Source of the DNA: Candidatus Falkowbacteria bacterium | Lineage (GTDB): Bacteria > Patescibacteriota > Patescibacteriia > CAIXNZ01 | DNA length: 64,000 nt | Direction: 5' to 3' | NCBI GenBank assembly: GCA_963774955.1 | Contig: CAVZGV010000004.1 | Span: 383,779-447,778 of the forward strand | Shown: in pieces, positions 1 through 64,000 of the stretch | Layout: the number at the start of each line of letters is the position of its first letter | Position numbering within the stretch: the first letter of the stretch is position 1 | Made by a program: the position numbers and the translations under genes | The notes under the pieces: generated by a model | Seen by the model: the letters and a program-made list of their open reading frames with translations, nothing else | The model's database searches: none | Told to the model about the DNA's origin: nothing

Positions 1-66
1 ATCCAGATGAAGTCTTTATGTTTGAAATGCCCAAAGATCTGGCCAAGGAATTAAGCGTAGAGTAAA
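1..66 (+). CDS. 3' end of an upstream ORF (partial; last ~21 codons, ...PDEVFMFEMPKDLAKELSVE*)
   Basis: Open frame running in from the window edge to TAA at 64-66. Too short to assign a function. Confidence 0.25.
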
Positions 67-68
67 TT

Positions 69-923
69 ATGGAGAAAAAACTTTTAAAAATTTTAGGCTC
101 GCTTTTAGCCATAGTCTTTTTACTGATCGGTTTTGCGGTCAATTCTCAACAGGATCGTACCAAACTGGAAGTTGATTTTTTAGATGTAGGGCAGGGAGAT
201 GCCATTTTAATTAAAACTCCATATGAACAAAATATTCTAATTGACGGCGGTCCTAATGCCAAAGTTTTATCAGAGCTGGGTAAGAATCTGGCTTTTTTTG
301 ATAAAAAAATTGATCTGGTTGTTTTAACCCATCCGCATTCAGACCATGTGGCCGGTTTAGTCGAGGTATTAAGACGTTATAATGTCCAAAAAATATTAAT
401 GACCGGTGTTTTACATACTGCTCCGGATTATTTGGCATTTTTAAAGGAAATTGATGATCAGCAAATATCTGTTGACTATGCCAATGGTTTGCGCGATATT
501 AATTTGGGTCAAGACTTAACTTTAAAAATACTTTACCCGTTGAAGGATTTAAACGGGCAGAAAATTGAGGAACTTAATAATTCTTCGATTATTTTAAAGC
601 TGATTTATAAAAATAACACTTTTTTATTTACCGGTGATGCTGAAGAACTTGTGGAAACCGATTTATTAAGCGCTAAGCTTGATTTATCAGCCCAGGTTTT
701 AAAGGTCGCTCATCACGGCAGCAAATATAGCTCCAGCGATCCTTTTCTAACTGCAGTTAACCCTCAATATGCCGTGATTCAGGTGGGAGAAAATAATGCC
801 TTTGGCCATCCTCATCTGCGAACACTTGATAAATTGGCAAAGAGAAACATTGAAGTTCTAAGGACAGATCATTTGGGCACTATTCGCGCTGTTGCTGATG
901 GCAATATTGTATTATTTAAATAG
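69..923 (+). CDS. Exported MBL-fold metallo-hydrolase, ComEC/Rec2 C-terminal lactamase-like domain
   Basis: N-terminal signal/TM segment. Motifs DVGQGDAILIK, LVLTHPHSDHVAGL and KVAHHGSKYSS are typical of the ComEC beta-lactamase domain. Confidence 0.7.
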   Translation: MEKKLLKILGSLLAIVFLLIGFAVNSQQDRTKLEVDFLDVGQGDAILIKTPYEQNILIDGGPNAKVLSELGKNLAFFDKKIDLVVLTHPHSDHVAGLVEVLRRYNVQKILMTGVLHTAPDYLAFLKEIDDQQISVDYANGLRDINLGQDLTLKILYPLKDLNGQKIEELNNSSIILKLIYKNNTFLFTGDAEELVETDLLSAKLDLSAQVLKVAHHGSKYSSSDPFLTAVNPQYAVIQVGENNAFGHPHLRTLDKLAKRNIEVLRTDHLGTIRAVADGNIVLFK

Positions 924-989
924 CTTTAAAATTTGTTTAATCTTAGGCATTTAATTTTCAACAGTAAGTGATATTCTGATTAGGAAAAA

Positions 990-1000
990 TGTGGTATAAT
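990..1000 (+). promoter_or_regulatory. Extended -10 promoter element (TGgTATAAT) upstream of the giant repeat-protein gene
   Basis: tgtggtataat at 990-1000 in an AT-rich intergenic region about 115 nt before the ATG at 1116. Confidence 0.35.
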
Positions 1001-1115
1001 TAATATAAGTTAAGATCGAAGAATTTAATTAAACAATAAACGCTCTCAAAAGCTATTTTTTGAGATTATTTATCATTTAATTATCTCAAAATATTAAATT
1101 ATTTTTTAAAAAAAT

Positions 1116-4100
1116 ATGAGAACTTCAAAAAACAAATTTAAAATATATCTGGCTGTAGTCTCTCTGGCTGCTATGCTTATAAGTACGGCAGGCGCGTCTG
1201 CTGCCACCAGGATCGGCAGCAATATAAACTCTGCCGGTGATCTGACTGTTGACGGTGCTTTGAAATTTACTTCAGGCGCTGCTAACAATTATGTTTTAGC
1301 CAGTGATGCCAGCGGTAATGCCGCCTGGATTTCAGTGGCCACTCTTTTAGATTCTTCTCATGCCAATGTGACTACTAATGATCTGGATGAAGGCACTCTT
1401 AATTTATATTATGATTCGGCAGATGTTGAGACCAGAATTGATAATCGTAGTGGTATTGTCGGTGGTTTTGCTCCGCTTGATGCAGGGTTAAAGGTTCCAA
1501 GTTCATATTTGCCAAATTTAGTAATTACCAATGTCTATGCAGTTGCGGATATTGCTGCCAGGGACTTATTGACCGTTGAAGAAGGCGATGTGGCTGTGGT
1601 TGCTGATGCCGGTTTGTTAGAAAGCCGTTCTTATATTTATGACGGCACAGGCTGGCTGGAATTGAAAGCTCCGGTTGATTTATATTTAGCCGCCGCAAAT
1701 GATCTTTCAGATTTAGGCAATTTCGCTACTGCCAGAACTAATTTGGGTATTGGGACTACAGATATCCCCGAGTTTAACGGTTTGACTTTAAATAGTCTGA
1801 CAGCTGATTCATTTATTTATTCCGGCACGGGTGGATTACTTACCTCAACTGCTGCTCCTTTAGACGGGGAGTTGCTCATTGGTGTTGCTGGCTCGTCTCC
1901 GGTAGTGGCAACTTTAACAGGTACCACAAATCAGGTAGATGTAACCAATGGCGCAGGCTCCATAACTTTATCAACTCCACAAGATATAGATACTAGTGCA
2001 AGTCCACAATTCACAGGCTTAACTTTAAGCGGTACAACACTTTCAATTAACGGAATCGCTTATGCTTGGCCAGCTGCTGATGGCGCCTTGGGGGATGTTT
2101 TAACTACTGACGGTGCCGGCGCTTTAACCTGGACAACTGTGGCCGGTGCAGGTGAAACAAACACAGCTTCAAATGTTAATGTTGGCGGTCAGAGTTTATT
2201 TAAACAAAAAACAGGGGTAGACTTGGAATTCAGGGGCATTAATGCCGCTTCCAATAAGATAGGTATTGCGCTAGATGACCCGAATAATGAAGTAACAATT
2301 GATGTTAATGAAGCTAATTTAACTTTAGATAATCTCGGCGGAACTTTGAGTGAAACTCACGGTGGTACCAATCTGACAACTTATACTAGCGGCGATATTT
2401 TATATGCTTCGGCCGCAGATACTTTAAGTGCCTTACCAATAGGTGGTACTGATGGTTGGGTTTTAACAGTTAATACTGGTGCTCCGGTTTGGCAGGCTTT
2501 ACCTGGGGCAGGAGCAGAAACAGATCCGGTCTTTACTGGAAGCTTTACAGCCGCCGGTGATTTGTTAGTCGGTACAGGAGCAGGAACATATACTGCCGTT
2601 ACAGACGGTACTTCCGGCCAATTTTTAACTACTAACGGTTCAGGCGCTTTGAGCTGGGCAGCAGAAACAGATCCGGTGTATACAGCGTGGGATAAATCAA
2701 CCGGCATATCAATAACCGAATCACAAATATCAGATTTGCAGGCGTATCTGACATCAGAAACAGATTCTGTCTTTACTGGAAGTTTTACAGCCGCCGGTGA
2801 TTTGTTAGTCGGTACAGGAGCAGGAACATATACTGCCGTTACAGACGGTACTTCCGGCCAATTTTTAACTACTAACGGTTCAGGCGCTTTGAGCTGGGCA
2901 GCAGAAACAGATCCGGTGTATACAGCGTGGGATAAATCAACCGGCATATCAATAACCGAATCACAAATATCAGATTTGCAGGCGTATCTGACATCAGAAA
3001 CAGATTCTGTCTTTACTGGAAGTTTTACAGCCGCCGGTGATTTGTTAGTCGGTACAGGAGCAGGAACATATACTGCCGTTACAGACGGTACTTCCGGCCA
3101 ATTTTTAACTACTAACGGTTCAGGCGCTTTGAGCTGGGCAGCAGAAACAGATCCGGTGTATACAGCGTGGGATAAATCAACCGGCATATCAATAACCGAA
3201 TCACAAATATCAGATTTGCAGGCGTATCTGACATCAGAAACAGATTCTGTCTTTACTGGAAGTTTTACAGCCGCCGGTGATTTGTTAGTCGGTACAGGAG
3301 CAGGAACATATACTGCCGTTACAGACGGTACTTCCGGCCAATTTTTAACTACTAACGGTTCAGGCGCTTTGAGCTGGGCAGCAGAAACAGATCCGGTGTA
3401 TACAGCGTGGGATAAATCAACCGGCATATCAATAACCGAATCACAAATATCAGATTTGCAGGCGTATCTGACATCAGAAACAGATTCTGTCTTTACTGGA
3501 AGCTTTACAGCCGCCGGTGATTTGTTAGTCGGTACAGGAGCAGGAACATATACTGCCGTTACAGACGGTACTTCCGGCCAATTTTTAACTACTAACGGTT
3601 CAGGCGCTTTGAGCTGGGCAGCAGAAACAGATCCGGTGTATACAGCGTGGGATAAATCAACCGGCATATCAATAACCGAATCACAAATATCAGATTTGCA
3701 GGCGTATCTGACATCAGAAACAGATTCTGTCTTTACTGGAAGTTTTACAGCCGCCGGTGATTTGTTAGTCGGTACAGGAGCAGGAACATATACTGCCGTT
3801 ACAGACGGTACTTCCGGCCAATTTTTAACTACTAACGGTTCAGGCGCTTTGAGCTGGGCAGCAGAAACAGATCCGGTGTATACAGTGTGGGACAAATCAA
3901 CCGGCATATCAATAACCGAATCACAAATATCAGATTTGCAGACATATGCTCTAAGTGGAGCAAATGGAGACATTACCAGTTTAACCGGGTTGACTACTGC
4001 TCTTGGTCCGACTTATGGCGGTACTGGTTTAGCTACTTATGCTTTAGGCGATATTTTATATGCTTCAGCAGCTAATACTTTATCAGCCTTATCTTCAGGC

Positions 4101-7100
4101 GGAGCTGGTACATATTTGAAATCAGATGGTGCTGGCGGCTTAACTTGGGCTACTCCGGCTGGTAGCGGTACTATTACTGCTGTTGGTGATATAACCACAG
4201 GAGCCGCGTTTACACCTACAGCAGGCGCAGATGGCAATAATTTGTATTTTGAAGGCACAACCGGAAACGGTTTTGAAGTTAATCTGACAGCAGCAGATCC
4301 GGGATCAGATGTGATAGTGACAATCCCTGCAACAACCGGCACATTATTATTGAATACAAATAATTTATCTGACGTATCAAATACAGGAACAGCCAGGACA
4401 AATTTAGGTTTAGGCACGGGAGACAGCCCGCAATTTACAGGATTAACACTGACAAGCGATGAAACATTAAATGCACAGTCAGATTTACGGTTGGCAGATG
4501 CTGATTCATCAAATTGGGCGGCATTCCAGGCGCCAACGACAATTTCTACAAATTATACCTTGACTTTGCCGGCAGATGACGGGACAGCAGGACAATGTTT
4601 GACAACAAGCGACGGCACAGGGACATTAGCCTGGGCAGCTTGCGGAGCTGGAAGTGGAGCAGATACAGCATTATCAAATCTGGCATCAGTAGCCATTAAT
4701 ACATCATTATTACCGGGTACAACAGAATCAATAGCTTTAGGATCAGATTCATTTAACTGGTTGAATTTATACTTAGGGAATGGCGGAGTAGTTTTTGAAG
4801 GCGCAACAGGGGGAGTGGATACAAATGAGACTACCTTGGTAGTGACAGACCCGACAGCAGACCGGACAATAACCTTACCTAATGCAACAGGCACAGTATT
4901 ATTAAATACAAATAATTTATCGGATGTATCAAATACAGGAACGGCGAGAACAAGTTTAGGGTTGGGCACGGGAGATAGCCCGCAATTTACCGGATTAACA
5001 TTAACAAGCGATGAGACATTAAATGCACAGTCAGATTTACGGTTTGCAGATGCTGATTCATCAAATTGGGCAGCTTTCCAGGCGCCAACGACAATTGCAT
5101 CAAATTATACCTTGACCATGCCGGCAGATGACGGCACAGCGCTCCAGTTTTTACAGACTGACGGAAGCGGCGTTTTATCCTGGGCAACCCCAACAGTTAC
5201 ATCTGTAGCCTTTAGTGGCATAACTAATGGCATAAATACAACAGCCACTATGACGGTCGGAAGCGGAGCAACTTTAGCACCGTCAGGAACTGGTATAATA
5301 ACTGCTACCAGATATACAGGGTCAGGTTCTTCAACTAATGAAGTTGACTTAGGAACAGCAGAGGTAGCCGGTACTTTAACCGTAGTTAAGGGCGGTACGG
5401 GAATAACTGATTTTACTGGGGCGACTGGTAGTTTACCTTATTTTAATTCTGAAACTACTATGGATTTTACAAACGCCGGTACTAATAATAAATTCCTTAA
5501 AGGCGTCACAGGAGGAGCTCCAGCTTTTGCTTCAGTCGATTTGAGCAGTCCGGATGTGACAAGCACTTTGCCTATTGTTAGAGGTGGTACTGCTGCTACT
5601 ACGATAGGATCTGCTGGCAGAGTTGTATATAGTACAGGTACGGCTTATGGCACTTCCAGTGCCACAACCGAATTGGGACATATACTTATTTCAGGTACAA
5701 GTGGCACTGGTGCTCCGTCCTGGTTGGCTCAGGGTGCATCGGGGCAATTACTAGTATCAGGTGGGACAAATGTAGCACCGACTTGGACTTCCTTAGGTAG
5801 TGTACCAACTACGTCAAATAATGATGCTACTTTGCGTTCCAATGGTTCAGCTTGGGTTGAAAATACCTCCGTATTGATAAGTTCAACTGGAGGGATATCA
5901 TCCGCGAACGGTTCAGCCCTAACCATAAATTCTGGAACTACGGGTGATTTGGGGATTGGAACGGATGCAAGTATTGAAAATATAAATATAGGTACTGGTG
6001 GTGCCACTAAAACTATTATTTTTGGCAACAGTACTGGAGCAACCTCAGTTGCTATAAATACTGGTACCGGAGCATTAAATCTGGGAACGAATGCAATCGC
6101 TCATATCACAACATTGGGTTCTATAACAGGTGCCGCTTCAACCATAGTTCAATCAGGAACCGGTGACCTTAAAATTGAGACCCAGGGTACTGGCGGTTTA
6201 AAAATTGGTACTAATGCAGTAGCACAGAATATTACAATCGGCAACGGAACCGGAGCAACATCGCTTGTCTTAGAGGCTGGTACAGGCAATATCGATATTG
6301 GTAGCAATGATATTGCCAGGAGTATAAATATAGGTCAAACCTCTACAGCAGCTCAGGCTATTACCATAGGTAATGGTAATACAGGCACAGCAGTGGATAT
6401 AAAAGTCGGTACAGGAGCCTTAAATTTAGGGTCAAATGCTACAGTTCATACTACCACTTTAGGTTCAAATACTAGCACCTCAACCACTACAGTTCAATCA
6501 GGAACCGGCGGACTTAATTTAACTTCTGCAAGTACAGGTATAATAACCCTAGATTCGGGAACCACTGGTAGGATTGATATAGGAACTAATACTGGTGGCA
6601 AGACTATTAATATCGGGACAGGAGCAGCAGCTAATACCCTTAATATTGGTAATAATACTAGCGGCACAGGTACGTATATCAAAGCTGGAAACACCGGCAT
6701 TAATATATCAACTGGCGGGGCAGGGAATATAGACATATTGACTGACTCAACTGGTACTATGCACATTGATACAGGTACATCAGGTACGATAAATTTTGGA
6801 ACTGGCGATAGCGGAAAAACTATTAATATTGGTACCGGTAATGTCGCCAATACAATTAATATTGGTAATTCATCCTATGCTACTGCAATTCAGTTATATG
6901 GTACTGGCGGTGTAAAAATCGGCTCATCGAGTAGCACTGCGATTTTAAATCATTATTCTGGTACAGCTTCTCTGGATTTTGGCGCCACTGCTGCTAATAC
7001 CTGTGATGCCGCCACCATAACAGTGACTGGCGCTGCTGACGGAGATACTGTTACTCTTGGTGTACCTGCTGCTTTAGCCGGAAGCGATGCTAGTCAGAAT

Positions 7101-7217
7101 TTTTGGGGTTACGTAAGTGCTACAAATACTGTTACTGTAAAAAGATGTAATGTAACTGGTTCACCTTTAAGTGATCCTGCAGCTGCTACAGTACGCGCAG
7201 ATGTTTGGAAACACTAG
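1116..7217 (+). CDS. Giant secreted fibrous repeat protein (2033 aa), tail-fibre/adhesin-like
   Basis: Single uninterrupted ORF with an N-terminal signal peptide (cleavage likely after ASA). G/T/S/A-rich throughout. Recurrent motif G..GQ.LTT.GSGALSWA, six identical 80-aa tandem repeats, and a second diverged duplication (~aa 1070-1160 vs 1260-1345). The C-terminal region has 14-15-aa beta-helix-like repeats (TINIGTG..ANT.NIGN). Confidence 0.85.
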   Translation: MRTSKNKFKIYLAVVSLAAMLISTAGASAATRIGSNINSAGDLTVDGALKFTSGAANNYVLASDASGNAAWISVATLLDSSHANVTTNDLDEGTLNLYYDSADVETRIDNRSGIVGGFAPLDAGLKVPSSYLPNLVITNVYAVADIAARDLLTVEEGDVAVVADAGLLESRSYIYDGTGWLELKAPVDLYLAAANDLSDLGNFATARTNLGIGTTDIPEFNGLTLNSLTADSFIYSGTGGLLTSTAAPLDGELLIGVAGSSPVVATLTGTTNQVDVTNGAGSITLSTPQDIDTSASPQFTGLTLSGTTLSINGIAYAWPAADGALGDVLTTDGAGALTWTTVAGAGETNTASNVNVGGQSLFKQKTGVDLEFRGINAASNKIGIALDDPNNEVTIDVNEANLTLDNLGGTLSETHGGTNLTTYTSGDILYASAADTLSALPIGGTDGWVLTVNTGAPVWQALPGAGAETDPVFTGSFTAAGDLLVGTGAGTYTAVTDGTSGQFLTTNGSGALSWAAETDPVYTAWDKSTGISITESQISDLQAYLTSETDSVFTGSFTAAGDLLVGTGAGTYTAVTDGTSGQFLTTNGSGALSWAAETDPVYTAWDKSTGISITESQISDLQAYLTSETDSVFTGSFTAAGDLLVGTGAGTYTAVTDGTSGQFLTTNGSGALSWAAETDPVYTAWDKSTGISITESQISDLQAYLTSETDSVFTGSFTAAGDLLVGTGAGTYTAVTDGTSGQFLTTNGSGALSWAAETDPVYTAWDKSTGISITESQISDLQAYLTSETDSVFTGSFTAAGDLLVGTGAGTYTAVTDGTSGQFLTTNGSGALSWAAETDPVYTAWDKSTGISITESQISDLQAYLTSETDSVFTGSFTAAGDLLVGTGAGTYTAVTDGTSGQFLTTNGSGALSWAAETDPVYTVWDKSTGISITESQISDLQTYALSGANGDITSLTGLTTALGPTYGGTGLATYALGDILYASAANTLSALSSGGAGTYLKSDGAGGLTWATPAGSGTITAVGDITTGAAFTPTAGADGNNLYFEGTTGNGFEVNLTAADPGSDVIVTIPATTGTLLLNTNNLSDVSNTGTARTNLGLGTGDSPQFTGLTLTSDETLNAQSDLRLADADSSNWAAFQAPTTISTNYTLTLPADDGTAGQCLTTSDGTGTLAWAACGAGSGADTALSNLASVAINTSLLPGTTESIALGSDSFNWLNLYLGNGGVVFEGATGGVDTNETTLVVTDPTADRTITLPNATGTVLLNTNNLSDVSNTGTARTSLGLGTGDSPQFTGLTLTSDETLNAQSDLRFADADSSNWAAFQAPTTIASNYTLTMPADDGTALQFLQTDGSGVLSWATPTVTSVAFSGITNGINTTATMTVGSGATLAPSGTGIITATRYTGSGSSTNEVDLGTAEVAGTLTVVKGGTGITDFTGATGSLPYFNSETTMDFTNAGTNNKFLKGVTGGAPAFASVDLSSPDVTSTLPIVRGGTAATTIGSAGRVVYSTGTAYGTSSATTELGHILISGTSGTGAPSWLAQGASGQLLVSGGTNVAPTWTSLGSVPTTSNNDATLRSNGSAWVENTSVLISSTGGISSANGSALTINSGTTGDLGIGTDASIENINIGTGGATKTIIFGNSTGATSVAINTGTGALNLGTNAIAHITTLGSITGAASTIVQSGTGDLKIETQGTGGLKIGTNAVAQNITIGNGTGATSLVLEAGTGNIDIGSNDIARSINIGQTSTAAQAITIGNGNTGTAVDIKVGTGALNLGSNATVHTTTLGSNTSTSTTTVQSGTGGLNLTSASTGIITLDSGTTGRIDIGTNTGGKTINIGTGAAANTLNIGNNTSGTGTYIKAGNTGINISTGGAGNIDILTDSTGTMHIDTGTSGTINFGTGDSGKTINIGTGNVANTINIGNSSYATAIQLYGTGGVKIGSSSSTAILNHYSGTASLDFGATAANTCDAATITVTGAADGDTVTLGVPAALAGSDASQNFWGYVSATNTVTVKRCNVTGSPLSDPAAATVRADVWKH
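2515..3955 (+). repeat. 6 x 240-bp essentially identical tandem repeats inside the giant gene (each encodes 80 aa, ETDPVFTGSF...QAYLTS)
   Basis: Direct reading shows period 240, with 'gaaacagat(c/t)c(g/t)gtctttactgga' recurring at 2517, 2757, 2997, 3237, 3477 and 3717. Only synonymous or near-synonymous differences are seen in the first and last copies. Confidence 0.9.
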
Positions 7218-7244
7218 GTTAGTTAAAAGTCTAAATTATTACAG

Positions 7245-8684
7245 ATGTTAGAATCTAACTCAAATTTTATATCCAGATACTGGGTAATCGCTTTAATTTT
7301 GGTCATACCCTTAGCGGTTTTGGCGGCCAATGATTTTATATTGGATGATGTGGTTGAATTTGAACTGGATACTATTGATACTGTTCCTGTTGCGACGGTG
7401 ATTACGGCTGGTTCGGTTACGCCCGAACAGCAAGTGGTGGACATGAATGTGGAGACTAATTATATAGAAATCAGCGTATACACTGATACGGATATTACTT
7501 TTAATACCACGGTGGCCGGTCAGTATTTAAAATTTACCCCTGTTTCCAGCCCCAGTTTTACCTTGACGCCAGCATGTCCGACCACAACAGCCCGTCTGCA
7601 GGGCACAGGCGCAGCGCCGCTAACTGTTAGATTGGAAGTAACTACAGCCAATGCTTGCCTGGCCGGCATTACAGTCTCTGGTATTTCCGGCAATACTTCT
7701 GAATCCGGCAGCAGTGCAGTGTTTGCGGTTTATTTGAATACTCAGCCAACTGCTAATGTAACCATCAGTATTTCCAGCTCAGATAATTCCGAGGGCATTG
7801 CTTCTCCTGCTTCGCTGACCTTTACAAGTGCCAATTGGAATATTCCAAAGTTTATTACGGTGACCGGGGTGAATGATTTTATAGTTGATGGTAGCATTAC
7901 TTATTATATATTAACTGGTGCAGCCGTTTCTACAGATCTTATTTATAACGGTATAAATCCAACTGATGTGACCGTGGTTAATACTGATAATGACACTGGA
8001 GGCGGCGGCGGTGGTGGAGGAGGCGGCGGTGGTGGCGGCGGTGGTGGTGCTGTTATTCCCATTACACCCCCGGCAACTTTGCCAGCTGGCGTTTTTGTCG
8101 GAGATTTAATCAAACGCTCTGATATTCCGACTGTTTATTTTGTCGACGATGATTTTAAACGCCATTCATTCCCGAATAAAGAAACATATTTAAGCTGGTT
8201 TCCTGATTTTTCCAATCTCAAGATAGTTTCTGCCGAAACTCTGGCCGCAACTACTATGGGTTCAAATGTGACCCTCAGACCAGGCACTTATTTGGTTAAA
8301 GTTCAGTCAGTCCCCAAGGTTTTTGCTGTGGAACCGGCTGGTGTGATTAGATGGGTTCAGACTGAAGAGATAGCCAGAAAACTTTATGGTGATAATTGGA
8401 GTGAGCGAGTAATAGATCTAAATCCAGCCTTTTTTACCAATTACAGTGAAGGTGAGCCTATTGTTGCAGGCCAGCATCCGACCGGCAGTTTGGTTCAATG
8501 GCTAAACGGTCAAAGAGTTTACTATATTGAAAACGGAGTCAGACGTTATGTCACCTCTGAAGTTTTTATTAATAATAAATTCCAAAATATTTTTGTCTAT
8601 CGCCAGTTAACTCCTGATTTTTTCTATACCAATGGTCCTGATTATCCCATGCTGGGAATCCCAATAATGATGGACTTGAAATAA
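7245..8684 (+). CDS. Secreted/membrane-anchored protein with Ig/Calx-beta-like domain, an 18-residue poly-Gly linker and a C-terminal domain of unknown function
   Basis: N-terminal TM/signal segment. The motif ..TVTISISSSDNSEG...LTFTSANWNIPKFITVTGVNDFIVDG..YYIL is typical of adhesin Ig-like modules. The poly-Gly is encoded at ~7993-8048. It lies immediately downstream of the giant gene, so likely shares an operon. Confidence 0.7.
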   Translation: MLESNSNFISRYWVIALILVIPLAVLAANDFILDDVVEFELDTIDTVPVATVITAGSVTPEQQVVDMNVETNYIEISVYTDTDITFNTTVAGQYLKFTPVSSPSFTLTPACPTTTARLQGTGAAPLTVRLEVTTANACLAGITVSGISGNTSESGSSAVFAVYLNTQPTANVTISISSSDNSEGIASPASLTFTSANWNIPKFITVTGVNDFIVDGSITYYILTGAAVSTDLIYNGINPTDVTVVNTDNDTGGGGGGGGGGGGGGGGGAVIPITPPATLPAGVFVGDLIKRSDIPTVYFVDDDFKRHSFPNKETYLSWFPDFSNLKIVSAETLAATTMGSNVTLRPGTYLVKVQSVPKVFAVEPAGVIRWVQTEEIARKLYGDNWSERVIDLNPAFFTNYSEGEPIVAGQHPTGSLVQWLNGQRVYYIENGVRRYVTSEVFINNKFQNIFVYRQLTPDFFYTNGPDYPMLGIPIMMDLK

Positions 8685-8700
8685 TATTATTTATAAATTT

Positions 8701-8731
8701 AAAATCGCCCTGCCTCTTAGGGCGATTTTTA
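8701..8731 (+). terminator. Rho-independent terminator
   Basis: aaaatcgccct-gcctctt-agggcgatttttag: GC stem plus T-tract. Confidence 0.6.
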
Positions 8732-8828
8732 GTTGTTATTAATAAATGTCAAAACAGGGTAAGACTTGAAATAATATTATTTACCTGTTAAAATTCATAT
8801 AATTCTTAATAATAAGTTTATAAATTCT

Positions 8829-9410
8829 ATGGAAAAAACCCTAGTGATTATTAAACCCGATGGCGTGCAGCGCAATTTAATCGGTGAAATAATCAAACGT
8901 TTGGAACAAAGCGGCTTGAAACTAGTAGCTTTAAAGATGATGAGTGCAGATGAAAAGACGATTGAAAAACATTATACTATTGATCCTGAATGGCTAAAAA
9001 AAGTTGGCACAAAATCTATTGAATCTTATAAAAAGAAAGGACTAACACCGCCCAATGATGATCCGGTGGCTTTGGGTAAGGAAGTTTTAAATCGGCTCAA
9101 AGTTTATATTAGTAACGGACCAGTAGTGCCTATGGTCTGGGAGGGTAATCAAGCCGTAGAAATGGTTCGTAAGATTTGTGGTAGCACGGAGCCTTTGTCA
9201 GCTCTTTTAGGTACGATTAGAGGTGATTATACCCCAGAATCTTACCAATTAGCAGATGGAGATGAGCGTGCTATCCGTAATTTGGTTCATGCCTCAGGTA
9301 CTGCTGATGAAGCGGCCGAAGAGATCGACTTGTGGTTCGATAAGCCAGAAATTATGGAATACAAATTAGTGAGAGATTCCATTATTTATGATAAAGTCTG
9401 GGATATATAA
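8829..9410 (+). CDS. ndk: Nucleoside diphosphate kinase (long form with ~50-aa insertion)
   Basis: Motifs IIKPDGVQRNLIGEII and NLVHASGTADEAAEEIDLWF. At 193 aa it is longer than the canonical ~140 aa. Confidence 0.85.
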   Translation: MEKTLVIIKPDGVQRNLIGEIIKRLEQSGLKLVALKMMSADEKTIEKHYTIDPEWLKKVGTKSIESYKKKGLTPPNDDPVALGKEVLNRLKVYISNGPVVPMVWEGNQAVEMVRKICGSTEPLSALLGTIRGDYTPESYQLADGDERAIRNLVHASGTADEAAEEIDLWFDKPEIMEYKLVRDSIIYDKVWDI

Positions 9411-9432
9411 TTTTAAAGAATCAAAGAAGATC

Positions 9433-9460
9433 TTGACTTTTTATGTCAAAGTGCTATAAT
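9433..9460 (+). promoter_or_regulatory. Sigma70-like promoter (TTGACT - 16 nt - TATAAT)
   Basis: ttgact at 9433-9438 and tataat at 9455-9460. The ATG of a 36-codon ORF starts 8 nt downstream, so the transcript is probably leaderless. Confidence 0.45.
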
Positions 9461-9468
9461 ATATTTAT

Positions 9469-9579
9469 ATGATAACCGCAAAAGCAATCCAATTTGAGAA
9501 ATTTGAACTTAACCTACAATTGTTAGGTTTATTGTTGTTAAGCTGCTTGCTCGCGGTTAAGTTTTCCATGTTGCGATAA
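9469..9579 (+). CDS. Small hydrophobic peptide (36 aa, MITAKAIQFEKFELNLQLLGLLLLSCLLAVKFSMLR), leaderless
   Basis: Short ORF between a consensus promoter and a strong terminator. One predicted TM helix. Below the length cut-off of the ORF track. Confidence 0.3.
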   Translation: MITAKAIQFEKFELNLQLLGLLLLSCLLAVKFSMLR

Positions 9580-9595
9580 ATTATATTGACATAAG

Positions 9596-9640
9596 GAAAA
9601 AACTAGCACCGCGAAGCGGCGCTAGTTTTATTTTATTTTT
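9596..9640 (+). terminator. Rho-independent terminator
   Basis: aaaaaactagcaccgcg-aa-gcggcgctagttttattttatttt. Confidence 0.55.
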
Positions 9641-9700
9641 AAGTTTAGCGAAAAAATTGGCCTTGATTAATCTGAAATCAGGGCAAGATAAGGAGGGAAA

Positions 9701-9964
9701 ATGATAAATGTTTGTACTGGTTGTTTAAGGTTAAATTCTTTAGGACAGAAAAAGTGCTTACATTGCCGTGATACCTGTCAGGCAATGGAATCACAAGACT
9801 ATGGCAGGTTTATGCTCAGAAGCCATGGAAAAAAGGGTCAAAAGGAGGAGCAAGCAGAGAATGAAGATTCAGAGGACAATATCAGTGAGTATCCGGACTT
9901 GAAGGTTTTTGAGGATTGTGCTAATCTTAACAATCCTTGGGAACTTTATCTACTCAGGCCATGA
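9701..9964 (+). CDS. Small zinc-ribbon (zinc_ribbon_2-like, C-x2-C-x10-C-x2-C) protein with acidic tail
   Basis: Consensus SD (taaggagggaaaATG). Motif CTGCLRLNSLGQKKCLHC. Paralogous to the next ORF. Confidence 0.5.
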   Translation: MINVCTGCLRLNSLGQKKCLHCRDTCQAMESQDYGRFMLRSHGKKGQKEEQAENEDSEDNISEYPDLKVFEDCANLNNPWELYLLRP

Positions 9965-9997
9965 AGGCTAAGCCATGGAAAGCAAAGGAGGGGAAAA

Positions 9998-10201
9998 ATG
10001 CTGGAAGGATCGCCGATCAAGAGGAATTTGTGTAATGAGTGCAAACGACCCAATCCCGTAGGACAAACGAAATGTACACATTGTGGCGGTGTTTGTGACC
10101 CCAAAATAGTTGGTTACTTTAAGGGGGATGAAGAGGAAACCCCTGATTTCAATGACGTCGTAACCCATTCCGATGGAACTAAAAGAATTATCGGGTTATG
10201 A
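9998..10201 (+). CDS. Small zinc-ribbon protein, paralogue of 9701..9964
   Basis: Consensus SD (aaaggaggggaaaaATG). Motif CNECKRPNPVGQTKCTHCGG with the same Cys spacing. Confidence 0.5.
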   Translation: MLEGSPIKRNLCNECKRPNPVGQTKCTHCGGVCDPKIVGYFKGDEEETPDFNDVVTHSDGTKRIIGL

Positions 10202-10323
10202 GGTTTAAGCCCTGGACCAGTAATGGTTCAGGGTTTTAAAATTTTTGCTAAAATTAGGAAAATAATTACAAATTAGGTAAAATTTACTTGACAAATTCAT
10301 TTTCATGTTTTAAGCTGAATTAT

Positions 10324-10449
10324 ATGAATTTATTAGACAAAAGCATAATTGAAGAAAATTCCGAGCTATGGCTAGCCAATATAATGGTTTTATTAGTCGT
10401 AGTCGTCTTGGGCACTGTCACAGTGGCTAGAGTTTTAAATATGTTCTAA
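10324..10449 (+). CDS. Small peptide (41 aa, MNLLDKSIIEENSELWLANIMVLLVVVVLGTVTVARVLNMF) with C-terminal TM helix
   Basis: Preceded by TTGACA at 10288-10293 and followed by a terminator. No SD, so likely leaderless. Confidence 0.3.
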   Translation: MNLLDKSIIEENSELWLANIMVLLVVVVLGTVTVARVLNMF

Positions 10450-10465
10450 ACTTACTGATATATTT

Positions 10466-10499
10466 AAAAAAGGCCACTGCTAAAACAGTGGTCTTTTTG
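10466..10499 (+). terminator. Rho-independent terminator
   Basis: aaaaaggccactg-ctaaaa-cagtggtcttttt. Confidence 0.55.
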
Positions 10500-10524
10500 A
10501 TTATAGTTTAGAGTTCTTTAAAAT

Positions 10525-10599
10525 GGGGGCGTAGCTCAGTGAAAGAGCAGCGGGCAAACATCCCGCAGGTCGTGGGTTCAATTCCCACCGCCCCTACCA
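10525..10599 (+). tRNA. tRNA gene, isotype undetermined (anticodon loop reads CAAACAT, formally anticodon AAC with A33)
   Basis: By-eye cloverleaf: acceptor GGGGGCG/CGCCCCU, D-arm GCUC-AGUGAAA-GAGC, anticodon stem GCGGG/CCCGC, T-arm GUGGG-UUCAAUU-CCCAC, encoded ACCA. The D-loop lacks G18G19 and position 33 is A, both non-canonical. Confidence 0.55.
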
Positions 10600-10626
10600 T
10601 TTTCCGAAGACAGGTTTTCATATCTT

Positions 10627-10685
10627 GTGGGTGCGAATCCGTCTCCGGCGGGCAATTGCGAGGTTCGAACCCTCGTACGCCCACT
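10627..10685 (+). other. tRNA-like fragment: 7-bp acceptor-like pairing (GUGGGUG/CGCCCAC) plus perfect T-arm (CGAGG-UUCGAAC-CCUCG), but no D or anticodon arms
   Basis: Only ~58 nt with a 25-nt middle segment. Could be a degenerate or pseudo-tRNA or a tRNA-like structural RNA. Confidence 0.25.
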
Positions 10686-10703
10686 TAACATGTTTTTTAG
10701 TGT

Positions 10704-10777
10704 CAGGGGATAGCTTAAGTAAAGCGCCAAAACTACCCTTTTGGAGACTGTTGGTTCAAATCCAGCTCCCCTGACCA
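10704..10777 (+). tRNA. tRNA gene, isotype undetermined (anticodon arm cannot form a 5-bp stem with a 7-nt loop)
   Basis: Acceptor CAGGGGA/UCCCCUG, U8A9, T-arm GUUGG-UUCAAAU-CCAGC, encoded ACCA. The anticodon region CCAAA-ACUACCCU-UUUGG gives an 8-nt loop (or a 6-bp stem with a 6-nt loop). The D-loop lacks GG. Confidence 0.5.
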
Positions 10778-10805
10778 ATTTATAACCTTAAAAGGAGGGT
10801 TACAC

Positions 10806-11078
10806 ATGCCAGCGGAAAAGGGACCAGATCATGTAAGCGTAGCGGAGTTTTTTGCCCTGGAAAGTTTTGGAGACAGGCTGGCTGACCAACTTGACCGGCT
10901 AAATACTCGGCATAGCAATTATTGCCAGGAAACAGTCGCGCTCAAGCAGTCATTGGCTAATGGCGGTCGACGCCAAGAATTGAGGCAAGCACGGTTGCAT
11001 GATTTAGAAACGCGACTTTTACCCCAGTTACAGGCACGCCTGCATTCATTGCAGGATCAAAAAATCGGGCTTTATTAA
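10806..11078 (+). CDS. Hypothetical small protein (90 aa), GC-richer, coiled-coil-like
   Basis: Consensus SD (aaaaggagggttacacATG). Local GC is about 50% against a ~34% background. Followed by a terminator. Confidence 0.5.
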   Translation: MPAEKGPDHVSVAEFFALESFGDRLADQLDRLNTRHSNYCQETVALKQSLANGGRRQELRQARLHDLETRLLPQLQARLHSLQDQKIGLY

Positions 11079-11087
11079 GGCCCAGAG

Positions 11088-11114
11088 AAAGCTCCCTTCA
11101 CCGGGAGCTTTTTA
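11088..11114 (+). terminator. Rho-independent terminator
   Basis: aaagctccc-ttcacc-gggagcttttt. Confidence 0.55.
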
Positions 11115-11411
11115 AATTAATTTGTGCTATAATATAAGTGACCAGGCAATTAGCTTATGTTCTAGGACAATCTTATTTAATGGGAGGCTCATATTTTATA
11201 GCGCCGTGGCGTTATAATGCGGCCACCCACTTGATTCGCAGCTGGAAACATCAAGCTTATTGCCTGTTCATAAAAATCAGCCCTTTGTTTGTAAAGGACT
11301 GATTTTTTATTTGAAGACAAATATCCCCAGATTTGGGCTTAAATTATAGTCTAAAGGCTGAAATTATGCTAAAATAAAGAGAGGATACTTAAGTATTTTT
11401 CTGAAATTTTT

Positions 11412-13085
11412 ATGTTGAGCAGTAAAAAATTAAAAGATATATTAATCAAGCCTGGTTATGTCAAAGAGGCTGATTTTGAAGTGGCTGCTGCTGACGCCAA
11501 AGCCAAAAAAATTAGTCTAGAACAATCATTGGTTGAAAACAATTTACTTAAGGATGAATACTTGGGCCAATTGATTGCGGATAGCCTTAAGTACCGTTTA
11601 GTAAATTTAACAAAAAAAGCAATTGTCCCCGAAGTTTTAAGATTGATTCCAGAGTTAGTAGCTAAAAAACAGCTCATCGTTGCTTTTGCCAAAGATAATG
11701 AAGGGTTACATTTGGCCATGAATGAACCGGATAATTTACAGTTACAACATTTTATTGCCAAAAACACCGGAGAAAAAATTATTACTTATTATGCAACTCC
11801 CAAGGATATACTGAAAGCAATTAGCCTGTATCATAAGGAATTAAAACAAGAATTTTCTGAAATTGTTTTAAAAAATTTAAGTGAGATTAAGGCGGATAAT
11901 AAAGAACAATTGCCGATTATTAAAATAGTAGAGTCATTAATTCAGTATGCTTATGAAAATCGAGCTTCTGATATTCATATTGAGCCTCATGATGAGGATA
12001 CACTGATTCGTTTCCGCATCGACGGCGTCTTACATGATGTTTTGGCCATACCCAAAAATTACCATGATTTGATAGTCTCCCGAGTTAAAATTATGTCTAA
12101 TTTAAGGACTGATGAGCATAAAAGCAGCCAGGACGGTAAAATCCGATTTAATCTGGCTGAAGAAAAATTAGATATACGCGTATCAATTTTACCGATTGTT
12201 GAGGGCGAGAAAATTGTGATGAGACTTTTAGCAAAAAAATTGCGTCAGTTGAATCTGGATAATTCTGGTTTAAATCCCAAGGATGTAAAAAAGGTCAAAA
12301 AAGCCATCAAAAGTCCCTGGGGCATGATATTGGCCACCGGTCCGACGGGCAGCGGCAAGACAACAACCTTATATTCAATATTAAAACTGTTAAATTCTCG
12401 AGATATTAATATTTCCACCATTGAAGATCCGGTAGAATATGATGTTGACGGTATTAATCAAATCCAGGTCGATGTGGAAACTAATTTAACTTTTGCCAAG
12501 GGGTTGCGTGCGATTTTGCGCCAAGATCCGGATGTGATCATGGTTGGTGAAATTCGTGATGAAGAAACCGCTAAAATAGCCATAAATTCAGCGATGACCG
12601 GCCATTTAGTTTTATCTACTTTGCATACCAATGATTCAGCTACCGCCTTGCCACGTCTTTTAGATATGAAGGTCAAACCATATTTGATTGCCTCTACAGT
12701 TTTAATGGTAATTGCCCAGCGTTTGGTCAGAAAAATTTGTCCGAATTGCATTGCAAGTTATAACCTGTCAGCTGAAGAATTTGGTAAGTTATTGCCCAAA
12801 GGCATGGCAGCAAAATTTATTGACGGCAAAAAGAATGTTACCCTTTATAAAGGTGAAGGCTGCAAGTTGTGTCATAAAACCGGGTATACTGAACGTCTGG
12901 GAATCTTTGAGGTTTTAGAAGTAAGCCAAACTATTCGCGATTTAATTGTGGCCAAAGCAACTAGCCAGGACATAAAAAAACAGGCAATTTCCGAGGGTAT
13001 GACAACGATGCTGGAAGACGGGATGGAAAAGGTTTTTATGGGCCAGACTACTTTGGAGGAGATTTTAAGAGCAACTAAGGAATAA
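11412..13085 (+). CDS. pilB: Type IV pilus assembly ATPase PilB (GspE family)
   Basis: Walker A GPTGSGKTTT, Asp box and His box, plus a C-terminal CxxC...CxxC tetracysteine. 557 aa. Confidence 0.9.
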   Translation: MLSSKKLKDILIKPGYVKEADFEVAAADAKAKKISLEQSLVENNLLKDEYLGQLIADSLKYRLVNLTKKAIVPEVLRLIPELVAKKQLIVAFAKDNEGLHLAMNEPDNLQLQHFIAKNTGEKIITYYATPKDILKAISLYHKELKQEFSEIVLKNLSEIKADNKEQLPIIKIVESLIQYAYENRASDIHIEPHDEDTLIRFRIDGVLHDVLAIPKNYHDLIVSRVKIMSNLRTDEHKSSQDGKIRFNLAEEKLDIRVSILPIVEGEKIVMRLLAKKLRQLNLDNSGLNPKDVKKVKKAIKSPWGMILATGPTGSGKTTTLYSILKLLNSRDINISTIEDPVEYDVDGINQIQVDVETNLTFAKGLRAILRQDPDVIMVGEIRDEETAKIAINSAMTGHLVLSTLHTNDSATALPRLLDMKVKPYLIASTVLMVIAQRLVRKICPNCIASYNLSAEEFGKLLPKGMAAKFIDGKKNVTLYKGEGCKLCHKTGYTERLGIFEVLEVSQTIRDLIVAKATSQDIKKQAISEGMTTMLEDGMEKVFMGQTTLEEILRATKE

Positions 13086-13163
13086 AATTGGTAAAATGAC
13101 AAATAACAAAATTTAAAAATCAAAAAAATATCAAATATCAAAATTTAAATAACAAATAGGAAC

Positions 13164-14285
13164 ATGGGTAAAATTTTAAGCGCCTTGAGTGAAAAAAGGC
13201 GCTGGGAATTTAAAAATTGGAATTGGCATATCAATTTTGGCTTCAATGTTGAGAAAATTTTATTTGCCAAAACTTTGGCAACTTTATTACGTTCTAAAAT
13301 CAATATTGCTGACTCCTTGGTTATCTTGGAAGCGCAATTTTCCGGGAGTTTTAAACAAGCAGTCGGTGCTGTAAGGAAAGATGTGGAAAACGGTCAGACG
13401 TTATCCAGCGCTTTGGCCAAACATCCAAAATATTTTAATAAAATTTATGTTGGCCTGGTTAATGTCGGTGAAAAAAGCGGTCGTTTAGTCGAGTGTTTGC
13501 AAAGAGTTGCGAAACAGCAGGAAAAAGATTTGCAATTATCACGCAGTATCCAGGCAGCGTCTTTATACCCGGCCATTATTTTTATCTGTTTAGCTGGTTT
13601 GGCAGCCTTATTAAGTTATTATATCTTGCCTCAGTTGATTATTGTTTTTACCTCTTTTAATATGCCATTGCCATGGACGACTCTGGCCTTGTTATGGTTA
13701 GCTGAATTTATCAGGCAATATGGCCCATTACTTCTGATTTTAATAATTGCGGGTATTTTACTTTTTCGCTTTTTGGTTAACCAAGAAAAAATTAGGCCTC
13801 ATTGGCAGGGTTTTTTAATCAGCCTGCCGTTTTTGGGAGAACTTTTGAAAAAATGGAATCTGGCGCGCTTTTGCCGGATTTTAGGCACATTATTGGAAAG
13901 CGGTGTTTCTATTCACGAAGCATTAGATACTGCAATTGAAAGTTTGAGTAATGAAGTCTACAGAAATTTATTGAAAAAAGTTAAGGCCAAAGTATTGGGT
14001 GGCTTGTCTTTGGGTGAGGCTATTGAAACTTTATATAAAATTGATATTTTCCCGCGGTTTGTTTTTCAGTTAATTAGTGTCGGTGAACGAACCGGTACGC
14101 TGGAAGAAAACTTAATTTATCTGGCTGAATTTTACGAGGATGAAGTGGAAAATATCAGTAAAAACATGGCCAGCATTATTGAACCGGTTTTATTAATTGT
14201 TATCGGTATTATAGTGGCCGTGATTGGTTCCGCGATTATTTCGCCGATTTATGAGTTTATCGCTACCCTGAGCGAAAGCCTCTAA
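13164..14285 (+). CDS. pilC: Type IV pilus inner-membrane platform protein PilC (GspF family)
   Basis: Two GspF-like repeats, three TM segments and conserved ..GE.SG.L. motifs. Confidence 0.85.
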   Translation: MGKILSALSEKRRWEFKNWNWHINFGFNVEKILFAKTLATLLRSKINIADSLVILEAQFSGSFKQAVGAVRKDVENGQTLSSALAKHPKYFNKIYVGLVNVGEKSGRLVECLQRVAKQQEKDLQLSRSIQAASLYPAIIFICLAGLAALLSYYILPQLIIVFTSFNMPLPWTTLALLWLAEFIRQYGPLLLILIIAGILLFRFLVNQEKIRPHWQGFLISLPFLGELLKKWNLARFCRILGTLLESGVSIHEALDTAIESLSNEVYRNLLKKVKAKVLGGLSLGEAIETLYKIDIFPRFVFQLISVGERTGTLEENLIYLAEFYEDEVENISKNMASIIEPVLLIVIGIIVAVIGSAIISPIYEFIATLSESL

Positions 14286-14380
14286 AAAAGTCTAAAGGCT
14301 AATTTATAAAGTCTGAGTTAATAAATAAAAAACTTCCATAATTTAGACTTTAGCCTTTATACTTTAGACCTATTATTTTT

Positions 14381-14809
14381 ATGAACAAAGGTTTTACTTT
14401 AATTGAGTTGATAATTGTTATTTGCATTTTTTTATTGTTAGGCGCAATTTTTTGGCCGATAGGCGCTAATTTTTTCAGCCAAGAATTGGCCAGTAAAGGT
14501 CAGCAACAAATTATCTGGATTTTAAAACAAGCTCGGGCCAATGCCATAAATCAAAAAAATAATTCTGCTTTTGGTGTCTATCTGGAAAAAGGCCAGGCCA
14601 CTTTATTTCAGGGAGATAATTACACCGATAGAATCACAAGCGAGGATATAATTTACACTCTGCCAAAGATTGTAACTATTGTTGATTTAAACGAAATTGT
14701 TTTTGAGCCCAATACCGGTCAAGTTTCTACTCCGGGGACAATTAAACTTAATAGTCCGTCCTTAAGCAGAGAAATTGTGATCAACCAGCTGGGAGTTATT
14801 GATTATTAA
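14381..14809 (+). CDS. Prepilin-type N-terminal cleavage/methylation domain protein (pseudopilin)
   Basis: MNKG|FTLIELIIVICIFLLLG leader plus hydrophobic helix. Confidence 0.75.
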   Translation: MNKGFTLIELIIVICIFLLLGAIFWPIGANFFSQELASKGQQQIIWILKQARANAINQKNNSAFGVYLEKGQATLFQGDNYTDRITSEDIIYTLPKIVTIVDLNEIVFEPNTGQVSTPGTIKLNSPSLSREIVINQLGVIDY

Positions 14810-14816
14810 ATTTAAT

Positions 14817-17657
14817 ATGAATTATCGAAATAAACAAAAGGGTTTTTCTCTGATCGAGATTTTAATCGGGCTTGGTATTTTCGCTGTTATTTTTATTGGA
14901 GTCAGCTACCTGATGATTGATAATTTGCAGGCCAGTTTTGATAATCAGGAAAAAATAAAGGCTGATTTTTTAGTAGCTGAAGGTTTAGAGGCTGTTAAAG
15001 CTATTGCCGGTAATGATTGGGATCAAATCAAGCCAGGAATTTACGGTTTACAATTGAATAATAATCAATGGCAACTGGTAACTGAACCAGAGCAAGTAGT
15101 CCAAATGGCTAAAAAAGGTGAACGGGTTATTACCATCTCCGATGTTTCAGATAATAATATTAAAAAAATTGAAAGCGTTGTTGTTTGGCAGAGTATGACT
15201 GATAAAATAAAATCAAGCAGCGCTGTCACTTTATTAACTAATTGGCGGGGATATGTTTCAATTTGTGCTGACGGTCTTGATAATGATGGTGACGGCTTTG
15301 CTGATTTTCCTGAAGATCCCGGTTGCAGTACTGCTACTGATGAGGACGAATATAATTCTCCGTCAAGTGAGGATTCATTTCAATGTTCTGATGGTGATGA
15401 TAATGATGGTGACGGTAATATAGATTACCCCAATGATCCCGGTTGCAATTCAGCATTTGATAATGACGAGACAGATCCTTTAAATCCGCCTCAATGTTCA
15501 GATAATATAGATAATGACGGTGATGGTACTGTTGATTATCCTGATGATGCGGGTTGCGATTCAGCAGTTGATAATGACGAGACAGATCCTTTAAATCCGC
15601 CTCAATGTTCAGATAATATAGATAATGACGGCGATGGTTTCATTGATTATCCTAAGGATCCTAATTGCGATTCAGCCAGCGATGACGATGAAAGCCAATT
15701 GCCGGATTTGCCGGTTTGTTCCGACGGCCAAGATAATGACGCTGACGGTTTGGTTGATTATCCGGATGATCCAGGTTGCAGTTCTGCAAATGATGATAAT
15801 GAAGTTGACCCCAATAACCCCTCAGATTTACCAGGCTGTTCTGACGGCCAAGATAATGACGCTGATGGCTTCATTGATTATCCTGATGATCCCGGTTGTA
15901 GTTCTGCTGATGATGATAGTGAAGTTGACCCCAATAATCCCTCAGATTTACCAGTCTGTTCCGACGGTTTAGATAATGACGCTGATGGTTTGATTGATTA
16001 CCCGGCTGATCTCGGTTGCGATTCAGCTGATGATAATAATGAAATTAACGCCGAAGTAATGCCTGGCTGTGGTAATGGTATAGTTGAAGAAGATGAAGAA
16101 TGCGATGATGGTAATACCCAAAACAATGATGGCTGTTCCAACCAGTGTGAAACTGAAGCTGCTCCCGGCACAATTTGCGGTAATGGTGTAGTTGAAAATT
16201 CAGAAGAATGTGACAATCAGGCCTTACCTAATGGTTGTAATAAAAAATATGAATCATGTCAGAATAATTGTAAATGCAAAGTGCCAATATGCCACGCGAC
16301 AGCTTCTGAAAAAAATCCTTATGAAATGATTTGGGTAAGCTACAATGCTGTTGATGGTGAGGGTAATAATGATCATTCTCATCACCCCGAAGATATTATC
16401 CCTATTTGGGATATTAATAAAGATGGCAGTCTTGATGATGACGATTGTTTAACCGCCGCCGCCGAAAATTGCATAGGCTTGAATCAGGAGCAAAATTGCC
16501 AAGCAGTTACCCCAGATGTAGTTTTTGACAATGAAGATACCCCGTTATGTCAACTTGAAGAAAGCTCAATTATGGTTACAGGCAAGGTGGTTTTACCGGC
16601 TGGTACAACAGCAAAGTTACAGCTGTCTTATTATATTGTTTGGCCAGAAGATAAAAGGACTGAAATTACTTACGTTAATAAAGGTTTAGTAAATGATGGT
16701 GATACTTTTTCCTTGACAACTCCTTGGCCCGGTGTCAGGCCAGCTGAGATAAAAGTTGAAACTCATATTGGGGCCATGCTTTTAGACCTAATTACAGGCA
16801 ATCCTTTGATGGCCAATGGTTCCAGCTTGGATTATTACTGGTATCCTTGGGTTTGTCCGGCACCGCAAACTGAATGTTCGGATGCGATTGATAATGATGG
16901 TGACGGCAAAATTGATTACCCAGCTGATTCCGGGTGTTATGGAGATGATGATGACGGCGAATTCGGCAGTTGCACTGACAGCGATCATGACGGGTATAAT
17001 ACACCGGGATCAGGCTGCATCCCGACAGTGACCGTGCAAAACAATGGCAATATCAAGGCGCCTAAAGGCACAATGAATTTTAAAGTGATCACTTCTCAAA
17101 TTACTAATGGCGCTGGCGGATCGGAAATTTTTGTCAAAACAGCTTTGAAGATAAACAGCAATTTGACTTGGCTATTTGCGGGACAAGATGTTGATGGCGG
17201 AGAAGAATATAATACTATAATTGCTGATAATACCAATATTGCAGTCAGAGGTCAGGCTTGGTATCAAAATTCTTTTAATAGCCAGTATGATTCTGATACC
17301 AATACCAACTATGTTAAAGTTTTAACTAAAGGCAGTAGTTTGCCCAATGTGCCGCGTTTTGGTTCGCAGCAGCCGTTATCAGAAGTCTTAGCGGCGTTTG
17401 TTGATGCCGACCGTAAAATAGATATTGATGTCAATCAGGTTTTAATAATCTGGGAATTAGGTGTGACAGATTTACGATCTGAAGCCGCTGATTTCCAGGA
17501 TTTAGTGGTATTACTGACTTTTGGTCCGGAAACGTTGCCTTACTGTACCTGCGGACCTTTTGACTGTGATGATACTAACGCTAATATTAATCCAGGTCAG
17601 CCGGAAATTCTAGGCAATAACGTCGATGATAATTGCAACTTTTTTGCCGACGAATAA
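14817..17657 (+). CDS. Pilin-domain fusion protein: prepilin N-terminus + ~9 MopE/TSP3-like metal-binding repeats + Myxococcus-type cysteine-rich repeats; candidate pilus-tip adhesin
   Basis: Leader MNYRNKQKG|FSLIEILIGLGIF. Repeated C(S)DGxDNDGDGxxDYPxDPGC units. CGNGIVEEDEECDDGNTQNNDGCSNQCE motif appears twice. The ATG at 14817 is chosen over the TTG at 14799 used by the ORF track because it gives a canonical prepilin leader. Confidence 0.75.
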   Translation: MNYRNKQKGFSLIEILIGLGIFAVIFIGVSYLMIDNLQASFDNQEKIKADFLVAEGLEAVKAIAGNDWDQIKPGIYGLQLNNNQWQLVTEPEQVVQMAKKGERVITISDVSDNNIKKIESVVVWQSMTDKIKSSSAVTLLTNWRGYVSICADGLDNDGDGFADFPEDPGCSTATDEDEYNSPSSEDSFQCSDGDDNDGDGNIDYPNDPGCNSAFDNDETDPLNPPQCSDNIDNDGDGTVDYPDDAGCDSAVDNDETDPLNPPQCSDNIDNDGDGFIDYPKDPNCDSASDDDESQLPDLPVCSDGQDNDADGLVDYPDDPGCSSANDDNEVDPNNPSDLPGCSDGQDNDADGFIDYPDDPGCSSADDDSEVDPNNPSDLPVCSDGLDNDADGLIDYPADLGCDSADDNNEINAEVMPGCGNGIVEEDEECDDGNTQNNDGCSNQCETEAAPGTICGNGVVENSEECDNQALPNGCNKKYESCQNNCKCKVPICHATASEKNPYEMIWVSYNAVDGEGNNDHSHHPEDIIPIWDINKDGSLDDDDCLTAAAENCIGLNQEQNCQAVTPDVVFDNEDTPLCQLEESSIMVTGKVVLPAGTTAKLQLSYYIVWPEDKRTEITYVNKGLVNDGDTFSLTTPWPGVRPAEIKVETHIGAMLLDLITGNPLMANGSSLDYYWYPWVCPAPQTECSDAIDNDGDGKIDYPADSGCYGDDDDGEFGSCTDSDHDGYNTPGSGCIPTVTVQNNGNIKAPKGTMNFKVITSQITNGAGGSEIFVKTALKINSNLTWLFAGQDVDGGEEYNTIIADNTNIAVRGQAWYQNSFNSQYDSDTNTNYVKVLTKGSSLPNVPRFGSQQPLSEVLAAFVDADRKIDIDVNQVLIIWELGVTDLRSEAADFQDLVVLLTFGPETLPYCTCGPFDCDDTNANINPGQPEILGNNVDDNCNFFADE
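15270..16050 (+). repeat. Tandem ~120-126-bp coding repeats (DNDGDG...DYP.DPGC units) inside the pilin-fusion gene
   Basis: Near-identical stretches recur, e.g. 'ccgcctcaatgttcagataatatagataatgacgg' at ~15486 and ~15597. Confidence 0.7.
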
Positions 17658-17669
17658 AAATAAATCTTT

Positions 17670-18170
17670 ATGAGTAAAATAAACAATCAGGGTTTTACTT
17701 TAATTGAAACCGTAATTTATATTGCTTTACTGGCTATAATTATTATTTTCCTTGTTTCTTTCTTTTCGCAGGCCACATTTATTAAAGGTAAAATTAATGA
17801 ACGACTGGATAATCTGGATAATGCACAATATGCGCTGGATCGCATGACGTGGTATTTGCAAAATAGTCTTGAAATTACCGAGCCTTTGGCAGGCCAAACC
17901 TCAGAAACCCTGGTAATGAATTCGCTGGTTTCTCAAAAAAATCCTGTAAAATTTTATATTGAAGATAAAAAATTAAAAATGCAAATAGGCGATGAGGCCC
18001 CGCTTAATTTGACCAATAATCGGTTGGACATTAAGGAAATATCATTTTCCAGTCAGGGTTTTGTAAATCAACCCGCCTTGATTCAGATTAGACTGACGGT
18101 TCAGGGTAATCACAGTCTGTGGCAAACCCAGCCATTGACTCTGCAAACCTCGGTAAAATTAGAAAAATAA
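17670..18170 (+). CDS. Prepilin-type N-terminal domain protein (pseudopilin)
   Basis: MSKINNQG|FTLIETVIYIALLAIIIIFLV. Confidence 0.75.
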   Translation: MSKINNQGFTLIETVIYIALLAIIIIFLVSFFSQATFIKGKINERLDNLDNAQYALDRMTWYLQNSLEITEPLAGQTSETLVMNSLVSQKNPVKFYIEDKKLKMQIGDEAPLNLTNNRLDIKEISFSSQGFVNQPALIQIRLTVQGNHSLWQTQPLTLQTSVKLEK

Positions 18171-18183
18171 TCAAATTATTAAT

Positions 18184-18585
18184 ATGAAATTAAGAAAGAT
18201 CCCAAACGGTTATATTGCCCTGATGACATTGATAATGATTGGCGCGATCGTTTTGATTGCCGTAATTGCCCTGACATTTATGGCTGTCAGTCAGAGTAAT
18301 TTTATCATTAGTCATAATAAGACGGTAAAAAATTATTATGCCGCCAATGCTTGCGCTAATTATGCAATTTTAAAACTTCAAAAAAGCGAGGAATATTCCG
18401 GTAACGAAACAGTGGATATTGATAATATTAAATGTAAGATCGAGGCAGTCAGTCCGGCAGGTGAGCTTGGAAGAGTGTTTATTGTCAGCAGTCAGGAGGG
18501 TAATCAATTAAAAAAAATAAAAGTGGAACTTGATCAGGTTAAACCCGTAACCATAATTAAATCCTGGGCTGAGATTTTCGAATAA
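18184..18585 (+). CDS. PilX-like minor pilin / pilus assembly protein with N-terminal TM
   Basis: Hydrophobic N-terminus (GYIALMTLIMIGAIVLIAVIALTF) similar to the PilX N-terminal domain. Sits inside the pilus operon. Confidence 0.45.
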   Translation: MKLRKIPNGYIALMTLIMIGAIVLIAVIALTFMAVSQSNFIISHNKTVKNYYAANACANYAILKLQKSEEYSGNETVDIDNIKCKIEAVSPAGELGRVFIVSSQEGNQLKKIKVELDQVKPVTIIKSWAEIFE

Positions 18586-18609
18586 ATTATAAATTTTTAA
18601 CTATTTTGT

Positions 18610-19686
18610 ATGGGTATTCTCAAGAATCTGGGGGAGAAGTTTTTAAATCATAAATTCCCTATGGTTGGTGTTGATATTTCCGACTCTTCCATTGAATTAA
18701 TGCAGCTGCGTGCAGGCCTGCAGCAACCGAAAATTAAAGCAGCGTATCGCGTAGAATTGCCGGAGGGCCTGATAGAGAAAGGCAGGATTTTGGATGTCGA
18801 TAAATTGGCGGAAATATTAAAAAAAGCTTTTAGCGCAGGCGAGTTTGTCAATAATTATTGTCTGTTATCTCTGCCTGATAAAGAAACTTTTTTTATAAAT
18901 TTAAAGCCAAATCAGGAGGCTGTTGATATAGAGGCCGCTATTTACAAGCAGGCTGAAGAAAGTTTGCCGGTGGAATTTAGCAAATGCTTAAGCGATTACC
19001 AGCTTGGTAGTGATAAGGAGGCTTTTTTTGTGGCTGCGCCAAAGGAGATTATTAGCCAGTATGTTGATTTGTTTAAAAAAGCGCAGTTAAATTTAGAAGT
19101 TGTTGACTTTGAGTCGGCTTGTTTAGCCCGGGCATTTTTAGGAAGTGAAAAACTAAACGAAGCAATTTTTATTATCGATTTGGGCGCAAAATCGACCGAT
19201 ATTCTGCTCTTGGATCAAAACGGCTTTGAAGACCAGATTAATATTGCCAGTGGCGGCTTCTTTCTAAATCAGAAAATAGCCGAGAATTTAAAAATTAATT
19301 TGAGACAAGCTGAGGAAATTAAAGTAAAACAGGGCTTAAAAAAATCTGATCTTAACGAACAGCAAATTATGGAGGAAATTTTCGGGCCGGCTATTTCTGA
19401 AATTAAAAATATGTCCGATGATTATGAAGCTAAACATAACCAAAAAGCCAAACATATTCTTTTGGCCGGTGGATCTAGTCAATTAAAGGGACTTGATGAT
19501 TTTTTTAAGTTGCAACTGTCTGATTTTAAGATTGAAAAAGGCTCTCTGGAAGCCGTTGTTGATTTTAAAGACTTTGCTCCTAAAATTGATAAAATCTTGT
19601 ACGCTAATGTGGTTGGTCTGGCTTTAAGGGGACTTTCTGCCGGTAGTTTAAATAATGGAATCAATTTAATTAAAAATTTAGTATAA
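18610..19686 (+). CDS. pilM: Type IV pilus assembly protein PilM (actin-like ATPase fold)
   Basis: VGVDISDSSIELMQL start, size 358 aa, pilus-operon context. Confidence 0.75.
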   Translation: MGILKNLGEKFLNHKFPMVGVDISDSSIELMQLRAGLQQPKIKAAYRVELPEGLIEKGRILDVDKLAEILKKAFSAGEFVNNYCLLSLPDKETFFINLKPNQEAVDIEAAIYKQAEESLPVEFSKCLSDYQLGSDKEAFFVAAPKEIISQYVDLFKKAQLNLEVVDFESACLARAFLGSEKLNEAIFIIDLGAKSTDILLLDQNGFEDQINIASGGFFLNQKIAENLKINLRQAEEIKVKQGLKKSDLNEQQIMEEIFGPAISEIKNMSDDYEAKHNQKAKHILLAGGSSQLKGLDDFFKLQLSDFKIEKGSLEAVVDFKDFAPKIDKILYANVVGLALRGLSAGSLNNGINLIKNLV

Positions 19687-19692
19687 AAAATT

Positions 19693-20130
19693 ATGTTCAA
19701 ACAAAAAGGTTTTACACTTATTGAACTTTTAGTGGTCCTAGGTATTATTGCTATTTTGGCCGCTATTGTCATTATCGCGGTTAATCCCGCCAGACAGTTT
19801 GCTATTTCTAGAAATACTGTTCGGGAGGCCAATGTCAATTCAATTTTGAGCGCATCCTGGCAATATGCCATTGCCAATCAGGGTAATTTACCCGCTGCAA
19901 TTACAGAAACATCTAATGAGATTTGTAAGACGGAAGCCGTAAGTTGTGCCGGTCTGGTTGATTTATCGGTTTTGACGGAAGATGGTATGTATATTGTAAA
20001 AATTCCCGAAGATCCGACTTCTAAGTCTGGAAATGGTACTGGTTATTTCATTCAAAAAATGACTAATGGCCGTTTGAAAGTAACAGCCCCAAGTGCAGAA
20101 TTAGATGATGTTATTGAAGTTCAGAATTAA
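19693..20130 (+). CDS. Type IV pilin (candidate major pilin)
   Basis: MFKQKG|FTLIELLVVLGIIAILAAIVIIAV. 145 aa, last gene of the operon. Confidence 0.75.
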   Translation: MFKQKGFTLIELLVVLGIIAILAAIVIIAVNPARQFAISRNTVREANVNSILSASWQYAIANQGNLPAAITETSNEICKTEAVSCAGLVDLSVLTEDGMYIVKIPEDPTSKSGNGTGYFIQKMTNGRLKVTAPSAELDDVIEVQN

Positions 20131-20170
20131 GCATAAAGAAAAGTCATCCCAGGTGCGAGGGGTTTTCTTT

Positions 20171-20212
20171 TTTAAAAAAAACCTCGGGAAAGTTCCCGAG
20201 GTTTTGTTTTTA
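20171..20212. terminator. Bidirectional rho-independent terminator between the pilin gene (+) and the L,D-transpeptidase gene (-)
   Basis: aaaaaaaacctcggg-aaagtt-cccgaggttttgttttt. Confidence 0.6.
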
Positions 20213-21088
20213 GGGATAGGGTTTGATTGTGACCCTAGTCCTGACTTGAATGAAGTTTTTGCTCAGCCATTCGGCATCCGAGTAGAATAAGCGGACACAG
20301 CCATGGCTGGCATTGGCTCCTGGCAAATTGCCTGCATGAAAGGCATAATTTTCCTGAAAGAACATGGCATACGGCATACTGGCGCAGTTTGAGCCAGTGC
20401 AGCCTTTGGGGTAACGACTAGATCTATACTTCGGACCTTCTTTGCGAATGATCCGAAATTCTCCCACCCTGGTTCGGCAGGAACGACCGACATCAGCGCA
20501 ATAATCTTTACCGCCCACACCAGGCCCCCAGCGTACAAGCTTTCCGGCTTCGTTATAGGCGGCATAGGCAAGCAGGTTTGGATCCCAGATGATTAATTTT
20601 TCACCCAGCGTGTCCGTGAAGTAGGGAAAGGGTGAATAATCCATGAAGGTTTTGTCCTTCATCTTCCTGGGAACTGCCAGTTCATCGCCTTTTTTCAGCT
20701 TGATGTTTCGACGGTTAATTTTCATGACAATTTCGCGTTCAAGGGTATTGCCCCAGAGAATTTCCCATGATTCCAGGACTTCTTTGTCTTGAAGTTTAAC
20801 GCCTACTTCTGTTTCCACCTGGTCGGTGATTACGGTTATGACGACAGTATGACAGAAAAAGTTGACCGTATCCCCGCAAAGTTCAGTCCCATATTTTTTT
20901 GTGAGAATTTCAGGTTTGATCGGGGCGATGCTTTGCATTGTGTTGCCGTCTTGTATTTCATCTGTGGCTGGGGGTAGCGGCAGGGAAGAGCATTGATTCG
21001 CTTCTTCCTCTTCCAGTTGAGCGTAAATAAATAAAGGAACAATCAGGAGCGCGCACATAAAGAGCATTACCAGCCAGACTTTTTTCAT
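20210..21088 (-). CDS. L,D-transpeptidase (YkuD domain), secreted
   Basis: Signal peptide and catalytic motif HAGNLPGANASHGCVRL. Confidence 0.8.
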   Translation of the reverse strand: MKKVWLVMLFMCALLIVPLFIYAQLEEEEANQCSSLPLPPATDEIQDGNTMQSIAPIKPEILTKKYGTELCGDTVNFFCHTVVITVITDQVETEVGVKLQDKEVLESWEILWGNTLEREIVMKINRRNIKLKKGDELAVPRKMKDKTFMDYSPFPYFTDTLGEKLIIWDPNLLAYAAYNEAGKLVRWGPGVGGKDYCADVGRSCRTRVGEFRIIRKEGPKYRSSRYPKGCTGSNCASMPYAMFFQENYAFHAGNLPGANASHGCVRLFYSDAEWLSKNFIQVRTRVTIKPYP

Positions 21089-21170
21089 CGACTTCTCCTT
21101 TTAATTGAAAATCGTAGCCCTGACGATACTTTTCCTATATAATTAGCAAATATTTTTTTAAATGTCAATG

Positions 21171-21231
21171 GTCGGGCTGACGGGACTTGCCCGCCAGCGG
21201 CGGGTCCGCCTTTGGCGGAAACCCACCGATC
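21171..21231 (-). repeat. tRNA-Pro-associated element: twin GC tetraloop hairpins (CCGCC-AAAG-GCGG, CCGCC-GCUG-GCGG) followed by a partial copy of the tRNA-Pro 3' end
   Basis: Read on the minus strand: GTTTCCGCCAAAGGCGGACCCGCCGCTGGCGGGCAAGTCCCGTCAGCCCGACC, where the tRNA 3' end is ..CAAGTCCCGCCAGCCCGACCA. Homologous copies lie at 27283-27335 and 33826-33866. Confidence 0.5.
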
Positions 21232-21235
21232 GTAT

Positions 21236-21311
21236 TGGTCGGGCTGGCGGGACTTGAACCCACGACCTCATCGTCCCGAACGATGCGCGCTACCAACTGC
21301 GCTACAGCCCG
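21236..21311 (-). tRNA. tRNA-Pro (anticodon CGG)
   Basis: Reverse complement folds canonically: CGGGCTG-TA-GCGC-AGTTGGTA-GCGC-G-CATCG-TTCGGGA-CGATG-AGGTC-GTGGG-TTCAAGT-CCCGC-CAGCCCG-ACCA. Confidence 0.85.
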
Positions 21312-21430
21312 TAATGTCTTGTTTGATTGTAATTTTATTTTCCGCAGTTGGTTCGGTTCTTATCACTCGTCTCTTTCCCAACTGCCTGTCCGCCGAAGCT
21401 TTAGCGGAGGCGGGCGCTACAGCCCGTTTA
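21312..21430 (-). repeat. Upstream unit of tRNA-Pro(CGG): ~118-nt structured element ending in a second copy of the tRNA 5'-terminal 13 nt (CGGGCTGTAGCGC at 21418-21430)
   Basis: gcgctacagcccg occurs at 21299-21311 (tRNA 5' end) and again at 21418-21430. It is homologous to the 118-bp units upstream of tRNA-Pro(GGG) (shared gcagttgg..ccaactgc stem and ccgccgaagc hairpin). Confidence 0.4.
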
Positions 21431-21559
21431 GCTATGATGTAAGGTATATTAACAAAGATTCGTATAATTTTCAACCTTGAAATAATAGTTTAAATAATGT
21501 AAAATATAAATAAGCCGCATTTATGATTAATTTCGGCTTTTATATTTAAAATAATCATT

Positions 21560-21910
21560 ATGATTAAAAAAATTGTAGTTTGTGTTTTTTTAGGGACAAT
21601 TTTATTCGGTTTAGTTGGTTGCCAAAATTCAGATTCAGGCAAAATGATTTTTTATTACAGCTTGACCTGTCCGCATTGTAAAAATGTAGAAAAATATATT
21701 GAAGAAAATAATGTTAAGGCTAAAGTTACCTTTGAAGCTAAAGAAGTTTCAGAAAACAAGGATAATGCCGCTGAATTTGCAGATAAAGTAGCAAAGTGCG
21801 GAATCAAGCCTGAAGAAGCAGGAGTCCCTTTGTTTTGGGACGGCTCTACCTGTTTTGTCGGCGATGAACCAATAATTAATTACTTTTTTACCAAAATTAA
21901 TGAAAAATAA
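21560..21910 (+). CDS. Thioredoxin-fold lipoprotein (CPHC active site), DsbA/glutaredoxin-like
   Basis: Lipoprotein signal LVGC followed by YYSLTCPHCKNVEKY. Confidence 0.6.
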   Translation: MIKKIVVCVFLGTILFGLVGCQNSDSGKMIFYYSLTCPHCKNVEKYIEENNVKAKVTFEAKEVSENKDNAAEFADKVAKCGIKPEEAGVPLFWDGSTCFVGDEPIINYFFTKINEK

Positions 21911-22409
21911 ACTTTTATATCTATTGGCAATATATGCCAGCTTTTTAATTGCCAAGCCGTCTTTAGCGGTTTGTCCGGTTTGCGCTGTAGCAGTCGGAGC
22001 AGGCTTGGGATTTTCACGTTGGCTGGGCGTTGATGATTTGATTACTGGTAGCTGGGTCGGCGGTGTTTTAGTAACAATCAGTTGGTGGACAGTTGAATGG
22101 TTGAACAGCAAACAGATTAAATTCAAAGGCCGAAAGATTTTAATAACATTAGCTTATTACTCATTGACCATAGTGCCTTTGTATTATATAGGTATTATGG
22201 GGCACATATATAATCAATTTTGGGGCATTGATAAATTGCTTTTAGGCATAATTGTCGGTACTGTCGGTTTTTTTGGGGGATCAATGCTAAATCTATGGCT
22301 AAAAAAGAAAAATGGGGGTAAAGTATATATAAAGTTTCAAAGAGTCTTAATTCCGGTAGCTATTTTGCTTTTAATTAGTTTAGCCTGGTACTTAATTTTA
22401 ACAATTTAA
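21900..22409 (+). CDS. Integral membrane protein with CPVC motif (possible disulfide-bond partner of the upstream thioredoxin-like protein)
   Basis: 4-5 TM helices. AVCPVCAVAVG motif near the N-terminus. Overlaps the upstream gene stop by 11 nt. Confidence 0.45.
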   Translation: MKNKLLYLLAIYASFLIAKPSLAVCPVCAVAVGAGLGFSRWLGVDDLITGSWVGGVLVTISWWTVEWLNSKQIKFKGRKILITLAYYSLTIVPLYYIGIMGHIYNQFWGIDKLLLGIIVGTVGFFGGSMLNLWLKKKNGGKVYIKFQRVLIPVAILLLISLAWYLILTI

Positions 22410-22479
22410 CATTCGTATATTCTTATTATAATTAGTCCCGCATAGCGGGAAGCTGCTTCGCGGCTTAATTCGTATTATT

Positions 22480-23016
22480 ATGGAAAATAACCAGGATCTA
22501 AATAAAAAGATAGACGATTTCGTAGCCAAGGCCAATGCCAGCAAAACTGACAAATTAGATCTGTCTTCTGATGAGGATTTATCGATTGCGATCATGAATT
22601 TGATTTCAATTGAGGAGCATTTTTTCTTTACCGCGGAAAAAACCGGCAAACCGGAATATTTTGATCTGCTTAAGCAGGTTCGCGAAATGCGCAAAGAATT
22701 GCTTAAAAAGATTATCAAGGAATATGAAGGCGAAGTCTGGTGTATCTCAAAGCATCTTTTAGCAGCCTCTATGCGTTTAATGGAAGTCGGTACCAAACAA
22801 TTGGGTCAGGGCAAAAAAGAAGAAGCGGAAAAGCTCTTTAAAAATGCTTACGAATTATATTCTTTATTTTGGGGTCTTAATCTAAAGCTAATTAATTTGG
22901 GCGAAGTAAAAGGTTTAGCTGACGGTCAATTGAATAAAAAGGATACTGAGAAAAAAGGCGTCTTGGGTGCTTTGGGTAAATTAGTGCAAAAGGTGATTGA
23001 TTGTTGCATGGAATAA
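22480..23016 (+). CDS. Hypothetical protein (178 aa)
   Basis: Clean ORF, K/E-rich, no recognisable motif. Followed by a perfect palindromic terminator. Confidence 0.5.
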   Translation: MENNQDLNKKIDDFVAKANASKTDKLDLSSDEDLSIAIMNLISIEEHFFFTAEKTGKPEYFDLLKQVREMRKELLKKIIKEYEGEVWCISKHLLAASMRLMEVGTKQLGQGKKEEAEKLFKNAYELYSLFWGLNLKLINLGEVKGLADGQLNKKDTEKKGVLGALGKLVQKVIDCCME

Positions 23017-23035
23017 AAAAATCGGCAATTTATAC

Positions 23036-23070
23036 ATAAATTTGTAGGGAACGTTCTAGAACGTTCCCTA
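23036..23070 (+). terminator. Rho-independent terminator (perfect palindrome)
   Basis: tagggaacgttc-ta-gaacgttcccta followed by tattttttt. Confidence 0.6.
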
Positions 23071-23261
23071 TATTTTTTTATTGGCTATGCTTGCCACAAA
23101 CCGTGGATATTGCAAGAAAGTTTTTTGTATGTTAACTTGTTAAAAAAGTAGGGGGAGGTGTACATATTAAAAATATTTAAAATATTATAAATATAGAAAG
23201 CTGGTGTGAAATATTAGGTTATAGTTGCAACAATGATCGAAATCAAACAGGAGGAGGGAAA

Positions 23262-23843
23262 ATGCGCAGACCAAATGAAAAAAAATTTCTCGGCTGGGGG
23301 CTTTTAGGGGTTTTACTTTCAGTCATTGAGTGGGTTAATTATTGTGGGGTTAAGGAAATCAGGGGCGGTTATTATGTCAGCTGTTCTGGTTCTCCGACTG
23401 TCTCACAGCTTACAAAAAAGAGCGGATTAAAGATTGCGCACAGCGGAGTTTATGAAAAGCTGAGAAACAAAAAAATGTCGGACCAGCCAGATATTGAATT
23501 GTTCCTGGTGCATCTGAATAGGATAGTTGGCCTTGATGGAGTTCTTTTTGTTTTGTCCGCACTTGGCTTTGAATCTTCCAACTGGGCACACTTAATTTTA
23601 TTTGGTTCAATGTTTCCAGATGTACAAAAGGAGTTTCCGGTGTTTGCTTTGGGTACATGCCTGTCATATTTTTGGGCTGGCCAGGAGTATCTTTACCTTT
23701 TTGTTGACAAAGATGTTCGCATTTTTGGCGCCACAGATAAAATGGGTAATGAGCATTATACTACGGAATTCAGAAAGTTTACTCGCTTTCTGGTTGTGCG
23801 TACAGCCAAGCGCCCTGCTTCAGAGGTTACTCAATGGGGTTAA
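23262..23843 (+). CDS. Hypothetical protein (193 aa)
   Basis: Consensus SD (caggaggagggaaaATG), unusual for this genome. No recognisable motif. Confidence 0.5.
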   Translation: MRRPNEKKFLGWGLLGVLLSVIEWVNYCGVKEIRGGYYVSCSGSPTVSQLTKKSGLKIAHSGVYEKLRNKKMSDQPDIELFLVHLNRIVGLDGVLFVLSALGFESSNWAHLILFGSMFPDVQKEFPVFALGTCLSYFWAGQEYLYLFVDKDVRIFGATDKMGNEHYTTEFRKFTRFLVVRTAKRPASEVTQWG

Positions 23844-23964
23844 GTTCCTTTCTGGTTCTAATGCTGTTCGGAGTATATCCGAACAGCTTTTTATTTATTT
23901 TAAAAAAAGAGAACCCTGTTGGAGTTCTCTTCTTTGTTTATAAACAAGCCGATTTTTTTAGATT

Positions 23965-24351
23965 TTAATTTTCATTTTCCCACAAGCCATGGATATTACA
24001 GTAAATTCTGGCTGTGATTTTTTCAGCTTTGATGCAGAATTCCGCTTCCGGCGCCATGCCAGGCTTGAGAAATTGCTTATAACTGACTCCATCAACCAAA
24101 ATTTCAATCCATTCAATATAATGAGCGTCTTCCATGGGATGGGGGACAGAACCGACTTTGATTTTATAACCTGAGTCGGTTTTTTCAATTACCGGCACGT
24201 GTTTTTCTTTGCCTTCATTTTCTTTAGCATGAGGTTGTAATAGCTCCATTTCTTTACCACAGCAAACTAGGATACCGCCGCCGACATGATTGACTTCGAC
24301 AATATTGCCGCAGACAGAGCATTTATAAATTTCATTGATTTCTTTGACCAT
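23965..24351 (-). CDS. dfx: Desulfoferrodoxin / superoxide reductase (N-terminal desulforedoxin + neelaredoxin domain)
   Basis: [12 protein letters not shown]...VCCGKEM (centre I) and HVPVIE..H..H.IEWIE (centre II). 128 aa. Confidence 0.8.
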
Positions 24352-24375
24352 ATTTTTATATAGGGGAATAGCGTC

Positions 24376-24411
24376 CGGAGCTAAGCTCCGAAGCTTCGGA
24401 GCTTAGCTCCG
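24376..24411. promoter_or_regulatory. 36-bp perfect palindrome made of two self-palindromic 15-mers around AAGCTT, between rbr and dfx
   Basis: cggagctaagctccg-aagctt-cggagcttagctccg. No T-tract follows on the transcribed (minus) strand, so it is not a classical terminator. It may be an operator or an RNA processing/stability hairpin. Confidence 0.35.
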
Positions 24412-24419
24412 TTTGTTCA

Positions 24420-25001
24420 TTAGTACGTCTCGCATTTAACCTGATAAAAGGCCTTTTCATGATCGCAAGAAGGACATCTTTGTGGCGGTGTTTTGCCTTT
24501 ATGAACATAACCGCATTCACGGCAGACCCATTCGGTTTCTTCTTCTTTTTTAAAGACAGTCTCGGCTTTAACTTCTTTAAGGATTTTCAAATAGCGTTCT
24601 TCATGGTGCATTTCAGCTTTGGCGATTGAACGTAGTCGAGCGGCGATATCCTTCAAGCCTTCTTTTTCAGCTAGATCAGCAAATTCAGGGTACATGGTCG
24701 TATATTCCCAGTTTTCACCGGCAATGGCTGCTTCCAGGTTTTCAGCTGTGGTGCCATACGTAGTCGGCACTTCTGATTCAACAATTATTTTTTCTAAGTC
24801 TTTACGGTCAGCTTTTAGTTGCTTAATTAATTTAAACAGCCAGCTGGCGTGTTCACGTTCATTGTCAGCAGTGATTAAAAAGATTTCCGCAATTTGTTCA
24901 TAACCTTCTTTTTTGGCAACTTTGCTATACAGGGTATAGCGGTTTCTGGCCATTGATTCGCCGATAAAGGCTTTGGCCAGGTTTTTTATGGTTTCTTGCA
25001 T
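24420..25001 (-). CDS. rbr: Rubrerythrin (ferritin-like di-iron domain + C-terminal rubredoxin-like CxxC...CxxC)
   Basis: E..EH di-iron motifs and C-terminal CRECGYVHKG...CPSCDH. Confidence 0.85.
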   Translation of the reverse strand: MQETIKNLAKAFIGESMARNRYTLYSKVAKKEGYEQIAEIFLITADNEREHASWLFKLIKQLKADRKDLEKIIVESEVPTTYGTTAENLEAAIAGENWEYTTMYPEFADLAEKEGLKDIAARLRSIAKAEMHHEERYLKILKEVKAETVFKKEEETEWVCRECGYVHKGKTPPQRCPSCDHEKAFYQVKCETY

Positions 25002-25020
25002 AGAGGGTTGGGTTTAATAA

Positions 25021-26286
25021 TTAGGGTTGCAATATGTCTTCAGTCCTTCCGTTAATGGATATAACCACTTTTTTAATAGTTGAAAATTGCTTTAAGGTCT
25101 CTTGTATTTGGGCGCTGATTGCTGTCACCCGGCAGGAACCTCCGACTTGGGAATCCAGAGTTTCATCAAAGTCAGCATAAGCTGTGTCGTCTTTAATCGT
25201 TATTTTCTGCAGCTTTACGCCGGTATTTATGGAAGTAAAATATTTTTGCTCTAGTTCGGCCTGCGTCGGGCCTTTTAATAGTTCTTCCAGGGCTATCTGG
25301 GCTGTAGTTTGGGTTTTAGCGATCTGTCGTTCAACCGAAAAGACTTTGCTGCAATCTGCAGCCCCTGGATTTTTCTGTTCATTGCCAAAAAAAACTTTGA
25401 TTGTCATTGATTCAGATCCCTGAATGATAACAGGTATGGTAATTTGCACCAAAGGATCAAAATCCGCGGCTCTGGCCTTTTCCAGAATAATATAAGCTTT
25501 GAAAGGGTTTTGTGAAATATACTGCAGCTTGGCTTCAAACGGCGTAAATTTACCTGCCAGGCCATTATCCATCCAGTTAATGTCTGTGGCTTTAGCATAA
25601 GTGCTTAAAAGCTCTTCGTTGGTTTCATTAATAATTTTGACCGGGAAATCACCTTCAAAATACCAGTCTTTAGTTTCACCCTTGAGCGTAAAAGGCAGGT
25701 TAATTATCTCATTTGCTTTAAGGTTAAGGTTCTTTATACCCAGATTTTCCGCGCCTCTTAATTTGACGGGGATTTCTATTTTTTCTTCATTTTCTGGCAA
25801 GCCTGAGGGATTATCATTCATAAGAATTAAAGTACCGGCTTGATCTTGCAGGACATAATATCTGATGGTAGCAGTAAAAGGCACCCAATCTTCAGTCATC
25901 CAGTCGCTTTGCGCTTGGGCAATGCTAGTTGTGATTTCTTGGCCGCTTTCATCAAGTAATTTGATCGGGAAACTACCTTCGAAATACCAGAGCCTGGCCT
26001 CTCCTTTTAAGGTGAAAGGGCTGGTAATTAGATCATTCTCTTTGAGATTAAGTTCGTCTAATTTAACATTAGGCTCTTTTGAAGGTGATTGATTGATGTT
26101 TGCGTTAGCATTGTTGCCGCAACTAGAAGTCGGCATTGCCGCGCTTGGATTGCCGTGCTTTACCCAGACACCGTTTTGACACAGCCAGGTATCTTCAGTC
26201 GAAAATTTAAAATAAGTAATGGTGCCCAAGGCCAGAATAATTACAATGGCCAGAGCTGTTAAAATGATTTGAATTTGTTTGGACAT
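25021..26286 (-). CDS. Membrane-anchored GerMN-domain protein with two Gmad2 (Ig-like) domains
   Basis: N-terminal TM segment. Duplicated ..SPFTLKGEARLWYFEGSFPIKL.. modules. The C-terminus (ALEELLKGPTQAELE..GV.L.KITIKDDTAYADF) matches the GerMN pattern. Confidence 0.6.
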   Translation of the reverse strand: MSKQIQIILTALAIVIILALGTITYFKFSTEDTWLCQNGVWVKHGNPSAAMPTSSCGNNANANINQSPSKEPNVKLDELNLKENDLITSPFTLKGEARLWYFEGSFPIKLLDESGQEITTSIAQAQSDWMTEDWVPFTATIRYYVLQDQAGTLILMNDNPSGLPENEEKIEIPVKLRGAENLGIKNLNLKANEIINLPFTLKGETKDWYFEGDFPVKIINETNEELLSTYAKATDINWMDNGLAGKFTPFEAKLQYISQNPFKAYIILEKARAADFDPLVQITIPVIIQGSESMTIKVFFGNEQKNPGAADCSKVFSVERQIAKTQTTAQIALEELLKGPTQAELEQKYFTSINTGVKLQKITIKDDTAYADFDETLDSQVGGSCRVTAISAQIQETLKQFSTIKKVVISINGRTEDILQP

Positions 26287-26301
26287 AATAATATTTAATA
26301 T

Positions 26302-26889
26302 TTATTTGAATTCAATTTTTACTTGCCAATTAGGCGCGGCTAAGCTGATTAAGCGTTCAATTTCTTTGAGGGTATTGATTTTAGCGTCAGCCACCAAATT
26401 TTCCTGGTTGGCAGTAACTTGTGCCTGTTCTTTCAATTTACCAAAGGCCAAATTATAGCCGTCGTCATTGTTAAAGATTTTTTTTAAAATGCCTTGGGTA
26501 TTTTTTAATTCAATATCGCCAATTAATTCCGTACTCTGAATTTCAATCGCCGGCAATTTTATGCTTATTTGTTTAGCTGCCAGGGTAACATCTTCAGCAT
26601 TCAATTTAGTTAAATTTACTCCGGAACTTACTTTCATCACGGCGCTGGCTTCGATTTCCTGACCCCAGAAAAAATCCTTCCACATGACCCCTGTATTTTT
26701 ATCAATCGTCACTTTTTGATCCAAAATATAGGTTTGGGTAATTAAAAAGCCTTCATTTTTTAGGGTTTGTAAAATAGTCTGGGAATTAATTTGTTCTTTA
26801 ATAATTTGGGGCCTGAAAATTAAATAGCCGAAAGAGATACCCAAAACAAAAATTATTATAATCAGAGCCAGGGTTAAATAATATTTCAT
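26302..26889 (-). CDS. Hypothetical membrane-anchored protein (195 aa; DUF4230-like architecture)
   Basis: Single N-terminal TM helix followed by a soluble domain. No catalytic motif. Confidence 0.5.
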   Translation of the reverse strand: MKYYLTLALIIIIFVLGISFGYLIFRPQIIKEQINSQTILQTLKNEGFLITQTYILDQKVTIDKNTGVMWKDFFWGQEIEASAVMKVSSGVNLTKLNAEDVTLAAKQISIKLPAIEIQSTELIGDIELKNTQGILKKIFNNDDGYNLAFGKLKEQAQVTANQENLVADAKINTLKEIERLISLAAPNWQVKIEFK

Positions 26890-26914
26890 GTTGTTTTATT
26901 TAAATAATTAAGTT

Positions 26915-27307
26915 TTAGATTTTATAAATATCAGCTTCGGGATTTTGCCTTGAGCGATTTACCAGAAAATAGAGGCCAATTTGAGGAATTTTACTGAGCT
27001 CAGGTACTTCCACGTTATTGACTGTAATGACAAGTTTTGATTTGTGGCACTGGGGACAGGACACATTTTTCCAGATGCGGCCGCTAAGATTAAATTTTCG
27101 GGGGGAATCTTCAAAACCGCAATTTTGGCATTTAAATTTTATATAATATTTTTGAGTTTCTTGATTAGGCATAGATGTTATTTTACACTTTAATTTTAGC
27201 GAAAAATCAAGGAAAAGTCCATCAGGGTCGGCTTTTTCAACCAAAATAAAAACCCCTCGATAAAAGGGATTTTTATTATATTCGGGGCGGAGAGATTTGT
27301 CCGCCAA
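26915..27307 (-). CDS. Hypothetical zinc-ribbon protein (CQNCG...CPQCH); start uncertain (27307 or the internal Met at ~27172)
   Basis: The 5' end of the long ORF overlaps the tRNA-associated hairpin element, so the shorter form may be the real one. Confidence 0.4.
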   Translation of the reverse strand: MADKSLRPEYNKNPFYRGVFILVEKADPDGLFLDFSLKLKCKITSMPNQETQKYYIKFKCQNCGFEDSPRKFNLSGRIWKNVSCPQCHKSKLVITVNNVEVPELSKIPQIGLYFLVNRSRQNPEADIYKI

Positions 27308-27335
27308 AGGCGGATCCGCCGCCGGCGGAAACTTA
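27283..27335 (-). repeat. tRNA-Pro-associated element (second copy): twin GC hairpins plus a partial copy of the tRNA-Pro(GGG) 3' end
   Basis: Read on the minus strand: GTTTCCGCCGGCGGCGGATCCGCCTTTGGCGGACAAATCTCTCCGCCCCG, where the tRNA 3' end is ..CAAATCCTCTCGCCCCG. Confidence 0.5.
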
Positions 27336-27348
27336 TTATTTATAATAT

Positions 27349-27422
27349 CGGGGCGAGAGGATTTGAACCTCCGATCTTCGGACCCCCAGCCCGACGCCTT
27401 AGACCAACTGGGCCACGCCCCG
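27349..27422 (-). tRNA. tRNA-Pro (anticodon GGG)
   Basis: Reverse complement: CGGGGCG-TG-GCCC..GGC-G-TCGGG-CTGGGGG-TCCGA-AGATC-GGAGG-TTCAAAT-CCTCT-CGCCCCG. No CCA is encoded. Confidence 0.8.
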
Positions 27423-27658
27423 TGATATATTCTCAGTTTTGTTATTTGGCGTTGCAGTTGGTCTACAGTCCATAAAATTAATACATCCCTAACTGCTTGC
27501 CTGCCGAAGCATCAAGTGCGAAGGCAGGGGCCACGCCCCGTGATATATTCTCAGTTTTGTTATTTGGCGTTGCAGTTGGTCTACAGTCCATAAAATTAAT
27601 ACATCCCTAACTGCTTGCCTGCCGAAGCATCAAGTGCGTAGGCAGGGGCCACGCCCCG
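27423..27658. repeat. 2 x 118-bp tandem direct repeat immediately 5' of tRNA-Pro(GGG), each unit ending in a copy of the tRNA 5'-terminal 13 nt
   Basis: Units 27423-27540 and 27541-27658 are identical apart from one mismatch (gcgaagg vs gcgtagg). The unit contains the hairpins cctgcc..ggcagg and gcagttgg..ccaactgc. Confidence 0.85.
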
Positions 27659-27785
27659 TTAGATTCGTTTATCGCCTGTTTGCAGGCGGTTTTTTCGGTT
27701 TCGATGCTGTATCGTTTAGCGGTTATCGTTAATCGTGATATTTTAATATTACTTTAGAGTAGTTTAAAAATCAACCGTTATGAAC

Positions 27786-27816
27786 CAAAAAACTCCGCGT
27801 CGCGGAGTTTTTTGTA
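27786..27816. terminator. Rho-independent terminator (downstream of the minus-strand small zinc-ribbon gene)
   Basis: aaaaaactccgcg-tcgcggagtttttt. Confidence 0.55.
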
Positions 27817-27827
27817 TGAGAACAGTT

Positions 27828-27972
27828 ATTTAGCTGCGCCGATTTTAAACATTTTGGTGCCGCAGACTGGGCAGATGCCTGTTACAGCCGGTCTGCCATT
27901 TTTCATCTTGATTTCCTGAGCATCTTTCATTTCTCTTTTAGCTTTGCACTTAACACAATAGGCTTCGGTCAT
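27828..27972 (-). CDS. Small zinc-ribbon protein (47 aa, MTEAYCVKCKAKREMKDAQEIKMKNGRPAVTGICPVCGTKMFKIGAAK)
   Basis: C4 zinc-ribbon protein. Below the ORF-track length cut-off. Confidence 0.5.
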
Positions 27973-28038
27973 AAAAATTTTTTGAGTTAATAATTATCCT
28001 TAATTAAATTATACCTAAAATTAGGCAAAAATGCAAAT

Positions 28039-28218
28039 TTAGGCTTTGGCTTGCTTGTTTTGAGTGCGCATGCAGCTGGTGCAGATTTTAGTTTTTTTGC
28101 CGTCAATTTTTTTTGACTGCAGGTTTAAATATTTTTTTGTCAGGGTCTTTACGTTTGAATGGCTTCGGCTGGCGCTGCTTAAAGGCCCGCGGTCGCAGAT
28201 TTCACAAGTTCGTGACAT
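28039..28218 (-). CDS. rpmB: 50S ribosomal protein L28
   Basis: Reverse-strand translation MSRTCEICDRGPLSSASRSHSNVKTLTKKYLNLQSKKIDGKKTKICTSCMRTQNKQAKA matches the L28 pattern (MSR.C.ICGKGP..G..VSH.N.KT.R...PNLQ). Confidence 0.7.
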   Translation of the reverse strand: MSRTCEICDRGPLSSASRSHSNVKTLTKKYLNLQSKKIDGKKTKICTSCMRTQNKQAKA

Positions 28219-28312
28219 AATGGTAATATTAGTATATTAGGCATTGGGCCTTGATTATTATAGCCCATGGCTTATATGATAACCTATGTAATTAAAATAA
28301 TCAAGCTTTGAT

Positions 28313-28945
28313 ATGGATTTAAATCCAATCTTTCTAATTGTTAATTTTGTTGCTTTTTTCTTGGCTTTGACTGTCCATGAGTTTAGCCATGCCCTTTCGG
28401 CTTATTATTTAGGGGATAAAACGGCTCAGGATGCCGGGCGTTTAACTTTAAACCCGTTAGCCCATATTGATCTGTTCGGCACCGTCATTTTACCCTTATT
28501 ATTGATATTAAGTAATGCTGGTCTGGTTTTTGGCTGGGCCAAGCCAGTACCGGTTAATTTTTATAATTTAAAAGATCAAAAATGGGGACCGGCTTTAGTT
28601 TCTTTGGCCGGGCCGACTGCTAATTTAGTTTTTTGTATTATTAGCATAATACTCTTCCGTTTGCTGGAAAGTTATACCAGCTTAGGCTCAGCTAATTTGT
28701 TGGTAAATTTTGTCTTTATGTTGATTTTAGTAAATATGGTGTTAATGGTTTTTAATTTAATCCCTATCCCGCCGCTTGACGGTTCCAAAATATTATTTGC
28801 GATTTTGCCTGATAAATATGATGGCTTGAAGTTTTTCTTAGAAAGAAATGGTTTGATGATTTTGTTATTTTTAATTATTATGGGTGGAGGGCTTTTAGAA
28901 TTAGTTTATTCTTTCTTTTTTAATATCATAAACTTTTTTATATAG
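28313..28945 (+). CDS. Site-2 protease family zinc metalloprotease (M50-like)
   Basis: HEFSHAL (HExxH) within a TM helix, multiple TM segments, 210 aa. Confidence 0.65.
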   Translation: MDLNPIFLIVNFVAFFLALTVHEFSHALSAYYLGDKTAQDAGRLTLNPLAHIDLFGTVILPLLLILSNAGLVFGWAKPVPVNFYNLKDQKWGPALVSLAGPTANLVFCIISIILFRLLESYTSLGSANLLVNFVFMLILVNMVLMVFNLIPIPPLDGSKILFAILPDKYDGLKFFLERNGLMILLFLIIMGGGLLELVYSFFFNIINFFI

Positions 28946-28987
28946 TTTTGCAGAAAAACTCGATTTTTAGCTAAAATATGGGCTCTC

Positions 28988-29016
28988 TTGACAATAAACG
29001 TATTAAAGTATAAAAT
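28988..29016 (+). promoter_or_regulatory. Sigma70-like promoter of the str operon (TTGACA - 17 nt - TAAAAT)
   Basis: ttgaca at 28988-28993 and taaaat at 29011-29016, about 80 nt upstream of rpsL. Confidence 0.5.
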
Positions 29017-29098
29017 AAAATTACAATTTATTCGAGTTGCAAATTAGTTGAGTTATTAACTAATTATAATTTTAGAAAATTATAATTTTTTATTTATT

Positions 29099-29524
29099 AT
29101 GCCAACCATTAATCAATTAGTCAGAAAAAACAGGAAAGTAACCAAAAAGAAAACCAAAACTCCGGCTTTGGAAAGTGTTTATAATACTATTAGAAGGAAA
29201 AGCAAGTCTTTGTCTGGAGGTAACCCATTCAAGCGCGGTGTTTGCCTTAAAGTAACGACTATTACACCTAAAAAGCCGAACTCAGCCTTACGTAAAATCG
29301 CCAGGGTCAGATTATCTAACGGTATGGAAGTTACCGCGTATATTCCAGGCGAAGGTCATAATCTGCAGGAACACTCTATAGTCATGCTTCGGGGTGGTAG
29401 AGTCAAAGATTTGCCAGGTGTCCGCTATCACATTGTTCGCGGCCGTTATGACACCCAAGGTGTGGAAAATCGACGCAAAAGCCGTTCACTTTACGGTCAA
29501 AAACGACCTAAAGATAAAAAATAG
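29099..29524 (+). CDS. rpsL: 30S ribosomal protein S12
   Basis: [25 protein letters not shown]. Confidence 0.9.
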
Positions 29525-29649
29525 AACCACGAATAAATATAAGATTGTATAGGTTGTAATGTTTAAAATATCCTTGTAATCCGTGATTCAGAGCAACCTT
29601 ATATAACCTAATTTAATTTCATAAAAAATTATATAAAACTTATAATCAT

Positions 29650-30120
29650 ATGAGAGGTAAGCAAGCACCTAAAAGACATACACAACCTGATGCCAAGTTT
29701 AATAATGCGCAGATTGGTAAATTCATTAGCTACTTAATGCGCAGAGGTAAAAAATCTACTGCTCAAAATATTGTTTATGATTGTTTTGATAATATTTCGG
29801 AGAAAACCAAGCAGGATCCCTTGGAAGTTTTTGATGCTGCTATAAAAAATGTCGGCCCTTCTCTGGAAGTCAAAGGCCGTAGAATTGGTGGCGCCAACTA
29901 TCAGATTCCTTTCCCGGTAAAAACTGAAAGACGATACCAATTAGCTTGTCGTTGGGTTATTATTGCGGCGCAAAAAAGAAAAGGGCGATCTATGGCTGAT
30001 AAATTAGCCATGGAAATCGTTGATGCGGCCAATAGCCAGGGTGAAGCCTTTAAGAAAAAGGTTGATGCGCATAGAATGGCTGAAGCTAATCGTGCTTTTG
30101 CCCACTTTGCCCGATATTAA
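29650..30120 (+). CDS. rpsG: 30S ribosomal protein S7
   Basis: Canonical S7 sequence, 156 aa. Confidence 0.9.
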   Translation: MRGKQAPKRHTQPDAKFNNAQIGKFISYLMRRGKKSTAQNIVYDCFDNISEKTKQDPLEVFDAAIKNVGPSLEVKGRRIGGANYQIPFPVKTERRYQLACRWVIIAAQKRKGRSMADKLAMEIVDAANSQGEAFKKKVDAHRMAEANRAFAHFARY

Positions 30121-30183
30121 TTTTAAAATTCAATTTAATAAATTTTGGAATTTTTATTTTTACTTTTTAATTTATTTTGATTT

Positions 30184-32269
30184 ATGCCCCGTGAGTATAC
30201 ACTAGAAAAAACAAGAAATATCGGCATTATGGCCCATATTGACGCTGGTAAAACAACGGTTACCGAGCGTGTTTTATTTTATACCGGTAAAAAACATAAA
30301 ATTGGTGAAGTTCATGAAGGGGCTGCTGAAATGGATTGGATGGAACAGGAAAAAGAAAGAGGCATTACCATTACTGCCGCTGCTACTACTTGTTTTTGGA
30401 AAGATCACCGTATTAATATCATTGATACTCCCGGTCACGTTGATTTTACGGTAGAAGTCGAAAGGTCATTGCGCGTTTTAGACGGTGCAGTGGCGGTTTT
30501 TGACGGTTCTCAGGGTGTAGAACCTCAATCAGAAACAGTTTGGCATCAGGCAGCCAAATATGATGTTCCCAGGATTGCTTTTGTAAATAAAATGGATAAA
30601 ATGGGAGCAGATTTTTATATGACGTTTGGATTCAATTGCTGAACGTTTGTCAACTCATGCTGCGGCAGTGCAATTGCCTATCGGTGCTGAAGAAACTTTC
30701 TGTGGTCTGGTTGATTTATTAGATCGTCAAGGCTTATAAATTTGAAGGTGAATATGGCCAAAATGTTATAGAAATATCAATCCCGGAAGATATGAAAGAT
30801 AAGGTAGAAAAATACCGCAAAATTTTACTGGAAAAAGTTGCGGAAAATGATGAGGATATGATGAATAAATATTTAGCCGGACGAAGAATTGGATATTGAT
30901 CAGATTACGTCAGGTAATGCGTAAAGCTACAATATCTAATGATTTTCATCCGGTTTTGTGCGGTTCAGCTTTGAAAAATATCGGTGTACAACGAATGCTT
31001 GATGCGGTGGTATGCTTATTTACCATCACCGCTTGATGTACCTCCGATTATAGGTAAAAATCCTGATACAGGCAATGAGGAAAAAAGAGAAAGCTACTGA
31101 TGAAGCGCCTTTTGCCGCACTTGCCTTTAAATTAGCCACTGATCCTTTTGTCGGTAAATTAGTCTTTTTTCGTGTTTATTCGGGCAGTCTAAAAGCAGGT
31201 TCTTATGTTTTAAATACCAAGACAGGAAATAAAGAAAGAATTGGTCGTATTGTACGCTTGCATGCTAATTCCCGAGAAGATGTTGATGAGGTTTTTTCCG
31301 GAGAAATTGCAGCAGCTATTGGTTTGAAAAATACTGTAACGGGCAATACTTTGTGCGATGAAAAATACCCTGATAATTTTGGAAGAAATTATTTTTCCGG
31401 AACCGGTTATTTCCGTGGCGATTGAACCAAAAACCAAGGCTGACCAGGAAAAAATGGGCATGGCTATGCAGAAATTGGCCGAAGAAGATCCGACTTTTAA
31501 GATTCACACTGATGAGGAAACCTTACAGACTATTATTTCCGGTATGGGCGAATTACATTTGGATATTATTGTTGACCGTATGAAAAGAGAATTTAAAGTT
31601 GAAGCCAATGTCGGTGCGCCTCAGGTTGCTTATAAAGAAACCATCAAAGGTGGCGGCTGAAGGCGAAGGTAAATATATCAAACAGTCAGGTGGTCGTGGT
31701 CAATATGGTCATTGTTGGTTAAAAGTTGAACCGCGTGATCGAGGTGAAGGCTTTGAATTTGTTGATGAAATTAAAGGCGGCGTTATTCCCCGGGAATTTA
31801 TTCCTGCCGATTGAAAAAGGTGTTAAAGAATCTTTAACTAAAGGTATTTTGGCCGGTTATCCGGTTGTTGATATTAAAGGCTACTGTATATGACGGTTCT
31901 TATCATGACGTTGATTCTTCTGAAGTAGCTTTTAAAATTGCCGGTTCTATGGCTTTTTTTGAAGCCGCCAGAAAGGCTAAGCCAATTATCTTGGAACCGA
32001 TTATGAAGATTGAAGTAACTACCCCGGAGCAATTTATGGGTGATGTTATTGGTGATTTGAATTCCAAACGCGCTCAGATTTCTCAAATGACCGAGAAAGT
32101 TAAATTAAAGGTAATTGACGGTTTAGTTCCTCTTTCAGAAATGTTTGGTTATGCCACCTCTTTAAGGTCTTTGACTCAGGGACGTGCAAATTATGCCATG
32201 GAATTTGATCATTATCAGGAAGTTCCATCTAATGTTGCGCAAAAGATTATTGAAGGAAAAAAGAAATAA
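30184..32269 (+). pseudogene. fusA: Elongation factor G with at least 8 frameshifts between ~30620 and ~31870 (N-terminal G domain and C-terminal domains intact)
   Basis: ORF-track pieces 30184-30642, 31075-31425, 31358-31660, 31599-31814 and 31865-32269 are all EF-G in different frames. Manual translation of 30640-31075 gives further EF-G segments ([120 protein letters not shown]), each in a shifted frame. Confidence 0.85.
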
Positions 32270-32293
32270 TATATAATTATCATTTTATAAACA

Positions 32294-32325
32294 AAAACAC
32301 CCCGTATAAGGGGTGTTTTTGTTTA
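32294..32325 (+). terminator. Rho-independent terminator after fusA
   Basis: aaaaacacccc-gtataa-ggggtgtttttgttt. Confidence 0.6.
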
Positions 32326-32477
32326 TTGCCTTGGTTATTCCTAGGTCATAATTTTTGCAAGCGGGTATCAGAGGTGTTTAGTCAATATAATTGTGGTTTA
32401 ACATTCTCTTCTTTAATATTTTAACTAAAGTAATTATATTTGATTGTTAATAATAAGTGTATAACTCTGGGGACTAG

Positions 32478-32536
32478 TATGTAGATAACCATGTGTAAAA
32501 CTATGTGGGTAAATATGTGCAAAATTTGTCTATAAT
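32478..32536 (+). promoter_or_regulatory. Four phased 12-nt direct repeats (ATGTrnnTAAAy; weak DnaA-box-like TGTGGGTAA) abutting a TATAAT -10 element
   Basis: atgtagataacc / atgtgtaaaact / atgtgggtaaat / atgtgcaaaatt, then tgtctataat. Confidence 0.35.
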
Positions 32537-32844
32537 TAGCTAAAAATGGACTTGACGCTATTTGGGGTATAAGTTATTATAAGCATACGAACCCTACTTG
32601 ATTACGAGTTAAGTATCATTTTCTCAAATTTTTTGAGATGGGTACTTAGTTCAGTGTCTAAAGCGGGGTTTTTTTGTTGTCATAAAAAAATTGCAAGATA
32701 TATGGGATTTGAAAAGGAAACGCTACACTGTTTCCTTTTTATGTTGTCACCCGGGCTTAAAGGGAGGTAACTAAAGATGGTTAAAGGTTTTAAAGGATAT
32801 TGGAAGATCAAAGAAGCAACATTTAAAAAAGGAGGTGTTCTAAA

Positions 32845-33723
32845 ATGGAAGCGAAAAAGCTGGTGATGAATAATCAGATTCCTCGAGATTTTGATCTCTT
32901 GGATCCGGAAACTCGGCAACTGGCTTTAGCGATCGGCGGGCGCAAAGTTAATGGCACCAATTTTCATTTGGGTCATTTGGCCAAGAACTTAAAACGTTCT
33001 GAAGTCGCAGTCTGGGCAGCCAGACGAGTGATCCGTAGCGAGGCCATCGGTATCAACTGGGAACATCTTCTTGATGATATCGTTGAAACTTGTCTCAAGG
33101 AGTTCCACTATGAAACCTATCGTCATTTAAAGCGCATGCACGGGATTATGGCAGAAGAATTGAAGTACTTGCAACATCATCAGCCGGCGCAGATGGATGA
33201 TCGCGGCATCAAAGAGTTCCGAGAGATGGAGCATTTTCCTCTGGGTGAGGAAGAACAAGCTCAGATGAAATGGGCTTCTTCATTCCACGATATCTGTCGC
33301 ATGAGTTACAAGGTTTCTTACTGGAAGAAGAAAGGGAAATTTACTCCCTTGCAAAGAAAACAACTTGATTTTCATGCTCGGAACTTCTTTTTCCTGGGAC
33401 AATTGTTTAATGTTTACCAGGAAGTCATTGCCTTGTCAGTCTTGCATCACTATCCCAATAAAGGCTATCCTGACAACGGAATTATCGCTAAGTTAACGCC
33501 TTTTTTGGCGCAGCCTAAATTCCAGTACATGTTGAATTGGCTGGTTACCAACGACGTTTATACTGGTGCAACCGATGATCGAGGCTACCGAGATCAGCCA
33601 TACACCCATGAGCAGGCAATTGGCCAAACAATGCCTACTGAATTGGGTCCTGTTGGCATGGCTTGGGTACCGTTTATCGAAGCGATAAAACAACCAGGTG
33701 ACAAGGTGGTTTGCCCCGCTTAA
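32845..33723 (+). CDS. Hypothetical protein (292 aa), GC-richer, possible HD-type metal-dependent phosphohydrolase
   Basis: Consensus SD (aaaaaggaggtgttctaaaATG). H..H / HD / HH / D residues spaced as in HD-domain proteins (FHLGH, FHDICR, VLHHY, ATDD). GC about 47%. Inserted between fusA and tuf. Confidence 0.5.
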   Translation: MEAKKLVMNNQIPRDFDLLDPETRQLALAIGGRKVNGTNFHLGHLAKNLKRSEVAVWAARRVIRSEAIGINWEHLLDDIVETCLKEFHYETYRHLKRMHGIMAEELKYLQHHQPAQMDDRGIKEFREMEHFPLGEEEQAQMKWASSFHDICRMSYKVSYWKKKGKFTPLQRKQLDFHARNFFFLGQLFNVYQEVIALSVLHHYPNKGYPDNGIIAKLTPFLAQPKFQYMLNWLVTNDVYTGATDDRGYRDQPYTHEQAIGQTMPTELGPVGMAWVPFIEAIKQPGDKVVCPA

Positions 33724-33727
33724 CCAG

Positions 33728-33782
33728 TCAAGGGCCTCTCTTACTCGGACTTTAAGTCTGAGAGGAGAGGGCCCTTGACTTT
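33728..33782. terminator. Long perfect inverted repeat (bidirectional terminator-like)
   Basis: gtcaagggcctctc..ttactcggactttaagtctgagag..gagagggcccttgac. Confidence 0.5.
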
Positions 33783-33825
33783 CTTTTTAATTTAAGGTAA
33801 GTTATATATAGTTTTTTAAAAGATT

Positions 33826-33866
33826 TGCCCCGCAAAGTGGGGTCAGCCTTCGGCGGAAAACTTTTT
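33826..33866 (-). repeat. Third, more degenerate copy of the twin-hairpin element (no adjacent tRNA)
   Basis: Minus strand reads GTTTTCCGCCGAAGGCTGACCCCACTTTGCGGGGCAAATCT, the same architecture as the elements 3' of both tRNA-Pro genes. Confidence 0.4.
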
Positions 33867-33872
33867 TATTTT

Positions 33873-34196
33873 ATGAAGAATTTAAAAAGAATATTGGATC
33901 TGATTCGTAAAACAGGCGATAAATATATCTTCGAAGATGATAATGAGGGTATTTTTGTGGTCTTAGCTTTAGATGACTATGAAAATTATATTTTTAAGAA
34001 TAATCAGCTAAAGAATTTGTCTGAAGAGGAACTTTTAAATAAAATTAATAAGGATATCGCTATCTGGAAATCATCTCAAGAAGATAAAATTGTTGATCAG
34101 TCGTGGCAAGATTTGCCTGTTGAGGAAAATGAAAAAAAGCACTCGGTTGAAGATGAAGATCGTTATTATTTTGAGCCGGAAGAAGATGAAGATTAA
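33873..34196 (+). CDS. Hypothetical acidic protein (107 aa; MKNLKRILDL...EPEEDED)
   Basis: Start placed at the internal Met because the longer ORF from 33825 runs through the repeat element. Highly acidic C-terminus. Confidence 0.45.
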   Translation: MKNLKRILDLIRKTGDKYIFEDDNEGIFVVLALDDYENYIFKNNQLKNLSEEELLNKINKDIAIWKSSQEDKIVDQSWQDLPVEENEKKHSVEDEDRYYFEPEEDED

Positions 34197-34331
34197 AAAG
34201 ACTTGCCAAATGTTTAAATAGTGCTATAATTAGATATACATTTAAATAAATAAATAATTTTAATTAGGGAAGCGGCTGGATAAAACTCTGCCTCAATAAT
34301 GGTTAGAGGCCGACTCCAAGGAACTAAAAAA

Positions 34332-35522
34332 ATGGCAGCAGAAAAATTCGATCGATCAAAGCCCCATGTTAATGTTGGTACAATCGGCCATGTTGATCAT
34401 GGTAAAACCACTTTAACGGCGGCTATTTTAAATTATATCGGCGCTAAAGGCGGTAAAGCCCAGCAAAAAAGCGTTGATCAAATCGATGCAGCTCCTGAAG
34501 AAAAGGAACGCGGTATTACTATTGCTACTGCTCACGTGGAATATGAAACAGAAAAAAGACATTATGCTCACGTTGATTGCCCTGGTCATGCTGATTACAT
34601 CAAAAACATGATTACTGGCGCAGCTCAAATGGATGGCGCAATTTTGGTCGTGGCTGCAACTGACGGCCCTATGCCTCAGACTCGCGAACATATTTTATTA
34701 GCTTATCAGGTTGGCGTGCCTTCAATTGTTGTTTTCTTAAATAAATGTGATCAGGTTTCTGATCCAGAATTAATTAATTTGGTTGAGGAAGAAGTTAGAG
34801 ACCTTTTAAAGAAATATAAATATCCTGGAGACGAAATTCCGATTATCCGCGGTTCAGCCTTAAAGGCCTTGGAAGATCCTAAAGGTGAATCCGGCCAATG
34901 CATTCAACAACTTTTAGATGCCTTAGATAGTTATATTCCTGAACCAGTTAGACAAATTGATAAACCCTTCTTAATGCCAATAGAAGACGTGTTTTCAATT
35001 GAAGGTCGCGGCACAGTTGTGACCGGTAGAATTGAAAGAGGTATAATTAAAGTAACTGATGAAGTTGAAATAGTCGGCATTACGGCTACTCAAAAAACAG
35101 TAGTTACAGGGATTGAAATGTTTAATAAATCGTTAGACGAAGGTCGTGCTGGAGATAATGCCGGTATTTTATTGCGCGGTACTAAAAAAGAAGACGTGGA
35201 AAGAGGTCAGGTTATCGCTAAGCCAGGCTCTATTACTCCTCATACTGAATTTGAAGGTGAAACATATATTTTAACCAAAGAAGAAGGCGGTCGTCACAAA
35301 CCTTTTTTTAAAGGCTATAAACCCCAGTTTTATATTCGTACTACTGATGTAACTGGTGAAGTTGAAATTTTGGGCGGCGCAGAAATGGTTATGCCAGGCG
35401 ATACCATTCAATTAAAAGTTAAATTGATTGCTCCTGTTGCTTTGGAGGAAAAAATGAAATTTGCTATTAGAGAAGGCGGCAAAACCGTTGGTGCTGGCGT
35501 GATTACTAAGATTATTGCGTAA
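34332..35522 (+). CDS. tuf: Elongation factor Tu
   Basis: [44 protein letters not shown]. Confidence 0.95.
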
Positions 35523-35612
35523 TTATAAAGAATAAAACCCCGTTCCGTTTTAGTGGGACGGGATTTTATTCCGAAGTCAAGATTTACCTTAAAAATAATT
35601 AATTAAATTTTC

Positions 35613-35960
35613 ATGTCCAAGATTAAGATGGAAAAGACCAAAGAAACAAAAGAAGAACAACAAAAGATCAGGATAAAGATTAGAGCGTATGATCATAAGA
35701 TTATTGATCAGTCCGTAAAGACTATTTTGGATACAGCTATCAGAACAGGCGCTCAAATTTCCGGTCCTATCCCGTTGCCGGTTGAAAAGAAAAAATATAC
35801 TGTTCTAAGCTCGACTTTTGTTCACAAGAATGCCCGCGATCAGTATGAAATGAGGATTCATAAGCGCTTAATTGATATTATTGAGCCGACAGCCGCAACA
35901 GTTGAAGCTTTGACAAGTTTGAACTTGCCAGCAGGCGTTGATGTGGAAATCAAAATGTAA
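35613..35960 (+). CDS. rpsJ: 30S ribosomal protein S10 (N-terminally extended)
   Basis: [16 protein letters not shown] matches the S10 core. A K/E-rich N-terminal extension is present. Confidence 0.9.
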
Positions 35961-36266
35961 AATTTGACAGAATTCTTTGATTCCGCTAAAATACTAGCAA
36001 CATTATCAATCGCTGATTTTTTAAAATTAGCTTTGAAATTTGTAAAGAAAGCTTCTTGCCCGCTTTGCGGCTAGAAAAACCTTTATATTTTTCCAAAGTT
36101 AGCAAAGGAGAAATAACCATTTTCAACAATTAAATCCAGAGCAAAAGCAATAAATACTAGTTTTTTAGTATTTTAATCTGGATGTTTAGACCAGATTTTT
36201 TATTTCTCAAGAAAATGGTTTATGTCTTTTGATAAGTTTTAAGAATCGATCAAATTCATAATAAAT

Positions 36267-37031
36267 ATGAAATTTATCTTAGGAAAAAAAATAGCAATGA
36301 GCCAGAAGTTTAAGCCTGATGGTCAAGTAGTCCCCGTCACAATAGTGCAGGCTGGACCTTGTTTTATTTCACAGGTAAAAAAAGAGGCTAAAGACGGATA
36401 TTTAGCAGTACAAATAGGTTATGCAACCAAGAAAAAATTAAATAAACCCAATAGCGGTCATTTAAAAGACTTAGCTAAGGCTCGTTATTTGCGTGAATTC
36501 AGATTAGCTGAAGATCAGTCGGTTTTAGCCAGAGGGCAGAAAATTACAGCAACTATTTTTCAGACGGGTGATTTGGTTAATGTTACGGCAAATTCCAAGG
36601 GACGAGGTTTTCAGGGCGTTGTTAAAAGACATGGTTTTGCCGGTGCTCCGAAAACTCACGGCAATAAAGATCAATTACGACATGGTGGTTCTATTGGCGC
36701 ACAAAGGCCGCAACGCGTATTGAAAAACAAGAGAATGGCAGGCCGCATGGGGAATGATCAGATAACCGTGAAAAATTTGGAGATTATTGAAGTTGATGCT
36801 GTTAATAATTTATTATTTTTAAAAGGCGCCGTTCCTGGCTGTCGCAATGCTTTAGTCAGAATTACCGCACCAGGTGAAATGAAATTGGAAACTGAAATTA
36901 AAGCAGAAACTCAAGCAGCGGAAACAGTTCCTGAAATAAGGACGGAGGTAAAAACTGAAGTAAAAGTTGAAGAAATTGTAGTTAATAAAAATGAAAATGA
37001 GCAGGTCGCTCAAGCTGAAATCAAACAATAA
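36267..37031 (+). CDS. rplC: 50S ribosomal protein L3 (with E/K-rich C-terminal extension)
   Basis: L3 core with a ~50-aa charged tail. Confidence 0.9.
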   Translation: MKFILGKKIAMSQKFKPDGQVVPVTIVQAGPCFISQVKKEAKDGYLAVQIGYATKKKLNKPNSGHLKDLAKARYLREFRLAEDQSVLARGQKITATIFQTGDLVNVTANSKGRGFQGVVKRHGFAGAPKTHGNKDQLRHGGSIGAQRPQRVLKNKRMAGRMGNDQITVKNLEIIEVDAVNNLLFLKGAVPGCRNALVRITAPGEMKLETEIKAETQAAETVPEIRTEVKTEVKVEEIVVNKNENEQVAQAEIKQ

Positions 37032-37046
37032 GTTAATAATTTTTAT

Positions 37047-37682
37047 ATGCTGAAAGTCAAAGTTTACAATTTAGAAGGTAAGGAAGTTGACGAATTAAAA
37101 TTAGATTCAGAAGTTTTTGGCGTTGAGATTAATCCTGCCTTAGTTCACCAGGTGGTGGAAGCTCAAAATGCCAATGCCCGCTTGACTTTGGCCCACACCA
37201 AGACTAAAGGTGAAGTTAGAGGCGGTGGCCGTAAACCATGGAGACAAAAAGGTACTGGCAGAGCCAGACACGGTTCTTCTAGATCGCCCATATGGATCGG
37301 CGGCGGTATTACTTTTGGTCCTCGCACAGACAGAAATTACAGTAAAAAGATTAATAAGAAAATGAAAAAACGGGCCTTATATATGGGTTTAAGTGATAAA
37401 GTTAATGAAAATCAGCTGTTAGTTGTCGAAAAACTGGAATTGCCTGAAATTAAAACTCAAAAATTAGTAAAAATATTGACTAAACTACCGGGCAAAGAGG
37501 CAAAGTCAACTTTGATCGTTTTAGCAGCTAATGATAAAAATACGATTAAAGCAGCCCAGAATATACCTAAGGTCAAGACGATTTTAGCTGATAGTTTGAA
37601 TATTTTGGATATTTTGCAGTATAAATATTTATTGATTGATAAAGAAGGTATTAAAAAAATAATTTCTACCTATAAACAATAA
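37047..37682 (+). CDS. rplD: 50S ribosomal protein L4
   Basis: L4 family sequence, 211 aa. Confidence 0.9.
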   Translation: MLKVKVYNLEGKEVDELKLDSEVFGVEINPALVHQVVEAQNANARLTLAHTKTKGEVRGGGRKPWRQKGTGRARHGSSRSPIWIGGGITFGPRTDRNYSKKINKKMKKRALYMGLSDKVNENQLLVVEKLELPEIKTQKLVKILTKLPGKEAKSTLIVLAANDKNTIKAAQNIPKVKTILADSLNILDILQYKYLLIDKEGIKKIISTYKQ

Positions 37683-37688
37683 AAATAT

Positions 37689-38180
37689 ATGGGAATTTTT
37701 GACCGATTTAAAAAAAATCCAAAAGCTGGAATTAAAGATAAAACTGGAAAGAAAATTGAAGCTAAAGAAACTGCCAAGGAAGATAAGGCTGTACCGTCAA
37801 AAGAGACTGGCTCCACTTTAAAGCTAAAGAGCGAGGAAACCAAGCCAGAAGCAGGCAAAGAAATTAAGGCGAAAAGATCAAAAAAAGTTGAGACTGATTT
37901 GGCTTTCCAAATTTTAATTAAGCCATTGATTACAGAAAAAGCTACTGCTTTAGTTAGTCAGAATAAATATGCTTTTAAGGTTGCGCCAAAGGCCAATAAA
38001 ATGAATATTAAAAAAGCCATCACCAATTTATACGGCGTTAAGCCATTGGCAGTTAATATTATTAATGAAAGAGGTAAGAGAGTGACTTATGGAAGCATTC
38101 GGGGTAAAAAGAGTAACTGGAAAAAAGCTATTGTAACCTTAAAACCGGGCGATAAGATTGAAATTTACGAAGGAGTTTAA
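37689..38180 (+). CDS. rplW: 50S ribosomal protein L23 (K-rich N-terminal extension)
   Basis: The C-terminal ~95 aa is the L23 core. About 65 aa of K/E-rich extension at the N-terminus. Confidence 0.85.
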   Translation: MGIFDRFKKNPKAGIKDKTGKKIEAKETAKEDKAVPSKETGSTLKLKSEETKPEAGKEIKAKRSKKVETDLAFQILIKPLITEKATALVSQNKYAFKVAPKANKMNIKKAITNLYGVKPLAVNIINERGKRVTYGSIRGKKSNWKKAIVTLKPGDKIEIYEGV

Positions 38181-38257
38181 AATTAATTATTAATTATAAA
38201 TTTACAATTTCCAATCATTGAAAATTGAACATTGTAAATTGTAAAATATTAATAGAT

Positions 38258-39109
38258 ATGGGAGTAAAACTTTACAAACCACTAACAGCCGGCAGGCGAG
38301 GCGCAAGCGTTGATGATTTTAAGGATTTAACGGTTAAACGCCCCTGGAAAGGCTTGATTGTCATTAAGAAGAAGACAGGCGGCCGCAATGCCCAGGGTAA
38401 GATTACGGTCAGACATATCGGCGGCGGACAGAAACAATATATCCGAATGGTTGATTTCAAAAGAGATAAATTTGATGTGCCTGCAGTGGTGAAGACAATT
38501 GAATATGATCCAAATCGCAATGCTAGAATTGCCCTGGTTTTATATACAGACGGTGAAAAAAGATATATTGTTGCTCCAGGAGAATTAAAAGTTGGAAATC
38601 AGATTGTTTCTTATAAAGAAAAAACGCCGGAAATCAAGGCCGGCAATGCCATGAGCTTAGAAAAAATTCCAGTCGGTTCCATGATTTACAATATTGAAAT
38701 AACACCAGGCAAGGGCGGACAATTAGTTCGCAGTGCTGGCAACAGCGCCCAGCTAATGGCAGTCGAAGGCGATTATGCTACTATTAAATTACCATCAGGA
38801 GAAGTGCGAAAAGTATTAAAAAGTTGTTTGGCTGTTTTAGGCACTGTCAGTAATCCAGAAATTATGAATATTCGCTTGGGTAAAGCAGGTCGGACCAGAA
38901 ACAAGGGGATCAGGCCAACAGTCAGGGGCAAAGCAATGAATCCGGTTGATCATCCTCATGGTGGTGGTGAAGGTAAACATCCGATTGGCTTAAAATATCC
39001 TAAAACAAAATGGGGTAAGCATGCTTTAGGCGTTAGAACCAGGAAACCAAATAAATTTTCAAATAAATTAATTATTAGCAGGAAAAATAAACAAAAATTA
39101 GCCGGTTAA
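38258..39109 (+). CDS. rplB: 50S ribosomal protein L2
   Basis: [14 protein letters not shown]..., GGGEGK. The ATG at 38258 is preferred over the TTG at 38225. Confidence 0.9.
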
Positions 39110-39246
39110 GGATAATTAATAATAATCCATAAAATACAGATATATGTCGCATGGCGGCATCCCGCGACTGCGGGGTTAATCATAGATAATGCCGAGAAGT
39201 ATTTCATCCGCAAAATCAGTGATTAAATAATCTAGTTTATAATATT

Positions 39247-39546
39247 ATGTCTAGAAGTTTAAAAAAAGGGCCATATATTAACGAGAAATTACTGAAAAAG
39301 ATTTCGCAATTGAAGGCGGGAGATAAAACAGTTATTAAAACTTGGGATCGCGCCGCTACGATTACGCCAGAAATGGTTGGTTTTAAAATTGGTGTTCATA
39401 ATGGCAGAGAACATTTAGTCGTTGATATCGTTGAAAATATGGTCGGTCATAAATTGGGAGAATTTGCCTTAACTAGAAAATTCGTGGTTCATGGCGGCAA
39501 GATGTCCAAAGAACAGCAAAAGGGGCCGGACGAAGCAAAAAAGTAA
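39247..39546 (+). CDS. rpsS: 30S ribosomal protein S19
   Basis: [11 protein letters not shown]... Confidence 0.9.
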
Positions 39547-39565
39547 TCATTTAATTATTTGAAAT

Positions 39566-40165
39566 ATGCAAGTAATAGCAAAATTAAATTATTTACGAAT
39601 GTCTCCGAAAAAGGTAAGATTAATTGCTGATGTTATTCGGGGTATGAAAGTTGAGGCAGCATTGACTCAGCTGGCTTTTGTAAATAAACTGGCTACAAGG
39701 CCCGTGATTAAACTTTTGGATTCTGCGATTAGTAATGCGGAAAACAATTTTAGTTTAAAAAGAGATAATTTATTTGTAAAAGAAATTAAAGTTGATATGG
39801 CCGGTACGCTAAAGAGATGGCAGTATAAAGCTCATGGACGGGCAACTCCTTTAAGAAAGAGAAATGCTCATATTGTATTGATTTTAGATGAGTTGGTGCC
39901 AACTAAGGCTAAAGCGAAAAAAGTTAAAGCTGAAAAACCGGTGAAGGTAAAATCTTTGGAAAAAATTAAGGAAAAAGCTGCTTCGGAAAAGATTAAATTG
40001 CCAAAAGAAGAAATAATAACTAAGGAACATGAGAAAGAGACAGCAGAGCAGCCCTTCGATGTAAGATTAGAGGGCAAGCATAGGCATAAACAGAACGAAG
40101 ATAAAAGAAATATGAAGGGTGATAAGGGATTTATTAAAAAAATATTTAATAGAAAGTCAGGTTAA
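39566..40165 (+). CDS. rplV: 50S ribosomal protein L22 (K/E-rich C-terminal extension)
   Basis: L22 core in the first ~115 aa, then a charged tail. Confidence 0.85.
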   Translation: MQVIAKLNYLRMSPKKVRLIADVIRGMKVEAALTQLAFVNKLATRPVIKLLDSAISNAENNFSLKRDNLFVKEIKVDMAGTLKRWQYKAHGRATPLRKRNAHIVLILDELVPTKAKAKKVKAEKPVKVKSLEKIKEKAASEKIKLPKEEIITKEHEKETAEQPFDVRLEGKHRHKQNEDKRNMKGDKGFIKKIFNRKSG

Positions 40166-40177
40166 AAAATTACAAAT

Positions 40178-40837
40178 ATGGGACATAAAGTTAATCCAAG
40201 AGCAATTAGAATAAGTATTAATAAGGGTTGGGACTCCAAGTGGTTTTCCCGCCAGAATTTTGGCGCTTTTTTACGTCAGGACGTAGCTATTAGAAAATTT
40301 TTAAAAGCAAAATTAAAAGATGCTGGTGTCGCTAAAATTGAAATTGAACGCTCAGCTGAAAATTTAAATGTTATAATTTCCGCAGTAAAACCCGGGGTGA
40401 TTATTGGCCGCTCTGGTGTTGGTATTGAAGATTTAAAGGCAGCCTTAAAGAAAACTATTTTGAATAAGGAAGTAACCAAGGTACCTGGTAAGATGAATTT
40501 GAATATTAATATAATGGAAGTAGACAAGCCGAATCTTAATGCCCAAATAGTAGTAGATAATATTATTCTTGATTTGGAAAAAAGAATTCCTTTTAGACGT
40601 TCTATGAAGCAGTCCATAGGCAGAGTAATGCGTGCTGGCGCTAAAGGTGTTAAGGTCATGGTCGCTGGACGTTTGAATGGTGCTGAAATTGCCAGACGAG
40701 AAACTTTAACTGAAGGTGAAGTACCGCTACACACTTTACGAGCCGATATTGATTATACACCTGGTTATGCTCAAACGATTTATGGTAAAATCGGGGTCAA
40801 AGTTTGGATTTACAAAGGGGAAGTTTTTAATAAATAA
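40178..40837 (+). CDS. rpsC: 30S ribosomal protein S3
   Basis: [12 protein letters not shown]..., KH domain. Confidence 0.9.
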
Positions 40838-40854
40838 TTTGTAGGAATTTATAT

Positions 40855-41268
40855 ATGTTGATGCCCAAAAAAGTAAAACATCGCAAATGGCATAAAGGCC
40901 GTAAGCGCAATCAAGGAGTCAGTACCACCAGAACTGAATTGAATTTTGGCAGTTATGGCTTAAAAGCACTGACTCATGCTTGGATTACTGCTAGACAGAT
41001 TGAGGCTACCAGAAGGACATTGACCCATTATTTGAAGCGTGGCGGTAAAATTTGGATTAGAGTATTTCCTGATAAACCGGTTACTAAAAAGGGAGCTGAG
41101 GTGCCTATGGGCGGAGGTAAAGGTGCTCCGGATCATTTTGTGGCAGTAGTTAAGCCGGGAACAATATTATTCGAAATGGAGGGCGTGCCTGAAGATAAGG
41201 CTCGGGAAGCTATGCGTTTGGGCAGCTTTAAATTACCGGTTAAAACTAGATTTTTAAGCAAACAATAA
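40855..41268 (+). CDS. rplP: 50S ribosomal protein L16
   Basis: [16 protein letters not shown]... Confidence 0.9.
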
Positions 41269-41281
41269 TTTTATTAATCAT

Positions 41282-41491
41282 ATGAAAGCTAAAGAAGAGC
41301 TGAAAGAATTAAAGTTAAAATCAGCAGGCGAACTGCAGAAGCTTTTAAATTCTAGCCGGGAAAAATTACGAGAATTGAGATTTAAAGTATCTCAAAATCA
41401 GCTGAAGAATATAAGGGAGGTGAGAAGCTGCAAGAAAAAGATTGCCAAAATTATTACATTGATTAATCAAAAGCCAAAAGAAGTAAAATAA
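41282..41491 (+). CDS. rpmC: 50S ribosomal protein L29
   Basis: Size and position; KELRELRFK pattern. Confidence 0.8.
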   Translation: MKAKEELKELKLKSAGELQKLLNSSREKLRELRFKVSQNQLKNIREVRSCKKKIAKIITLINQKPKEVK

Positions 41492-41540
41492 TTTAAACCG
41501 TCAACCGCGGCTGAATGTCGCCAACGGTAAATATATAATT

Positions 41541-41798
41541 ATGGAAAGTAAGAAACCAAGAAAAAATTTAAGAAAATTCCAGGGGATAGTAGTAAGCGAT
41601 AAAATGGATAAAACTCGCGTGGTTATGATTACTAATTTAAAGTGGCATTCTAAATATAAAAAACAGTATAAAGTCAGTACTAAATATAAAATCCACGACG
41701 AGAAAAATCAGGCTAAAGTTGGTAATGAAGTTATTTTTCAGGAATGCCGGCCTTTAAGTAGGGATAAAAGATGGCGTTTAATTAAAATTGTAAAATAA
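41541..41798 (+). CDS. rpsQ: 30S ribosomal protein S17
   Basis: GIVVSDKMDKTRVV... Confidence 0.85.
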   Translation: MESKKPRKNLRKFQGIVVSDKMDKTRVVMITNLKWHSKYKKQYKVSTKYKIHDEKNQAKVGNEVIFQECRPLSRDKRWRLIKIVK

Positions 41799-41807
41799 GA
41801 TAAATAT

Positions 41808-42179
41808 ATGGTGCAGCATCGCACAATGTTAAAATTAGCCGATAATTCCGGAGCCAAGAAATTACAGGTAATTAGAGTTTTGGGCGGTTATAAAAAAAGA
41901 TATGGCCGTTTAGGCGATATTATTACTGCTACTGTTAAAGAAGCAGTACCTCACGGCATGGTAAAAAAGAGTGAGATAGTCCATGCAGTTTTAGTTCGGA
42001 CTGCAAAGGAAGTCAAAAGAAAAGACGGTTCATATATTCGTTTTGATGATAATGCGGCGGTTATAATTGACATGAAATCTAAAGAACCTGTTGGCAGCCG
42101 TATTTTAGGCCCAGTAGCCAGAGAGTTGAGAGCTGGTGGATTTAATAAAATTATTTCTTTAGCTCCCGAAGTTTTATAA
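41808..42179 (+). CDS. rplN: 50S ribosomal protein L14
   Basis: [17 protein letters not shown]... Confidence 0.9.
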
Positions 42180-42200
42180 ATAATGACCAATTGATTATAT

Positions 42201-42557
42201 ATGAAGAAGAATTATATAACCGCCTATGGCGGAAAAATCAGATCCGGAGACAGAGTCAAGGTCCTAGCCGGTAAGGATAAGGGTAAGAAGGGAAAGGTCT
42301 TACAGGTTTTAGGTGAAAAGAATCGGGCTTCAGTCGAAGGTATCAATTTAATGGTCAAGCATATGCGCCCACGTAAGCAGGGTGAAAAAGGTCAGAAAAT
42401 TGAATTTCCGGCTCCGCTTAATATTTCCAATTTATTATTGATTTGTCCTAAATGCAATAGATCAATTAGAATTAAATATAAGTTTTTAGAAAAAACCGGA
42501 GATAAAAAAGCTAAAAAAGTTAGAATTTGCGGTAAATGTAAGGAATTATTAGATTAA
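42201..42557 (+). CDS. rplX: 50S ribosomal protein L24 with C-terminal C4 zinc-ribbon extension
   Basis: KOW-containing L24 core plus CPKCNRS...CGKCKEL. Confidence 0.85.
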   Translation: MKKNYITAYGGKIRSGDRVKVLAGKDKGKKGKVLQVLGEKNRASVEGINLMVKHMRPRKQGEKGQKIEFPAPLNISNLLLICPKCNRSIRIKYKFLEKTGDKKAKKVRICGKCKELLD

Positions 42558-42579
42558 TTAGAAATTTAAGCTATTATAT

Positions 42580-43125
42580 ATGAATTTAAAGGAATATTAT
42601 GTCAAGAAAGTTGTACCCGAATTGAACAAACAGTTTGGTTACAAAAATGAAATGCAGGTGCCTAAGTTAGAAAAGGCTGTTTTGAATGTGGGTTTAAGTA
42701 AAGGCTTGAAAGACGCTACATTTATTGATACAGTTGAAAGTACCTTGACTAGAATTACCGGACAAAAACCCATTAAAACCAAGGCTAAAAAATCAATTTC
42801 AAATTTTAAAATCAGAGAAGGCATGATTATTGGAATGAAGGTTACTTTGCGTGGTAAAAGACTGTACGATTTTGTGGAGAAATTAATTAAAGTAACATTG
42901 CCTCGCGTCCGAGATTTTCGTGGACTCGACACCAGGGTTTTGGATGAAAATGGCAATTTAACTATTGGTATAACAGAACATATTGCTTTCCCGGAAATCA
43001 GATCCGATGAAATTGAAAAGATTCATGGGTTAGAAGTTACTATTGTTACAACAGCAAAAGAAAAAAACGAAGCTAAGGCTCTATTCTCAGCTTTAGGCTT
43101 CCCATTTAAAGAAGAAAGTAAATAA
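42580..43125 (+). CDS. rplE: 50S ribosomal protein L5
   Basis: L5 family, 181 aa. Confidence 0.9.
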   Translation: MNLKEYYVKKVVPELNKQFGYKNEMQVPKLEKAVLNVGLSKGLKDATFIDTVESTLTRITGQKPIKTKAKKSISNFKIREGMIIGMKVTLRGKRLYDFVEKLIKVTLPRVRDFRGLDTRVLDENGNLTIGITEHIAFPEIRSDEIEKIHGLEVTIVTTAKEKNEAKALFSALGFPFKEESK

Positions 43126-43149
43126 TTTATTTTATAATTTTTTATTAAT

Positions 43150-43335
43150 ATGGCGACATCTGCTCAAATAGCAAAATCGAATAGAAAACCGAAATATTCA
43201 TCTAGGATTGTCAGACGATGCTGGCGCTGTGGTCGGGCCCATGGTTATATGCGTGATTTTCAGTTATGCCGTATCTGTTTTAGGGAATTGGCAGCTAAAG
43301 GTGCTATTCCAGGTGTAAGAAAGAGCAGTTGGTAA
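43150..43335 (+). CDS. rpsN: 30S ribosomal protein S14, zinc-binding type Z
   Basis: [23 protein letters not shown]. 61 aa. Confidence 0.85.
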
Positions 43336-43381
43336 TTTTAATTAAATTATTTTGTCTAAATTTTAAACATAAACTATAAAT

Positions 43382-43777
43382 ATGATTACAGATCCAATTG
43401 CCGACATGTTAACAAGAATTCGCAATGCGCAGATGGTTAAAAAGAGTGAAGTTTTGGTACCATTTTCCAAACTTAAGTTTGAAATTGCAAAAATCTTGAA
43501 ACATGAAAATTATATTGGCGATTTTGAAAAAACTGAAGAAGCCAATTTCCCGCAATTGAAAATTGTTTTGAAATACGACGAGAATAATCAGTCAGCTATT
43601 CAGTCGATTCAAAGAGTGAGTCGACCTGGCCAGCGGGTATATGTTAGTAAAAATAAAATTAGAAATGTTTTGAATAATTTTGGTTTTGCAATAATTTCTA
43701 CCTCAGCTGGCTTGATGACTAGTAAAGAAGCAAAAAGAAAAGGAGTCGGCGGAGAAATAATTTGTGAAATTTGGTAA
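43382..43777 (+). CDS. rpsH: 30S ribosomal protein S8
   Basis: DPIADMLTRIRNA... Confidence 0.9.
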   Translation: MITDPIADMLTRIRNAQMVKKSEVLVPFSKLKFEIAKILKHENYIGDFEKTEEANFPQLKIVLKYDENNQSAIQSIQRVSRPGQRVYVSKNKIRNVLNNFGFAIISTSAGLMTSKEAKRKGVGGEIICEIW

Positions 43778-43858
43778 AAATCCTAACGATTATTAAAAAA
43801 ACACTGATATTTCGTCAAAGAAAGATGTTAAATTAATGGTTAAGTAATCTATAATATT

Positions 43859-44407
43859 ATGTCTAGAATAGGAAAAAAAATAATAGAGCTGCCGAGTGGG
43901 GTTGAAATTAAAATTTCTGATGATTTAATTACGGTTAAAGGGCCAAAAGGTGAATTAACTCAAAAACTTCATTCCTTTGTTAAGGTTGAAAAACAAGAAG
44001 ATGGCTTGGTCGTGACCGTTTCAAATCCCGAACAAAAGGATGGTAAGGCTATCTGGGGATTATTTAATCGTTTGATAAATAATATGGTTATCGGCACCAC
44101 CAAAGAGTTTCAAAAAAAATTGGAAGTAATAGGTGTCGGTTTTAAAGTGAATTTGCAGGGACAGAAATTAGTTTTAAATTTGGGTTTTTCGCATCCAGTA
44201 GAATACACATTACCACGAGGGATTAGCGGAGCAGTGGAAAAAAATATTATAACTATAATAGGCATTGATAAACAATTAGTAGGTGAGGTGGCAGCCCAGA
44301 TTAGAAGGCTCAAAAAACCCGAGCCATATAAAGGTAAGGGGATAAGATATCTTGGTGAGATAGTAAAGAAAAAAGTCGGCAAAGCAGCAGCTAAAAGCGC
44401 TGGTTAA
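43859..44407 (+). CDS. rplF: 50S ribosomal protein L6
   Basis: MSRIGKK.IELP.GV... Confidence 0.9.
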   Translation: MSRIGKKIIELPSGVEIKISDDLITVKGPKGELTQKLHSFVKVEKQEDGLVVTVSNPEQKDGKAIWGLFNRLINNMVIGTTKEFQKKLEVIGVGFKVNLQGQKLVLNLGFSHPVEYTLPRGISGAVEKNIITIIGIDKQLVGEVAAQIRRLKKPEPYKGKGIRYLGEIVKKKVGKAAAKSAG

Positions 44408-44440
44408 TTTTAGAAAGTAATAATAAATATAATCATTACT

Positions 44441-44800
44441 ATGGCAGATAAATTAAAAATTAAGATGAATTTAAGAGCCGCTAGAAAGGCAAGAATCAGA
44501 AAGCGGATTAAGGGTGACGATAAATGTCCTCGGTTTAGTGTTTATCGTAGCTTGCAGCATATTTATGCTCAGTTGATTGATGACCAGTCTGGCAAAACTT
44601 TAGTTAGCGCCAGTGATTTAGAATTGAAGACTCAAAAAGGAAAAAAACTTGATAAAGCTAAAGAGGTTGGTAAATTAATCGCTAAAAAAGCAGTTGATAA
44701 GAAAATAAGTCAGGTTGTTTTTGACCGTGGTGGGTTTAAGTTTCATGGCAGAGTTAAGGCAGTAGCAGAAGGCGCTCGCGAAGGCGGCTTAAAATTTTAA
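44441..44800 (+). CDS. rplR: 50S ribosomal protein L18
   Basis: L18 family; RLSVYRSLQHIYAQLIDD. Confidence 0.85.
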   Translation: MADKLKIKMNLRAARKARIRKRIKGDDKCPRFSVYRSLQHIYAQLIDDQSGKTLVSASDLELKTQKGKKLDKAKEVGKLIAKKAVDKKISQVVFDRGGFKFHGRVKAVAEGAREGGLKF

Positions 44801-44816
44801 TAATAAATTTTTTAAT

Positions 44817-45419
44817 ATGCCTAGAAGAGAAAAAAATCATAGAGAAGAAAAAGAATTTGAACAGCAAATTGTTGATTTGGCTAGGGTTACGCGTGTTACT
44901 TCTGGTGGTAAAAGAATGAGATTTCGAGCCACCTTAGCAATTGGTGATAAAAAGGGTAGAATAGGGATGGGGGTAGCTAAAGGAGCTGATGTAACTATTG
45001 CTGTAAATAAAGCCTATAATCAGGCTAAAAAGAAATTAATCAGAGTACCGATTGTTAATGAAACAATTCCACATAAAATTTTAATTAAGTATAAATCAGC
45101 TCAACTTTTATTAAAGCCGGCGCCAAAAGGCACTGGCATTAAAGTCGGAGGTGCAGTTCGTATCATCTGCGAATTGGCAGGTCTGGCTAATATCCGTGGT
45201 AAAATTCTAGGTTCAAATAATAAAATAAGCAATTTAAGGGCGACTTTAATTGCGATGCAAAGTTTTAAAAAATCCACTAAATCAGAAAAAGAGCTTACCT
45301 ATAAGGAAGAAAAAACAGCAGCTGAATTTAAATCAGTAGAGGATAAAAATGTAAAAATTGATGATAAAAAAAGTTTTAAGGAAAAAATAAAGAGTTTTAT
45401 TAAAAAAGGAGATAAATAA
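44817..45419 (+). CDS. rpsE: 30S ribosomal protein S5 (C-terminal K/E-rich extension)
   Basis: S5 dsRBD and core; tail after ~aa 150. Confidence 0.85.
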   Translation: MPRREKNHREEKEFEQQIVDLARVTRVTSGGKRMRFRATLAIGDKKGRIGMGVAKGADVTIAVNKAYNQAKKKLIRVPIVNETIPHKILIKYKSAQLLLKPAPKGTGIKVGGAVRIICELAGLANIRGKILGSNNKISNLRATLIAMQSFKKSTKSEKELTYKEEKTAAEFKSVEDKNVKIDDKKSFKEKIKSFIKKGDK

Positions 45420-45424
45420 AATAT

Positions 45425-45907
45425 ATGGCTTTGAATTTATACAATTTAAAACCTGCTAAAGGCGCAAAAAAACGAAAGATTAGAGTGGGTCGTGGTTTGT
45501 CTTCAGGCCATGGTACTTATTCCGGTCGTGGCGCCAAAGGACAGCGAGCCAGAAGCGGTGGTAAGGGCGGTCTTAAGGCCTTTGGATTAAAAGGCATTAT
45601 TCAAAGTACTCCTAAATTGGGAGGGTTTAGAAGTTTAAAGTCCAAATTGGAGATTGTTAATTTGTCTGATTTAGAAAAAAATTTTAAAGATGGTGATATA
45701 ATTACCCCCGGGTTATTAAAAGACAAGGGATTAATCAATGATACTAAAAAGGGAGTTAAAATATTAGGCGACGGTAAATTAACTAAAAAGTTGGTAGTTA
45801 AAGTTAATAAAATTTCCGAATCAGGCAAGGCTATGATAGAAAAAAATGGCGGCCAAGTGATTTTATTAGGCGCTGAAAGTTCTGATGAGCCTAAAGACAA
45901 TAAGTAA
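45425..45907 (+). CDS. rplO: 50S ribosomal protein L15 (directly follows rpsE; no L30 gene)
   Basis: MALNLYNLKPAKGAKKRKIRVGRG... Confidence 0.85.
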   Translation: MALNLYNLKPAKGAKKRKIRVGRGLSSGHGTYSGRGAKGQRARSGGKGGLKAFGLKGIIQSTPKLGGFRSLKSKLEIVNLSDLEKNFKDGDIITPGLLKDKGLINDTKKGVKILGDGKLTKKLVVKVNKISESGKAMIEKNGGQVILLGAESSDEPKDNK

Positions 45908-45916
45908 ATTTTAATT

Positions 45917-47191
45917 ATGTTGGAAAGGATAACTCAAATTTTTAAAGTCAGAGATTTACGCAAAAACATCTTTTATGTTTTGGCTTTGATTGTAATTTTT
46001 CGTATTGCAGCACATATTCCGGTACCTGGCATTAACCTTCAAAATTTGAAAGAATTTTTTAATTCTAATCAGATTTTAGGTCTGATTAATATTTTCTCAG
46101 GGGGTAGTATGGAAAACTTTTCTATTGTTGCCATGGGCGTTTCTCCTTATATTACCGCCTCAATTATTTTTCAGCTCTTGGTAATGATTATTCCGAAATT
46201 AGAACAGATCTCTAAAGACCCGGGCGGGCATCAAAAAATCAATAGTTGGACCAGGTGGTTGACTGTGCCCCTGGCTGTTTTACAGGGTTACGGGATGATT
46301 ACCATGTTGCGTTACCAGTCTTCTTTTAAGATTATTGAAAACTTAGAGATATTTGATTTAATTGTAACTTTGGTTACAATAACTGGCGGAACTATTTTCT
46401 TGATGTGGATTGGAGAATTAATTTCTGAGCAGAAGATTGGTAATGGTATATCACTTTTAATTTTTGCAGGTATCGTTTCTAGCTTACCCGGTATTGTTCA
46501 AAAAACATTAGCGGTCTTTGATCCTGCTCAGCTTATAAATATGTTAATTTTTGTGGCCATAGCCGTTGTTACTATTGTTGGCGTGGTTATTATAAATGAA
46601 GGTACACGCAATGTGCCAGTGTCTTATGCCCGCCACGTCAGAGGTAATCGCATGTATGGCGGAGTCAATACTTATTTGCCCTTGAAGGTTAATATGGCCG
46701 GAGTTATTCCTATCATTTTTGCTATTTCCTTGATTTTATTCCCCCCCATGATTGCTAATTTCTTTTTGCATGCCAAAACCAGATTTCTAGCTCAAGCTTC
46801 GGAATTTGTGATCAGTGTTTTTCAAAATCATTTGGTTTACGGCATATTATATTTTGTTTTTGTCTTCGCCTTTACCTATTTTTATACAGCAGTCATTTTC
46901 CATCCTCAACAAATTGCTGAAAATCTGCAAAAGAATGGCGGGTTTGTCCCAGGAATTAGGCCTGGTAAAAATACTGAAGATTATTTAGCACATGTTACCA
47001 ATCGTGTTATCTTTGCCGGTGCTTTGTTTTTGGGGTTAATCGCAGTTATGCCGTTGGTTATTCAGGAATTTACAGGTGGTTTGAATTTGGTAATTGGTGG
47101 TACTAGTTTGTTGATTGTAGTTAGTGTAGTTATCGAGACAGTAAAACAGGTTGAATCACAATTAACTGTCAGAGAATACGAGGGCTTATAA
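45917..47191 (+). CDS. secY: Preprotein translocase subunit SecY
   Basis: 10 TM segments and SecY signature regions, 424 aa. Confidence 0.9.
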   Translation: MLERITQIFKVRDLRKNIFYVLALIVIFRIAAHIPVPGINLQNLKEFFNSNQILGLINIFSGGSMENFSIVAMGVSPYITASIIFQLLVMIIPKLEQISKDPGGHQKINSWTRWLTVPLAVLQGYGMITMLRYQSSFKIIENLEIFDLIVTLVTITGGTIFLMWIGELISEQKIGNGISLLIFAGIVSSLPGIVQKTLAVFDPAQLINMLIFVAIAVVTIVGVVIINEGTRNVPVSYARHVRGNRMYGGVNTYLPLKVNMAGVIPIIFAISLILFPPMIANFFLHAKTRFLAQASEFVISVFQNHLVYGILYFVFVFAFTYFYTAVIFHPQQIAENLQKNGGFVPGIRPGKNTEDYLAHVTNRVIFAGALFLGLIAVMPLVIQEFTGGLNLVIGGTSLLIVVSVVIETVKQVESQLTVREYEGL

Positions 47192-47266
47192 GAATGTTTA
47201 TAAAAATTAAATATATGCTATAATAAAAAGGGACATTCCCTTTTTATTTTTTTTAGCTAATATTAG

Positions 47267-47917
47267 ATGACAATTATTTTATTTGGGCCGCAGGGAAGCG
47301 GTAAAGGCACACAGGCTGAATTGCTAAGTAAAAAATTTTCTCTGCCGACGCTTTCAGTTGGGCAGCTTTATCGTCAGCAAATTCGCCGGAGGACCAAGAT
47401 TGGTAAAAAGGCAGCAACTTATGTTTTGGCTGGCAAATTAGTGCCTAATAAATTAACTGATAATTTGTTGAAGCAGGAACTAAGAAAGAAAAAATACAAG
47501 AAGGGCGTTATTTTTGACGGTTTTCCCCGCAATTATGAACAGAATAAATTTTTGGAAAATATTTTAGGTGTTGATCTTATAATTTTAATTCACATTAGTC
47601 ATAAAGAAATTTTGAGGAGATTAAGCGGGCGGTATGTTTGTGACTGCGGACAAACTTATAATATTAATTCTGAAAAATCCGCAAGACCCAAACATAAGAT
47701 GCTTTGTGATAAATGCGGTCATAAATTGAGGCAAAGGTCCGATGATACCCCGAAAGCAATCAAGCAACGTTTAAAAATATACGAACATGATACGACCCCC
47801 TTATTTAAGTACTATAAAAATCAAAAGAAATTAATTACTATTTCTGGCGAACAAAATGTAAAGCAGGTTTTTCAGGCTATTTTGTTGGCATTAAAGCATA
47901 AAGGAATCAAACCATGA
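47267..47917 (+). CDS. adk: Adenylate kinase (zinc-binding LID)
   Basis: GPQGSGKGTQA P-loop; CDCG...CDKCG lid cysteines. Confidence 0.9.
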   Translation: MTIILFGPQGSGKGTQAELLSKKFSLPTLSVGQLYRQQIRRRTKIGKKAATYVLAGKLVPNKLTDNLLKQELRKKKYKKGVIFDGFPRNYEQNKFLENILGVDLIILIHISHKEILRRLSGRYVCDCGQTYNINSEKSARPKHKMLCDKCGHKLRQRSDDTPKAIKQRLKIYEHDTTPLFKYYKNQKKLITISGEQNVKQVFQAILLALKHKGIKP

Positions 47918-48690
47918 TTTATTATAAAACCCAAAAAGAAATAGACGCTTTGGCCATGGGCGGCAAGATATTGGCACAAATTCTGAAACAAGTAGCTCAA
48001 ACAGTCGGGCCTGGTGTCGGCACTAAAGAATTGGATGATTTGGCTGAGCGTTTGATTTTACAAAGCGGCGGGCATCCGTCTTTCAAGAATTATCGACCGT
48101 CAAGTTCTGACCGGCCTTTTCCGACTACGCTCTGCACTTCAATTAATGATGAAGTCGTACATGCGCCCGCCATACCCAATCGCATTTTAAAGGAAGGCGA
48201 TATTATTGGTTTGGATATTGGCATGCAATACAAGGGTTTTTATACGGACATGGCAGTAACGGTGAGTGTTGGGCAAATTAGTAAGCAAGCACAACGGCTT
48301 TTAAATGTTACTCAAGAAGCTTTAAATTTAGCAATTGAGCAAGTTAAAGAAGGTAATTATTTAAGCGACATTGCCGCCGCAATTCAGAATTACGCTGAAA
48401 AAAACGGATTTGGTGTGGTGCGGGAATTAGTCGGGCATGGCGTCGGCAAAAAAGTTCATGAAGAGCCGAATGTCCCTAATTTTGTTACCGAAGAAAGTAA
48501 GTTGATAAAAATTAAAAGAGGTATGGTTTTAGCCTTAGAACCCATGATTAACATTGGTGGTTGGCAAATTAAAGTAGCTGATGATGATTTAACTTTTAAA
48601 ACAGCTGATGGCTCTTTATCTGCGCAGTTTGAACACACGGTGGCAGTTGATCATAATGGGGAAGCCAGAGTCATAACTGCGTTTGAATAA
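47914..48690 (+). CDS. map: Methionine aminopeptidase type I
   Basis: M24A motifs D..D, H, E, E. Overlaps the adk stop by 4 nt. Confidence 0.9.
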   Translation: MIYYKTQKEIDALAMGGKILAQILKQVAQTVGPGVGTKELDDLAERLILQSGGHPSFKNYRPSSSDRPFPTTLCTSINDEVVHAPAIPNRILKEGDIIGLDIGMQYKGFYTDMAVTVSVGQISKQAQRLLNVTQEALNLAIEQVKEGNYLSDIAAAIQNYAEKNGFGVVRELVGHGVGKKVHEEPNVPNFVTEESKLIKIKRGMVLALEPMINIGGWQIKVADDDLTFKTADGSLSAQFEHTVAVDHNGEARVITAFE

Positions 48691-48808
48691 TAAACTAAGA
48701 ATTAAAAACTAAGATGTAAAAACTAGAACTTGAAATTTGTAACTTTAAGTTTATAGTTTTAAGTTCCAGTTATTAGTTATGAGTTGTTAGTTTTTGAGTT
48801 ATTAGCGT

Positions 48809-49534
48809 ATGTGTTATCATTTGTCAGTTAATCGTAAACAAAAAGATTTGGAAGCAAGGTTTGGGGCAAAGTTTTCCAAACCTGATTTATTTCAGCCTAT
48901 ATTTTATGCTAATGGCTTTGAAGCGCCGCGAATTCCGGTGATAACCAATAATGAACCTGATAAAATTAAAATGTTGACTTGGGGATTGATTCCAGCTTGG
49001 ATTGCTAACGAGGAAAAAGCTAAATCAATCAGGTTTAAGACTTTAAATTCACGTGCTGATACTTTGTTAACTAAAGCTTCTTTCCGTGAACCAGCCAGGA
49101 AACAGCGATGTCTGATTTTGGCGGACGGTTTTTTTGACTGGAGGGAATATAAAGGTAAAAAATATCCTTATTACATCTATTTAAAGTCAAAGGAACCGTT
49201 TGCTTTTTCCGGCATCTGGGATCAGTGGCAAAATCCAGATACGAAAAAGATAATTAAGACTGTTTCTATTATTACTACTGCTGCCAATGAATTAGTGGCT
49301 AAAATTCATAATATCAAGCAGCGTATGCCGGTAATTTTAGGAAAAGCTGAAGAAAGACGGTGGCTGGGTAGTTTGGATGATGAGGAAATTGAAAGCATGC
49401 TCTATCCTTATCCGGCCCAGGAAATGGCTGCGTATACGATATCCAAATTAATTACTGCTCAGGGGGCTGAGCTCAATGTGCCGGAAGTGATGGCAGCGTT
49501 TGAATATAATAATTTAGAATCAATTAAAGTTTAA
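48809..49534 (+). CDS. SOS response-associated peptidase (SRAP/YedK family; abasic-site DNA-protein crosslink)
   Basis: N-terminal MC (Cys2), RCLILADGFFDWRE, PFAFSGIWDQW, SIITTAANE, QRMPVIL. Confidence 0.7.
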   Translation: MCYHLSVNRKQKDLEARFGAKFSKPDLFQPIFYANGFEAPRIPVITNNEPDKIKMLTWGLIPAWIANEEKAKSIRFKTLNSRADTLLTKASFREPARKQRCLILADGFFDWREYKGKKYPYYIYLKSKEPFAFSGIWDQWQNPDTKKIIKTVSIITTAANELVAKIHNIKQRMPVILGKAEERRWLGSLDDEEIESMLYPYPAQEMAAYTISKLITAQGAELNVPEVMAAFEYNNLESIKV

Positions 49535-49539
49535 ATAAT

Positions 49540-49935
49540 ATGGAAAAATTTTTGGCCATAGACTATGGTGAGAAAAAAATCGGCTTAGCCATCGGGGATA
49601 CAGAGACAAAAATTGCCTCACCTTTTAAGATACTTGAAAATACTGGCGATCTATTTGATAAGCTTCAAGCTATTTGTGAGCTTGAGAAGATAGATAAGAT
49701 TGTGATGGGCGTGCCTACAGGTTTAAAGGGGGTGAAGTCACAGCAATATGGAGAAGCTATTGCTTTTGGCGATAAATTGATCCAAGCTCTTGGTCTTGAA
49801 GTTATTCAGCAGGATGAAAATTTATCCAGTAGTTATGCTCAGAAGCTGTTACAGGGGACTAAGGCGAAAGGCAAGGACGATGCAGTGGCAGCCATGATTA
49901 TACTCCAAAGCTACTTGGATGGAATTAATAATTAG
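49540..49935 (+). CDS. ruvX: Holliday-junction resolvase-like / pre-16S rRNA nuclease RuvX (YqgF)
   Basis: LAIDYGEKKIGLAIGD; 131 aa. Confidence 0.8.
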   Translation: MEKFLAIDYGEKKIGLAIGDTETKIASPFKILENTGDLFDKLQAICELEKIDKIVMGVPTGLKGVKSQQYGEAIAFGDKLIQALGLEVIQQDENLSSSYAQKLLQGTKAKGKDDAVAAMIILQSYLDGINN

Positions 49936-49985
49936 CTTTGAGTTTTGAGCTCTTAGCCCATAGCCATAAAGCTCAGCGCATTAAT

Positions 49986-50768
49986 ATGTCCAGAACCTAT
50001 ACGACAACAGGAATAATATTAAAACGCCGAGACTATCAAGAAAATGATCGTCTCTTTTGTCTGTACACCAAGGATTTTGGTAAGATTGACGTGGTTGCCA
50101 GAGGAACAAAAAAAATCTCCAGTAAGCTCAAAGGTTATTTGGAACCTTTTTATTTGGTTAAACTAATGATTGCCAAGGGTAAAGTAATTGATAAACTGGC
50201 AAACTGTAATACCATTAGAACTTATGCTAATTTACATACAGAGCAGACACTTTTGGGGTTTGCTTTAATTAATTATTTGGCTGAAGGCACAGATGCTTTG
50301 ATTTCCGGACATGTTGCGCAGAGCGATAAATTCAATTTGCTTGTAGAAACTTTGGATTTATTAGAACGGGAAATTGCCAATGATTTGTCAGAGAAAAAGG
50401 AGCGCTTGCTATTTATGGTGAATATTTATTTTTTGAAACTCCTGGGGCTTTTAGGTTATCAGCCGGAAATTCAGCGTTGTGTTTTATGTCATAAAGGGAT
50501 TCTATTGACCAAAAACATTTTTGATTTTGTTAAAGGCGGTTTGGTTTGCGAAGAGTGCAAGAAAATTTGTTTGATTGAGGATTATCTGCGGGTCTCCGAC
50601 GGTGTCATTAAGCTTTTGCAATTAGTCAAAGAAAAATCTCTGGAATATTTTGTAAATTTACCGGTTGAGCTTAGTGAGCATAAAGAATTTAGTAAAGTTA
50701 CAGAAAAATTAGTAACCGTAAATATAGAAAAACCACTTAAATCCCTGGATTTTTTCGTGAGTATTTAA
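49986..50768 (+). CDS. recO: DNA repair protein RecO
   Basis: N-terminal OB-fold sequence GIILKRRDYQENDRL; C-terminal zinc finger C..C...CEEC. Confidence 0.75.
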   Translation: MSRTYTTTGIILKRRDYQENDRLFCLYTKDFGKIDVVARGTKKISSKLKGYLEPFYLVKLMIAKGKVIDKLANCNTIRTYANLHTEQTLLGFALINYLAEGTDALISGHVAQSDKFNLLVETLDLLEREIANDLSEKKERLLFMVNIYFLKLLGLLGYQPEIQRCVLCHKGILLTKNIFDFVKGGLVCEECKKICLIEDYLRVSDGVIKLLQLVKEKSLEYFVNLPVELSEHKEFSKVTEKLVTVNIEKPLKSLDFFVSI

Positions 50769-50883
50769 AGCTAAATTTCGCTATAATTTTAGCAAAAATT
50801 TCGTCTTGACAGGGCGGTTTTTTTTTGTTAAGGTTGGTTCAGTAATTTTGGTCTTTACAAAAATAACCAGAGGAGGGGATGAC

Positions 50884-51873
50884 ATGAAAAAATGGTGGGG
50901 TGATCATGATGGGATTGATTTCCCACATGTGGTTTTGTCTCAGCAATTTGATCGGCAACATCTGGAGCAGTTGTTCAAGCTTACTGCGATTCTTAAAGAA
51001 CAGGTGCCCAAAGGAACGATAAAAGATTGGCTGCAAGGTACAATTTTAGCCGCTATTTTTTACGAAGCATCAACCAGAACTCGTTTAAGTTTCGAAACCG
51101 CGGCTTTAAGGCTGGGTGCTCAGGTGGTATCCAGTGAAAACGCCAAGGAGTTTTCTTCGGCCATCAAGGGTGAGACGCTTGAGGACACCGCAAGGATTAT
51201 GTCTTCATACGCCGATGTCATGGTTTTGCGTCATTCTGATGATGATGCGGCAATCCGGATAGCCAAAGTCCCGGGTTGTATCCCTATTCTCAACGGTGGT
51301 TCTGGCATGGGACAGCATCCGACGCAATCATTGCTGGATGTTTTTACCATTTACGAGCATTTCGGTTACGTTGATGGTTTGAAAGTCGCTATTGTAGGAG
51401 ATTTATTGCACGGACGCACCGTCCGTTCTCTGGCCTATCTGCTTTCAAAGTTCAATGACGTGGAAATCTTTTTTATCGCACCGCCTATTTGTCAAATCAG
51501 TTTTGATATCAAAGAGCATCTTGATGAAAAGGGAATTAAGTGGCACGAGACAGAAGATTTCCGACAGGTAGCCAGAGAAGTGGATGTGATTTACATGACT
51601 CGTTATCAGCTGGAGCGGACATCTTCACCTGAAGAAAAAGATCAGCTCATGGAGGCGAGTCACAGTCACCGCATGAATACAGAAGTTGCAAACTCCATGA
51701 AGTCTAAGGCGATTATTCTGCATCCTTTGCCTCGAATCGAGGAAATCCGCTGGAACGTAGATAATAATCCGCGGGCCAAATATTTCCTCCAGGCCGCAAA
51801 TGGCGTTCACGTGCGTATGGCTTTGCTTTTGGCCATATTTAATTCTAACATGGCCGAGAAGCTTTTGGTTTAG
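50884..51873 (+). CDS. pyrB: Aspartate carbamoyltransferase catalytic subunit
   Basis: STRTRLSFE, HPTQ and HPLP motifs. SD gaggagggg upstream. The ATG at 50884 is preferred over the SD-less extension to 50806. Confidence 0.9.
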   Translation: MKKWWGDHDGIDFPHVVLSQQFDRQHLEQLFKLTAILKEQVPKGTIKDWLQGTILAAIFYEASTRTRLSFETAALRLGAQVVSSENAKEFSSAIKGETLEDTARIMSSYADVMVLRHSDDDAAIRIAKVPGCIPILNGGSGMGQHPTQSLLDVFTIYEHFGYVDGLKVAIVGDLLHGRTVRSLAYLLSKFNDVEIFFIAPPICQISFDIKEHLDEKGIKWHETEDFRQVAREVDVIYMTRYQLERTSSPEEKDQLMEASHSHRMNTEVANSMKSKAIILHPLPRIEEIRWNVDNNPRAKYFLQAANGVHVRMALLLAIFNSNMAEKLLV

Positions 51874-51929
51874 AAATCAAGGAGGGCCCGCGCCCTCCTT
51901 AACTTTTGTAAAAAAACAAGGAGGCACTG

Positions 51930-52055
51930 ATGGCACCATCTTGTAATCAAGAGGACAGGAAGAAATCAAAAAAGAAAAGAAAGAAAAATGACGAGCGCGG
52001 TAAACGCAGGCGCAAAGGCTGGAAAGCCAAGTGCGCCGGCAGGCGGGGGAGGTGA
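51930..52055 (+). CDS. Small highly basic ORF (41 aa, MAPSCNQEDRKKSKKKRKKNDERGKRRRKGWKAKCAGRRGR) between pyrB and pyrC
   Basis: SD acaaggaggcactgATG. Its stop overlaps the pyrC SD. Could be a leader/coupling peptide or a genuine small basic protein. Confidence 0.25.
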   Translation: MAPSCNQEDRKKSKKKRKKNDERGKRRRKGWKAKCAGRRGR

Positions 52056-52058
52056 GAC

Positions 52059-53312
52059 ATGGCCAGCATATTGTTGAATGGTGGAAGTGTGGTTGATCCA
52101 CAAAATAGCACCATACGTAAAAGAGACATCTGGATTGAAAACGGCAAAGTCACCAAGATAGACATTAGCAGATCAATTAGTCCGATTGGAGACAATTGGG
52201 AGGTTATTAATTGCAACGGTCTTCTGGTTGTTCCGGGTCTGATTGATATGCATGTGCATTTTCGTACACCTGGCCAGGAACATAAGGAAACTTTGACCAC
52301 CGGCAGTATGGCTGCTTTAGCCGGAGGTTTTACCACAGTTGTTGGCATGGCCAATACTTCACCGGCCATTGATAATCCCGAAGCTTTACATCAGCTTCTG
52401 ATCATGGCGGAAAGGGAATCACTGGTGAATTATTTTCAGGTGGCAGCAGCAACGGCTGGCAGAAAAGGACAGGAACTTTCGGATCTGACTGCCTTAGTAG
52501 CTGCAGGTGCCATTGCTTTTTCTGATGATGGTGACGGCATTCAGGATCCGGAGATTTTACTGAAGGCAATTTTCCAAGCCCGGAGTCATTTTAAACCCAT
52601 TCTGCTTCACTGTCAGGATAAACGCTTTGATCCTTATGACAAAAGAGCAGAGATCGAGGACGTCTCATTGGCCTTGAGAATTGCTGAAGTTTTCAAGCGG
52701 CCGATCCATATACAGCACGTTTCGCTGACTGAATCGGTTCAGCTGATCCGTGAAGCTAAGGTCAGAGGAGTCCAAGTTACCTGTGAAACAGCACCGCATT
52801 ATTTGGCCTTGACCCAGGCGGATTTCAAACGCATTGGACCAAACGCCAAGATGAATCCGCCGCTTCGAGGTGAAGCTGACCGACTGGCAGTGATACAGGG
52901 ATTGGTTGACGGGACGATTGACGTGATTGCCACTGATCACGCCCCTCACTCTGATGAAGAAAAACAGAGTGATAAGCCGCCCTTTGGGATTATTGGCCTT
53001 GAAACGGCTGTGCCAGTTGTTTTTTCTCATCTGGGTAAGTGGTTAACAGTTCCGCAAATTATTGCCAAGCTGACCATCAATCCTGCCAGAATTTTGAAAC
53101 TGGAGAATCAAGGCATAATTAAGGAAAGCTGGCAGGGTGCTTCAGCTGACATTACAGTCATTGACCCCAAAATGCGTAAGGTGCTTAAAGCCGAAGATTT
53201 AAAGTCCAGGTCACATAATAGTCCCTGGCTCGGCAAGCGCATGCAGACCTGGCCGGTGATGACCATTCATAATGGCAAAATAATGATGAGATTTGGAGAA
53301 ATCATCATTTGA
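52059..53312 (+). CDS. pyrC: Dihydroorotase
   Basis: VPGLIDMHVHFRTPG, DHAPH. Uses a TGA stop. Confidence 0.9.
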   Translation: MASILLNGGSVVDPQNSTIRKRDIWIENGKVTKIDISRSISPIGDNWEVINCNGLLVVPGLIDMHVHFRTPGQEHKETLTTGSMAALAGGFTTVVGMANTSPAIDNPEALHQLLIMAERESLVNYFQVAAATAGRKGQELSDLTALVAAGAIAFSDDGDGIQDPEILLKAIFQARSHFKPILLHCQDKRFDPYDKRAEIEDVSLALRIAEVFKRPIHIQHVSLTESVQLIREAKVRGVQVTCETAPHYLALTQADFKRIGPNAKMNPPLRGEADRLAVIQGLVDGTIDVIATDHAPHSDEEKQSDKPPFGIIGLETAVPVVFSHLGKWLTVPQIIAKLTINPARILKLENQGIIKESWQGASADITVIDPKMRKVLKAEDLKSRSHNSPWLGKRMQTWPVMTIHNGKIMMRFGEIII

Positions 53313-53593
53313 TCTCATTTAAGGACGTTCGTAAGGGCGTCCTTTTATAATTAATGACTAATAACCAATAATCAATAACCAAATAAATTTTAATTTAAAA
53401 TAATTAAACAATTTTAGTATTTGGTATTTATTATTTGTTATTGTTTGGTCATTGGAATTTGGTTATTGGTTATTCAAAATGAAGTGATTTTCTAAGATGG
53501 CAATACCTTGACTTAAGGTATTCATTTTGCTAAGGTTTGGTTACAAAAAGTTATTTGAAAAGTCAAGAAAAAATAGGATAAAAGGAGGCTTTC

Positions 53594-54400
53594 ATGGATC
53601 CAAAAATTCAGGTCTGTCAGGCAGAGGTGCTTTCCAATGAGCGAAAGGCCAAAAATATCTGGGAACTAAAATTAGATCCTAGGCTTGATTTGCATGAAGA
53701 TGATATTTTTATGCCCGGCCAGTTTGTTTGTCTGGAGCCTTTAGATCCAGCATCAACCATGGCCAGGCCATTCAGTATTTCTTACGTCAGCATGAGCAGC
53801 GGTACTTTTAAGCTGCTTTATAAGGTCGTAGGCAAAAATACGGAATTAATGACCGGCTTAAATCCAGGTCAACAAATCAAATTCTGGGGGCCTTTGGGCC
53901 AGGAATTTTTGCCTGATTCTCTGGAGTACGGTGAAGTTTGGCTGGTCGGTGGTGGCATTGGTATTGCCCCGTTGATCTACTACGAAAAAGCGATTACAGA
54001 ATTACAGGGCGGTACGGCCCGGGTTTTTTATGGCAGCAAAACCAAGGAAGAAGTAATTCCTCTGGATTTGTACACTCGCGAGCCTTTAGTAATTGCCACT
54101 GATGACGGCTCGGCCGGCTTTCCGGGTTTTGTTCCTGACTTGATTAATGGATTTTTAAAAGGAACAATCAGAGAAAAAGTTCTGGTCATTACCTGCGGGC
54201 CAAACATCATGATGAAAAGGGTGGCGGAAATTTGTGCTGAGCGCCAAATTGAATGCCATGTCATTTTGGAAACCATTATGGCCTGCGGTTTGAACAACTG
54301 CAAGGGCTGCACCATCAAAACTACGTCCGGCATGAAAAGTATCTGTCATGACGGTCCTGTCTTTCCGGCTCAGGAGGTAATTTGGAATGAAGTCATTTGA
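53594..54400 (+). CDS. pyrK: Dihydroorotate dehydrogenase electron-transfer subunit (FAD/NAD-binding, 2Fe-2S)
   Basis: Ferredoxin-reductase-like fold; C-terminal C..C..C....C cluster (CGLNNCKGC...C). Confidence 0.8.
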   Translation: MDPKIQVCQAEVLSNERKAKNIWELKLDPRLDLHEDDIFMPGQFVCLEPLDPASTMARPFSISYVSMSSGTFKLLYKVVGKNTELMTGLNPGQQIKFWGPLGQEFLPDSLEYGEVWLVGGGIGIAPLIYYEKAITELQGGTARVFYGSKTKEEVIPLDLYTREPLVIATDDGSAGFPGFVPDLINGFLKGTIREKVLVITCGPNIMMKRVAEICAERQIECHVILETIMACGLNNCKGCTIKTTSGMKSICHDGPVFPAQEVIWNEVI

Positions 54401-55295
54401 TTTGAGCGTTCAAATTGGCAGCCTGAAACTGAAAAATCCAATCATGAATGCTTCAGGCTGTTTTGATCCTGAACAAATGTGCAGGCTCAATGGTATGGAT
54501 TTAAGTCGCTTCGGGGCTTTGGTTTCTAAGGGTACAACTTTAGAACCCCGGTCGGGTAATCCTCAACCGCGTATCATGGAAACAGCTAGCGGTATGATCA
54601 ACTTCATTGGCCTGGAAAATCCTGGCGTTGACGTTTTGATCGATCTCAAATTGCCGTTTATGGCGCAGTTTGGGGTGCCGATCATAGTCAATCTTTCAGG
54701 GTTTAACATTCAGGATTATGCAGTAATGGCCGAAAGGCTCAATGATATTCCTTATGTTTCAGCCCTGGAAATCAATATCTCCTGTCCCAATGTTAAGGGC
54801 GGGGGCATTGTTTTTGGCAGTGATCCTGTGGTGGCTTCGGATGTGGTCAGGCAAGTCAGAAAGCTGACCAAGCTGCCATTGATTGTAAAGCTGACACCCA
54901 ATGTCACCAATATCGAGGACATTGCCCAGGCAGTGGTTGAAGTCGGAGCTGACGCAATTTCCCTGATCAATACTCTGCGAGGTCTGTTCATTTACAAGGG
55001 TAAACTTGTTCAGGGTGGACTTTCTGGACCAGCCATCAAACCTAATGCCTTATGGCTGATTAATAAGGTTGCCCAGACTGTCAATGTGCCGATCATCGGC
55101 ATGGGCGGCATCAGCACGTTGAACGACATCTTCGAATTTTTCCAGGTCGGTGCTTCAGCTGTGGCCATCGGCACAGCCAATTTCAAAAATCCGCTCATCA
55201 TGATGGAACTGATTGACGGGTTAGAAAAACATTGTCTGGAAAACGGTCTGGCCAACATTGACCAGGTTAAAGAAAAGATAAAAGGAGGAAAGTGA
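54387..55295 (+). CDS. pyrD: Dihydroorotate dehydrogenase catalytic subunit (class 1B)
   Basis: NASGCFDP, GGISTLNDIFEFFQVGASAVAIGTA. Confidence 0.9.
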   Translation: MKSFDLSVQIGSLKLKNPIMNASGCFDPEQMCRLNGMDLSRFGALVSKGTTLEPRSGNPQPRIMETASGMINFIGLENPGVDVLIDLKLPFMAQFGVPIIVNLSGFNIQDYAVMAERLNDIPYVSALEINISCPNVKGGGIVFGSDPVVASDVVRQVRKLTKLPLIVKLTPNVTNIEDIAQAVVEVGADAISLINTLRGLFIYKGKLVQGGLSGPAIKPNALWLINKVAQTVNVPIIGMGGISTLNDIFEFFQVGASAVAIGTANFKNPLIMMELIDGLEKHCLENGLANIDQVKEKIKGGK

Positions 55296-56077
55296 TGGAG
55301 AGACCGAAAGGGGAAAAACGGATTATTGTGGCACTGGATGTGCCGGATCTTGACCGGGCAGGTGACTTAGTCAAACAATTGGCTTCGCATGTGGGTATGT
55401 TCAAGGTCGGCTTGTACCTGATTACATCAGTCGGCTTGCCCCAAATCGTGGACTGGTTCCGAAAGCAGGTCGGTTCGGCGGACCAACTCTTTGCCGACCT
55501 TAAACTGCATGACATCCCCAATACCATTGGCACGGCAGCCAGGGCAGCTTCCGAGCTCAGCGTGGGCATGGTGAATGTTCATGCCAGCAGTGGCTTGAAC
55601 GGTATGATAGCCGCAGTCGAGAATTCCAAATCCGGTCCTGATACTGGCGGACCAGAGCAGTATCGTGACACTTTGGTTTTAGCGGTGACAGTCTTGACTT
55701 CGCACGAAGAAAACGAAGGGCATCTGATTTTTGGAAGTCCGACCAAAGCCAAGGTGCTGGAATTCGCTCTCTGGGCCAAGCTGGCTGGGTGTGACGGCTT
55801 AATCTGTTCGCCTCAAGAGCTGGCGCTTTTGCGGCAGCAGAGTGTTCTCAAGGACATGTTGATGGTTACTCCTGGTGTGCGTCCTGAATGGGCAGCAGCC
55901 GGTGACCAGAAGCGAATCATGACCCCAGGAGAAGCAGTAAAGGCAGGAGCTGATTATTTAGTCATCGGTCGGCCCATCACCAGGCCGCCGGAAAGCATTG
56001 GCGATCCGGTGAAAGCCGCCCAACTGATAGTCGAAGAAATTACGGCGGCTGAAGCAGAAATGGACAAGAAAAAGTAG
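55292..56077 (+). CDS. pyrF: Orotidine 5'-phosphate decarboxylase (long type)
   Basis: IIVALDVPD, DLKLHDIPNT. Confidence 0.85.
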   Translation: MMERPKGEKRIIVALDVPDLDRAGDLVKQLASHVGMFKVGLYLITSVGLPQIVDWFRKQVGSADQLFADLKLHDIPNTIGTAARAASELSVGMVNVHASSGLNGMIAAVENSKSGPDTGGPEQYRDTLVLAVTVLTSHEENEGHLIFGSPTKAKVLEFALWAKLAGCDGLICSPQELALLRQQSVLKDMLMVTPGVRPEWAAAGDQKRIMTPGEAVKAGADYLVIGRPITRPPESIGDPVKAAQLIVEEITAAEAEMDKKK

Positions 56078-56227
56078 TTTAATAAGGAGGAATTTTTATT
56101 AAAGGGATTCTCGCAAGAGGGTCCCTTTTTTCTTTTAGCTATTTGCCAAAATTTAATAGATTTGATAAGGTTGAAAAAATCAGGGGTTTGTTCAATATCA
56201 AAAGATAAAAAAGAAGGAGGAATTGGT

Positions 56228-56995
56228 ATGCAAGAATCCAGAGTTGTGGAAACGGTCAATAATGGAGGCGTCTTTACCTTGACTCCGGCGGATTTTGCCG
56301 GGCGTCGTATGACCACCAGCGAGGCAGTGGCAATTTTTGGATCTTTCGGCGCGTTTTGGGAATATCCGGGTGAGCCGCGAGCTGACAGACCACATGCTCT
56401 TTTGAAATCAGGTCTGCATAGTAATGGCTTTATCAATTGTCGGGCGGTACTGGATTTTCCCAGATTGTGTATGCTTTTTGCCGAGGAGATGCTCAAAACT
56501 GTCGAGGAATCGATTGTTATCACTGATCTTCTGCCGTTGGGCTTTGTTGCCTCCTCAGCCTATTCAGCTTTGGATTTGGGGTTTTGTTTGACCTGGCTTT
56601 TAAGTCAAAAGTACAATACCCAAATCAAACGGGTCATGGCGGAAAAAGATGCGTCCGGTAATCCTACGGTTATCCGCGGCGGCATTGATTCCACTCTGAG
56701 CGGCTTGGTCATTAATGAGTTGATGACCACAGCGGCAGGGTCGACTTGGGAAACGAAGGAAGCGGTCTTGAAGAGTAATGGTGATAAGCCAGCACCGTTA
56801 GTACTGTCTTCTTCTTTCGTGCTGATGCACCGGTCACGCGATTTGAAGCTTCCGGACGATTCACCTGTTGTGCCTGTTTTTCATTTCAATATCGATAATT
56901 TTGCCAAGGACAATTGTCCTTATTGTCAGGCCGGCTCCGAAGCCATTAAGCCCAAAGTGGGGGATAACTGGCAAAGGCTACACGGCCTAATCTAG
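56228..56995 (+). CDS. Phosphoribosyltransferase-family protein, putative orotate phosphoribosyltransferase (pyrE-like, atypical long form)
   Basis: PRPP-binding-like motif GLVINELMTTAAGST. Last gene of the pyr cluster, after pyrF. SD aagaaggaggaattggtATG. Confidence 0.45.
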   Translation: MQESRVVETVNNGGVFTLTPADFAGRRMTTSEAVAIFGSFGAFWEYPGEPRADRPHALLKSGLHSNGFINCRAVLDFPRLCMLFAEEMLKTVEESIVITDLLPLGFVASSAYSALDLGFCLTWLLSQKYNTQIKRVMAEKDASGNPTVIRGGIDSTLSGLVINELMTTAAGSTWETKEAVLKSNGDKPAPLVLSSSFVLMHRSRDLKLPDDSPVVPVFHFNIDNFAKDNCPYCQAGSEAIKPKVGDNWQRLHGLI

Positions 56996-57002
56996 TTCGA
57001 AC

Positions 57003-57037
57003 AAAACCGCTTGTCGCGAGACAAGCGGTTTTTCATT
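57003..57037 (+). terminator. Rho-independent terminator ending the pyr operon
   Basis: aaaaccgcttgtc-gcga-gacaagcggttttt. Confidence 0.6.
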
Positions 57038-57122
57038 TGACATTGAAAGTTAAATTTGGTAATTTAAGGCTAAACAGCGTCGCTGTCGGTTACTATTCTC
57101 AGGCTCCTTTAAGGAGGGAACG

Positions 57123-57557
57123 ATGAAAATAATATACATGTTCGTCGATTACAAGAAATTTGACATGTTTCCCGAGGATGATTTATTTGACACTAGCTCC
57201 CATAAATATCATTATTTACACCTTGAAGGCCGGGAGTGGACCGTAGGTTGGAATGAAGAGAATAAAATTTTTCTAACCAATCGACCGATTGTCAGAAAAG
57301 AACCGATTGCGGAGCAGGCTCTTTCGGGGCCGCCGATCGAAGAAGAAAAGGAAATTGATATGGCAGATGCTCATTTTTTAGTCACAGTTGAGGCAACAAC
57401 GGAGCATCCACTTTATCAACTGATGATAGGGGCCTATGAAATGCTAAAACAAAAGGCTGACCTAGAAACAGCCTTGAAGTCAAAACACGAACAGCTGGAA
57501 ACATTGTTAAAAAGTTTCCCAAAAACTATCAGTATAGACACCAAGGGCTCCTCCTAA
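57123..57557 (+). CDS. Hypothetical protein (144 aa)
   Basis: Consensus SD (ttaaggagggaacgATG). Followed by the terminator gggctcc-tcctaac-ggagcctttttt at 57539-57575. Confidence 0.5.
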   Translation: MKIIYMFVDYKKFDMFPEDDLFDTSSHKYHYLHLEGREWTVGWNEENKIFLTNRPIVRKEPIAEQALSGPPIEEEKEIDMADAHFLVTVEATTEHPLYQLMIGAYEMLKQKADLETALKSKHEQLETLLKSFPKTISIDTKGSS

Positions 57558-57600
57558 CGGAGCCTTTTTTACTTGACTAAATTTGGCAATTTGTTATAAT

Positions 57601-57830
57601 AATGTTACAAAACTGATGATCCTAACTGACATTAGGGGAGGTGCGGGAAGAAGCCTTTTAGGTGGTAGAACCCGCCGTGAATCTGCGTTAATGACATAAG
57701 AGAGTGTCCTCCGAAGCTTTAGCGAAGGAGGAAATCAAGGTGGTACCGCGGAAAAAATTCCGTCCTTGAATCTGTTCAGCTTTTTATTGTATAACAGATT
57801 TGAAGACGGAATTTTTTGTTTAAGTTTAAA
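57601..57830 (+). promoter_or_regulatory. T-box riboswitch leader (Asp-specific, specifier GAC) with promoter TTGACT-16-TATAAT (57573-57600) and terminator/antiterminator
   Basis: T-box consensus AAUCAAGGUGGUACCGCGG at ~57735-57751. Specifier-loop candidate cuGACAuu at ~57622. A ~20-bp terminator stem (aattccgtccttgaatctgtt...aacagatttgaagacggaatt) followed by tttttt. Confidence 0.7.
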
Positions 57831-57935
57831 TATTTAATGATTAATTTTTAAACAATTATTAATATTTTAATTAGTAAATTAGTCATTAGGGCATTCAATA
57901 AAAATTTATAATTAATAATTATTAAACTAAAAAAT

Positions 57936-59715
57936 ATGCTACGTACCAATACATGCGGAGAACTAACTAAAAAACAAGTCGGTAAAGAAGACTACCCTAT
58001 GCGGTTGGGTCAATTCCAGGCGCGATCATGGCGGCATTATTTTTATTGATTTGCGCGATCGTTATGGTTTAACCCAGATTAAATTTGATCCGAAAATTTC
58101 CCAGGAGGCCTGGAATGAGGCCGATAAGGTTCAGGCCAGAATGGGTTTTGAAAGTTAGCGGGGAAGTTTTAGGCCGGCCTAAGGATATGGTTAATAATAA
58201 TTTAGCGACCGGCGAGGTGGAAGTGGCGATATCGGAAATTGAAATTTTGTCTGAGGCTAAAACACCGCCATTTGAAATTGATCAGGATAAAATGGTCAAT
58301 GAGGATTTAAGCGCTTAAAATACCGATTTTTGGATTTGCGCCACCAGCGTTTGCAGAAAATCATGGCTGATCGCGATCAATTGATAACTTATGTGCGTGA
58401 ATATTTTCATAAAAAAGAATTTATTGAAATTCAGACCCCAATTTTGGCAAATTCTTCACCTGAAGGCGCCCGCGATTATTTGGTGCCTTCAAGAATTCAT
58501 CCGGGTAAATTTTATGCCTTACCCCAGGCACCACAGCAATTTAAACAGCTATTAATGGTCGCTGGTTTTGATCGTTACTTTCAGATTGCGCCTTGTTTTC
58601 GTGATGAAGATCCTCGCGCAGACCGTCATCCTGGTGAATTTTATCAGATTGATTTGGAAATGTCTTTTGTAGAGCAGGAAGATATCTGGCAAATGGTTGA
58701 GCCGTTGATGGTTGAGCTGACTGATAAATTTTCCGATAAAAAAATAATTACCAACCCTTTCCCAGAATAACCTACCAAGAAGCTTTGGAAAAATATGGTT
58801 CAGATAAGCCTGATTTGACGTTTTGATTTGGAAATTCAACCAATCACGTGAGTTGGTCAAAGATTGCGGTTTTGCGGTTTTTAGCGAGGCTATAAAAAAT
58901 AAAGGAGTAGTTCATGCTTTGAAAATTGACTAATGGCGGTAAATTTAGTCGTAAAGAAATTGATGAACTTAACTGAATTGGCTAAAAGCAAAGGCGCTAA
59001 AGGTTTAGCCTATATTATTGTCAAAGATAAAGAATTGCAATCACCGTTGATTAAATTTTTAGGTGATGATTTATCCCAGAAAATTGTTAAAGAAGTTAAA
59101 GCCAAAGCCGGTGATATTATATTTTTCGGAGCAGATAACTGGAAAACAGTTTGTTCAGCTTTGGGGGCGGTCAGAAATGAGTGCGGCAGTCGTTTAGGCC
59201 TCAAGGATCCGAAAAAAGCAGCCTGGCTGTGGGTAATTGATTTTCCCATGTATGATTATTCAGAACTGGAACACGGTCGGATTGATTTTTCGCACAATCC
59301 CTTTTCCATGCCACAGGGCGGTTTGAAAGCTTTGGAAGATAAAGATCCATTGGAAATTTTGGCGCATCAATATGATTTGGTCTGCAACGGCTTTGAAATT
59401 TCTTCAGGCGCCATTAGAAACCATCAGCCGGAAATTATGTATAAAGCTTTTGCCATCGCGGGTTATACCAAGGAAGAAGTTGATGCCAAATTTGGTCATA
59501 TGATTAAGGCCTTTGAATTTGGGGCGCCGCCTCATGGCGGTATTGCACCGGGTCTGGATCGTTTATTAATGGTACTCTGGGATTTACCAAGTATCCGGGA
59601 TATTTACGCCTTTCCGAAAAACGGATCAGCTCAGGATGCTATGTTGGGTGCGCCCAGCGAAGTTGAGATCAAGCAATTGAAGGAATTGCATATTAAATTG
59701 GATTTAGAGAAATAG
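57936..59715 (+). pseudogene. aspS: Aspartate--tRNA ligase with at least 4 frameshifts
   Basis: AspRS sequence runs continuously but switches frame near 58050, 58320, 58770 and 58925. The ORF-track pieces 58085-58318, 58330-58770 and 58933-59715 are all AspRS. Class II motifs FRDED and GGIAPGLDRL are present. Confidence 0.8.
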
Positions 59716-59939
59716 GGACTAGGAGCTAGAAGAGTTATAAGGGAAGAAGGGAATTATTATATAAAAACTGCCTGGGAAACTGGGCGGTTTTTTTGTTGTT
59801 ACTAATCTACGAATAGGCTACAAATCTACAAAATATTCGACGGAGTCACCCATTCGACTAAGCTCAGGGTAACAAGAGAGGCTGTTTTCGCTCGAAACTT
59901 GAATAATCGCCATTTTTACGCTAAAATTAAAGGGTACCT

Positions 59940-60251
59940 ATGAGACTTTCAGGATTACAGAAATACATACTTTTACAGGCCTTTGACGCTAAAAATAAGC
60001 TAGATCGCAAGGTTTTGCTGGGATTTTACGGTTCTGGCAAAAAAAGGACTGGTCGTGATACTATGGTAAATTCTATTACTAGTAGTCTTGAGCGATTGAT
60101 TAAGAAAGGGTTGATTGTTGGATTCGGGGAGATTACTAAGGATAAAATTTATATTACTAAGATAAGATTAACGAAGGTGGGACGGTTGTTGGCGAAGAAA
60201 GCGTTAGGCGAGCAGAAAAGATTGCCGTTTAAATTGAAAAGCACGAAGTAA
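59940..60251 (+). CDS. Hypothetical small basic protein (103 aa), possibly DNA-binding
   Basis: Clean ORF; K/R-rich. Confidence 0.4.
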   Translation: MRLSGLQKYILLQAFDAKNKLDRKVLLGFYGSGKKRTGRDTMVNSITSSLERLIKKGLIVGFGEITKDKIYITKIRLTKVGRLLAKKALGEQKRLPFKLKSTK

Positions 60252-60406
60252 CAAATTACAAGATCCAAATAAATTTCAAAATCCAATATTTAAAATTCCA
60301 AAGGTTTTGTAATTTGAGATTTGAGGGTTGTAATTTATTTGTGATTTGTTGATTGGGATTTGATATTTTTGTATAATATAACATCATATAACTTAATTAA
60401 TCTAAT

Positions 60407-60991
60407 TTGAACAATATGTCTATTCCTAAAAAAATCACTAATTACCTAGATAAACGTGGTGCCAAATATGCTATTATCACTCATCGTAAAGTTTACACTG
60501 CCTATGATGCAGCGCAGACATTAAGGAAAAGGCTTGATGAGATCGTGAAAAATTTATTAGTTAAAACTGATAAGGGCTTTGTTTTAGTTCTATTACCGGC
60601 GTCTAAGAATGTAAATCTTAAGGATTTGAAAAAACTAATGAATGCTCAGGGTAAGGGGGTAAAGACAGTTGAAATTCCTAAGGAAGGCGCTATGGTAAGA
60701 TTGTTAAAAGTTAAGCCGGGGGCACTATCAGCTTTTGGCAGATTACATGATTTGGAAGTCTATATGGATAAGAATTTAAGAAAAGCCAAAAAAGCAATTT
60801 TTTCTAGCGGTAGCATCACTGAAAGTTTAGAAATGGCGTTGAAAGAATTTGAAAAATTGGAACAGCCGGTCGTGGGCGCTTTTTCTGAAGCTAAAAAATT
60901 TAAACCTGTTAAGAAAGCTATAAAGAAAGTAAAAAAGACCATTAAAAAAACAGTCAGAAAAGTTAAAAAAGCAATTAAGAAAAGAAAATAG
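60407..60991 (+). CDS. YbaK/ProX-family aminoacyl-tRNA deacylase-like protein with K-rich C-terminal tail
   Basis: Pattern match to YbaK: ..KTL.VK.DKGFVLVLLPA....LKDLKK......V.MA.......V.PG..S.FG......V..D..L.....I..S.G. Confidence 0.5.
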   Translation: MNNMSIPKKITNYLDKRGAKYAIITHRKVYTAYDAAQTLRKRLDEIVKNLLVKTDKGFVLVLLPASKNVNLKDLKKLMNAQGKGVKTVEIPKEGAMVRLLKVKPGALSAFGRLHDLEVYMDKNLRKAKKAIFSSGSITESLEMALKEFEKLEQPVVGAFSEAKKFKPVKKAIKKVKKTIKKTVRKVKKAIKKRK

Positions 60992-61043
60992 TTTGGCTTT
61001 ATGCTTATGGCCTTGAGCTTAGAGCTCTTAGCCCACAGCTTAT

Positions 61044-61742
61044 ATGGAACAATATAAAGTACAATTAGAAGAATGGCAGGGTCCTTTGGATCTGCTTTTA
61101 CAGCTGATTGAACATCAGGAAATGGATATTACTAAAATTTCCTTGTCACAAGTCGCTGATCAATTCATCTCTTATATGAATGCAAAGCCGCTTCAGCTCG
61201 AAGAAACTGCTGATTTTTTGGTAGTGGCTGCCAAATTAATATATATTAAATCTAAGGCTTTATTGCCGACATTAAATTTGGAAGAAGACGATGGTATAGA
61301 CTTGGAAAAACAGTTAAAAATGTACAAAGAATACCTGGAAGCTGCAAAAAAAATTCAGAAGATTATTCTTAAAAAAAATTATTGTTTTAGCAAAGAGAAA
61401 TTCCCCGAAGGCATTACCAGTCAGGTTTTTTATGTGCCTAAAAGTATTACGGCCAGTAAGTTGCAGAATGTTTTTTTTCAAGTGATAAATCGTATTAAGC
61501 CGATTGTTGAACTGCCCAAAAGGGTGATTGAAAAATCAATCAAATTGTCTGAGAGAATTCAGCATATTAAGGATCTTATTTTTAGGGAGGCAAGCACCAC
61601 TTTCTGTAAAATGTTGGGTGAATCGAAATCAAAAACGGAAAAAATAGTTAATTTTTTAGCTGTGCTGGAATTAGTTAAGCAAAAGGTAATTGATGTGGAG
61701 CAGCACGAACTATTTGATGATATAACTATGAATAAAATTTAA
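61044..61742 (+). CDS. scpA: Segregation and condensation protein A
   Basis: QLEEWQGPLDLLLQLIEHQEMDI. Confidence 0.8.
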   Translation: MEQYKVQLEEWQGPLDLLLQLIEHQEMDITKISLSQVADQFISYMNAKPLQLEETADFLVVAAKLIYIKSKALLPTLNLEEDDGIDLEKQLKMYKEYLEAAKKIQKIILKKNYCFSKEKFPEGITSQVFYVPKSITASKLQNVFFQVINRIKPIVELPKRVIEKSIKLSERIQHIKDLIFREASTTFCKMLGESKSKTEKIVNFLAVLELVKQKVIDVEQHELFDDITMNKI

Positions 61743-61773
61743 ATTTATAGCTTAAAACTAATACAATTTAATT

Positions 61774-62349
61774 ATGTCATTAAAATCAAAAATAGAGTCT
61801 TTGTTATTTATAGCTACCAAACCTCTTTCTGTTAATAAAATTGCAGAGTTAGTTGAAGGTGATAAAACCGAAGTTAAGGCTGAATTGGATAAGATGTTTG
61901 AAGAAAATAATCAACCGGAAAAAGGCATGAATTTACAGAAAATTGGTTCTGATTTTCAGATGGTCACTAGCGCGGATAATAGCCTAATGATAAACGAGTT
62001 TTTAAAGGAGGAAATTACTGGCGAATTGACTCCTGCTTCCTTAGAAACTCTGACTGTGGTTGCTTATCGCGGTCCGATTACCAAAGCAGAATTGGAATTA
62101 ATTCGCGGGGTTAATTGTAGTATTATTTTAAGGAATTTAATGATTCGTGGTTTAATCGAAGAAATTGAAGATAAAAAGAATATGGTGGAAACATACCAAA
62201 TAACTTTTGATTTTTTAAAACATTTGGGAATAACTGCTCCTGAGCAATTGCCAGAGTACCAGCATTTAAACAGTTCCGAAGCCTTGGAACAATTATTAAA
62301 ACAGAAACAAACAACGCAGATTAATAATGAACCGAAAGCAGCAGAATAA
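61774..62349 (+). CDS. scpB: Segregation and condensation protein B
   Basis: IESLLFIATKPLSVNKIAEL, two winged-helix repeats. Confidence 0.8.
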   Translation: MSLKSKIESLLFIATKPLSVNKIAELVEGDKTEVKAELDKMFEENNQPEKGMNLQKIGSDFQMVTSADNSLMINEFLKEEITGELTPASLETLTVVAYRGPITKAELELIRGVNCSIILRNLMIRGLIEEIEDKKNMVETYQITFDFLKHLGITAPEQLPEYQHLNSSEALEQLLKQKQTTQINNEPKAAE

Positions 62350-62387
62350 AATTTCATAGTCGTTGTTTAAAACGATTTTCAAGTCTT

Positions 62388-63287
62388 ATGATTTTAGATA
62401 TTATTTTAAGTTTAATAATCATGCCTGCCTTATGGCAAGCCCACTTTAATTTTGATGGGTTTTTAAATTTACATAATCCAGCGACCGTAAATCAGGATTT
62501 GGCCGGACCGCAAAGAGTTTATACGGATTATTTGGATATCGAGATTACTGCCAGGAGTGCTATGGCCGTTGATGTTCAAAGCGGTAAGGTCTTATATAAA
62601 AAAAATCCGGAGGAAATTTTACCCATGGCCAGCATTACCAAATTGATGACGGCATTGGTTTTTTTGGATCACAATCCTGGCTGGCAAAAAGAATGGTCAA
62701 CAATTCCAGCAGATCGTCGTAACGGCGGAATTATCTATCTGAATACCGGGGAAATTTTAACCTTGGATAATTTATTCAAGACAGCACTGATAGTTTCTGA
62801 TAATGATTCTGCCATGGCTTTGTCTCGGGCATCTGGTTTGGGGGCGGAAGAGTTTATAAGCCAGATGAATATCAAAGCAAAACAGATAGGCATGTCCAGC
62901 GCGCAATTTGCTGACCCTACTGGTTTAAAAGTTGCTAATAAGGGAACAGTTGGCGATGTTATAAAATTGTTAAATTTTGCTTTGCATAATGAAACTATTG
63001 CTAAAACAACCAGTACGGCATATTATGAATTTGAAGTTCAGGGTCCTGAGAAAAAACGTACAGTTAAACTAAGAAATACTGATAGTTTGTTAAAGGGTTA
63101 TCTAACTATCATGGGCGGTAAAACAGGATCTTTAGATGAGGCCGGCTATAATTTGACAGTCAAAATAAAGGGGGAAAATGACCAGGAAATATTGGTTGTG
63201 ACCTTAGGTAGTGAAACAAACTTTGAACGCTTTCAGGATGTTAAGGCCATAGCTGACTGGGTTTTTTCAAATTATAAATGGGATTAG
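62388..63287 (+). CDS. D-alanyl-D-alanine carboxypeptidase (S11 peptidase, PBP5-like)
   Basis: SITKLMTA (SxxK), SDN and KTG motifs; signal/TM N-terminus. Confidence 0.75.
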   Translation: MILDIILSLIIMPALWQAHFNFDGFLNLHNPATVNQDLAGPQRVYTDYLDIEITARSAMAVDVQSGKVLYKKNPEEILPMASITKLMTALVFLDHNPGWQKEWSTIPADRRNGGIIYLNTGEILTLDNLFKTALIVSDNDSAMALSRASGLGAEEFISQMNIKAKQIGMSSAQFADPTGLKVANKGTVGDVIKLLNFALHNETIAKTTSTAYYEFEVQGPEKKRTVKLRNTDSLLKGYLTIMGGKTGSLDEAGYNLTVKIKGENDQEILVVTLGSETNFERFQDVKAIADWVFSNYKWD

Positions 63288-63305
63288 ATTTTAAATTTTA
63301 CGATT

Positions 63306-63806
63306 ATGATTTTTGATATTAATTATGTAGAATTGTTTAAAAATATTCCGCCTGAACTTTCAGTGCTAATCATTTCTATGTTGCCGATTGCTGAATTAAG
63401 GGTGGCAATCCCGATCGCTTTGGGTGCTTATAAATTAAATATATTTGCAGCCTATATTTTTTCAGTTTTAGGTAATATTGTGCCGATATTTTTCATTTTA
63501 TATTTTATTGATCCAGTCTCCAAATATTTGATGGGGAAATTTAAAATTTTCAACCGTTTTTTTACCTGGTTATTTGAAAGAACCAGAATTAAATTTACCA
63601 AAAAATCCGTCAAATATGGCGGTATTATCGCTTTAGTTCTTTTTGTCGCAGTTCCGTTGCCGGTTACAGGCGCCTGGACGGGTTCACTGGCGGCATTTCT
63701 ATTTCAAATTCCTAAACGATACGCCATCCCTGCGATTATTGGCGGAGTGATGATCGCGGGCATTATTGTCTCAATTATAACTCTCGGGATTTTAAACTTA
63801 ATTTAA
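63306..63806 (+). CDS. Small integral membrane protein (COG2426-like, putative small multidrug export family)
   Basis: Four predicted TM helices; 166 aa. Confidence 0.4.
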   Translation: MIFDINYVELFKNIPPELSVLIISMLPIAELRVAIPIALGAYKLNIFAAYIFSVLGNIVPIFFILYFIDPVSKYLMGKFKIFNRFFTWLFERTRIKFTKKSVKYGGIIALVLFVAVPLPVTGAWTGSLAAFLFQIPKRYAIPAIIGGVMIAGIIVSIITLGILNLI

Positions 63807-63814
63807 ATATAAAT

Positions 63815-64000
63815 ATGAGGATTGGCATTGATTGCAGAAGAATTTTAGACCCCAAGCATAATGAAGCTGCCGGGGTTGGTTATTATACATATTATTTAAT
63901 CAAAAATTTACTGGAACGGGATAAAACCAACCAGTATTTTTTATTTTTATATGACACTCGAATCAAACTTAATGAATTTAAACAGGATAATGTACAAATT
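63815..64000 (+). CDS. Glycosyltransferase family 1 protein (5' partial, runs off the window)
   Basis: MRIGIDCRRI... is a typical GT4 N-terminus. Confidence 0.45.
   Translation, partial: MRIGIDCRRILDPKHNEAAGVGYYTYYLIKNLLERDKTNQYFLFLYDTRIKLNEFKQDNVQI

Follow-up and report, generated by a model that had tools for sequence, protein, structure and literature searches.

Organization of the Locus

The window (the whole 64,000-nt stretch analyzed, from a Candidatus Falkowbacteria bacterium) carries a fiber gene of 2033 codons and, directly downstream, the gene for a 479-aa partner protein (Table 1), both as the initial annotation had described them. The gap between the two genes is 27 nt and lacks a terminator, and a terminator-like hairpin is found only after the partner gene, in agreement with the single operon proposed earlier; judged from this arrangement, the fiber and partner genes are a bicistronic unit. 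A promoter scan of the region 5′ of the fiber gene (924–1115) found no strong consensus promoter, and an extended −10-like element (TGtGGTATAAT) can be read near position 990.

The neighbors of the operon are a metallo-beta-lactamase-fold gene, ndk, two tRNA genes, and a type IV pilus (T4P) cluster (PilB, PilC, pseudopilins, and PilM), with no phage genes among them. The T4P cluster begins 2.7 kb downstream, and its pseudopilins, at 14381–20130, carry PF07963. In the closest relative (L001), synteny with the housekeeping neighbors is kept and a T4P cluster is also nearby. The relative with this synteny, a MAG of Candidatus Parcubacteria, bears out the earlier view that the organism belongs to the CPR.

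Table 1. Features of the fiber operon, in positions of the window.
Feature	Position	Strand	Remarks
Region 5′ of fiber gene	924–1115	+	AT-rich, intergenic; probably holds the promoter
Fiber gene	1116–7217	+	2033 aa, T/G/A/S-rich, module mosaic
Predicted Sec signal peptide, fiber aa 1–29	1116–1202	+	MRTSKNKFK, hydrophobic core, ASA↓AT; sequence reading
N-terminal base module, fiber aa 30–245	1203–1850	+	conserved; has NLSDL..AR.NLG.G shaft motif
Shaft modules, fiber aa 246–466	1851–2514	+	also in many unrelated giant proteins, at 50–74% identity
Six in-frame 240-bp (80-aa) tandem units	2515–3954	+	TRF and unit-by-unit count
Older internal duplication	4294–5140	+	4294–4588 vs. 4846–5140, 86% nt identity
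Gly/Thr/Ile-rich irregular repeats, fiber aa 1583–1940	5862–6935	+	solenoid-like by sequence
C-terminal tip module, fiber aa ~1941–2033	6936–7217	+	conserved C1963 and C2011; ends in RADVWKH
Partner gene	7245–8684	+	479 aa; 76% identical to L001 partner
parN, partner aa 28–140	7326–7664	+	conserved N-domain, two conserved Cys; putative fiber docking
Ig-like, Calx-beta-type spacer, partner aa ~141–250	7665–7994	+	transitive homology
17-Gly run, partner aa 252–268	7998–8048	+	flexible linker
parC, partner aa 269–479	8049–8681	+	terminal ~200-aa domain; putative envelope anchor
Intrinsic-terminator-like hairpin	8701–8739	+	12-bp stem, then T run; closes operon

Anatomy of the Fiber

The fiber is identical to the public-data protein P0001, and its composition (T 16.9%, G 13.7%, A 11.8%, and S 9.9%) is indeed that of a G/T/S-rich fibrous protein. 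A basic n-region, a hydrophobic core, and an AxA site are found in both the fiber and the partner, and the signal peptides claimed for the two proteins are thus upheld as predictions from sequence. Alignments of fiber homologs begin directly past the predicted cleavage site, and this conserved start of the mature protein is consistent with the predicted signal peptides. The base module that follows is also N-terminal in P0008, P0009, P0015, P0024, L004, and L005.

Further along the fiber, the recurring tail-fiber-like motif that had been noted (G..GQ.LTT.GSGALSWA) recurs as G..GQ.LT..G.G...W in eight copies, or in 10 when looser W-anchored variants are included, and the shaft motif NLSDL..ARxNLGLG in three. 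The second, diverged duplication is likewise real; at the protein level, aa 1054–1174 and 1238–1357 share 78–93% identity, and each copy bears a further NLSDV..ART.LGLG motif. In the Gly/Thr/Ile-rich region (repeats at about aa 1583–1956), lag peaks at ~11, 72, and 115 residues confirm the C-terminal repeats of the initial annotation, but not the beta-helix-like fold assigned to them, as the AlphaFold2 model of this region has a pLDDT of about 50–80 and no regular strands. Stretches homologous to this region are present in P0016, P0034, P0035, P0040, and P0041. The distinct C-terminal module is real and comprises ~90 aa with two conserved Cys.

Pfam searches with the fiber and the partner gave only spurious or sub-threshold matches, for example, DUF4025, and the same was true of PHROGs and NCBIfam, where three PHROGs of unknown function fell on the ETDPVYTAWDKS stretch. 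The YadA-like head and the intramolecular chaperone that had been suggested for the fiber found no counterpart, in that Pfam returned no YadA anchor, head, or stalk (E ≤ 0.1), no chaperone, and no Peptidase_S74 (PF13884) on it. Some distant matches of the fiber searches do carry Peptidase_S74 (PF13884). Nor did Pfam detect a Rib domain in the fiber or the N_methyl motif PF07963 (class III signal) in the fiber or the partner, and there is no LPXTG near the fiber C-terminus (...VRADVWKH). Two AlphaFold2 monomer models of the fiber were of low confidence (mean pLDDT 55.9 and 52.3), and Foldseek found no match to them in the PDB at E ≤ 1e-3. Weak matches of the fold searches were mostly to phage fibers. 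A single match in BFVD (E 2.5e-5) was discarded as not structural because of its TM score of 0.15 and rmsd of 48 Å.

The Tandem Repeat Array

TRF describes the array at 2515–3941 as having a period of 240, 5.9 copies, 99% matches, and zero indels, and an array of this kind is not explicable by chance. Units 2–4 are identical (100% over 720 bp), and units 1, 5, and 6 carry three, one, and 10 mismatches, respectively, those of unit 6 lying mostly within the final 13 nt. The description of six essentially identical units therefore holds for the count and for the three central units, but the edge units diverge. A family module makes up the first half of each 80-aa unit and recurs at about 50% identity in L005, L046, and L050; the array itself has no counterpart in L001. 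The perfect identity over 720 bp, the diverging edge units, and the lack of the array in L001 agree with the very recent expansion proposed earlier and support an expansion that is both recent and lineage-specific.

It is unlikely that the repeat count is an assembly artifact and that the true number of units is not six. Short reads cannot count three consecutive identical units spanning 720 bp, and the contig of the short-read relative L001 does break within the fiber gene. Against an artifact, however, the single-nucleotide differences are distributed non-uniformly among the units (C/T at unit position 29 reads C, T, T, T, C, T), and the array is embedded in a 455-kb contig; these two features point to a resolved path, probably obtained with long reads. 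Unequal recombination among identical 240-bp units would change the length of the shaft in 80-aa steps, each of which would amount to ~6–7 nm if the rise per residue equals that of phage P7-1 gp92.

Relationships of the Base and the Tip to Phage Proteins

The profile of the fiber N-module matches PDB 9zd7 (E 4.2e-12), as does profile A7 (E 6.6e-6), with the match spanning only the short repeated shaft motif NLSDL..ARxNLGLG. This structure is that of gp92, the short tail fiber of Pakpunavirus P7-1, a trimer of 410 Å × 25 Å. Profiles of the tip, the shaft, the solenoid-like region, and parC retrieved nothing beyond 9zd7 from the PDB. Together with a tip held in common with phage proteins, the match to a trimeric phage short tail fiber confirms the tail-fiber flavor recognized initially.

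The tip is 70–76% identical to proteins from two genuine phage contigs (L053 and L054), 49% identical to a protein of the podovirus MW202554, and 47–50% identical to the tips of the L002 and L038 fibers. When 50,697 phage genomes were searched by tblastn, the three records retrieved included two of one and the same phage (HTVC008M and MW202554). The phages bearing the tip have a GC content of 49–56% vs. 39% for the bacterium, and a tip conserved across this gap could be a folding or trimerization nucleus rather than a receptor-binding domain. At the same time, the identity of 70–76% with phage proteins hints at traffic of modules between phages and episymbionts. The tip of the L001 fiber differs from that of the window fiber, such that tips vary even among close relatives and the N-module stays constant, which suggests an orientation of the fiber in which the N-terminal base is proximal to the cell. 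The N-module and parN are both absent from IMG/VR (2.9 million viral contigs).

The Partner Protein

The Ig-like module of the partner shares 50–60% identity with repeat modules whose parent proteins exceed the Pfam threshold for Calx-beta, and homologous modules in P0130, P0081, and P0101 reach 56–60 bits for Calx-beta. Because PF03160 (Calx-beta) has no direct match on partner aa 141–250 even at E ≤ 1 and only the homologous modules score, the relationship to Calx-beta is transitive only. With the full-length partner as query, matches to this Calx-beta-like module dominated the homolog search. The poly-Gly run, given earlier as 18 residues, has 17; the L001 partner has 26, and eight of nine other homologs have 4–12. 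A phmmer search of the PDB with the partner matched solely scFv Gly linkers, which are artifacts.

The C-terminal domain noticed earlier corresponds to parC, for which exhaustive HMMER searching yielded 4493 cluster representatives at E ≤ 1e-3. A word-indexed homolog search with parC gave zero matches, a failure of sensitivity rather than an absence. The domain is nearly always terminal, being placed at the extreme C-terminus or just past the signal peptide of thousands of large proteins, several of them labeled as CPR. No recognized wall-binding domain (PG_binding_1, SLH, or LysM) was detected in the window partner by Pfam. Five partner homologs (L038, L041, L045, L048, and L050) do carry PG_binding_1 above the Pfam threshold, and that of L004 ends in a TM helix with a basic tail. 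A role of the partner as an anchor thus receives indirect support from the PG_binding_1 domains or C-terminal TM helix of its homologs, but not from a PG_binding_1 domain of its own.

A Conserved Cassette in CPR Bacteria

A fiber-like gene followed by a parN gene occurs at at least nine loci from Parcubacteria, Falkowbacteria, Saccharibacteria, and metagenomes (the window, L001, L002, L004, L005, L038, L045/L046, L050, and L051), and every locus with enough upstream DNA has a fiber-like gene 5′ of parN. This conserved pairing supports the view that the partner is a dedicated companion of the fiber. The order by which we recognize the CPR fiber-anchor cassette, an N-module gene and then a parN-domain gene, is present in the window. 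A third cassette gene, encoding a small protein with an N-terminal TM segment and the signature LLPxDxTPTMAV...YDYxANKIIKVGPV, is found in every relative examined (L001, L002, L004, L005, L038, L039, L041, L045/L046, L050, and L051). Neither tblastn nor an HMM search located this gene in the 64-kb window, and the system here may therefore be incomplete or differently organized. Our search of the literature on tail-fiber-like proteins in Patescibacteria and Parcubacteria found no description of the fiber/parN cassette.

A Possible Host-Attachment Device

With the anatomy of the two genes, their operon, the conserved pairing, the anchor domains of homologs, and the phage ties of the shaft motif and the tip observed directly, we consider it reasonably probable that the operon encodes a two-part cell-surface fiber, phage-like and tethered by the partner, that contacts a target surface. 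The fiber would be exported by Sec and then probably form a homotrimer, as phage fibers do, with the base (aa 30–245) proximal to the cell. Its shaft would consist of beta modules of the phage-tail-fiber type, the six 80-aa units, and the Gly/Thr-rich repeats, and would end in the small Cys-containing tip. The partner would also be exported and may dock the fiber base through parN, with the Ig-like spacer and the 17-Gly linker joining parN to parC, which would hold the assembly on the cell envelope. The distal tip, exchanged with phage fiber-like proteins, would contact the target, most plausibly the host cell of the episymbiont. The fiber/partner pair is accordingly named here as a plausible candidate for the host-attachment device that the initial annotation had in mind.

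A surface appendage that does not serve host attachment, such as a general particle or biofilm adhesin, a layer acting as a spacer or coat, or a phage decoy, is rather unlikely. In its favor, no finding connects the tip with a host receptor, its strong conservation over phages and CPR is atypical of an element that sets specificity, and giant proteins with parC are so numerous that many may serve generic surface roles. However, the tip is swapped among close relatives, as a specificity element would be, and all cultivated CPR bacteria are epibionts that depend on contact with a host (PMC12206443). The partner, for its part, might be a chaperone for fiber assembly or secretion instead of a structural anchor, which we consider quite unlikely. 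Its gene lies directly 3′ of the fiber gene, in the same position as the phage Tfa/gp38-type tail-fiber assembly genes, which sit right after fiber genes; but the protein carries a signal peptide of its own and, further along, an Ig-like spacer joined by poly-Gly to a terminal domain, and its homologs bear PG_binding_1 or a TM anchor, an architecture that speaks for a structural tether. Among the cassette products, the small TM protein would be a better candidate for a chaperone.

The genomic context bears on the origin of the fiber and on the system to which it belongs. Membership in the neighboring T4P system, for example, as a pilus-associated adhesin, might be suggested by the cluster 2.7 kb downstream, by the same proximity in L001, and by the P0009 fiber, which also adjoins a T4P cluster. 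We regard it as very improbable, since ndk, two tRNA genes, and the terminator stand between the operon and the cluster, the signal of the fiber is of the Sec type without an N-methylation signal, and the flanks of L002, L004, L005, L038, L050, and L051 have no T4P genes; it is rejected because the link is not conserved across cassette loci. That the gene is a prophage or phage-derived gene for a virion tail fiber is more improbable still, even though the shaft motif is common to P7-1 gp92, the tip is common to proteins of phage contigs, and the weak fold matches are mostly to phage fibers. The gene context leads us to reject it: the flanks hold the metallo-beta-lactamase-fold gene, ndk, tRNA genes, and T4P genes in place of phage genes, and synteny with the housekeeping neighbors is kept in L001. 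The Sec signal peptide and the absence of the N-module and parN from the 2.9 million viral contigs also stand against it.

Comparison with Known Fibers and Adhesins

The tethered fiber proposed here resembles trimeric phage tail fibers (P7-1 gp92, 9zd7; T5/T7-type) in its repeated NLSDL..ARxNLGLG motif, its modular and presumably beta-rich shaft, and the combination of a conserved, putative N-terminal attachment module with an exchangeable C-terminal tip, the domain of which occurs in phage proteins. In contrast to these, its gene lies on the chromosome of a CPR bacterium and is not surrounded by phage genes, and the protein has a Sec signal, lacks Peptidase_S74, and is paired with a putative wall or membrane anchor protein rather than with a baseplate. 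It is four times longer than gp92, whose trimeric state it would probably share.

Nucleotide-identical tandem repeats are characteristic of alpha C and Rib of group B Streptococcus, Esp of Enterococcus, and SasG of S. aureus, in which copy number varies by recombination, altering protein length and antigenicity. The fiber shares with the alpha C/Rib type the DNA-identical, in-frame tandem units of ~80 aa and the predicted character of a Sec-exported surface protein, but it has no Rib domain or LPXTG, its repeat sequence is unrelated, and its anchoring would occur in trans via the partner. Like the trimeric autotransporter adhesins of the YadA family, it would be a long, fibrous adhesin with Gly-rich short repeats, and JGI labels two matches of the fiber family (P0009 and P0026) autotransporter adhesins; unlike them, it has no anchor, head, or stalk Pfam domain, and its C-terminus is a small soluble tip module rather than a beta-barrel. 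A likeness to giant RTX, LapA, and Calx-beta adhesins is confined to the partner, the middle module of which is 50–60% identical to repeats that score for Calx-beta and weakly for LapA; the partner has one such module, as a spacer, and the fiber none.

Implications for Host Contact

Little has been established so far on how the ultrasmall CPR/Patescibacteria recognize and hold host cells, with experiments implicating type IV pili and a small number of unnamed adhesins (PMC10633639, PMC12206443, PMC11880426). The cassette, with its phage-like fiber, putative dedicated anchor, and small membrane protein, is a concrete candidate for the holding of hosts. A bolder idea, which we put forward tentatively and with some doubt, is that CPR episymbionts took over phage receptor-binding modules to form a chromosomally encoded, trimeric host-recognition fiber, tethered to the wall by the fiber/small-TM/parN cassette, the tip of which is exchanged with phages targeting the same hosts and the reach of which is tuned by recombination of the identical 80-aa units. 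If this is true, the cassette would help to set the host range, beside type IV pili. In addition, parC, a domain of thousands of large proteins without a match in Pfam, NCBIfam, or the PDB, may serve more generally to anchor proteins at the surface.

The fibre-partner operon and its repeat array

The gene for the giant fibre protein and that for its secreted partner are separated by 27 nt, with no terminator found between them and a hairpin with a T tract after the partner gene, so that the two form a bicistronic operon, as the initial annotation had proposed. A metallo-beta-lactamase-fold gene lies upstream of the pair, and on the downstream side ndk and two tRNA genes precede a type IV pilus cluster; no phage genes were found around the pair in the window. 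Public data contain an identical fibre protein, encoded on a contig of 455 kb, and the closest relative is L001 (GCA_026395755.1), a locus in a Candidatus Parcubacteria MAG that is syntenic across the whole region (identity to the window of 76% for the partner, 91% for PilB and 93% for PilC).

Within the fibre gene, Tandem Repeats Finder reports an array with a period of 240 bp (5.9 copies, 99% matches, zero indels), and a unit-by-unit count gives six in-frame units. The six units claimed at the outset are thus present, but only units 2-4 are identical to each other; unit 1 has 3 differences, close to its 5' end, unit 5 has a single one and unit 6 has 10, most of them within the final 13 nt. 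Unequal crossing-over leaves a homogeneous core with diverged edge units, and the array pattern is therefore the outcome expected of this process; given 720 bp of perfect identity, unequal homologous recombination would be the expected route of length change, polymerase slippage being unlikely for a 240-bp unit. P0002, a Parcubacteria relative with 44% identity to the fibre overall, has no counterpart of the identical array, its sole repeat being a 189-bp unit in 2.1 copies at 88%, and the expansion to six units is therefore specific to the lineage and, as first suggested, recent. The tip of P0002 also differs from that of the fibre, which implies that tips are exchangeable.

Three further claims were confirmed, namely an older, diverged internal duplication (86% nucleotide identity), a recurring tail-fibre-like motif (G..GQ.LT..G.G...W, 8-10 occurrences) and a separate C-terminal module of ~90 residues with two Cys. 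Residues 1583-1956 consist of irregular Gly/Thr/Ile-rich repeats, with peaks at lags of about 11, 72 and 115 residues; the beta-helix proposed for this C-terminal region did not appear, as the Gly/Thr region lacks regular secondary structure in a low-confidence AlphaFold2 monomer model. Two fibre regions were modelled as monomers from shallow alignments trimmed by hand (17 and 11 rows), with mean pLDDT values of 55.9 (aa 28-620) and 52.3 (aa 1380-2033); values above 80 are confined to a small beta domain (aa ~137-187), and the tip is modelled with five strands at 60-78. Obligate trimers are usually poorly modelled as monomers. Foldseek found no match for these models in the PDB at E<=1e-3, the weak top matches being Ig-like domains and the phage proteins GVE2 ORF18, HylP and Klebsiella phage depolymerases, and a search of BFVD returned fibre-type viral proteins with very poor geometry.

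Positions of features in the window and in related loci (nucleotides unless marked aa)
Sequence	Feature	Position	Remark
Window	Fibre ORF	1116-7217 (+)	2033 aa
Window	240-bp array, Tandem Repeats Finder	2515-3941	
Window	Six in-frame array units	2515-3954	
Window	Older duplication	4294-4588 vs 4846-5140	
Window	Partner ORF	7245-8684 (+)	479 aa
Partner	Signal peptide	aa 1-27	
Partner	parN	aa 28-140	two conserved Cys
Partner	Middle module	aa ~141-250	
Partner	parC	aa 269-479 (window 8049-8681)	211-aa C-domain
Window	Hairpin and T tract	8701-8729	12-bp stem
Window	ndk	8829-9410	193 aa
Window	tRNA	10704-10777	
Window	Type IV pilus cluster	11412-20130	complete
Window	PilB	11412-13085	
Window	PilC	13164-14285	
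Window	GspH-like pseudopilin	14381-14809	
Window	952-aa N-methyl protein	14799-17657	DUF4215 and MopE metal-binding motifs
Window	PilM	18610-19686	
L001	Partner	6015-7466	
L001	Small TM gene	4788-5522	
L002	Small TM gene	10027-10488	
L004	Small TM gene	4398-4805	
L005	Small TM gene	43-594	
L038	Small TM gene	4381-4896	
L045	Small TM gene	1709-2197	
L050	Small TM gene	13477-14217	
L051	Small TM gene	10459-11163	
L001	23S_rRNA_IVP gene	5565-5927	PF05635
L050	23S_rRNA_IVP gene	14258-14662	PF05635
L051	23S_rRNA_IVP genes	11243-11590 and 1503-1916	PF05635
L050	Second giant gene	3-7601	2532 aa
L003	Phage protein with fibre-type C-terminal tip	7752-8246	range for the three 49-76% identity
L053	Phage protein with fibre-type C-terminal tip	7596-8282	
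L054	Phage protein with fibre-type C-terminal tip	6912-8315	

The partner family and its pairing with fibres

The partner combines a conserved N-domain (parN), a middle module, a Gly run and a C-terminal domain (parC). The middle module had been described as Ig-like; it is 50-60% identical to repeats of proteins that score above threshold for Calx-beta in Pfam, although the partner itself has no Pfam match there. The Gly run counts 17 rather than 18 residues.

A search of GTDB genomes with the N-terminal module of the fibre gave two true relatives, L004 from a Saccharibacteria MAG and L005 from a Falkowbacteria MAG, and in both a parN-domain gene lies just downstream. Conversely, a metagenome search with a parN alignment gave 12 loci, and a fibre-like gene precedes the parN gene in each of the three whose upstream sequence exceeds 2 kb (L038, L045 and L046), the L038 fibre carrying the same tip as the window fibre. 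The loci of P0015 and P0024 (L050 and L051) and of P0008 (L002), proteins that match the fibre, have the same arrangement. Together, these loci extend the fibre-parN pairing to at least nine loci, with zero exceptions among loci that can be judged. The anatomy of the two proteins and this pairing are solid.

The other end of the partner varies. PG_binding_1 occurs in the homologues of L038, L041, L045, L048 and L050, the first half of parC in those of L005, L041, L050 and L051, and the L004 protein has a hydrophobic helix and then RRRLKKK at its end. A Gly run follows parN in L001 (26 residues) and in eight of the nine other homologues (4-12 residues). A constant N-domain, a flexible linker and varying, putatively envelope-binding ends have the appearance of a tether architecture. 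The partners of the window and L001 were not retrieved from a word-indexed collection of 5.8 billion proteins, while their fibre neighbours were; proteins with long homopolymers may have been filtered out of that collection.

The parC domain

A word-indexed homologue search with parC gave zero matches, and in an exhaustive HMMER search 4493 cluster representatives passed E<=1e-3 and 545 passed E<=1e-30. In nearly all of them parC forms either the very end of the protein on the C-terminal side or the part that immediately follows the N-terminal signal; the proteins reach 3512 aa, and in one of them a poly-Gly run precedes the domain. Named members include proteins of Candidatus Uhrbacteria, a 'Patescibacteria group bacterium' and one Desulfobacula MAG. 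No relative of parC was found in Pfam, NCBIfam or the PDB. parC appears to be an as yet undescribed module for anchoring or sorting at protein ends, a role that its terminal position on many large exported proteins would fit. In L050, a second giant gene lies directly upstream of the fibre gene, and its product has a parC-like stretch in the last ~310 residues (about 190-310 residues from the end), which shows that other giants use the domain in cis. L051 also encodes a 701-aa protein with parC at its end.

Shared modules and phage relations

The fibre is matched by 57 other proteins (1150-3405 aa), mostly across only 2-26% of its length. Its N-module (aa 1-245) recurs in P0008, P0009, P0015 and P0024, invariably at the N-terminus after the signal peptide, and all mature proteins sharing it start with A-T-x-I-G-x-N-I. 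Its shaft modules (aa 246-310 and 319-415) recur in many giant proteins at 50-74% identity, the Gly/Thr-rich region is common to P0016, P0034, P0035, P0040 and P0041, and the C-terminal module, including both Cys and the terminal R-x-D-V-W-x-H, is common to P0008 and P0009. The fibre is thus a mosaic of widely shared modules.

Some of these parts are of phage type. Among solved structures the N-module profile matches a single one, 9zd7 ('short tail fiber gp92', E 4.2e-12), the match spanning six copies of the motif (L)xxxxNLSDLxNxxxARxNLGLG, and the fibre contains the same NLSDL motif three times (around aa 190-227, 1077-1114 and 1261-1298). The tip shares 49% identity with the C-terminal end of a podovirus MW202554 protein (164 aa) and 70-76% with the C-terminal ends of proteins encoded on the IMG/VR contigs L053 and L054; both contigs are phage by PHROGs (terminase, portal, major head protein) and have a GC content of 49-56% vs 39% in the window. 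The products of the tip genes in both contigs, like that of a further phage contig (L003), begin with a signal-like hydrophobic segment. In L053 and L054 the tip genes lie inside the head-gene block, adjoining major head or portal genes, a position that speaks for a fibre or decoration protein of the head and less for a tail fibre. Could the fibre itself be a virion gene? This candidate was rejected: neither its N-module nor parN was found among 2.9 million viral contigs, so the fibre is regarded as a cellular protein made of phage-type parts.

Membership in known families was likewise rejected. Phage tail fibres share with the fibre a modular shaft, a constant base and a swappable tip, but the fibre gene lies outside any phage module and lacks an S74 domain; nucleotide-identical ~80-aa repeats recall the Rib/alpha-C-type surface proteins of Gram-positive bacteria, but the fibre has neither a Rib domain nor an LPXTG motif. 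Unlike the YadA family it has no YadA anchor, and unlike type IV pilins no N-methyl signal. As for the tip, which is strongly conserved across phages and CPR bacteria, it may serve as a nucleus for folding instead of binding a receptor.

Proposed mechanism

The best-supported reading, as far as function can be inferred, is a two-component surface fibre. The fibre would be exported by Sec and is probably trimeric, parN would hold its constant N-terminal base, and parC would fix the partner to the envelope through the Ig-like spacer and Gly hinge, with PG_binding_1 or a TM helix possibly taking the place of parC in relatives; the variable shaft and exchangeable tip would then be directed outwards. 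From the 0.82 Å per residue in gp92, a rough extrapolation gives about 160 nm for the mature fibre and about 6.5 nm for each 80-aa unit. The lifestyle of cultivated CPR bacteria, together with tip swapping, points to a host cell as the possible target. No description of the fibre-parN cassette was found in the literature, the Patescibacteria work found being on type IV pili and unnamed adhesins; we rate the fibre as a probable surface fibre adhesin, the new elements being the trans-anchoring partner family and parC.

Accompanying genes

A gene for a small protein of 135-246 aa, a third cassette member seen in every relative, adjoins the fibre or partner gene in L001, L002, L004, L005, L038, L039, L041, L045/46, L050 and L051. 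The protein has an N-terminal TM helix and a highly conserved motif of ~70 aa, LKKIIxLPxDxTPTMAVIxDxxxLKKQQPxFFxxAKNGDxLIIYPDxAIIYDYxANKIIKVGPVQ. Pfam scans of two members, L001 and L045, gave no match; the longer members have a C-terminal extension that is LytR_C-like by eye only. Neither tblastn nor an HMM search found it in the whole 64-kb window. A 23S_rRNA_IVP gene follows the small TM gene in L001, L050 and L051, genes of this family being repeatedly inserted between the small TM and partner genes of cassette relatives; the window cassette has none.

The type IV pilus cluster encodes four N-methyl pseudopilins, among them the 952-aa protein, a giant minor pilin that is itself a candidate adhesin. 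Its linkage to the fibre is seen in the window/L001 lineage and at one other locus and was not seen at six other cassette loci; the cluster is probably a system separate from the fibre operon.

Between the two lie ndk and the tRNA genes. The best-scoring NDK Pfam stretch in the ndk product covers residues 83-174, the match being split into two stretches; typical NDKs have ~140 aa, and an insertion or N-terminal extension is suggested. One tRNA, supported by Rfam at 50 bits, has an undetermined anticodon in the ARAGORN call ('ac' at position 32), which may reflect either an unusual anticodon loop or a pseudo-tRNA.

Follow-up and report, generated by a model that had tools for sequence, protein, structure and literature searches.

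An inherited cluster of very small genes downstream of ndk in Patescibacteria, with two tRNA-like genes that possibly work outside ribosomal decoding

The locus downstream of ndk and its inheritance

The window, that is, the whole stretch of 64,000 nucleotides of Candidatus Falkowbacteria DNA that was analysed, contains a row of very small genes downstream of ndk (Table 1), and according to the locus comparison this site usually lies upstream of a type IV pilus operon. The NDK relatives of the host group are labelled Uhrbacteria, Buchananbacteria or Parcubacteria (Patescibacteria). The core of the cluster consists of four genes, mORF1, ZnR1, ZnR2 and mORF2, of which mORF1 and mORF2 are leaderless and encode micro-proteins that span the membrane once, both with a promoter and a terminator of their own, and ZnR1 and ZnR2 are zinc-ribbon genes led by a Shine-Dalgarno (SD) site. 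The core is followed by a slot that extends from the terminator of mORF2 to that of ORF-X, and in this genome it holds two tRNA-like genes (A and B), a tRNA remnant lacking the D arm, and ORF-X.

Table 1. Positions of the genes and signals in the window
Feature	Positions	Strand	Basis or remarks
mORF1 promoter, sigma-70-type, TTGACT, 16 nt, TG-TATAAT	9433..9460	+	Consensus match 11/12
mORF1, leaderless 36-aa micro-protein (MITAKAIQFEKFELNLQLLGLLLLSCLLAVKFSMLR)	9469..9579	+	ORF in 8 lineages
Intrinsic terminator hairpin after mORF1	9599..9629	.	Terminator-like on both strands; conserved, 1 compensated pair
ZnR1, 87-aa SD-led zinc-ribbon protein	9701..9964	+	MINVCxxC...CxxC...CQ; C-terminal YPDLKVFEDC...RP
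ZnR2, 67-aa SD-led paralogue of ZnR1	9998..10201	+	Sequence comparison
Terminator-like hairpin after ZnR2	10207..10236	+	Hairpin scan
mORF2 promoter, TTGACA, 17 nt, TAAGCT	10288..10316	+	Read from sequence; ATG 7 nt past -10 box
mORF2, 41-aa single-pass membrane micro-protein	10324..10449	+	9 lineages
mORF2 terminator hairpin	10467..10498	+	Variable slot begins directly 3'
tRNA-like gene A, full cloverleaf, encoded CCA	10525..10599	+	ARAGORN and Rfam (RF00005), 59.8 bits
tRNA remnant without D arm	10627..10685	+	7-bp acceptor GUGGGUG/CGCCCAC, T arm (UUCGAAC loop), short hairpin with UCC-containing loop
tRNA-like gene B, cloverleaf, encoded CCA	10704..10777	+	ARAGORN and Rfam (RF00005), 50.0 bits
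ORF-X, 90-aa helical-hairpin protein, SD-led	10806..11078	+	28 nt downstream of B, no terminator between
ORF-X terminator	11086..11113	+	Ends variable slot
Structured RNA gene, own TGCTATAAT promoter and terminator	11125..11310	+	Conserved in L102, L090, L088, L096

Seven related lineages of Patescibacteria keep the order ndk, mORF1, ZnR1, ZnR2, mORF2 at this site (L088/L089/L095, L096, L090, L091/L097, L102 and L104/L099, with L094 in part). Between the cluster-bearing lineages, dS of ndk is at least 1.4 or saturated, and its third-position identity is 0.45–0.53. As these relatives share the order despite saturation at the synonymous sites of ndk, the core has been inherited and not inserted. 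Variation between lineages is limited to the slot behind mORF2, which here holds A, B and ORF-X and is empty in L090 and L104. L094 has a hicAB pair inserted in this region.

The earlier note on this DNA had taken the stretch for a mobile or defence-type accessory islet in which the micro-ORFs are type I toxins or bacteriocins. In favour of this idea are the small hydrophobic peptides with promoters and terminators of their own, a tRNA-like/ORF-X slot that differs among lineages, the hicAB insertion, and the fact that tRNA genes are classic integration sites (PMC3399842). However, the core is syntenic in seven lineages, no integrase, transposase or recombinase ORF lies between ndk and pilB, and no flanking direct repeats or att sites were seen, the locus having only short repeats at chance level. 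Searches of viral contigs gave no matches, and profile searches of the encoded small proteins with PADLOC and PHROGs, as well as with Pfam and NCBIfam, gave nothing significant. As for the GC-richer patch that had been pointed out, the enrichment is weak (0.409 compared with 0.389 for the window); it is due to the tRNA-like array and the 90-aa ORF (0.53 and 0.49, respectively), and the composition is not atypical, for neighbouring large genes reach 0.43–0.44. A genomic or mobile island was therefore rejected: for the core, the mobile or defence reading is largely refuted, and as an account of the locus it is highly improbable. What stands of the accessory character is that the tRNA-like genes and the 90-aa ORF are present in some lineages and absent from others, and the small-gene cluster itself is an inherited, lineage-specific one.

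Micro-proteins and zinc-ribbon proteins of the core

The two tiny ORFs were indeed found to be leaderless, with the ATG of mORF1 located 8 nt past the -10 box, and both have the promoter and terminator that had been ascribed to them, together with one hydrophobic stretch in each peptide. In line with the earlier note, the small genes thus form transcription units of their own. The mORF1 promoter is conserved in L088, L090, L091, L102 and L104; the promoter-to-ATG layout of mORF2 is the same in L088, L091, L102 and L104, and L090 has a 20-nt leader. Among lineages every indel in mORF1 is a multiple of 3, differences fall on the three codon positions as 125/41/187 in mORF1 and 461/361/702 in mORF2, and dN of mORF1 is about 0.03–0.17 compared with a dS of 0.2–1.0. 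Moreover, mORF2 is retained more widely than any other gene of the cluster, being the only one after ndk in L092, L101 and L103. With the frame kept, purifying selection and a conserved leaderless promoter-to-ATG layout, both micro-ORFs are genuine genes.

In being tiny, hydrophobic and single-pass, each with its own promoter and terminator, the micro-proteins resemble type I toxin-antitoxin peptides of the Hok, Fst and TisB type. Unlike these, they are single-copy, syntenic across genera and under purifying selection, and a crude consensus scan of the opposite strand detected no consensus-like antisense promoter over mORF1 or mORF2. No positive evidence was obtained for the toxin or bacteriocin assignment.

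ZnR1 and ZnR2 were correctly recognized as paralogues (35% identity, E 2e-7), and their zinc-ribbon matches in Pfam are sub-threshold only. ZnR1 gave no family match in profile searches, and its family is restricted to this clade, with 14 cluster representatives among 1.84 billion. In relatives, the ZnR2 slot is taken by a different zinc ribbon (CxxC...CPxCGG). AGGAGG-type sites do precede ZnR1, ZnR2 and the 90-aa ORF; an SD site is absent from 50 of the 62 long ORFs in the window, although 9 others besides the cluster genes have one.

Fold and conservation of the tRNA-like genes

The anticodon arms of the two tRNA-like genes had been described as impossible to draw canonically, and the check with ARAGORN and Rfam bears out that they are non-canonical: both genes are called as tRNAs, above the RF00005 gathering score of 29, but A has an A33 loop and B a 2-nt anticodon. 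Each folds into a cloverleaf whose acceptor stem has 7 bp and whose T stem has 5 bp, with a TPsiC-type loop, and this fold is the minimum-free-energy structure. The control set consisted of 9 ordinary tRNAs in the DNA examined, all 9 of which have U33 and a purine at 37, and the window's two tRNA-Pro genes are canonical. That is to say, A and B belong to RF00005 by fold and score, but their anticodon loops depart from the elongator rule of 7 nt, U33 and R37.

The anticodon arm of A is normally shaped, and its loop CAAACAU has A33 in place of U33, A34 and the anticodon AAC. Its D loop (AGUGAAA in the window, AGNGAAA across lineages) is without G18G19, and its pair 1:72 is never Watson-Crick (G.U, G.U and GxA across lineages, G1.U72 in the window). 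Orthologues are found in L091 (7735–7809) and L102 (4680–4754), with 67–70 of the 75 bases the same (89–93%) in a place where the flanking intergenic DNA is unalignable between lineages. In all three lineages the loop is invariant, the anticodon is kept and CCA is always encoded. Two stem pairs are compensated, G-C giving way to A-U at 5:68 and to C-G at 27:43. In L091, A stands alone with its own terminator and no ORF after it; A is absent from the cluster locus in the L088 group, L090 and L104.

B has C1-G72, A73 and a 5-nt D loop (AAGUA in the window) without G18G19, the D loop of B in L088 and L102 containing GG. Its anticodon arm, CCAAAA-CUACCC-UUUUGG, can be drawn as a 6-bp stem with a 6-nt loop or as a 5-bp stem with an 8-nt loop; ARAGORN calls it 'tRNA-???', and position 37 is the pyrimidine C37. 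Orthologues occur in L088, L089, L095, L096 and L102. Within the family the loop varies in length (7, 8 or 9 nt) and is unconserved in sequence, and the 'anticodon' reads ac, UAU and ACA across three lineages; in L102 the loop is a regular 7-nt UUACAAA (U33, A37), accompanied by two stem mismatches. Indels are confined to loops, compensation is seen at four pairs, namely 2:71, 6:67, 7:66 and the sixth one of the anticodon stem, and 97.7% of cells are paired, compared with 27–58% in slid registers. The covariation statistics are weak because there are only 3 (A) and 4 (B) distinct sequences: the observed score was reached by 66 of 500 shuffles for A and by 4 of 500 for B. The comparison shows that purifying selection acts on both A and B as folded RNAs, and that they retain three parts of a tRNA, the acceptor stem, the T arm and the CCA end. 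A tRNA fold is thus kept under selection with the decoding features lost, as would be expected of a pseudo-tRNA or tRNA mimic.

The fragment noticed between A and B was confirmed, with its perfect 7-bp acceptor pairing, T arm and short hairpin and no D arm. It has no CCA; ARAGORN calls it a degenerate 'Gly(tcc)', in a poorer register and only when the threshold is relaxed; Rfam does not report it at E<=10, and L102 has no counterpart apart from the trace ggcaggttcg. Such a remnant, together with the two stem mismatches of B in L102 and the empty slot in L090 and L104, would fit tRNA-like genes that are functionless, decaying pseudogenes of an old tRNA cluster in a shrinking genome. Decay is nevertheless very unlikely to account for A and B, since A stays 89–93% identical where synonymous sites are saturated and the surrounding intergenic DNA is unalignable, the stems of both families stay paired by compensatory changes, and indels of B fall in loops only.

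It is also conceivable, though doubtful, that A is an odd-looking working tRNA-Val(AAC), maybe with IAC, decoding GUU/GUC despite A33, and that B is a fast-evolving isoacceptor. U33 is not absolutely needed for decoding, so A could still read GUU as tRNA-Val (AAC or IAC); GUU is the commonest Val codon here (0.43); and A, with A35, C36 and usually A73, agrees with the principal ValRS identity set of E. coli (A35, C36 and A73). The complete cloverleaves, the high Rfam scores, the AAC kept in three lineages and the regular L102 loop of B are in line with this. On the other hand, A33 replaces the near-universal U33 that all the controls keep, and A is missing at this site in the L088 group, L090 and L104, even though GUU is used just as much there (0.39–0.51). 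For B, an 'anticodon' that differs in every lineage would mean mistranslation by a decoder of fixed acceptor identity, and its loop length varies as well. In addition, bacteria have A34 only exceptionally in tRNAs other than tRNA-Arg and tRNA-Leu (PMC8266599, PMC11066159).

Possible roles and known counterparts

Because their anticodon loops break the rules of codon reading, A and B probably act outside normal decoding, in a putative role of their own. The reading that we tentatively prefer, at a little short of an even chance, is that of a clade-specific group of very small genes, passed on vertically, in which A and B would be functional tRNA-like RNAs outside ribosomal decoding. Their transcripts may arise from a weak promoter or by read-through from mORF2 and be matured in the way of tRNAs by RNase P and 3' trimming, after which they would serve as tRNA mimics apart from ordinary decoding. 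A specific partner could read the invariant loop of A, whose A35, C36 and usual A73 make valylation plausible, and B, since its loop is free to change, would work through its body and acceptor end.

ORF-X, which has homologues in L102, the L088 group, L096 and L094 only, is predicted to form two long helices (pLDDT 80), and a fold search with this model gave no significant match. In the L088 lineage, an extra G frameshifts ORF-X. In all three lineages having B, 28–57 nt separate it from the start of ORF-X downstream, an interval with neither a terminator nor a clear promoter. B may thus be co-transcribed with ORF-X, which would make ORF-X its most likely protein partner or co-regulated product; ORF-X occurs without B in L094 and A without ORF-X in L091, and the partnership is therefore only circumstantial. 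The same arrangement, along with conservation in the body of B and not in its loop, would suit a role of B, perhaps also of A, as processing punctuation, in which RNase P and 3' cuts of mORF2 read-through make or stabilise the ORF-X mRNA, much like tRNA-mRNA co-transcripts and the mitochondrial tRNA punctuation model. This is rather unlikely, for ORF-X of L094 manages without B, A of L091 runs into a terminator with no ORF, the invariant loop of A is left unexplained, and processing alone does not need an encoded CCA.

Going further along the line of RNAs outside decoding, A may represent a new class, a dedicated, aminoacylated non-ribosomal tRNA (a carrier derived from tRNA-Val), and B with ORF-X a second pair of mimic and protein, which we regard as improbable on the present comparison. 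A33, A34 and the missing G18G19 would keep such a carrier off the ribosome, and with the ValRS elements and CCA retained it might feed an amino acid into a non-translation process, for example cell envelope or small-peptide synthesis. A still bolder variant would have B, as an enlarged-loop tRNA, read through the ORF-X frameshift in L088.

Pseudo-tRNAs that do not translate are a known kind, and tRNA-Other of Bacillus cereus is a chromosomal pseudo-tRNA that does not work in translation, has a normal Trp anticodon loop and acts on a T-box; like A and B, it is tRNA-shaped, lacks conserved tRNA features and lies at a variable genomic junction (PMC3399842). A and B differ from it in their aberrant anticodon loops (A33; 6-nt), in forming two tandem families, and in having neither a T-box nor a pathogenicity island; the likeness is one of general features. 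The staphylococcal non-proteinogenic tRNA-Gly, dedicated to peptidoglycan bridges, lacks G18G19 as family A does, but its anticodon is read by GlyRS, and its anticodon loop has therefore stayed canonical. A Fem-type transferase was not found beside the cluster.

A was also compared with the bacterial initiator tRNA, with which it shares three consecutive G-C pairs at the bottom of the anticodon stem (the arm flanks CGGGC...CCCGAAGGUCG match the initiator pattern) and a non-Watson-Crick 1:72. It was rejected as an initiator by its anticodon AAC, CAU standing at 36–38 and not at 34–36, and by pair 11:24, which is C-G instead of A-U. Enlarged anticodon loops are known from +1 frameshift suppressors, e.g., sufD, and an 8-nt loop from yeast mitochondrial tRNA-Thr(UAG) (PMC7609411). 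With a 5-bp stem, B would resemble these (8-nt loop in the window, 9-nt in L088), but no four-base anticodon follows U33; its orthologues have loops of 7, 8 and 9 nt with different sequences and its sixth stem pair covaries, so that a suppressor of this kind was rejected. Because of this covariation, 6 bp with a short loop is favoured for B. A 6-bp anticodon stem is found in tRNA-Pyl and mitochondrial tRNA-Ser(UCN) (PMC7609411), and B shares with them this stem, which one compensatory change supports, and a D loop of only 5–6 nt. Unlike tRNA-Pyl, B has a variable loop of 5 nt and not 3, an acceptor-D connector of 2 nt (UA) and not 1, a canonical TPsiC loop, and CUACCC as its loop, with no CUA anticodon; only the 6-bp stem fits, and B was not accepted as a tRNA of the Pyl type.

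Patescibacteria have the smallest free-standing bacterial genomes, and an RNA gene kept across genera therefore probably does something. With A33, AAC and no G18G19, and 89–93% identical where neutral sites are saturated, A would be either a rare natural exception to the U33 rule or else a new, dedicated non-translational tRNA. In metagenome-assembled genomes of this clade, calls of 'tRNA-Val(aac)' and 'tRNA-???' are real conserved genes and not assembly noise. To our knowledge, almost nothing is known of the cell-envelope and small-protein biology of Patescibacteria, to which the cluster adds a zinc-ribbon family specific to the clade and two leaderless micro-proteins with good support, all usually missed by annotation pipelines. 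Finally, just upstream of the pilB promoter and outside the cluster lies a structured RNA gene with no Rfam match, the closing helix of which covaries.

Layout and inheritance of the cluster

The small genes between ndk and pilB lie on a contig of 455,071 bp and include two micro-ORFs (mORF1 and mORF2), two zinc-ribbon genes (ZnR1 and ZnR2), two tRNA genes (A and B), a tRNA-like fragment and a 90-aa ORF (ORF-X).

Features of the small-gene cluster and its flanks (window positions)
Feature	Position	Description
ORF upstream of ndk	7245–8684	479 aa; unbroken run of 17 glycines; Pfam domain not found
ndk	8829–9410	Left neighbour of the cluster; Pfam NDK, E 7.5e-39
mORF1	9469–9579	36 aa; near-consensus promoter before, terminator after
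ZnR1	9701–9964	Zinc-ribbon ORF, Shine-Dalgarno-led
ZnR2	9998–10201	Zinc-ribbon ORF, Shine-Dalgarno-led; then terminator
mORF2	10324–10449	41 aa; second promoter before, terminator after
A	10525–10599	tRNA gene
Fragment	10627–10685	Partial tRNA-like
B	10704–10777	Second tRNA gene
ORF-X	10806–11078	90 aa, Shine-Dalgarno-led; then terminator
Structured RNA	11125–11310 (+)	Conserved, about 130–170 nt; just upstream of the pilB promoter
pilB	11412–13085	Right neighbour of the cluster; T2SSE, E 2.6e-130

When species-representative genomes were scanned with PilB, the nearest relative had 51% identity, and none of the relatives possessed the cluster or carried tRNAs upstream of pilB. Relatives were obtained from NDK homologues at 72–88% identity (labelled Uhrbacteria, Buchananbacteria, Parcubacteria or Patescibacteria), whose contigs were individually retrieved, and from a metagenome scan with the mORF1 pattern, giving seven distinct lineages; the metagenome scan yielded four true loci, mostly of species already sampled, and one chance match (L098). 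The order ndk–mORF1–ZnR1–ZnR2–mORF2 is also present in L088/L089/L095 (one species), L096, L090, L091/L097 and L104/L099, and L102 has the same arrangement with a leuA-like (HMGL-like) gene (L102 2464–4089) replacing ZnR1. In L094, a hicAB toxin–antitoxin pair is inserted right after ndk (6700–7220) and a single zinc ribbon is found; in the more distant L092, L101 and L103, mORF2 is the sole cluster member after ndk. That is to say, the intergenic neighbourhood of the cluster also takes other insertions, as with the leuA-like gene and hicAB.

Between lineages, the synonymous sites of ndk are saturated (dS at least 1.4; third-position identity 0.45–0.53). Since the gene order is shared across lineages separated to this extent, the core of the cluster is to be regarded, on sequence comparison, as old and vertically inherited, not as a recent insertion. 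The earlier note had proposed a mobile or defence-type islet, and for the core this does not hold: it is syntenic, no integrase or transposase was found within the cluster and no flanking repeats above chance, and searches of PADLOC, PHROGs, Pfam and NCBIfam with its small proteins returned no significant match. The proposal survives only loosely for the variable slot, i.e., the DNA immediately following the terminator of mORF2, which holds A, the fragment, B and ORF-X in the window; A, B and ORF-X in L102; B and ORF-X in the L088 group and L096; A alone with its own terminator in L091; and ORF-X alone in L094, and which is empty in L090 and L104. Scans of viral contigs for patterns of the A and B anticodon arms or bodies were empty in three cases and in one gave seven chance non-tRNA matches, and phage BLAST of the tRNA region showed generic similarity of 75–80% to various phage tRNAs and allowed no assignment.

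Structure and conservation of the tRNA-like genes

The residue of interest is a pair of conserved tRNA-like genes that break the usual rules. Their Rfam tRNA scores (59.8 bits for A and 50.0 bits for B) are far above the gathering score of 29, so both are tRNA-shaped beyond doubt. The anticodon loop of A is C-A-A-A-C-A-U, with A33 and the anticodon AAC, and its D loop is AGUGAAA. U33 is near-universal in tRNAs; as controls, U33 with purine 37 was present in 9/9 ordinary tRNAs from the DNA examined, and the two tRNA-Pro genes of the same window were fully canonical. The anticodon arm of B consists of a 6-bp stem and a 6-nt loop (CUACCC), which ARAGORN reports as 'tRNA-???' with a two-base anticodon, and which its mitochondrial mode forces into a call of Gly(acc) whose stem is mismatched. 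The anticodon arms had been noticed by eye as impossible to draw canonically, and the ARAGORN and Rfam checks agree, calling two tRNAs of which neither is canonical. The acceptor-like pairing and T arm ascribed to the fragment were both confirmed: the acceptor pairs perfectly over 7 bp, and besides the T arm there is a short hairpin. The fragment lacks a D arm and CCA, and is reported by ARAGORN solely at a relaxed threshold and in a worse register. A weak 'tmRNA_permuted' match at 10572–10645 (21 bits) was put down to the T arm and ACCA, and ARAGORN found no tmRNA.

The A orthologues (n = 3) share 67–70 of 75 positions, while their flanks are unalignable and neutral sites are saturated, and all of them have the same loop, CAAACAU. 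Compensatory changes are found at 5:68 (G-C to A-U) and 27:43 (G-C to C-G), 96.8% of cells are paired versus 43–59% in slid registers, and CCA is encoded in every orthologue. The 1:72 pair (G.U, G.U and GxA) is Watson-Crick in none of them. The shuffle control for A is weak with only three sequences, the observed score being matched by 66 of 500 shuffles. By this pattern of conservation, A is judged functional. The reading that the tRNA-like genes are pseudogenes does not match A. It does match the fragment, which is without a counterpart in the other loci compared and for which a decayed remnant is the simplest explanation.

For B, 97.7% of cells are paired versus 27–58% in slid registers, double changes occur in four pairs (2:71, 6:67, 7:66 and the sixth anticodon-stem pair), and the observed covariation score was attained by only 4 of 500 shuffles; the stems are thus maintained through compensation. 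Its anticodon loop varies in both length and sequence (ACUACCCU in the window, GUUUAUCCC in L088 and L096, UUACAAA in L102), and indels are confined to loops. The acceptor retains C1-G72 and A73, and that of L088 is identical to the acceptor of the window's tRNA-Pro(GGG).

Possible action of A and B

In summary, selection maintains a tRNA body in two RNA families, and neither loop suits standard decoding, the loop of A being constrained and that of B not. It is tentatively proposed that A and B would be processed in the manner of tRNAs and then used outside decoding. The loop of A would probably be recognised by a specific partner. In E. coli, the main ValRS determinants are A35, C36 and A73; A has A35, C36 and usually A73, and therefore valylation without decoding is plausible. 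The main rival, a working tRNA-Val(AAC or IAC) despite A33, is considered unlikely; Val codon usage does not track A at this locus and gives no signal, which is weak evidence against it. It has been reported that A34 is exceptional in bacteria except for Arg and Leu (PMC8266599, PMC11066159), and the supplement of a paper on tRNA introns in Patescibacteria gives two to three Val tRNAs in ABY1 genomes, as counts per amino acid only.

B, on the proposal of use outside decoding, would probably act via its acceptor, T-arm and body; its role could be that of a mimic, or that of an element for processing the message of the co-transcribed ORF-X. The distance from B to the downstream ORF-X is always 28–57 nt, a stretch free of terminators. 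ORF-X, at first orphan-like, is a member of a small family that evolves fast and has RL-DLE-RL-P-LQ as its conserved C-terminal motif, and single-sequence and profile searches found no homologues outside the same clade. The protein is modelled as two long helices forming a hairpin (pLDDT 80), for which the fold search gave no significant structural neighbour (none at E<0.48); a likeness to the helical tRNA-binding arms of SerRS/FemX is generic to helical hairpins and was not taken as evidence. In one species (L088, 2459–2846; L089, 2455–2842; L095), the ORF-X homologue has one extra G, caaGGGGaaaaaaa versus caaGGGaaaaaaa in L096 (3221–3607), so the conserved body is not in the frame set by the Shine-Dalgarno-linked start. 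With a +1 shift, the L096-type protein would be regained. Three independent assemblies concur on the extra G, which marks either a pseudogene that has become fixed or a site of recoding.

Non-translating pseudo-tRNAs are already known, such as tRNA-Other of B. cereus (PMC3399842), and A and B are classed with the known non-canonical or pseudo-tRNAs; no description of either family was found in the literature searched. B has the 6-bp anticodon stem in common with tRNA-Pyl and mitochondrial tRNA-Ser(UCN), but lacks their other defining features (PMC7609411). B was rejected as an enlarged-loop decoder or +1 frameshift suppressor, its loop being unconserved and its sixth stem pair covarying. A resembles initiator tRNA in that 1:72 is unpaired and three G-C pairs are present; it has neither a CAU anticodon nor A11:U24, however, and was rejected as such. 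In addition, the A loop (10555–10561) is complementary to AUGUUUG in codons 3–5 of ZnR1 (9709–9715; conserved MINVC), probably by chance, because A and ZnR1 co-occur inconsistently (L102 has A and no ZnR1).

Micro-ORFs, zinc ribbons and the RNA before pilB

The mORF1 promoter, which carries a TG extension, agrees with the consensus at 11 of 12 positions. The ATG of each micro-ORF follows the −10 box by 7–8 nt, and therefore their mRNAs would be leaderless or nearly so; this spacing is retained in most lineages. The reading frame of mORF1 is open in eight lineages (108, 111 or 114 nt, stop codon position kept), with pairwise differences of 125/41/187 at codon positions 1/2/3 and dN of about 0.03–0.17 versus dS of 0.2–1.0; that of mORF2 is open in nine (461/361/702), with dN < dS throughout. 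The codon-position pattern and frame-preserving indels rule out mORF1 as a purely non-coding RNA, and both genes fit conserved membrane micro-proteins. The mORF1 segments TTAAGCTGC and GCGGTTAAGTTTTC are unchanged in seven lineages, synonymous sites included, and base pairing is possible between its 5′ end AUAACCGC and a GCGGUUA stretch close to its 3′ end; these two features suggest a possible additional RNA-level constraint, and no covariation supports the pairing in the lineages compared.

Several proposals of the earlier note can be considered here. The two autonomous leaderless micro-ORFs stand, with their promoters, terminators and conserved frames, as do the paralogous zinc ribbons and the 90-aa ORF, all three preceded by AGGAGG-type sites. 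A toxin or bacteriocin role has gained no positive support; the micro-ORFs are single-copy and syntenic, without an overlapping consensus-like antisense promoter. The statement that core genes lack Shine-Dalgarno sequences is right for 50 of the 62 long ORFs of the window, but nine besides ZnR1, ZnR2 and ORF-X have such sites, and translation initiation in the source genome seems mostly Shine-Dalgarno-independent. A run of genes with strong sites is located at about 52–57.5 kb. The supposed GC-richer patch (0.409 versus 0.389 for the window) is not meaningful, the rise being due to the tRNA-like array and the 90-aa ORF.

A search of 1.84 billion proteins turned up only 14 cluster representatives for ZnR1, which is therefore clade-specific; profile searches against PDB sequences with ZnR1 and ZnR2 gave merely generic zinc-ribbon likeness (eL40, rubredoxin; E>=0.001). 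Since ZnR2 is a paralogue of ZnR1, and relatives carry an unrelated CxxC...CPxCGG ribbon in its place (L088 1847–2026; L090 11098–11283; L091 7268–7456), this slot has been replaced. Elsewhere in the window, the relatives' type has only a weak match (24456–24566, minus strand, E 0.006).

The structured RNA before pilB has no match in Rfam even at E<=10, and may be an undescribed small RNA tied to the pilus operon. It is equipped with a promoter of the extended −10 type (TGCTATAAT) and a terminator, both its own, it is found in the window, L102, L090, L088 and L096, and its closing helix covaries (CAGGCAAUUAGC/GCUUAUUGCCUG versus CCUUGUAAAUAGC/GCUAUUUGCAAGG).

Follow-up and report, generated by a model that had tools for sequence, protein, structure and literature searches.

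When genomes are annotated, a tRNA gene whose anticodon loop is broken is usually set aside as a pseudogene. The locus described here raises the question of what such genes are when they are under clear selection, as two of them are in a 64,000-nucleotide stretch of DNA (the window) from a Parcubacteria (CPR) chromosome. The window carries EF-Tu, a ribosomal protein cluster and SecY, and matches of its PilB/GspE protein in a protein database search come from Parcubacteria, Buchananbacteria and other Patescibacteria. ARAGORN reports four tRNA genes in it: two ordinary tRNA-Pro genes, both canonical and with GG in the D-loop (CAGTTGGT), and two aberrant genes on the plus strand, called tL1 (10525-10599) and tL3 (10704-10777) here. 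Judged from sequence comparison, tL1 and tL3 are a small family of tRNA-derived RNAs in one CPR lineage that is real, selected and unusual.

An earlier note on this DNA had described two tRNA-like genes at these positions, and its account of their loops is borne out by the programs used here. ARAGORN labels tL1 'tRNA-Val (aac)' and tL3 'tRNA-??? (ac)'. Against the Rfam tRNA model, which has a gathering score of 29, they reach 59.8 bits (E = 2e-10) and 50.0 bits (E = 1e-07), respectively. Folded alone, each forms a cloverleaf, tL1 at -34.2 kcal/mol (z = -3.4 versus shuffles) and tL3 at -24.3 kcal/mol (z = -2.7 versus shuffles). The anticodon arm of tL1 reads GCGGG-CAAACAU-CCCGC and is aligned by Rfam with a 7-nt loop, A33 and the formal anticodon AAC. 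That of tL3 reads CCAAA-ACUACCCU-UUUGG, where the Rfam alignment has 8 nt in place of the 7 expected by the model and the lowest-energy fold gives a 6-bp stem with a 6-nt loop, the two forms that the note had allowed. Neither D-loop holds the GG seen in the tRNA-Pro genes of the window: the loop of tL1 is AGUGAAA, and the D arm of tL3 has a 4-bp stem, GCUU/AAGC, with the 5-nt loop AAGUA. CCA is encoded in both genes. No alternative register yields a 7-nt loop with U33. Reading tL1 from the opposite strand was tried and rejected, because the plus strand has GTTCAAT and CCA, while the reverse complement gives U33 and GUU yet has U37 and a T-loop that is not that of a tRNA.

The body of tL1 is otherwise tRNA-like. 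Positions U8, A14, G15, C48, U54 and A58 are retained and the core fold should therefore form, whereas the absence of G18G19 and the replacement of C by A at position 56 in two orthologues suggest that the elbow contact, in which G18G19 of a canonical tRNA meets U55 and C56 of the T-loop, is relaxed.

Relatives of the locus were found through the protein database and the DNA was recovered for several of them, other contigs having none or reaching too short a distance upstream; they are labelled by locus, with PilB identity to the window as the distance scale. A search for synteny in representative genomes with PilB/GspE gave a best match of 51% identity and no locus with similar tRNAs. Four independent relative assemblies with 83-91% PilB identity, however, have a cluster of one to three units at the same genomic position. 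All three units are present in L081 (91% PilB identity, a MAG from NCBI), where they are labelled 'Val aac', 'Thr ggt' and '??? at'. Units 1 and 3 are present in L085 (83%, Logan) and L158 (84%, Logan), and L082 (86%, JGI) has unit 3 only, unit 1 being cleanly deleted. L083, L084 and L086, at 74-76% PilB identity, have no unit at this position. The deletion of tL1 in L082 and the lack of a cluster at this position in the three more distant loci indicate that the cluster is dispensable. A covariance model of tL1 found no further copies in 21 sources.

The divergence of these genomes makes the conservation of the units informative. At the fourfold-degenerate sites of pilB, the gene next to the cluster, identity between them is only 35-49%, which is near saturation, and the spacers between the units cannot be aligned across the relatives. 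The copies of tL1 are 73-93% identical to each other. In their cloverleaf 97.6% of the cells are paired and both sides have changed in 7 of 21 pairs, a pairing score that was reached by none of 500 shuffles and by no slid control. The cloverleaf of tL3 has 102 of 105 cells paired and eight compensated pairs. These samples are small, four sequences for tL1 and five for tL3, and the sequences are related and not independent, which limits the statistics. Covariation of this kind nevertheless shows, at the level of sequence, that the fold of both genes is under purifying selection.

The constraint falls on different parts of the two genes. In tL1 the anticodon arm is the fixed part: 15 nt are invariant, with the core CGGGCAAACATCCCG unchanged in all copies, and the U33 rule is broken in every one of them (A33 in 4/4, formal anticodon AAC in 4/4). 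In tL3 it is the acceptor, D and T arms that are conserved, and the anticodon arm evolves freely. Its loops across the set are ACTACCCT, ACTATCCT, ATTACCAT, TTACAAA and GCAATAC, thus 7 or 8 nt long. Its anticodon stem has 5 or 7 bp, and the copy in L082 carries a long variable arm. Three copies, that of the window and two orthologues, have an 8-nt loop, and UACC occurs in two of these three.

The earlier note had counted two genes and missed a third unit between them. The 104-nt spacer separating tL1 from tL3 in the window is a truncated copy of the middle tRNA of L081. This unit (10627..10684, plus strand) consists of a 7-bp acceptor stem, GUGGGUG/CGCCCAC, a short central hairpin and a T arm with the loop UUCGAAC; it has neither D arm nor CCA and folds at -25.3 kcal/mol. 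It aligns with the intact 'tRNA-Thr (ggt)' at 4200-4272 of L081, with the 3' end GCCCACTTAA common to both, and is absent from L085, L158 and L082. In the window, absence of constraint, the mark of a pseudogene, applies to this middle unit only.

Also missed by the note was the kind of stem that carries the loop of tL1. Three G:C pairs of initiator type at positions 29-31:39-41 are invariant in the four copies and identical to the stem of the E. coli initiator tRNA. With the L085 copy of tL1 as query, all 5426 E. coli genomes searched gave matches to tRNA-Met, the median number of places in a genome being four; no E. coli match was obtained with the copy of the window. The one match examined, obtained with the L085 query, is one of three tRNA-Met genes that stand side by side, and its sequence is that of the initiator tRNA of metZWV. 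Between the two, the stem CGGGC/CCCG, positions 39-50 and A72-A73-CCA are identical. The resemblance ends elsewhere. The 11:24 pair is C:G in all copies of tL1 and not the A11:U24 of initiators, and the CAU of the loop stands at positions 36-38 with AAC at 34-36. At 1:72, a position left unpaired in initiators, the four copies have G:U, A:U, G·A and G:C. The loop also fits the pattern of identity elements in valine tRNAs, with C32, A35, C36 and A37 together with A73. By its sequence, tL1 is thus an initiator-type anticodon stem combined with a valine-like loop.

The acceptor end of tL3 is of proline type, with C1:G72 and A73. In a BLAST search against phage tRNAs, the 3' half of tL3 showed 93.5% identity with phage tRNA-Pro over 31 nt. 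The gene lacks G35 and G36, the bases read by ProRS. The same BLAST search gave no isotype signal for tL1, many types being equally similar. A phage origin, which the note had offered as one option, found no support in these comparisons or in viral scans: tL3 had no matches there, and the 69 matches of a 15-mer from tL1 are all outside tRNAs and hence attributable to chance. A metagenome scan with the conserved 5' half of tL3 gave two unrelated loci that hold the 5' fragment only and form no cloverleaf.

The 8-nt loop of tL3 had been compared in the note with those of frameshift suppressors, and the window does hold a gene with frameshifts. The fusA gene (30184-32269, plus strand), part of an S12-S7-EF-G-EF-Tu operon, is broken into about ten pieces, each of which is still well-conserved EF-G. 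Full-length EF-G proteins for comparison came from the representative search, an earlier homologue search having given short fragments only, and a frameshift-aware alignment to them shows exactly ten single-base insertions (+1) and no deletions. Close relatives read through the first four sites, the only ones that their sequences reach, and no other broken genes were found in the window. No motif is common to the sites, several of which fall within short runs of one base. When every in-frame four-base codon was listed in the allowed interval of each junction, no codon was common to more than four of the ten. GGUA, which corresponds to the anticodon UACC of tL3, fits three junctions, UUUG (CAAA in tL1) fits three and neither fits the other four. 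With no shared four-base codon and no matching loops, a link between suppression by tL1 or tL3 and the shifts in fusA is not supported. The insertions are more likely an assembly error or a (recent) pseudogene than programmed frameshifting.

The same operon is unusual in another respect. Between fusA and tuf it contains an insertion in an otherwise conserved gene order, made up of 560 nt without an open frame (32267-32826) and two ORFs of 292 and 123 aa (32845-34196); the 292-aa ORF matched no Pfam family. Elsewhere in the window, at 27410-27664, a 118-nt unit stands in tandem with 99-100% identity, in two full copies and the start of a third. Each unit opens with the first 13 nt of the tRNA-Pro(GGG) gene on the minus strand at 27348-27422. 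The repeat could be the trace of an integration site or a duplication made in assembly.

Several explanations of the two genes can be weighed on this evidence. That they are decaying tRNA pseudogenes, as the note had suggested, or artefacts of a poor assembly is very improbable. Their non-canonical features and the genuine truncation of the middle unit would fit such a view, as would the fusA insertions and the 118-nt tandem duplication, which are other oddities of this assembly. But decay does not account for compensatory changes in both genes and an invariant tL1 arm where neutral sites are nearly saturated, and the genes are for this reason not regarded as pseudogenes. Nor are the loops errors of assembly or sequencing, because they recur in independent assemblies from NCBI, JGI and Logan, CAAACAU in four and the 8-nt loops in three. 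It is unlikely, though less so, that tL1 is a working elongator tRNA-Val(AAC) with an unmodified A34 that reads GUN, and tL3 a decoder or +1 suppressor. The loop of tL1 is fixed, it carries the valine set A35, C36, A37 and A73, and fold and CCA are intact; three copies of tL3 share a loop of 8 nt, two of them with UACC, and fusA requires ten +1 shifts. Yet features of routine decoding are missing from the pair: U33, which is near-universal, in tL1, the 7-nt loop in tL3 of the window and G18G19 in both. CPR bacteria also appear to have no gene for A34 tRNA-Arg(ACG), the carrier of inosine wobble (PMC8629427). Together with A33 and the missing G18G19, this makes an inosine-wobble or A34 valine decoder unlikely, so that the 'A34 Val tRNA' of the note stands as a formal description of AAC and hardly as a function. 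Moreover, tL1 is deleted in L082, and the tL3 loop, 7 or 8 nt long, presents another triplet in every relative, so that tL3 is no conserved reader of any particular codon. A suppressor is opposed by the same differences between orthologous loops and by the ten fusA junctions, of which no more than four share a four-base codon and four fit neither GGUA nor UUUG. Among the options listed in the note, tRNA-like RNAs with another role fit the evidence best.

What that role might be depends partly on the surroundings of the cluster. On the plus strand, the region 5' of the leader holds a 2033-aa protein, an unknown protein and NDK, followed by small ORFs. Then come a promoter-like element, a 41-aa ORF, a terminator and the tRNA-like cluster, and 3' of the cluster a 90-aa ORF with its RBS, a second terminator, a conserved RNA element and the type IV pilus operon. 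The promoter-like element (10288..10316, plus strand), read from the sequence and with a presumed function, consists of TTGACA, 17 nt and TAAGCT. It escapes a consensus scanner because TAAGCT agrees with the consensus at only three of six positions; motif and spacing are found again in L081, L082, L085 and L084. The small ORF has its ATG 7 nt beyond the end of this element, giving a leaderless or near-leaderless transcript. The only promoter-like match adjoining the cluster ends one base before tL1 and cannot serve it, because the start would fall inside the acceptor stem.

The 41-aa ORF (10324..10449, plus strand; MNLLDKSIIEENSELWLANIMVLLVVVVLGTVTVARVLNMF) is hydrophobic and rich in valine, and its product is predicted to be a membrane peptide. 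It is conserved at the protein level in L081, L082 and L085 and more distantly in L084, and is called as a gene on independent contigs. The terminator scan places an intrinsic terminator, a hairpin with a T run, at 10467..10498 (plus strand). Its arms, GGCCACUG and CAGUGGUC, can alternatively pair with the segment GGCACUGUCACAGUGGCU in the 3' part of the ORF. With energies that are nearly equal, this pairing wins over the local hairpins in L081 and L085 and loses to them in the window and L082. The arrangement is conserved in the relatives, and one may speculate that the leader at 10288-10498 is a possible attenuator.

Beyond the cluster, the 90-aa helical ORF (10806..11078, plus strand) has a strong RBS, AAGGAGGG. 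It starts 29 nt past the tL3 CCA and is probably co-transcribed with tL3. Relatives have ORFs of 73-89 aa at this position, including L084 and L086, which have no tRNA-likes. The 90-aa ORF matched no Pfam family, and the search returned no homologue except itself. An intrinsic terminator found by the terminator scan at 11086..11113 (plus strand) closes the short transcription unit.

Just 5' of the gene for the type IV pilus ATPase lies a structured RNA of about 130 nt (11139-11269, plus strand). It has a promoter-like element of its own (TGCTATAAT at 11125-11133), and its terminator lies at about 11276-11307. Conservation is strong across the five related loci (the window, L081, L082, L085 and L158), with 43 predicted pairs of which five are compensated. 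The RNA matched no Rfam family and may be a riboswitch or a small RNA that serves the pilus operon. In L082, a 47-aa ORF, a radical-SAM protein and a nitroreductase are placed between this element and pilB (2695-4847). The set resembles small peptide-modification genes and is absent from the window.

The position of the cluster between a terminator and an RBS, 29 nt after CCA, and the lack of a promoter of its own would also suit tRNA-shaped processing or stability signals, a kind of punctuation at which RNase P and 3' nucleases would separate the leader RNA from the 90-aa message, the excised RNAs then having no role. Such signals would need only what the processing enzymes see, and tL3 keeps just these parts, namely the acceptor stem and the T and D arms, its anticodon arm being subject to drift; the number of units varies from one to three. 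The complete invariance of 15 nt in the anticodon arm of tL1 has no place in this explanation, and L084 and L086 retain the same flanking genes without any units; we regard it as improbable, to about the same degree as decoding. Somewhat less probable again is that the units are decoys for anticodon-loop nucleases, or resistant back-ups against them, with loops that reflect the conflict. Accessory tRNAs with changes in the loop have been predicted to resist nucleases, and a VapC nuclease cleaves initiator tRNA (PMC10264068). An accessory tRNA operon that is induced by stress has also been described (PMC8421152). The initiator-type stem of tL1 with its changed loop could answer a cutter such as VapC, and the hypervariable anticodon arm of tL3 on a conserved body is what such a conflict could leave behind. 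However, no nuclease or toxin gene is present in the window, and back-up tRNAs must decode, which is unlikely with 8-nt loops and A33. Finally, tL1 might be an alternative initiator-type tRNA. The stem that licenses the initiator for the P site would be joined to a valine anticodon, and the RNA would either start translation at GUU/GUN or act as a regulator by occupying the P site. Stalling of ribosomes on the valine-rich leader ORF, with bypass of the terminator, would switch it on. A parallel is found in engineered tRNA-fMet with a mutated anticodon, which is charged with valine and initiates at valine codons. A search for GTT start codons after RBS-like motifs gave no signal, in a test too crude to be informative, and we consider this idea a long shot, only a little above the pseudogenes and artefacts.

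The reading towards which we lean, with some reserve, is that tL1, tL3 and the truncated unit are a clade-specific cluster of selected tRNA-derived RNAs with a non-standard role. The cluster, having no promoter of its own, would be transcribed by read-through from the promoter of the leaderless small ORF past the possible attenuator, and the units would be excised as tRNAs are, by RNase P and 3' trimming. Selection maintains tL1 and tL3 as L-shaped RNAs that end in CCA. Probably tL1 acts through its fixed anticodon arm and is still recognised by a partner reading this arm. By the textbook identity rules ValRS would be the most likely partner, with the P site of the ribosome or a protein specific for initiators as the alternative. 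Likewise, tL3 probably acts through its acceptor and T half, with the proline-type C1:G72 and A73, and not by codon reading. Carrier of an amino acid, regulator and decoy are the candidate cellular roles. A search of about 40 ORFs in the window for partner genes (a Fem-type transferase, a synthetase paralogue or a tRNA nuclease) gave none, and neither a T-box nor any Rfam family besides tRNA was found in the window. Complementarity between the tL1 loop and nearby start regions or the neighbouring RNA element is at most 5-6 nt and is not conserved.

CPR bacteria have minimal genomes and a translation apparatus that is already unusual. If the units are charged but kept off the ribosome, or act in the P site, they would be an addition to a very short list of bacterial tRNA-derived RNAs that do not decode, and tRNA sequencing of CPR enrichments has well-defined targets in tL1 and tL3.

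A comparison with known systems gives a graded picture. The initiator tRNA-fMet shares with tL1 the stem CGGGC/CCCG, an identity that in L085 extends across the variable loop and into the T stem; the 1:72 pair of tL1 is weak or mismatched in three of the four copies. Unlike tRNA-fMet, tL1 has CAU at 36-38, A33, C11:G24 in place of A:U and, in one copy, G1:C72. Suppressors of the sufD and SufJ type (PMC4238358) have an 8-nt loop, as do tL3 of the window and two orthologues, but length and sequence of the tL3 loop are not conserved and no four-base codon recurs at the fusA sites. Taken together, tL1 and tL3 do not have the full set of properties that define canonical decoders, frameshift suppressors or an initiator tRNA.

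The staphylococcal tRNA-Gly species that serve outside protein synthesis are extra copies with a retained acceptor identity, and altered D- and T-loop elements keep them off the ribosome. Their anticodon loop is the normal one for glycine and their partners are Fem transferases, whereas no Fem transferase is present in this window. These non-proteinogenic tRNAs, which are used for peptidoglycan bridges, are cited in the work on tRNA-Other of Bacillus cereus, a pseudo-tRNA with a regulatory role (PMC3399842). tRNA-Other is reportedly poorly aminoacylated, not associated with polysomes and dispensable (PMC3399842). Like the genes described here, it is a tRNA-shaped, non-canonical gene, and it has been recruited to a non-translational role. 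Its anticodon is that of a normal tRNA-Trp and has a T-box leader as its target, and the gene flanks a genomic island, while the present cluster has no T-box that could be found, loops with A33 or 8 nt and a place in a CPR lineage.

The trn operon of Anabaena (PMC8421152) and phage tRNA clusters (PMC10264068) resemble the locus in being clustered, non-essential and variable in content, with some aberrant members. In such accessory arrays the genes are co-transcribed, which is presumed here, and they comprise up to dozens of mostly normal, chargeable tRNAs, in contrast to the one to three units of this locus, among which the aberrant ones persist. In both tL1 and tL3 the tRNA fold is kept while elements needed by the ribosome are lost, as is characteristic of non-translational pseudo-tRNAs. 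By analogy, these pseudo-tRNAs, tRNA-Other and the peptidoglycan tRNA-Gly, are the nearest relatives in kind of tL1 and tL3, and accessory operons and nuclease-evading phage tRNAs are looser parallels.
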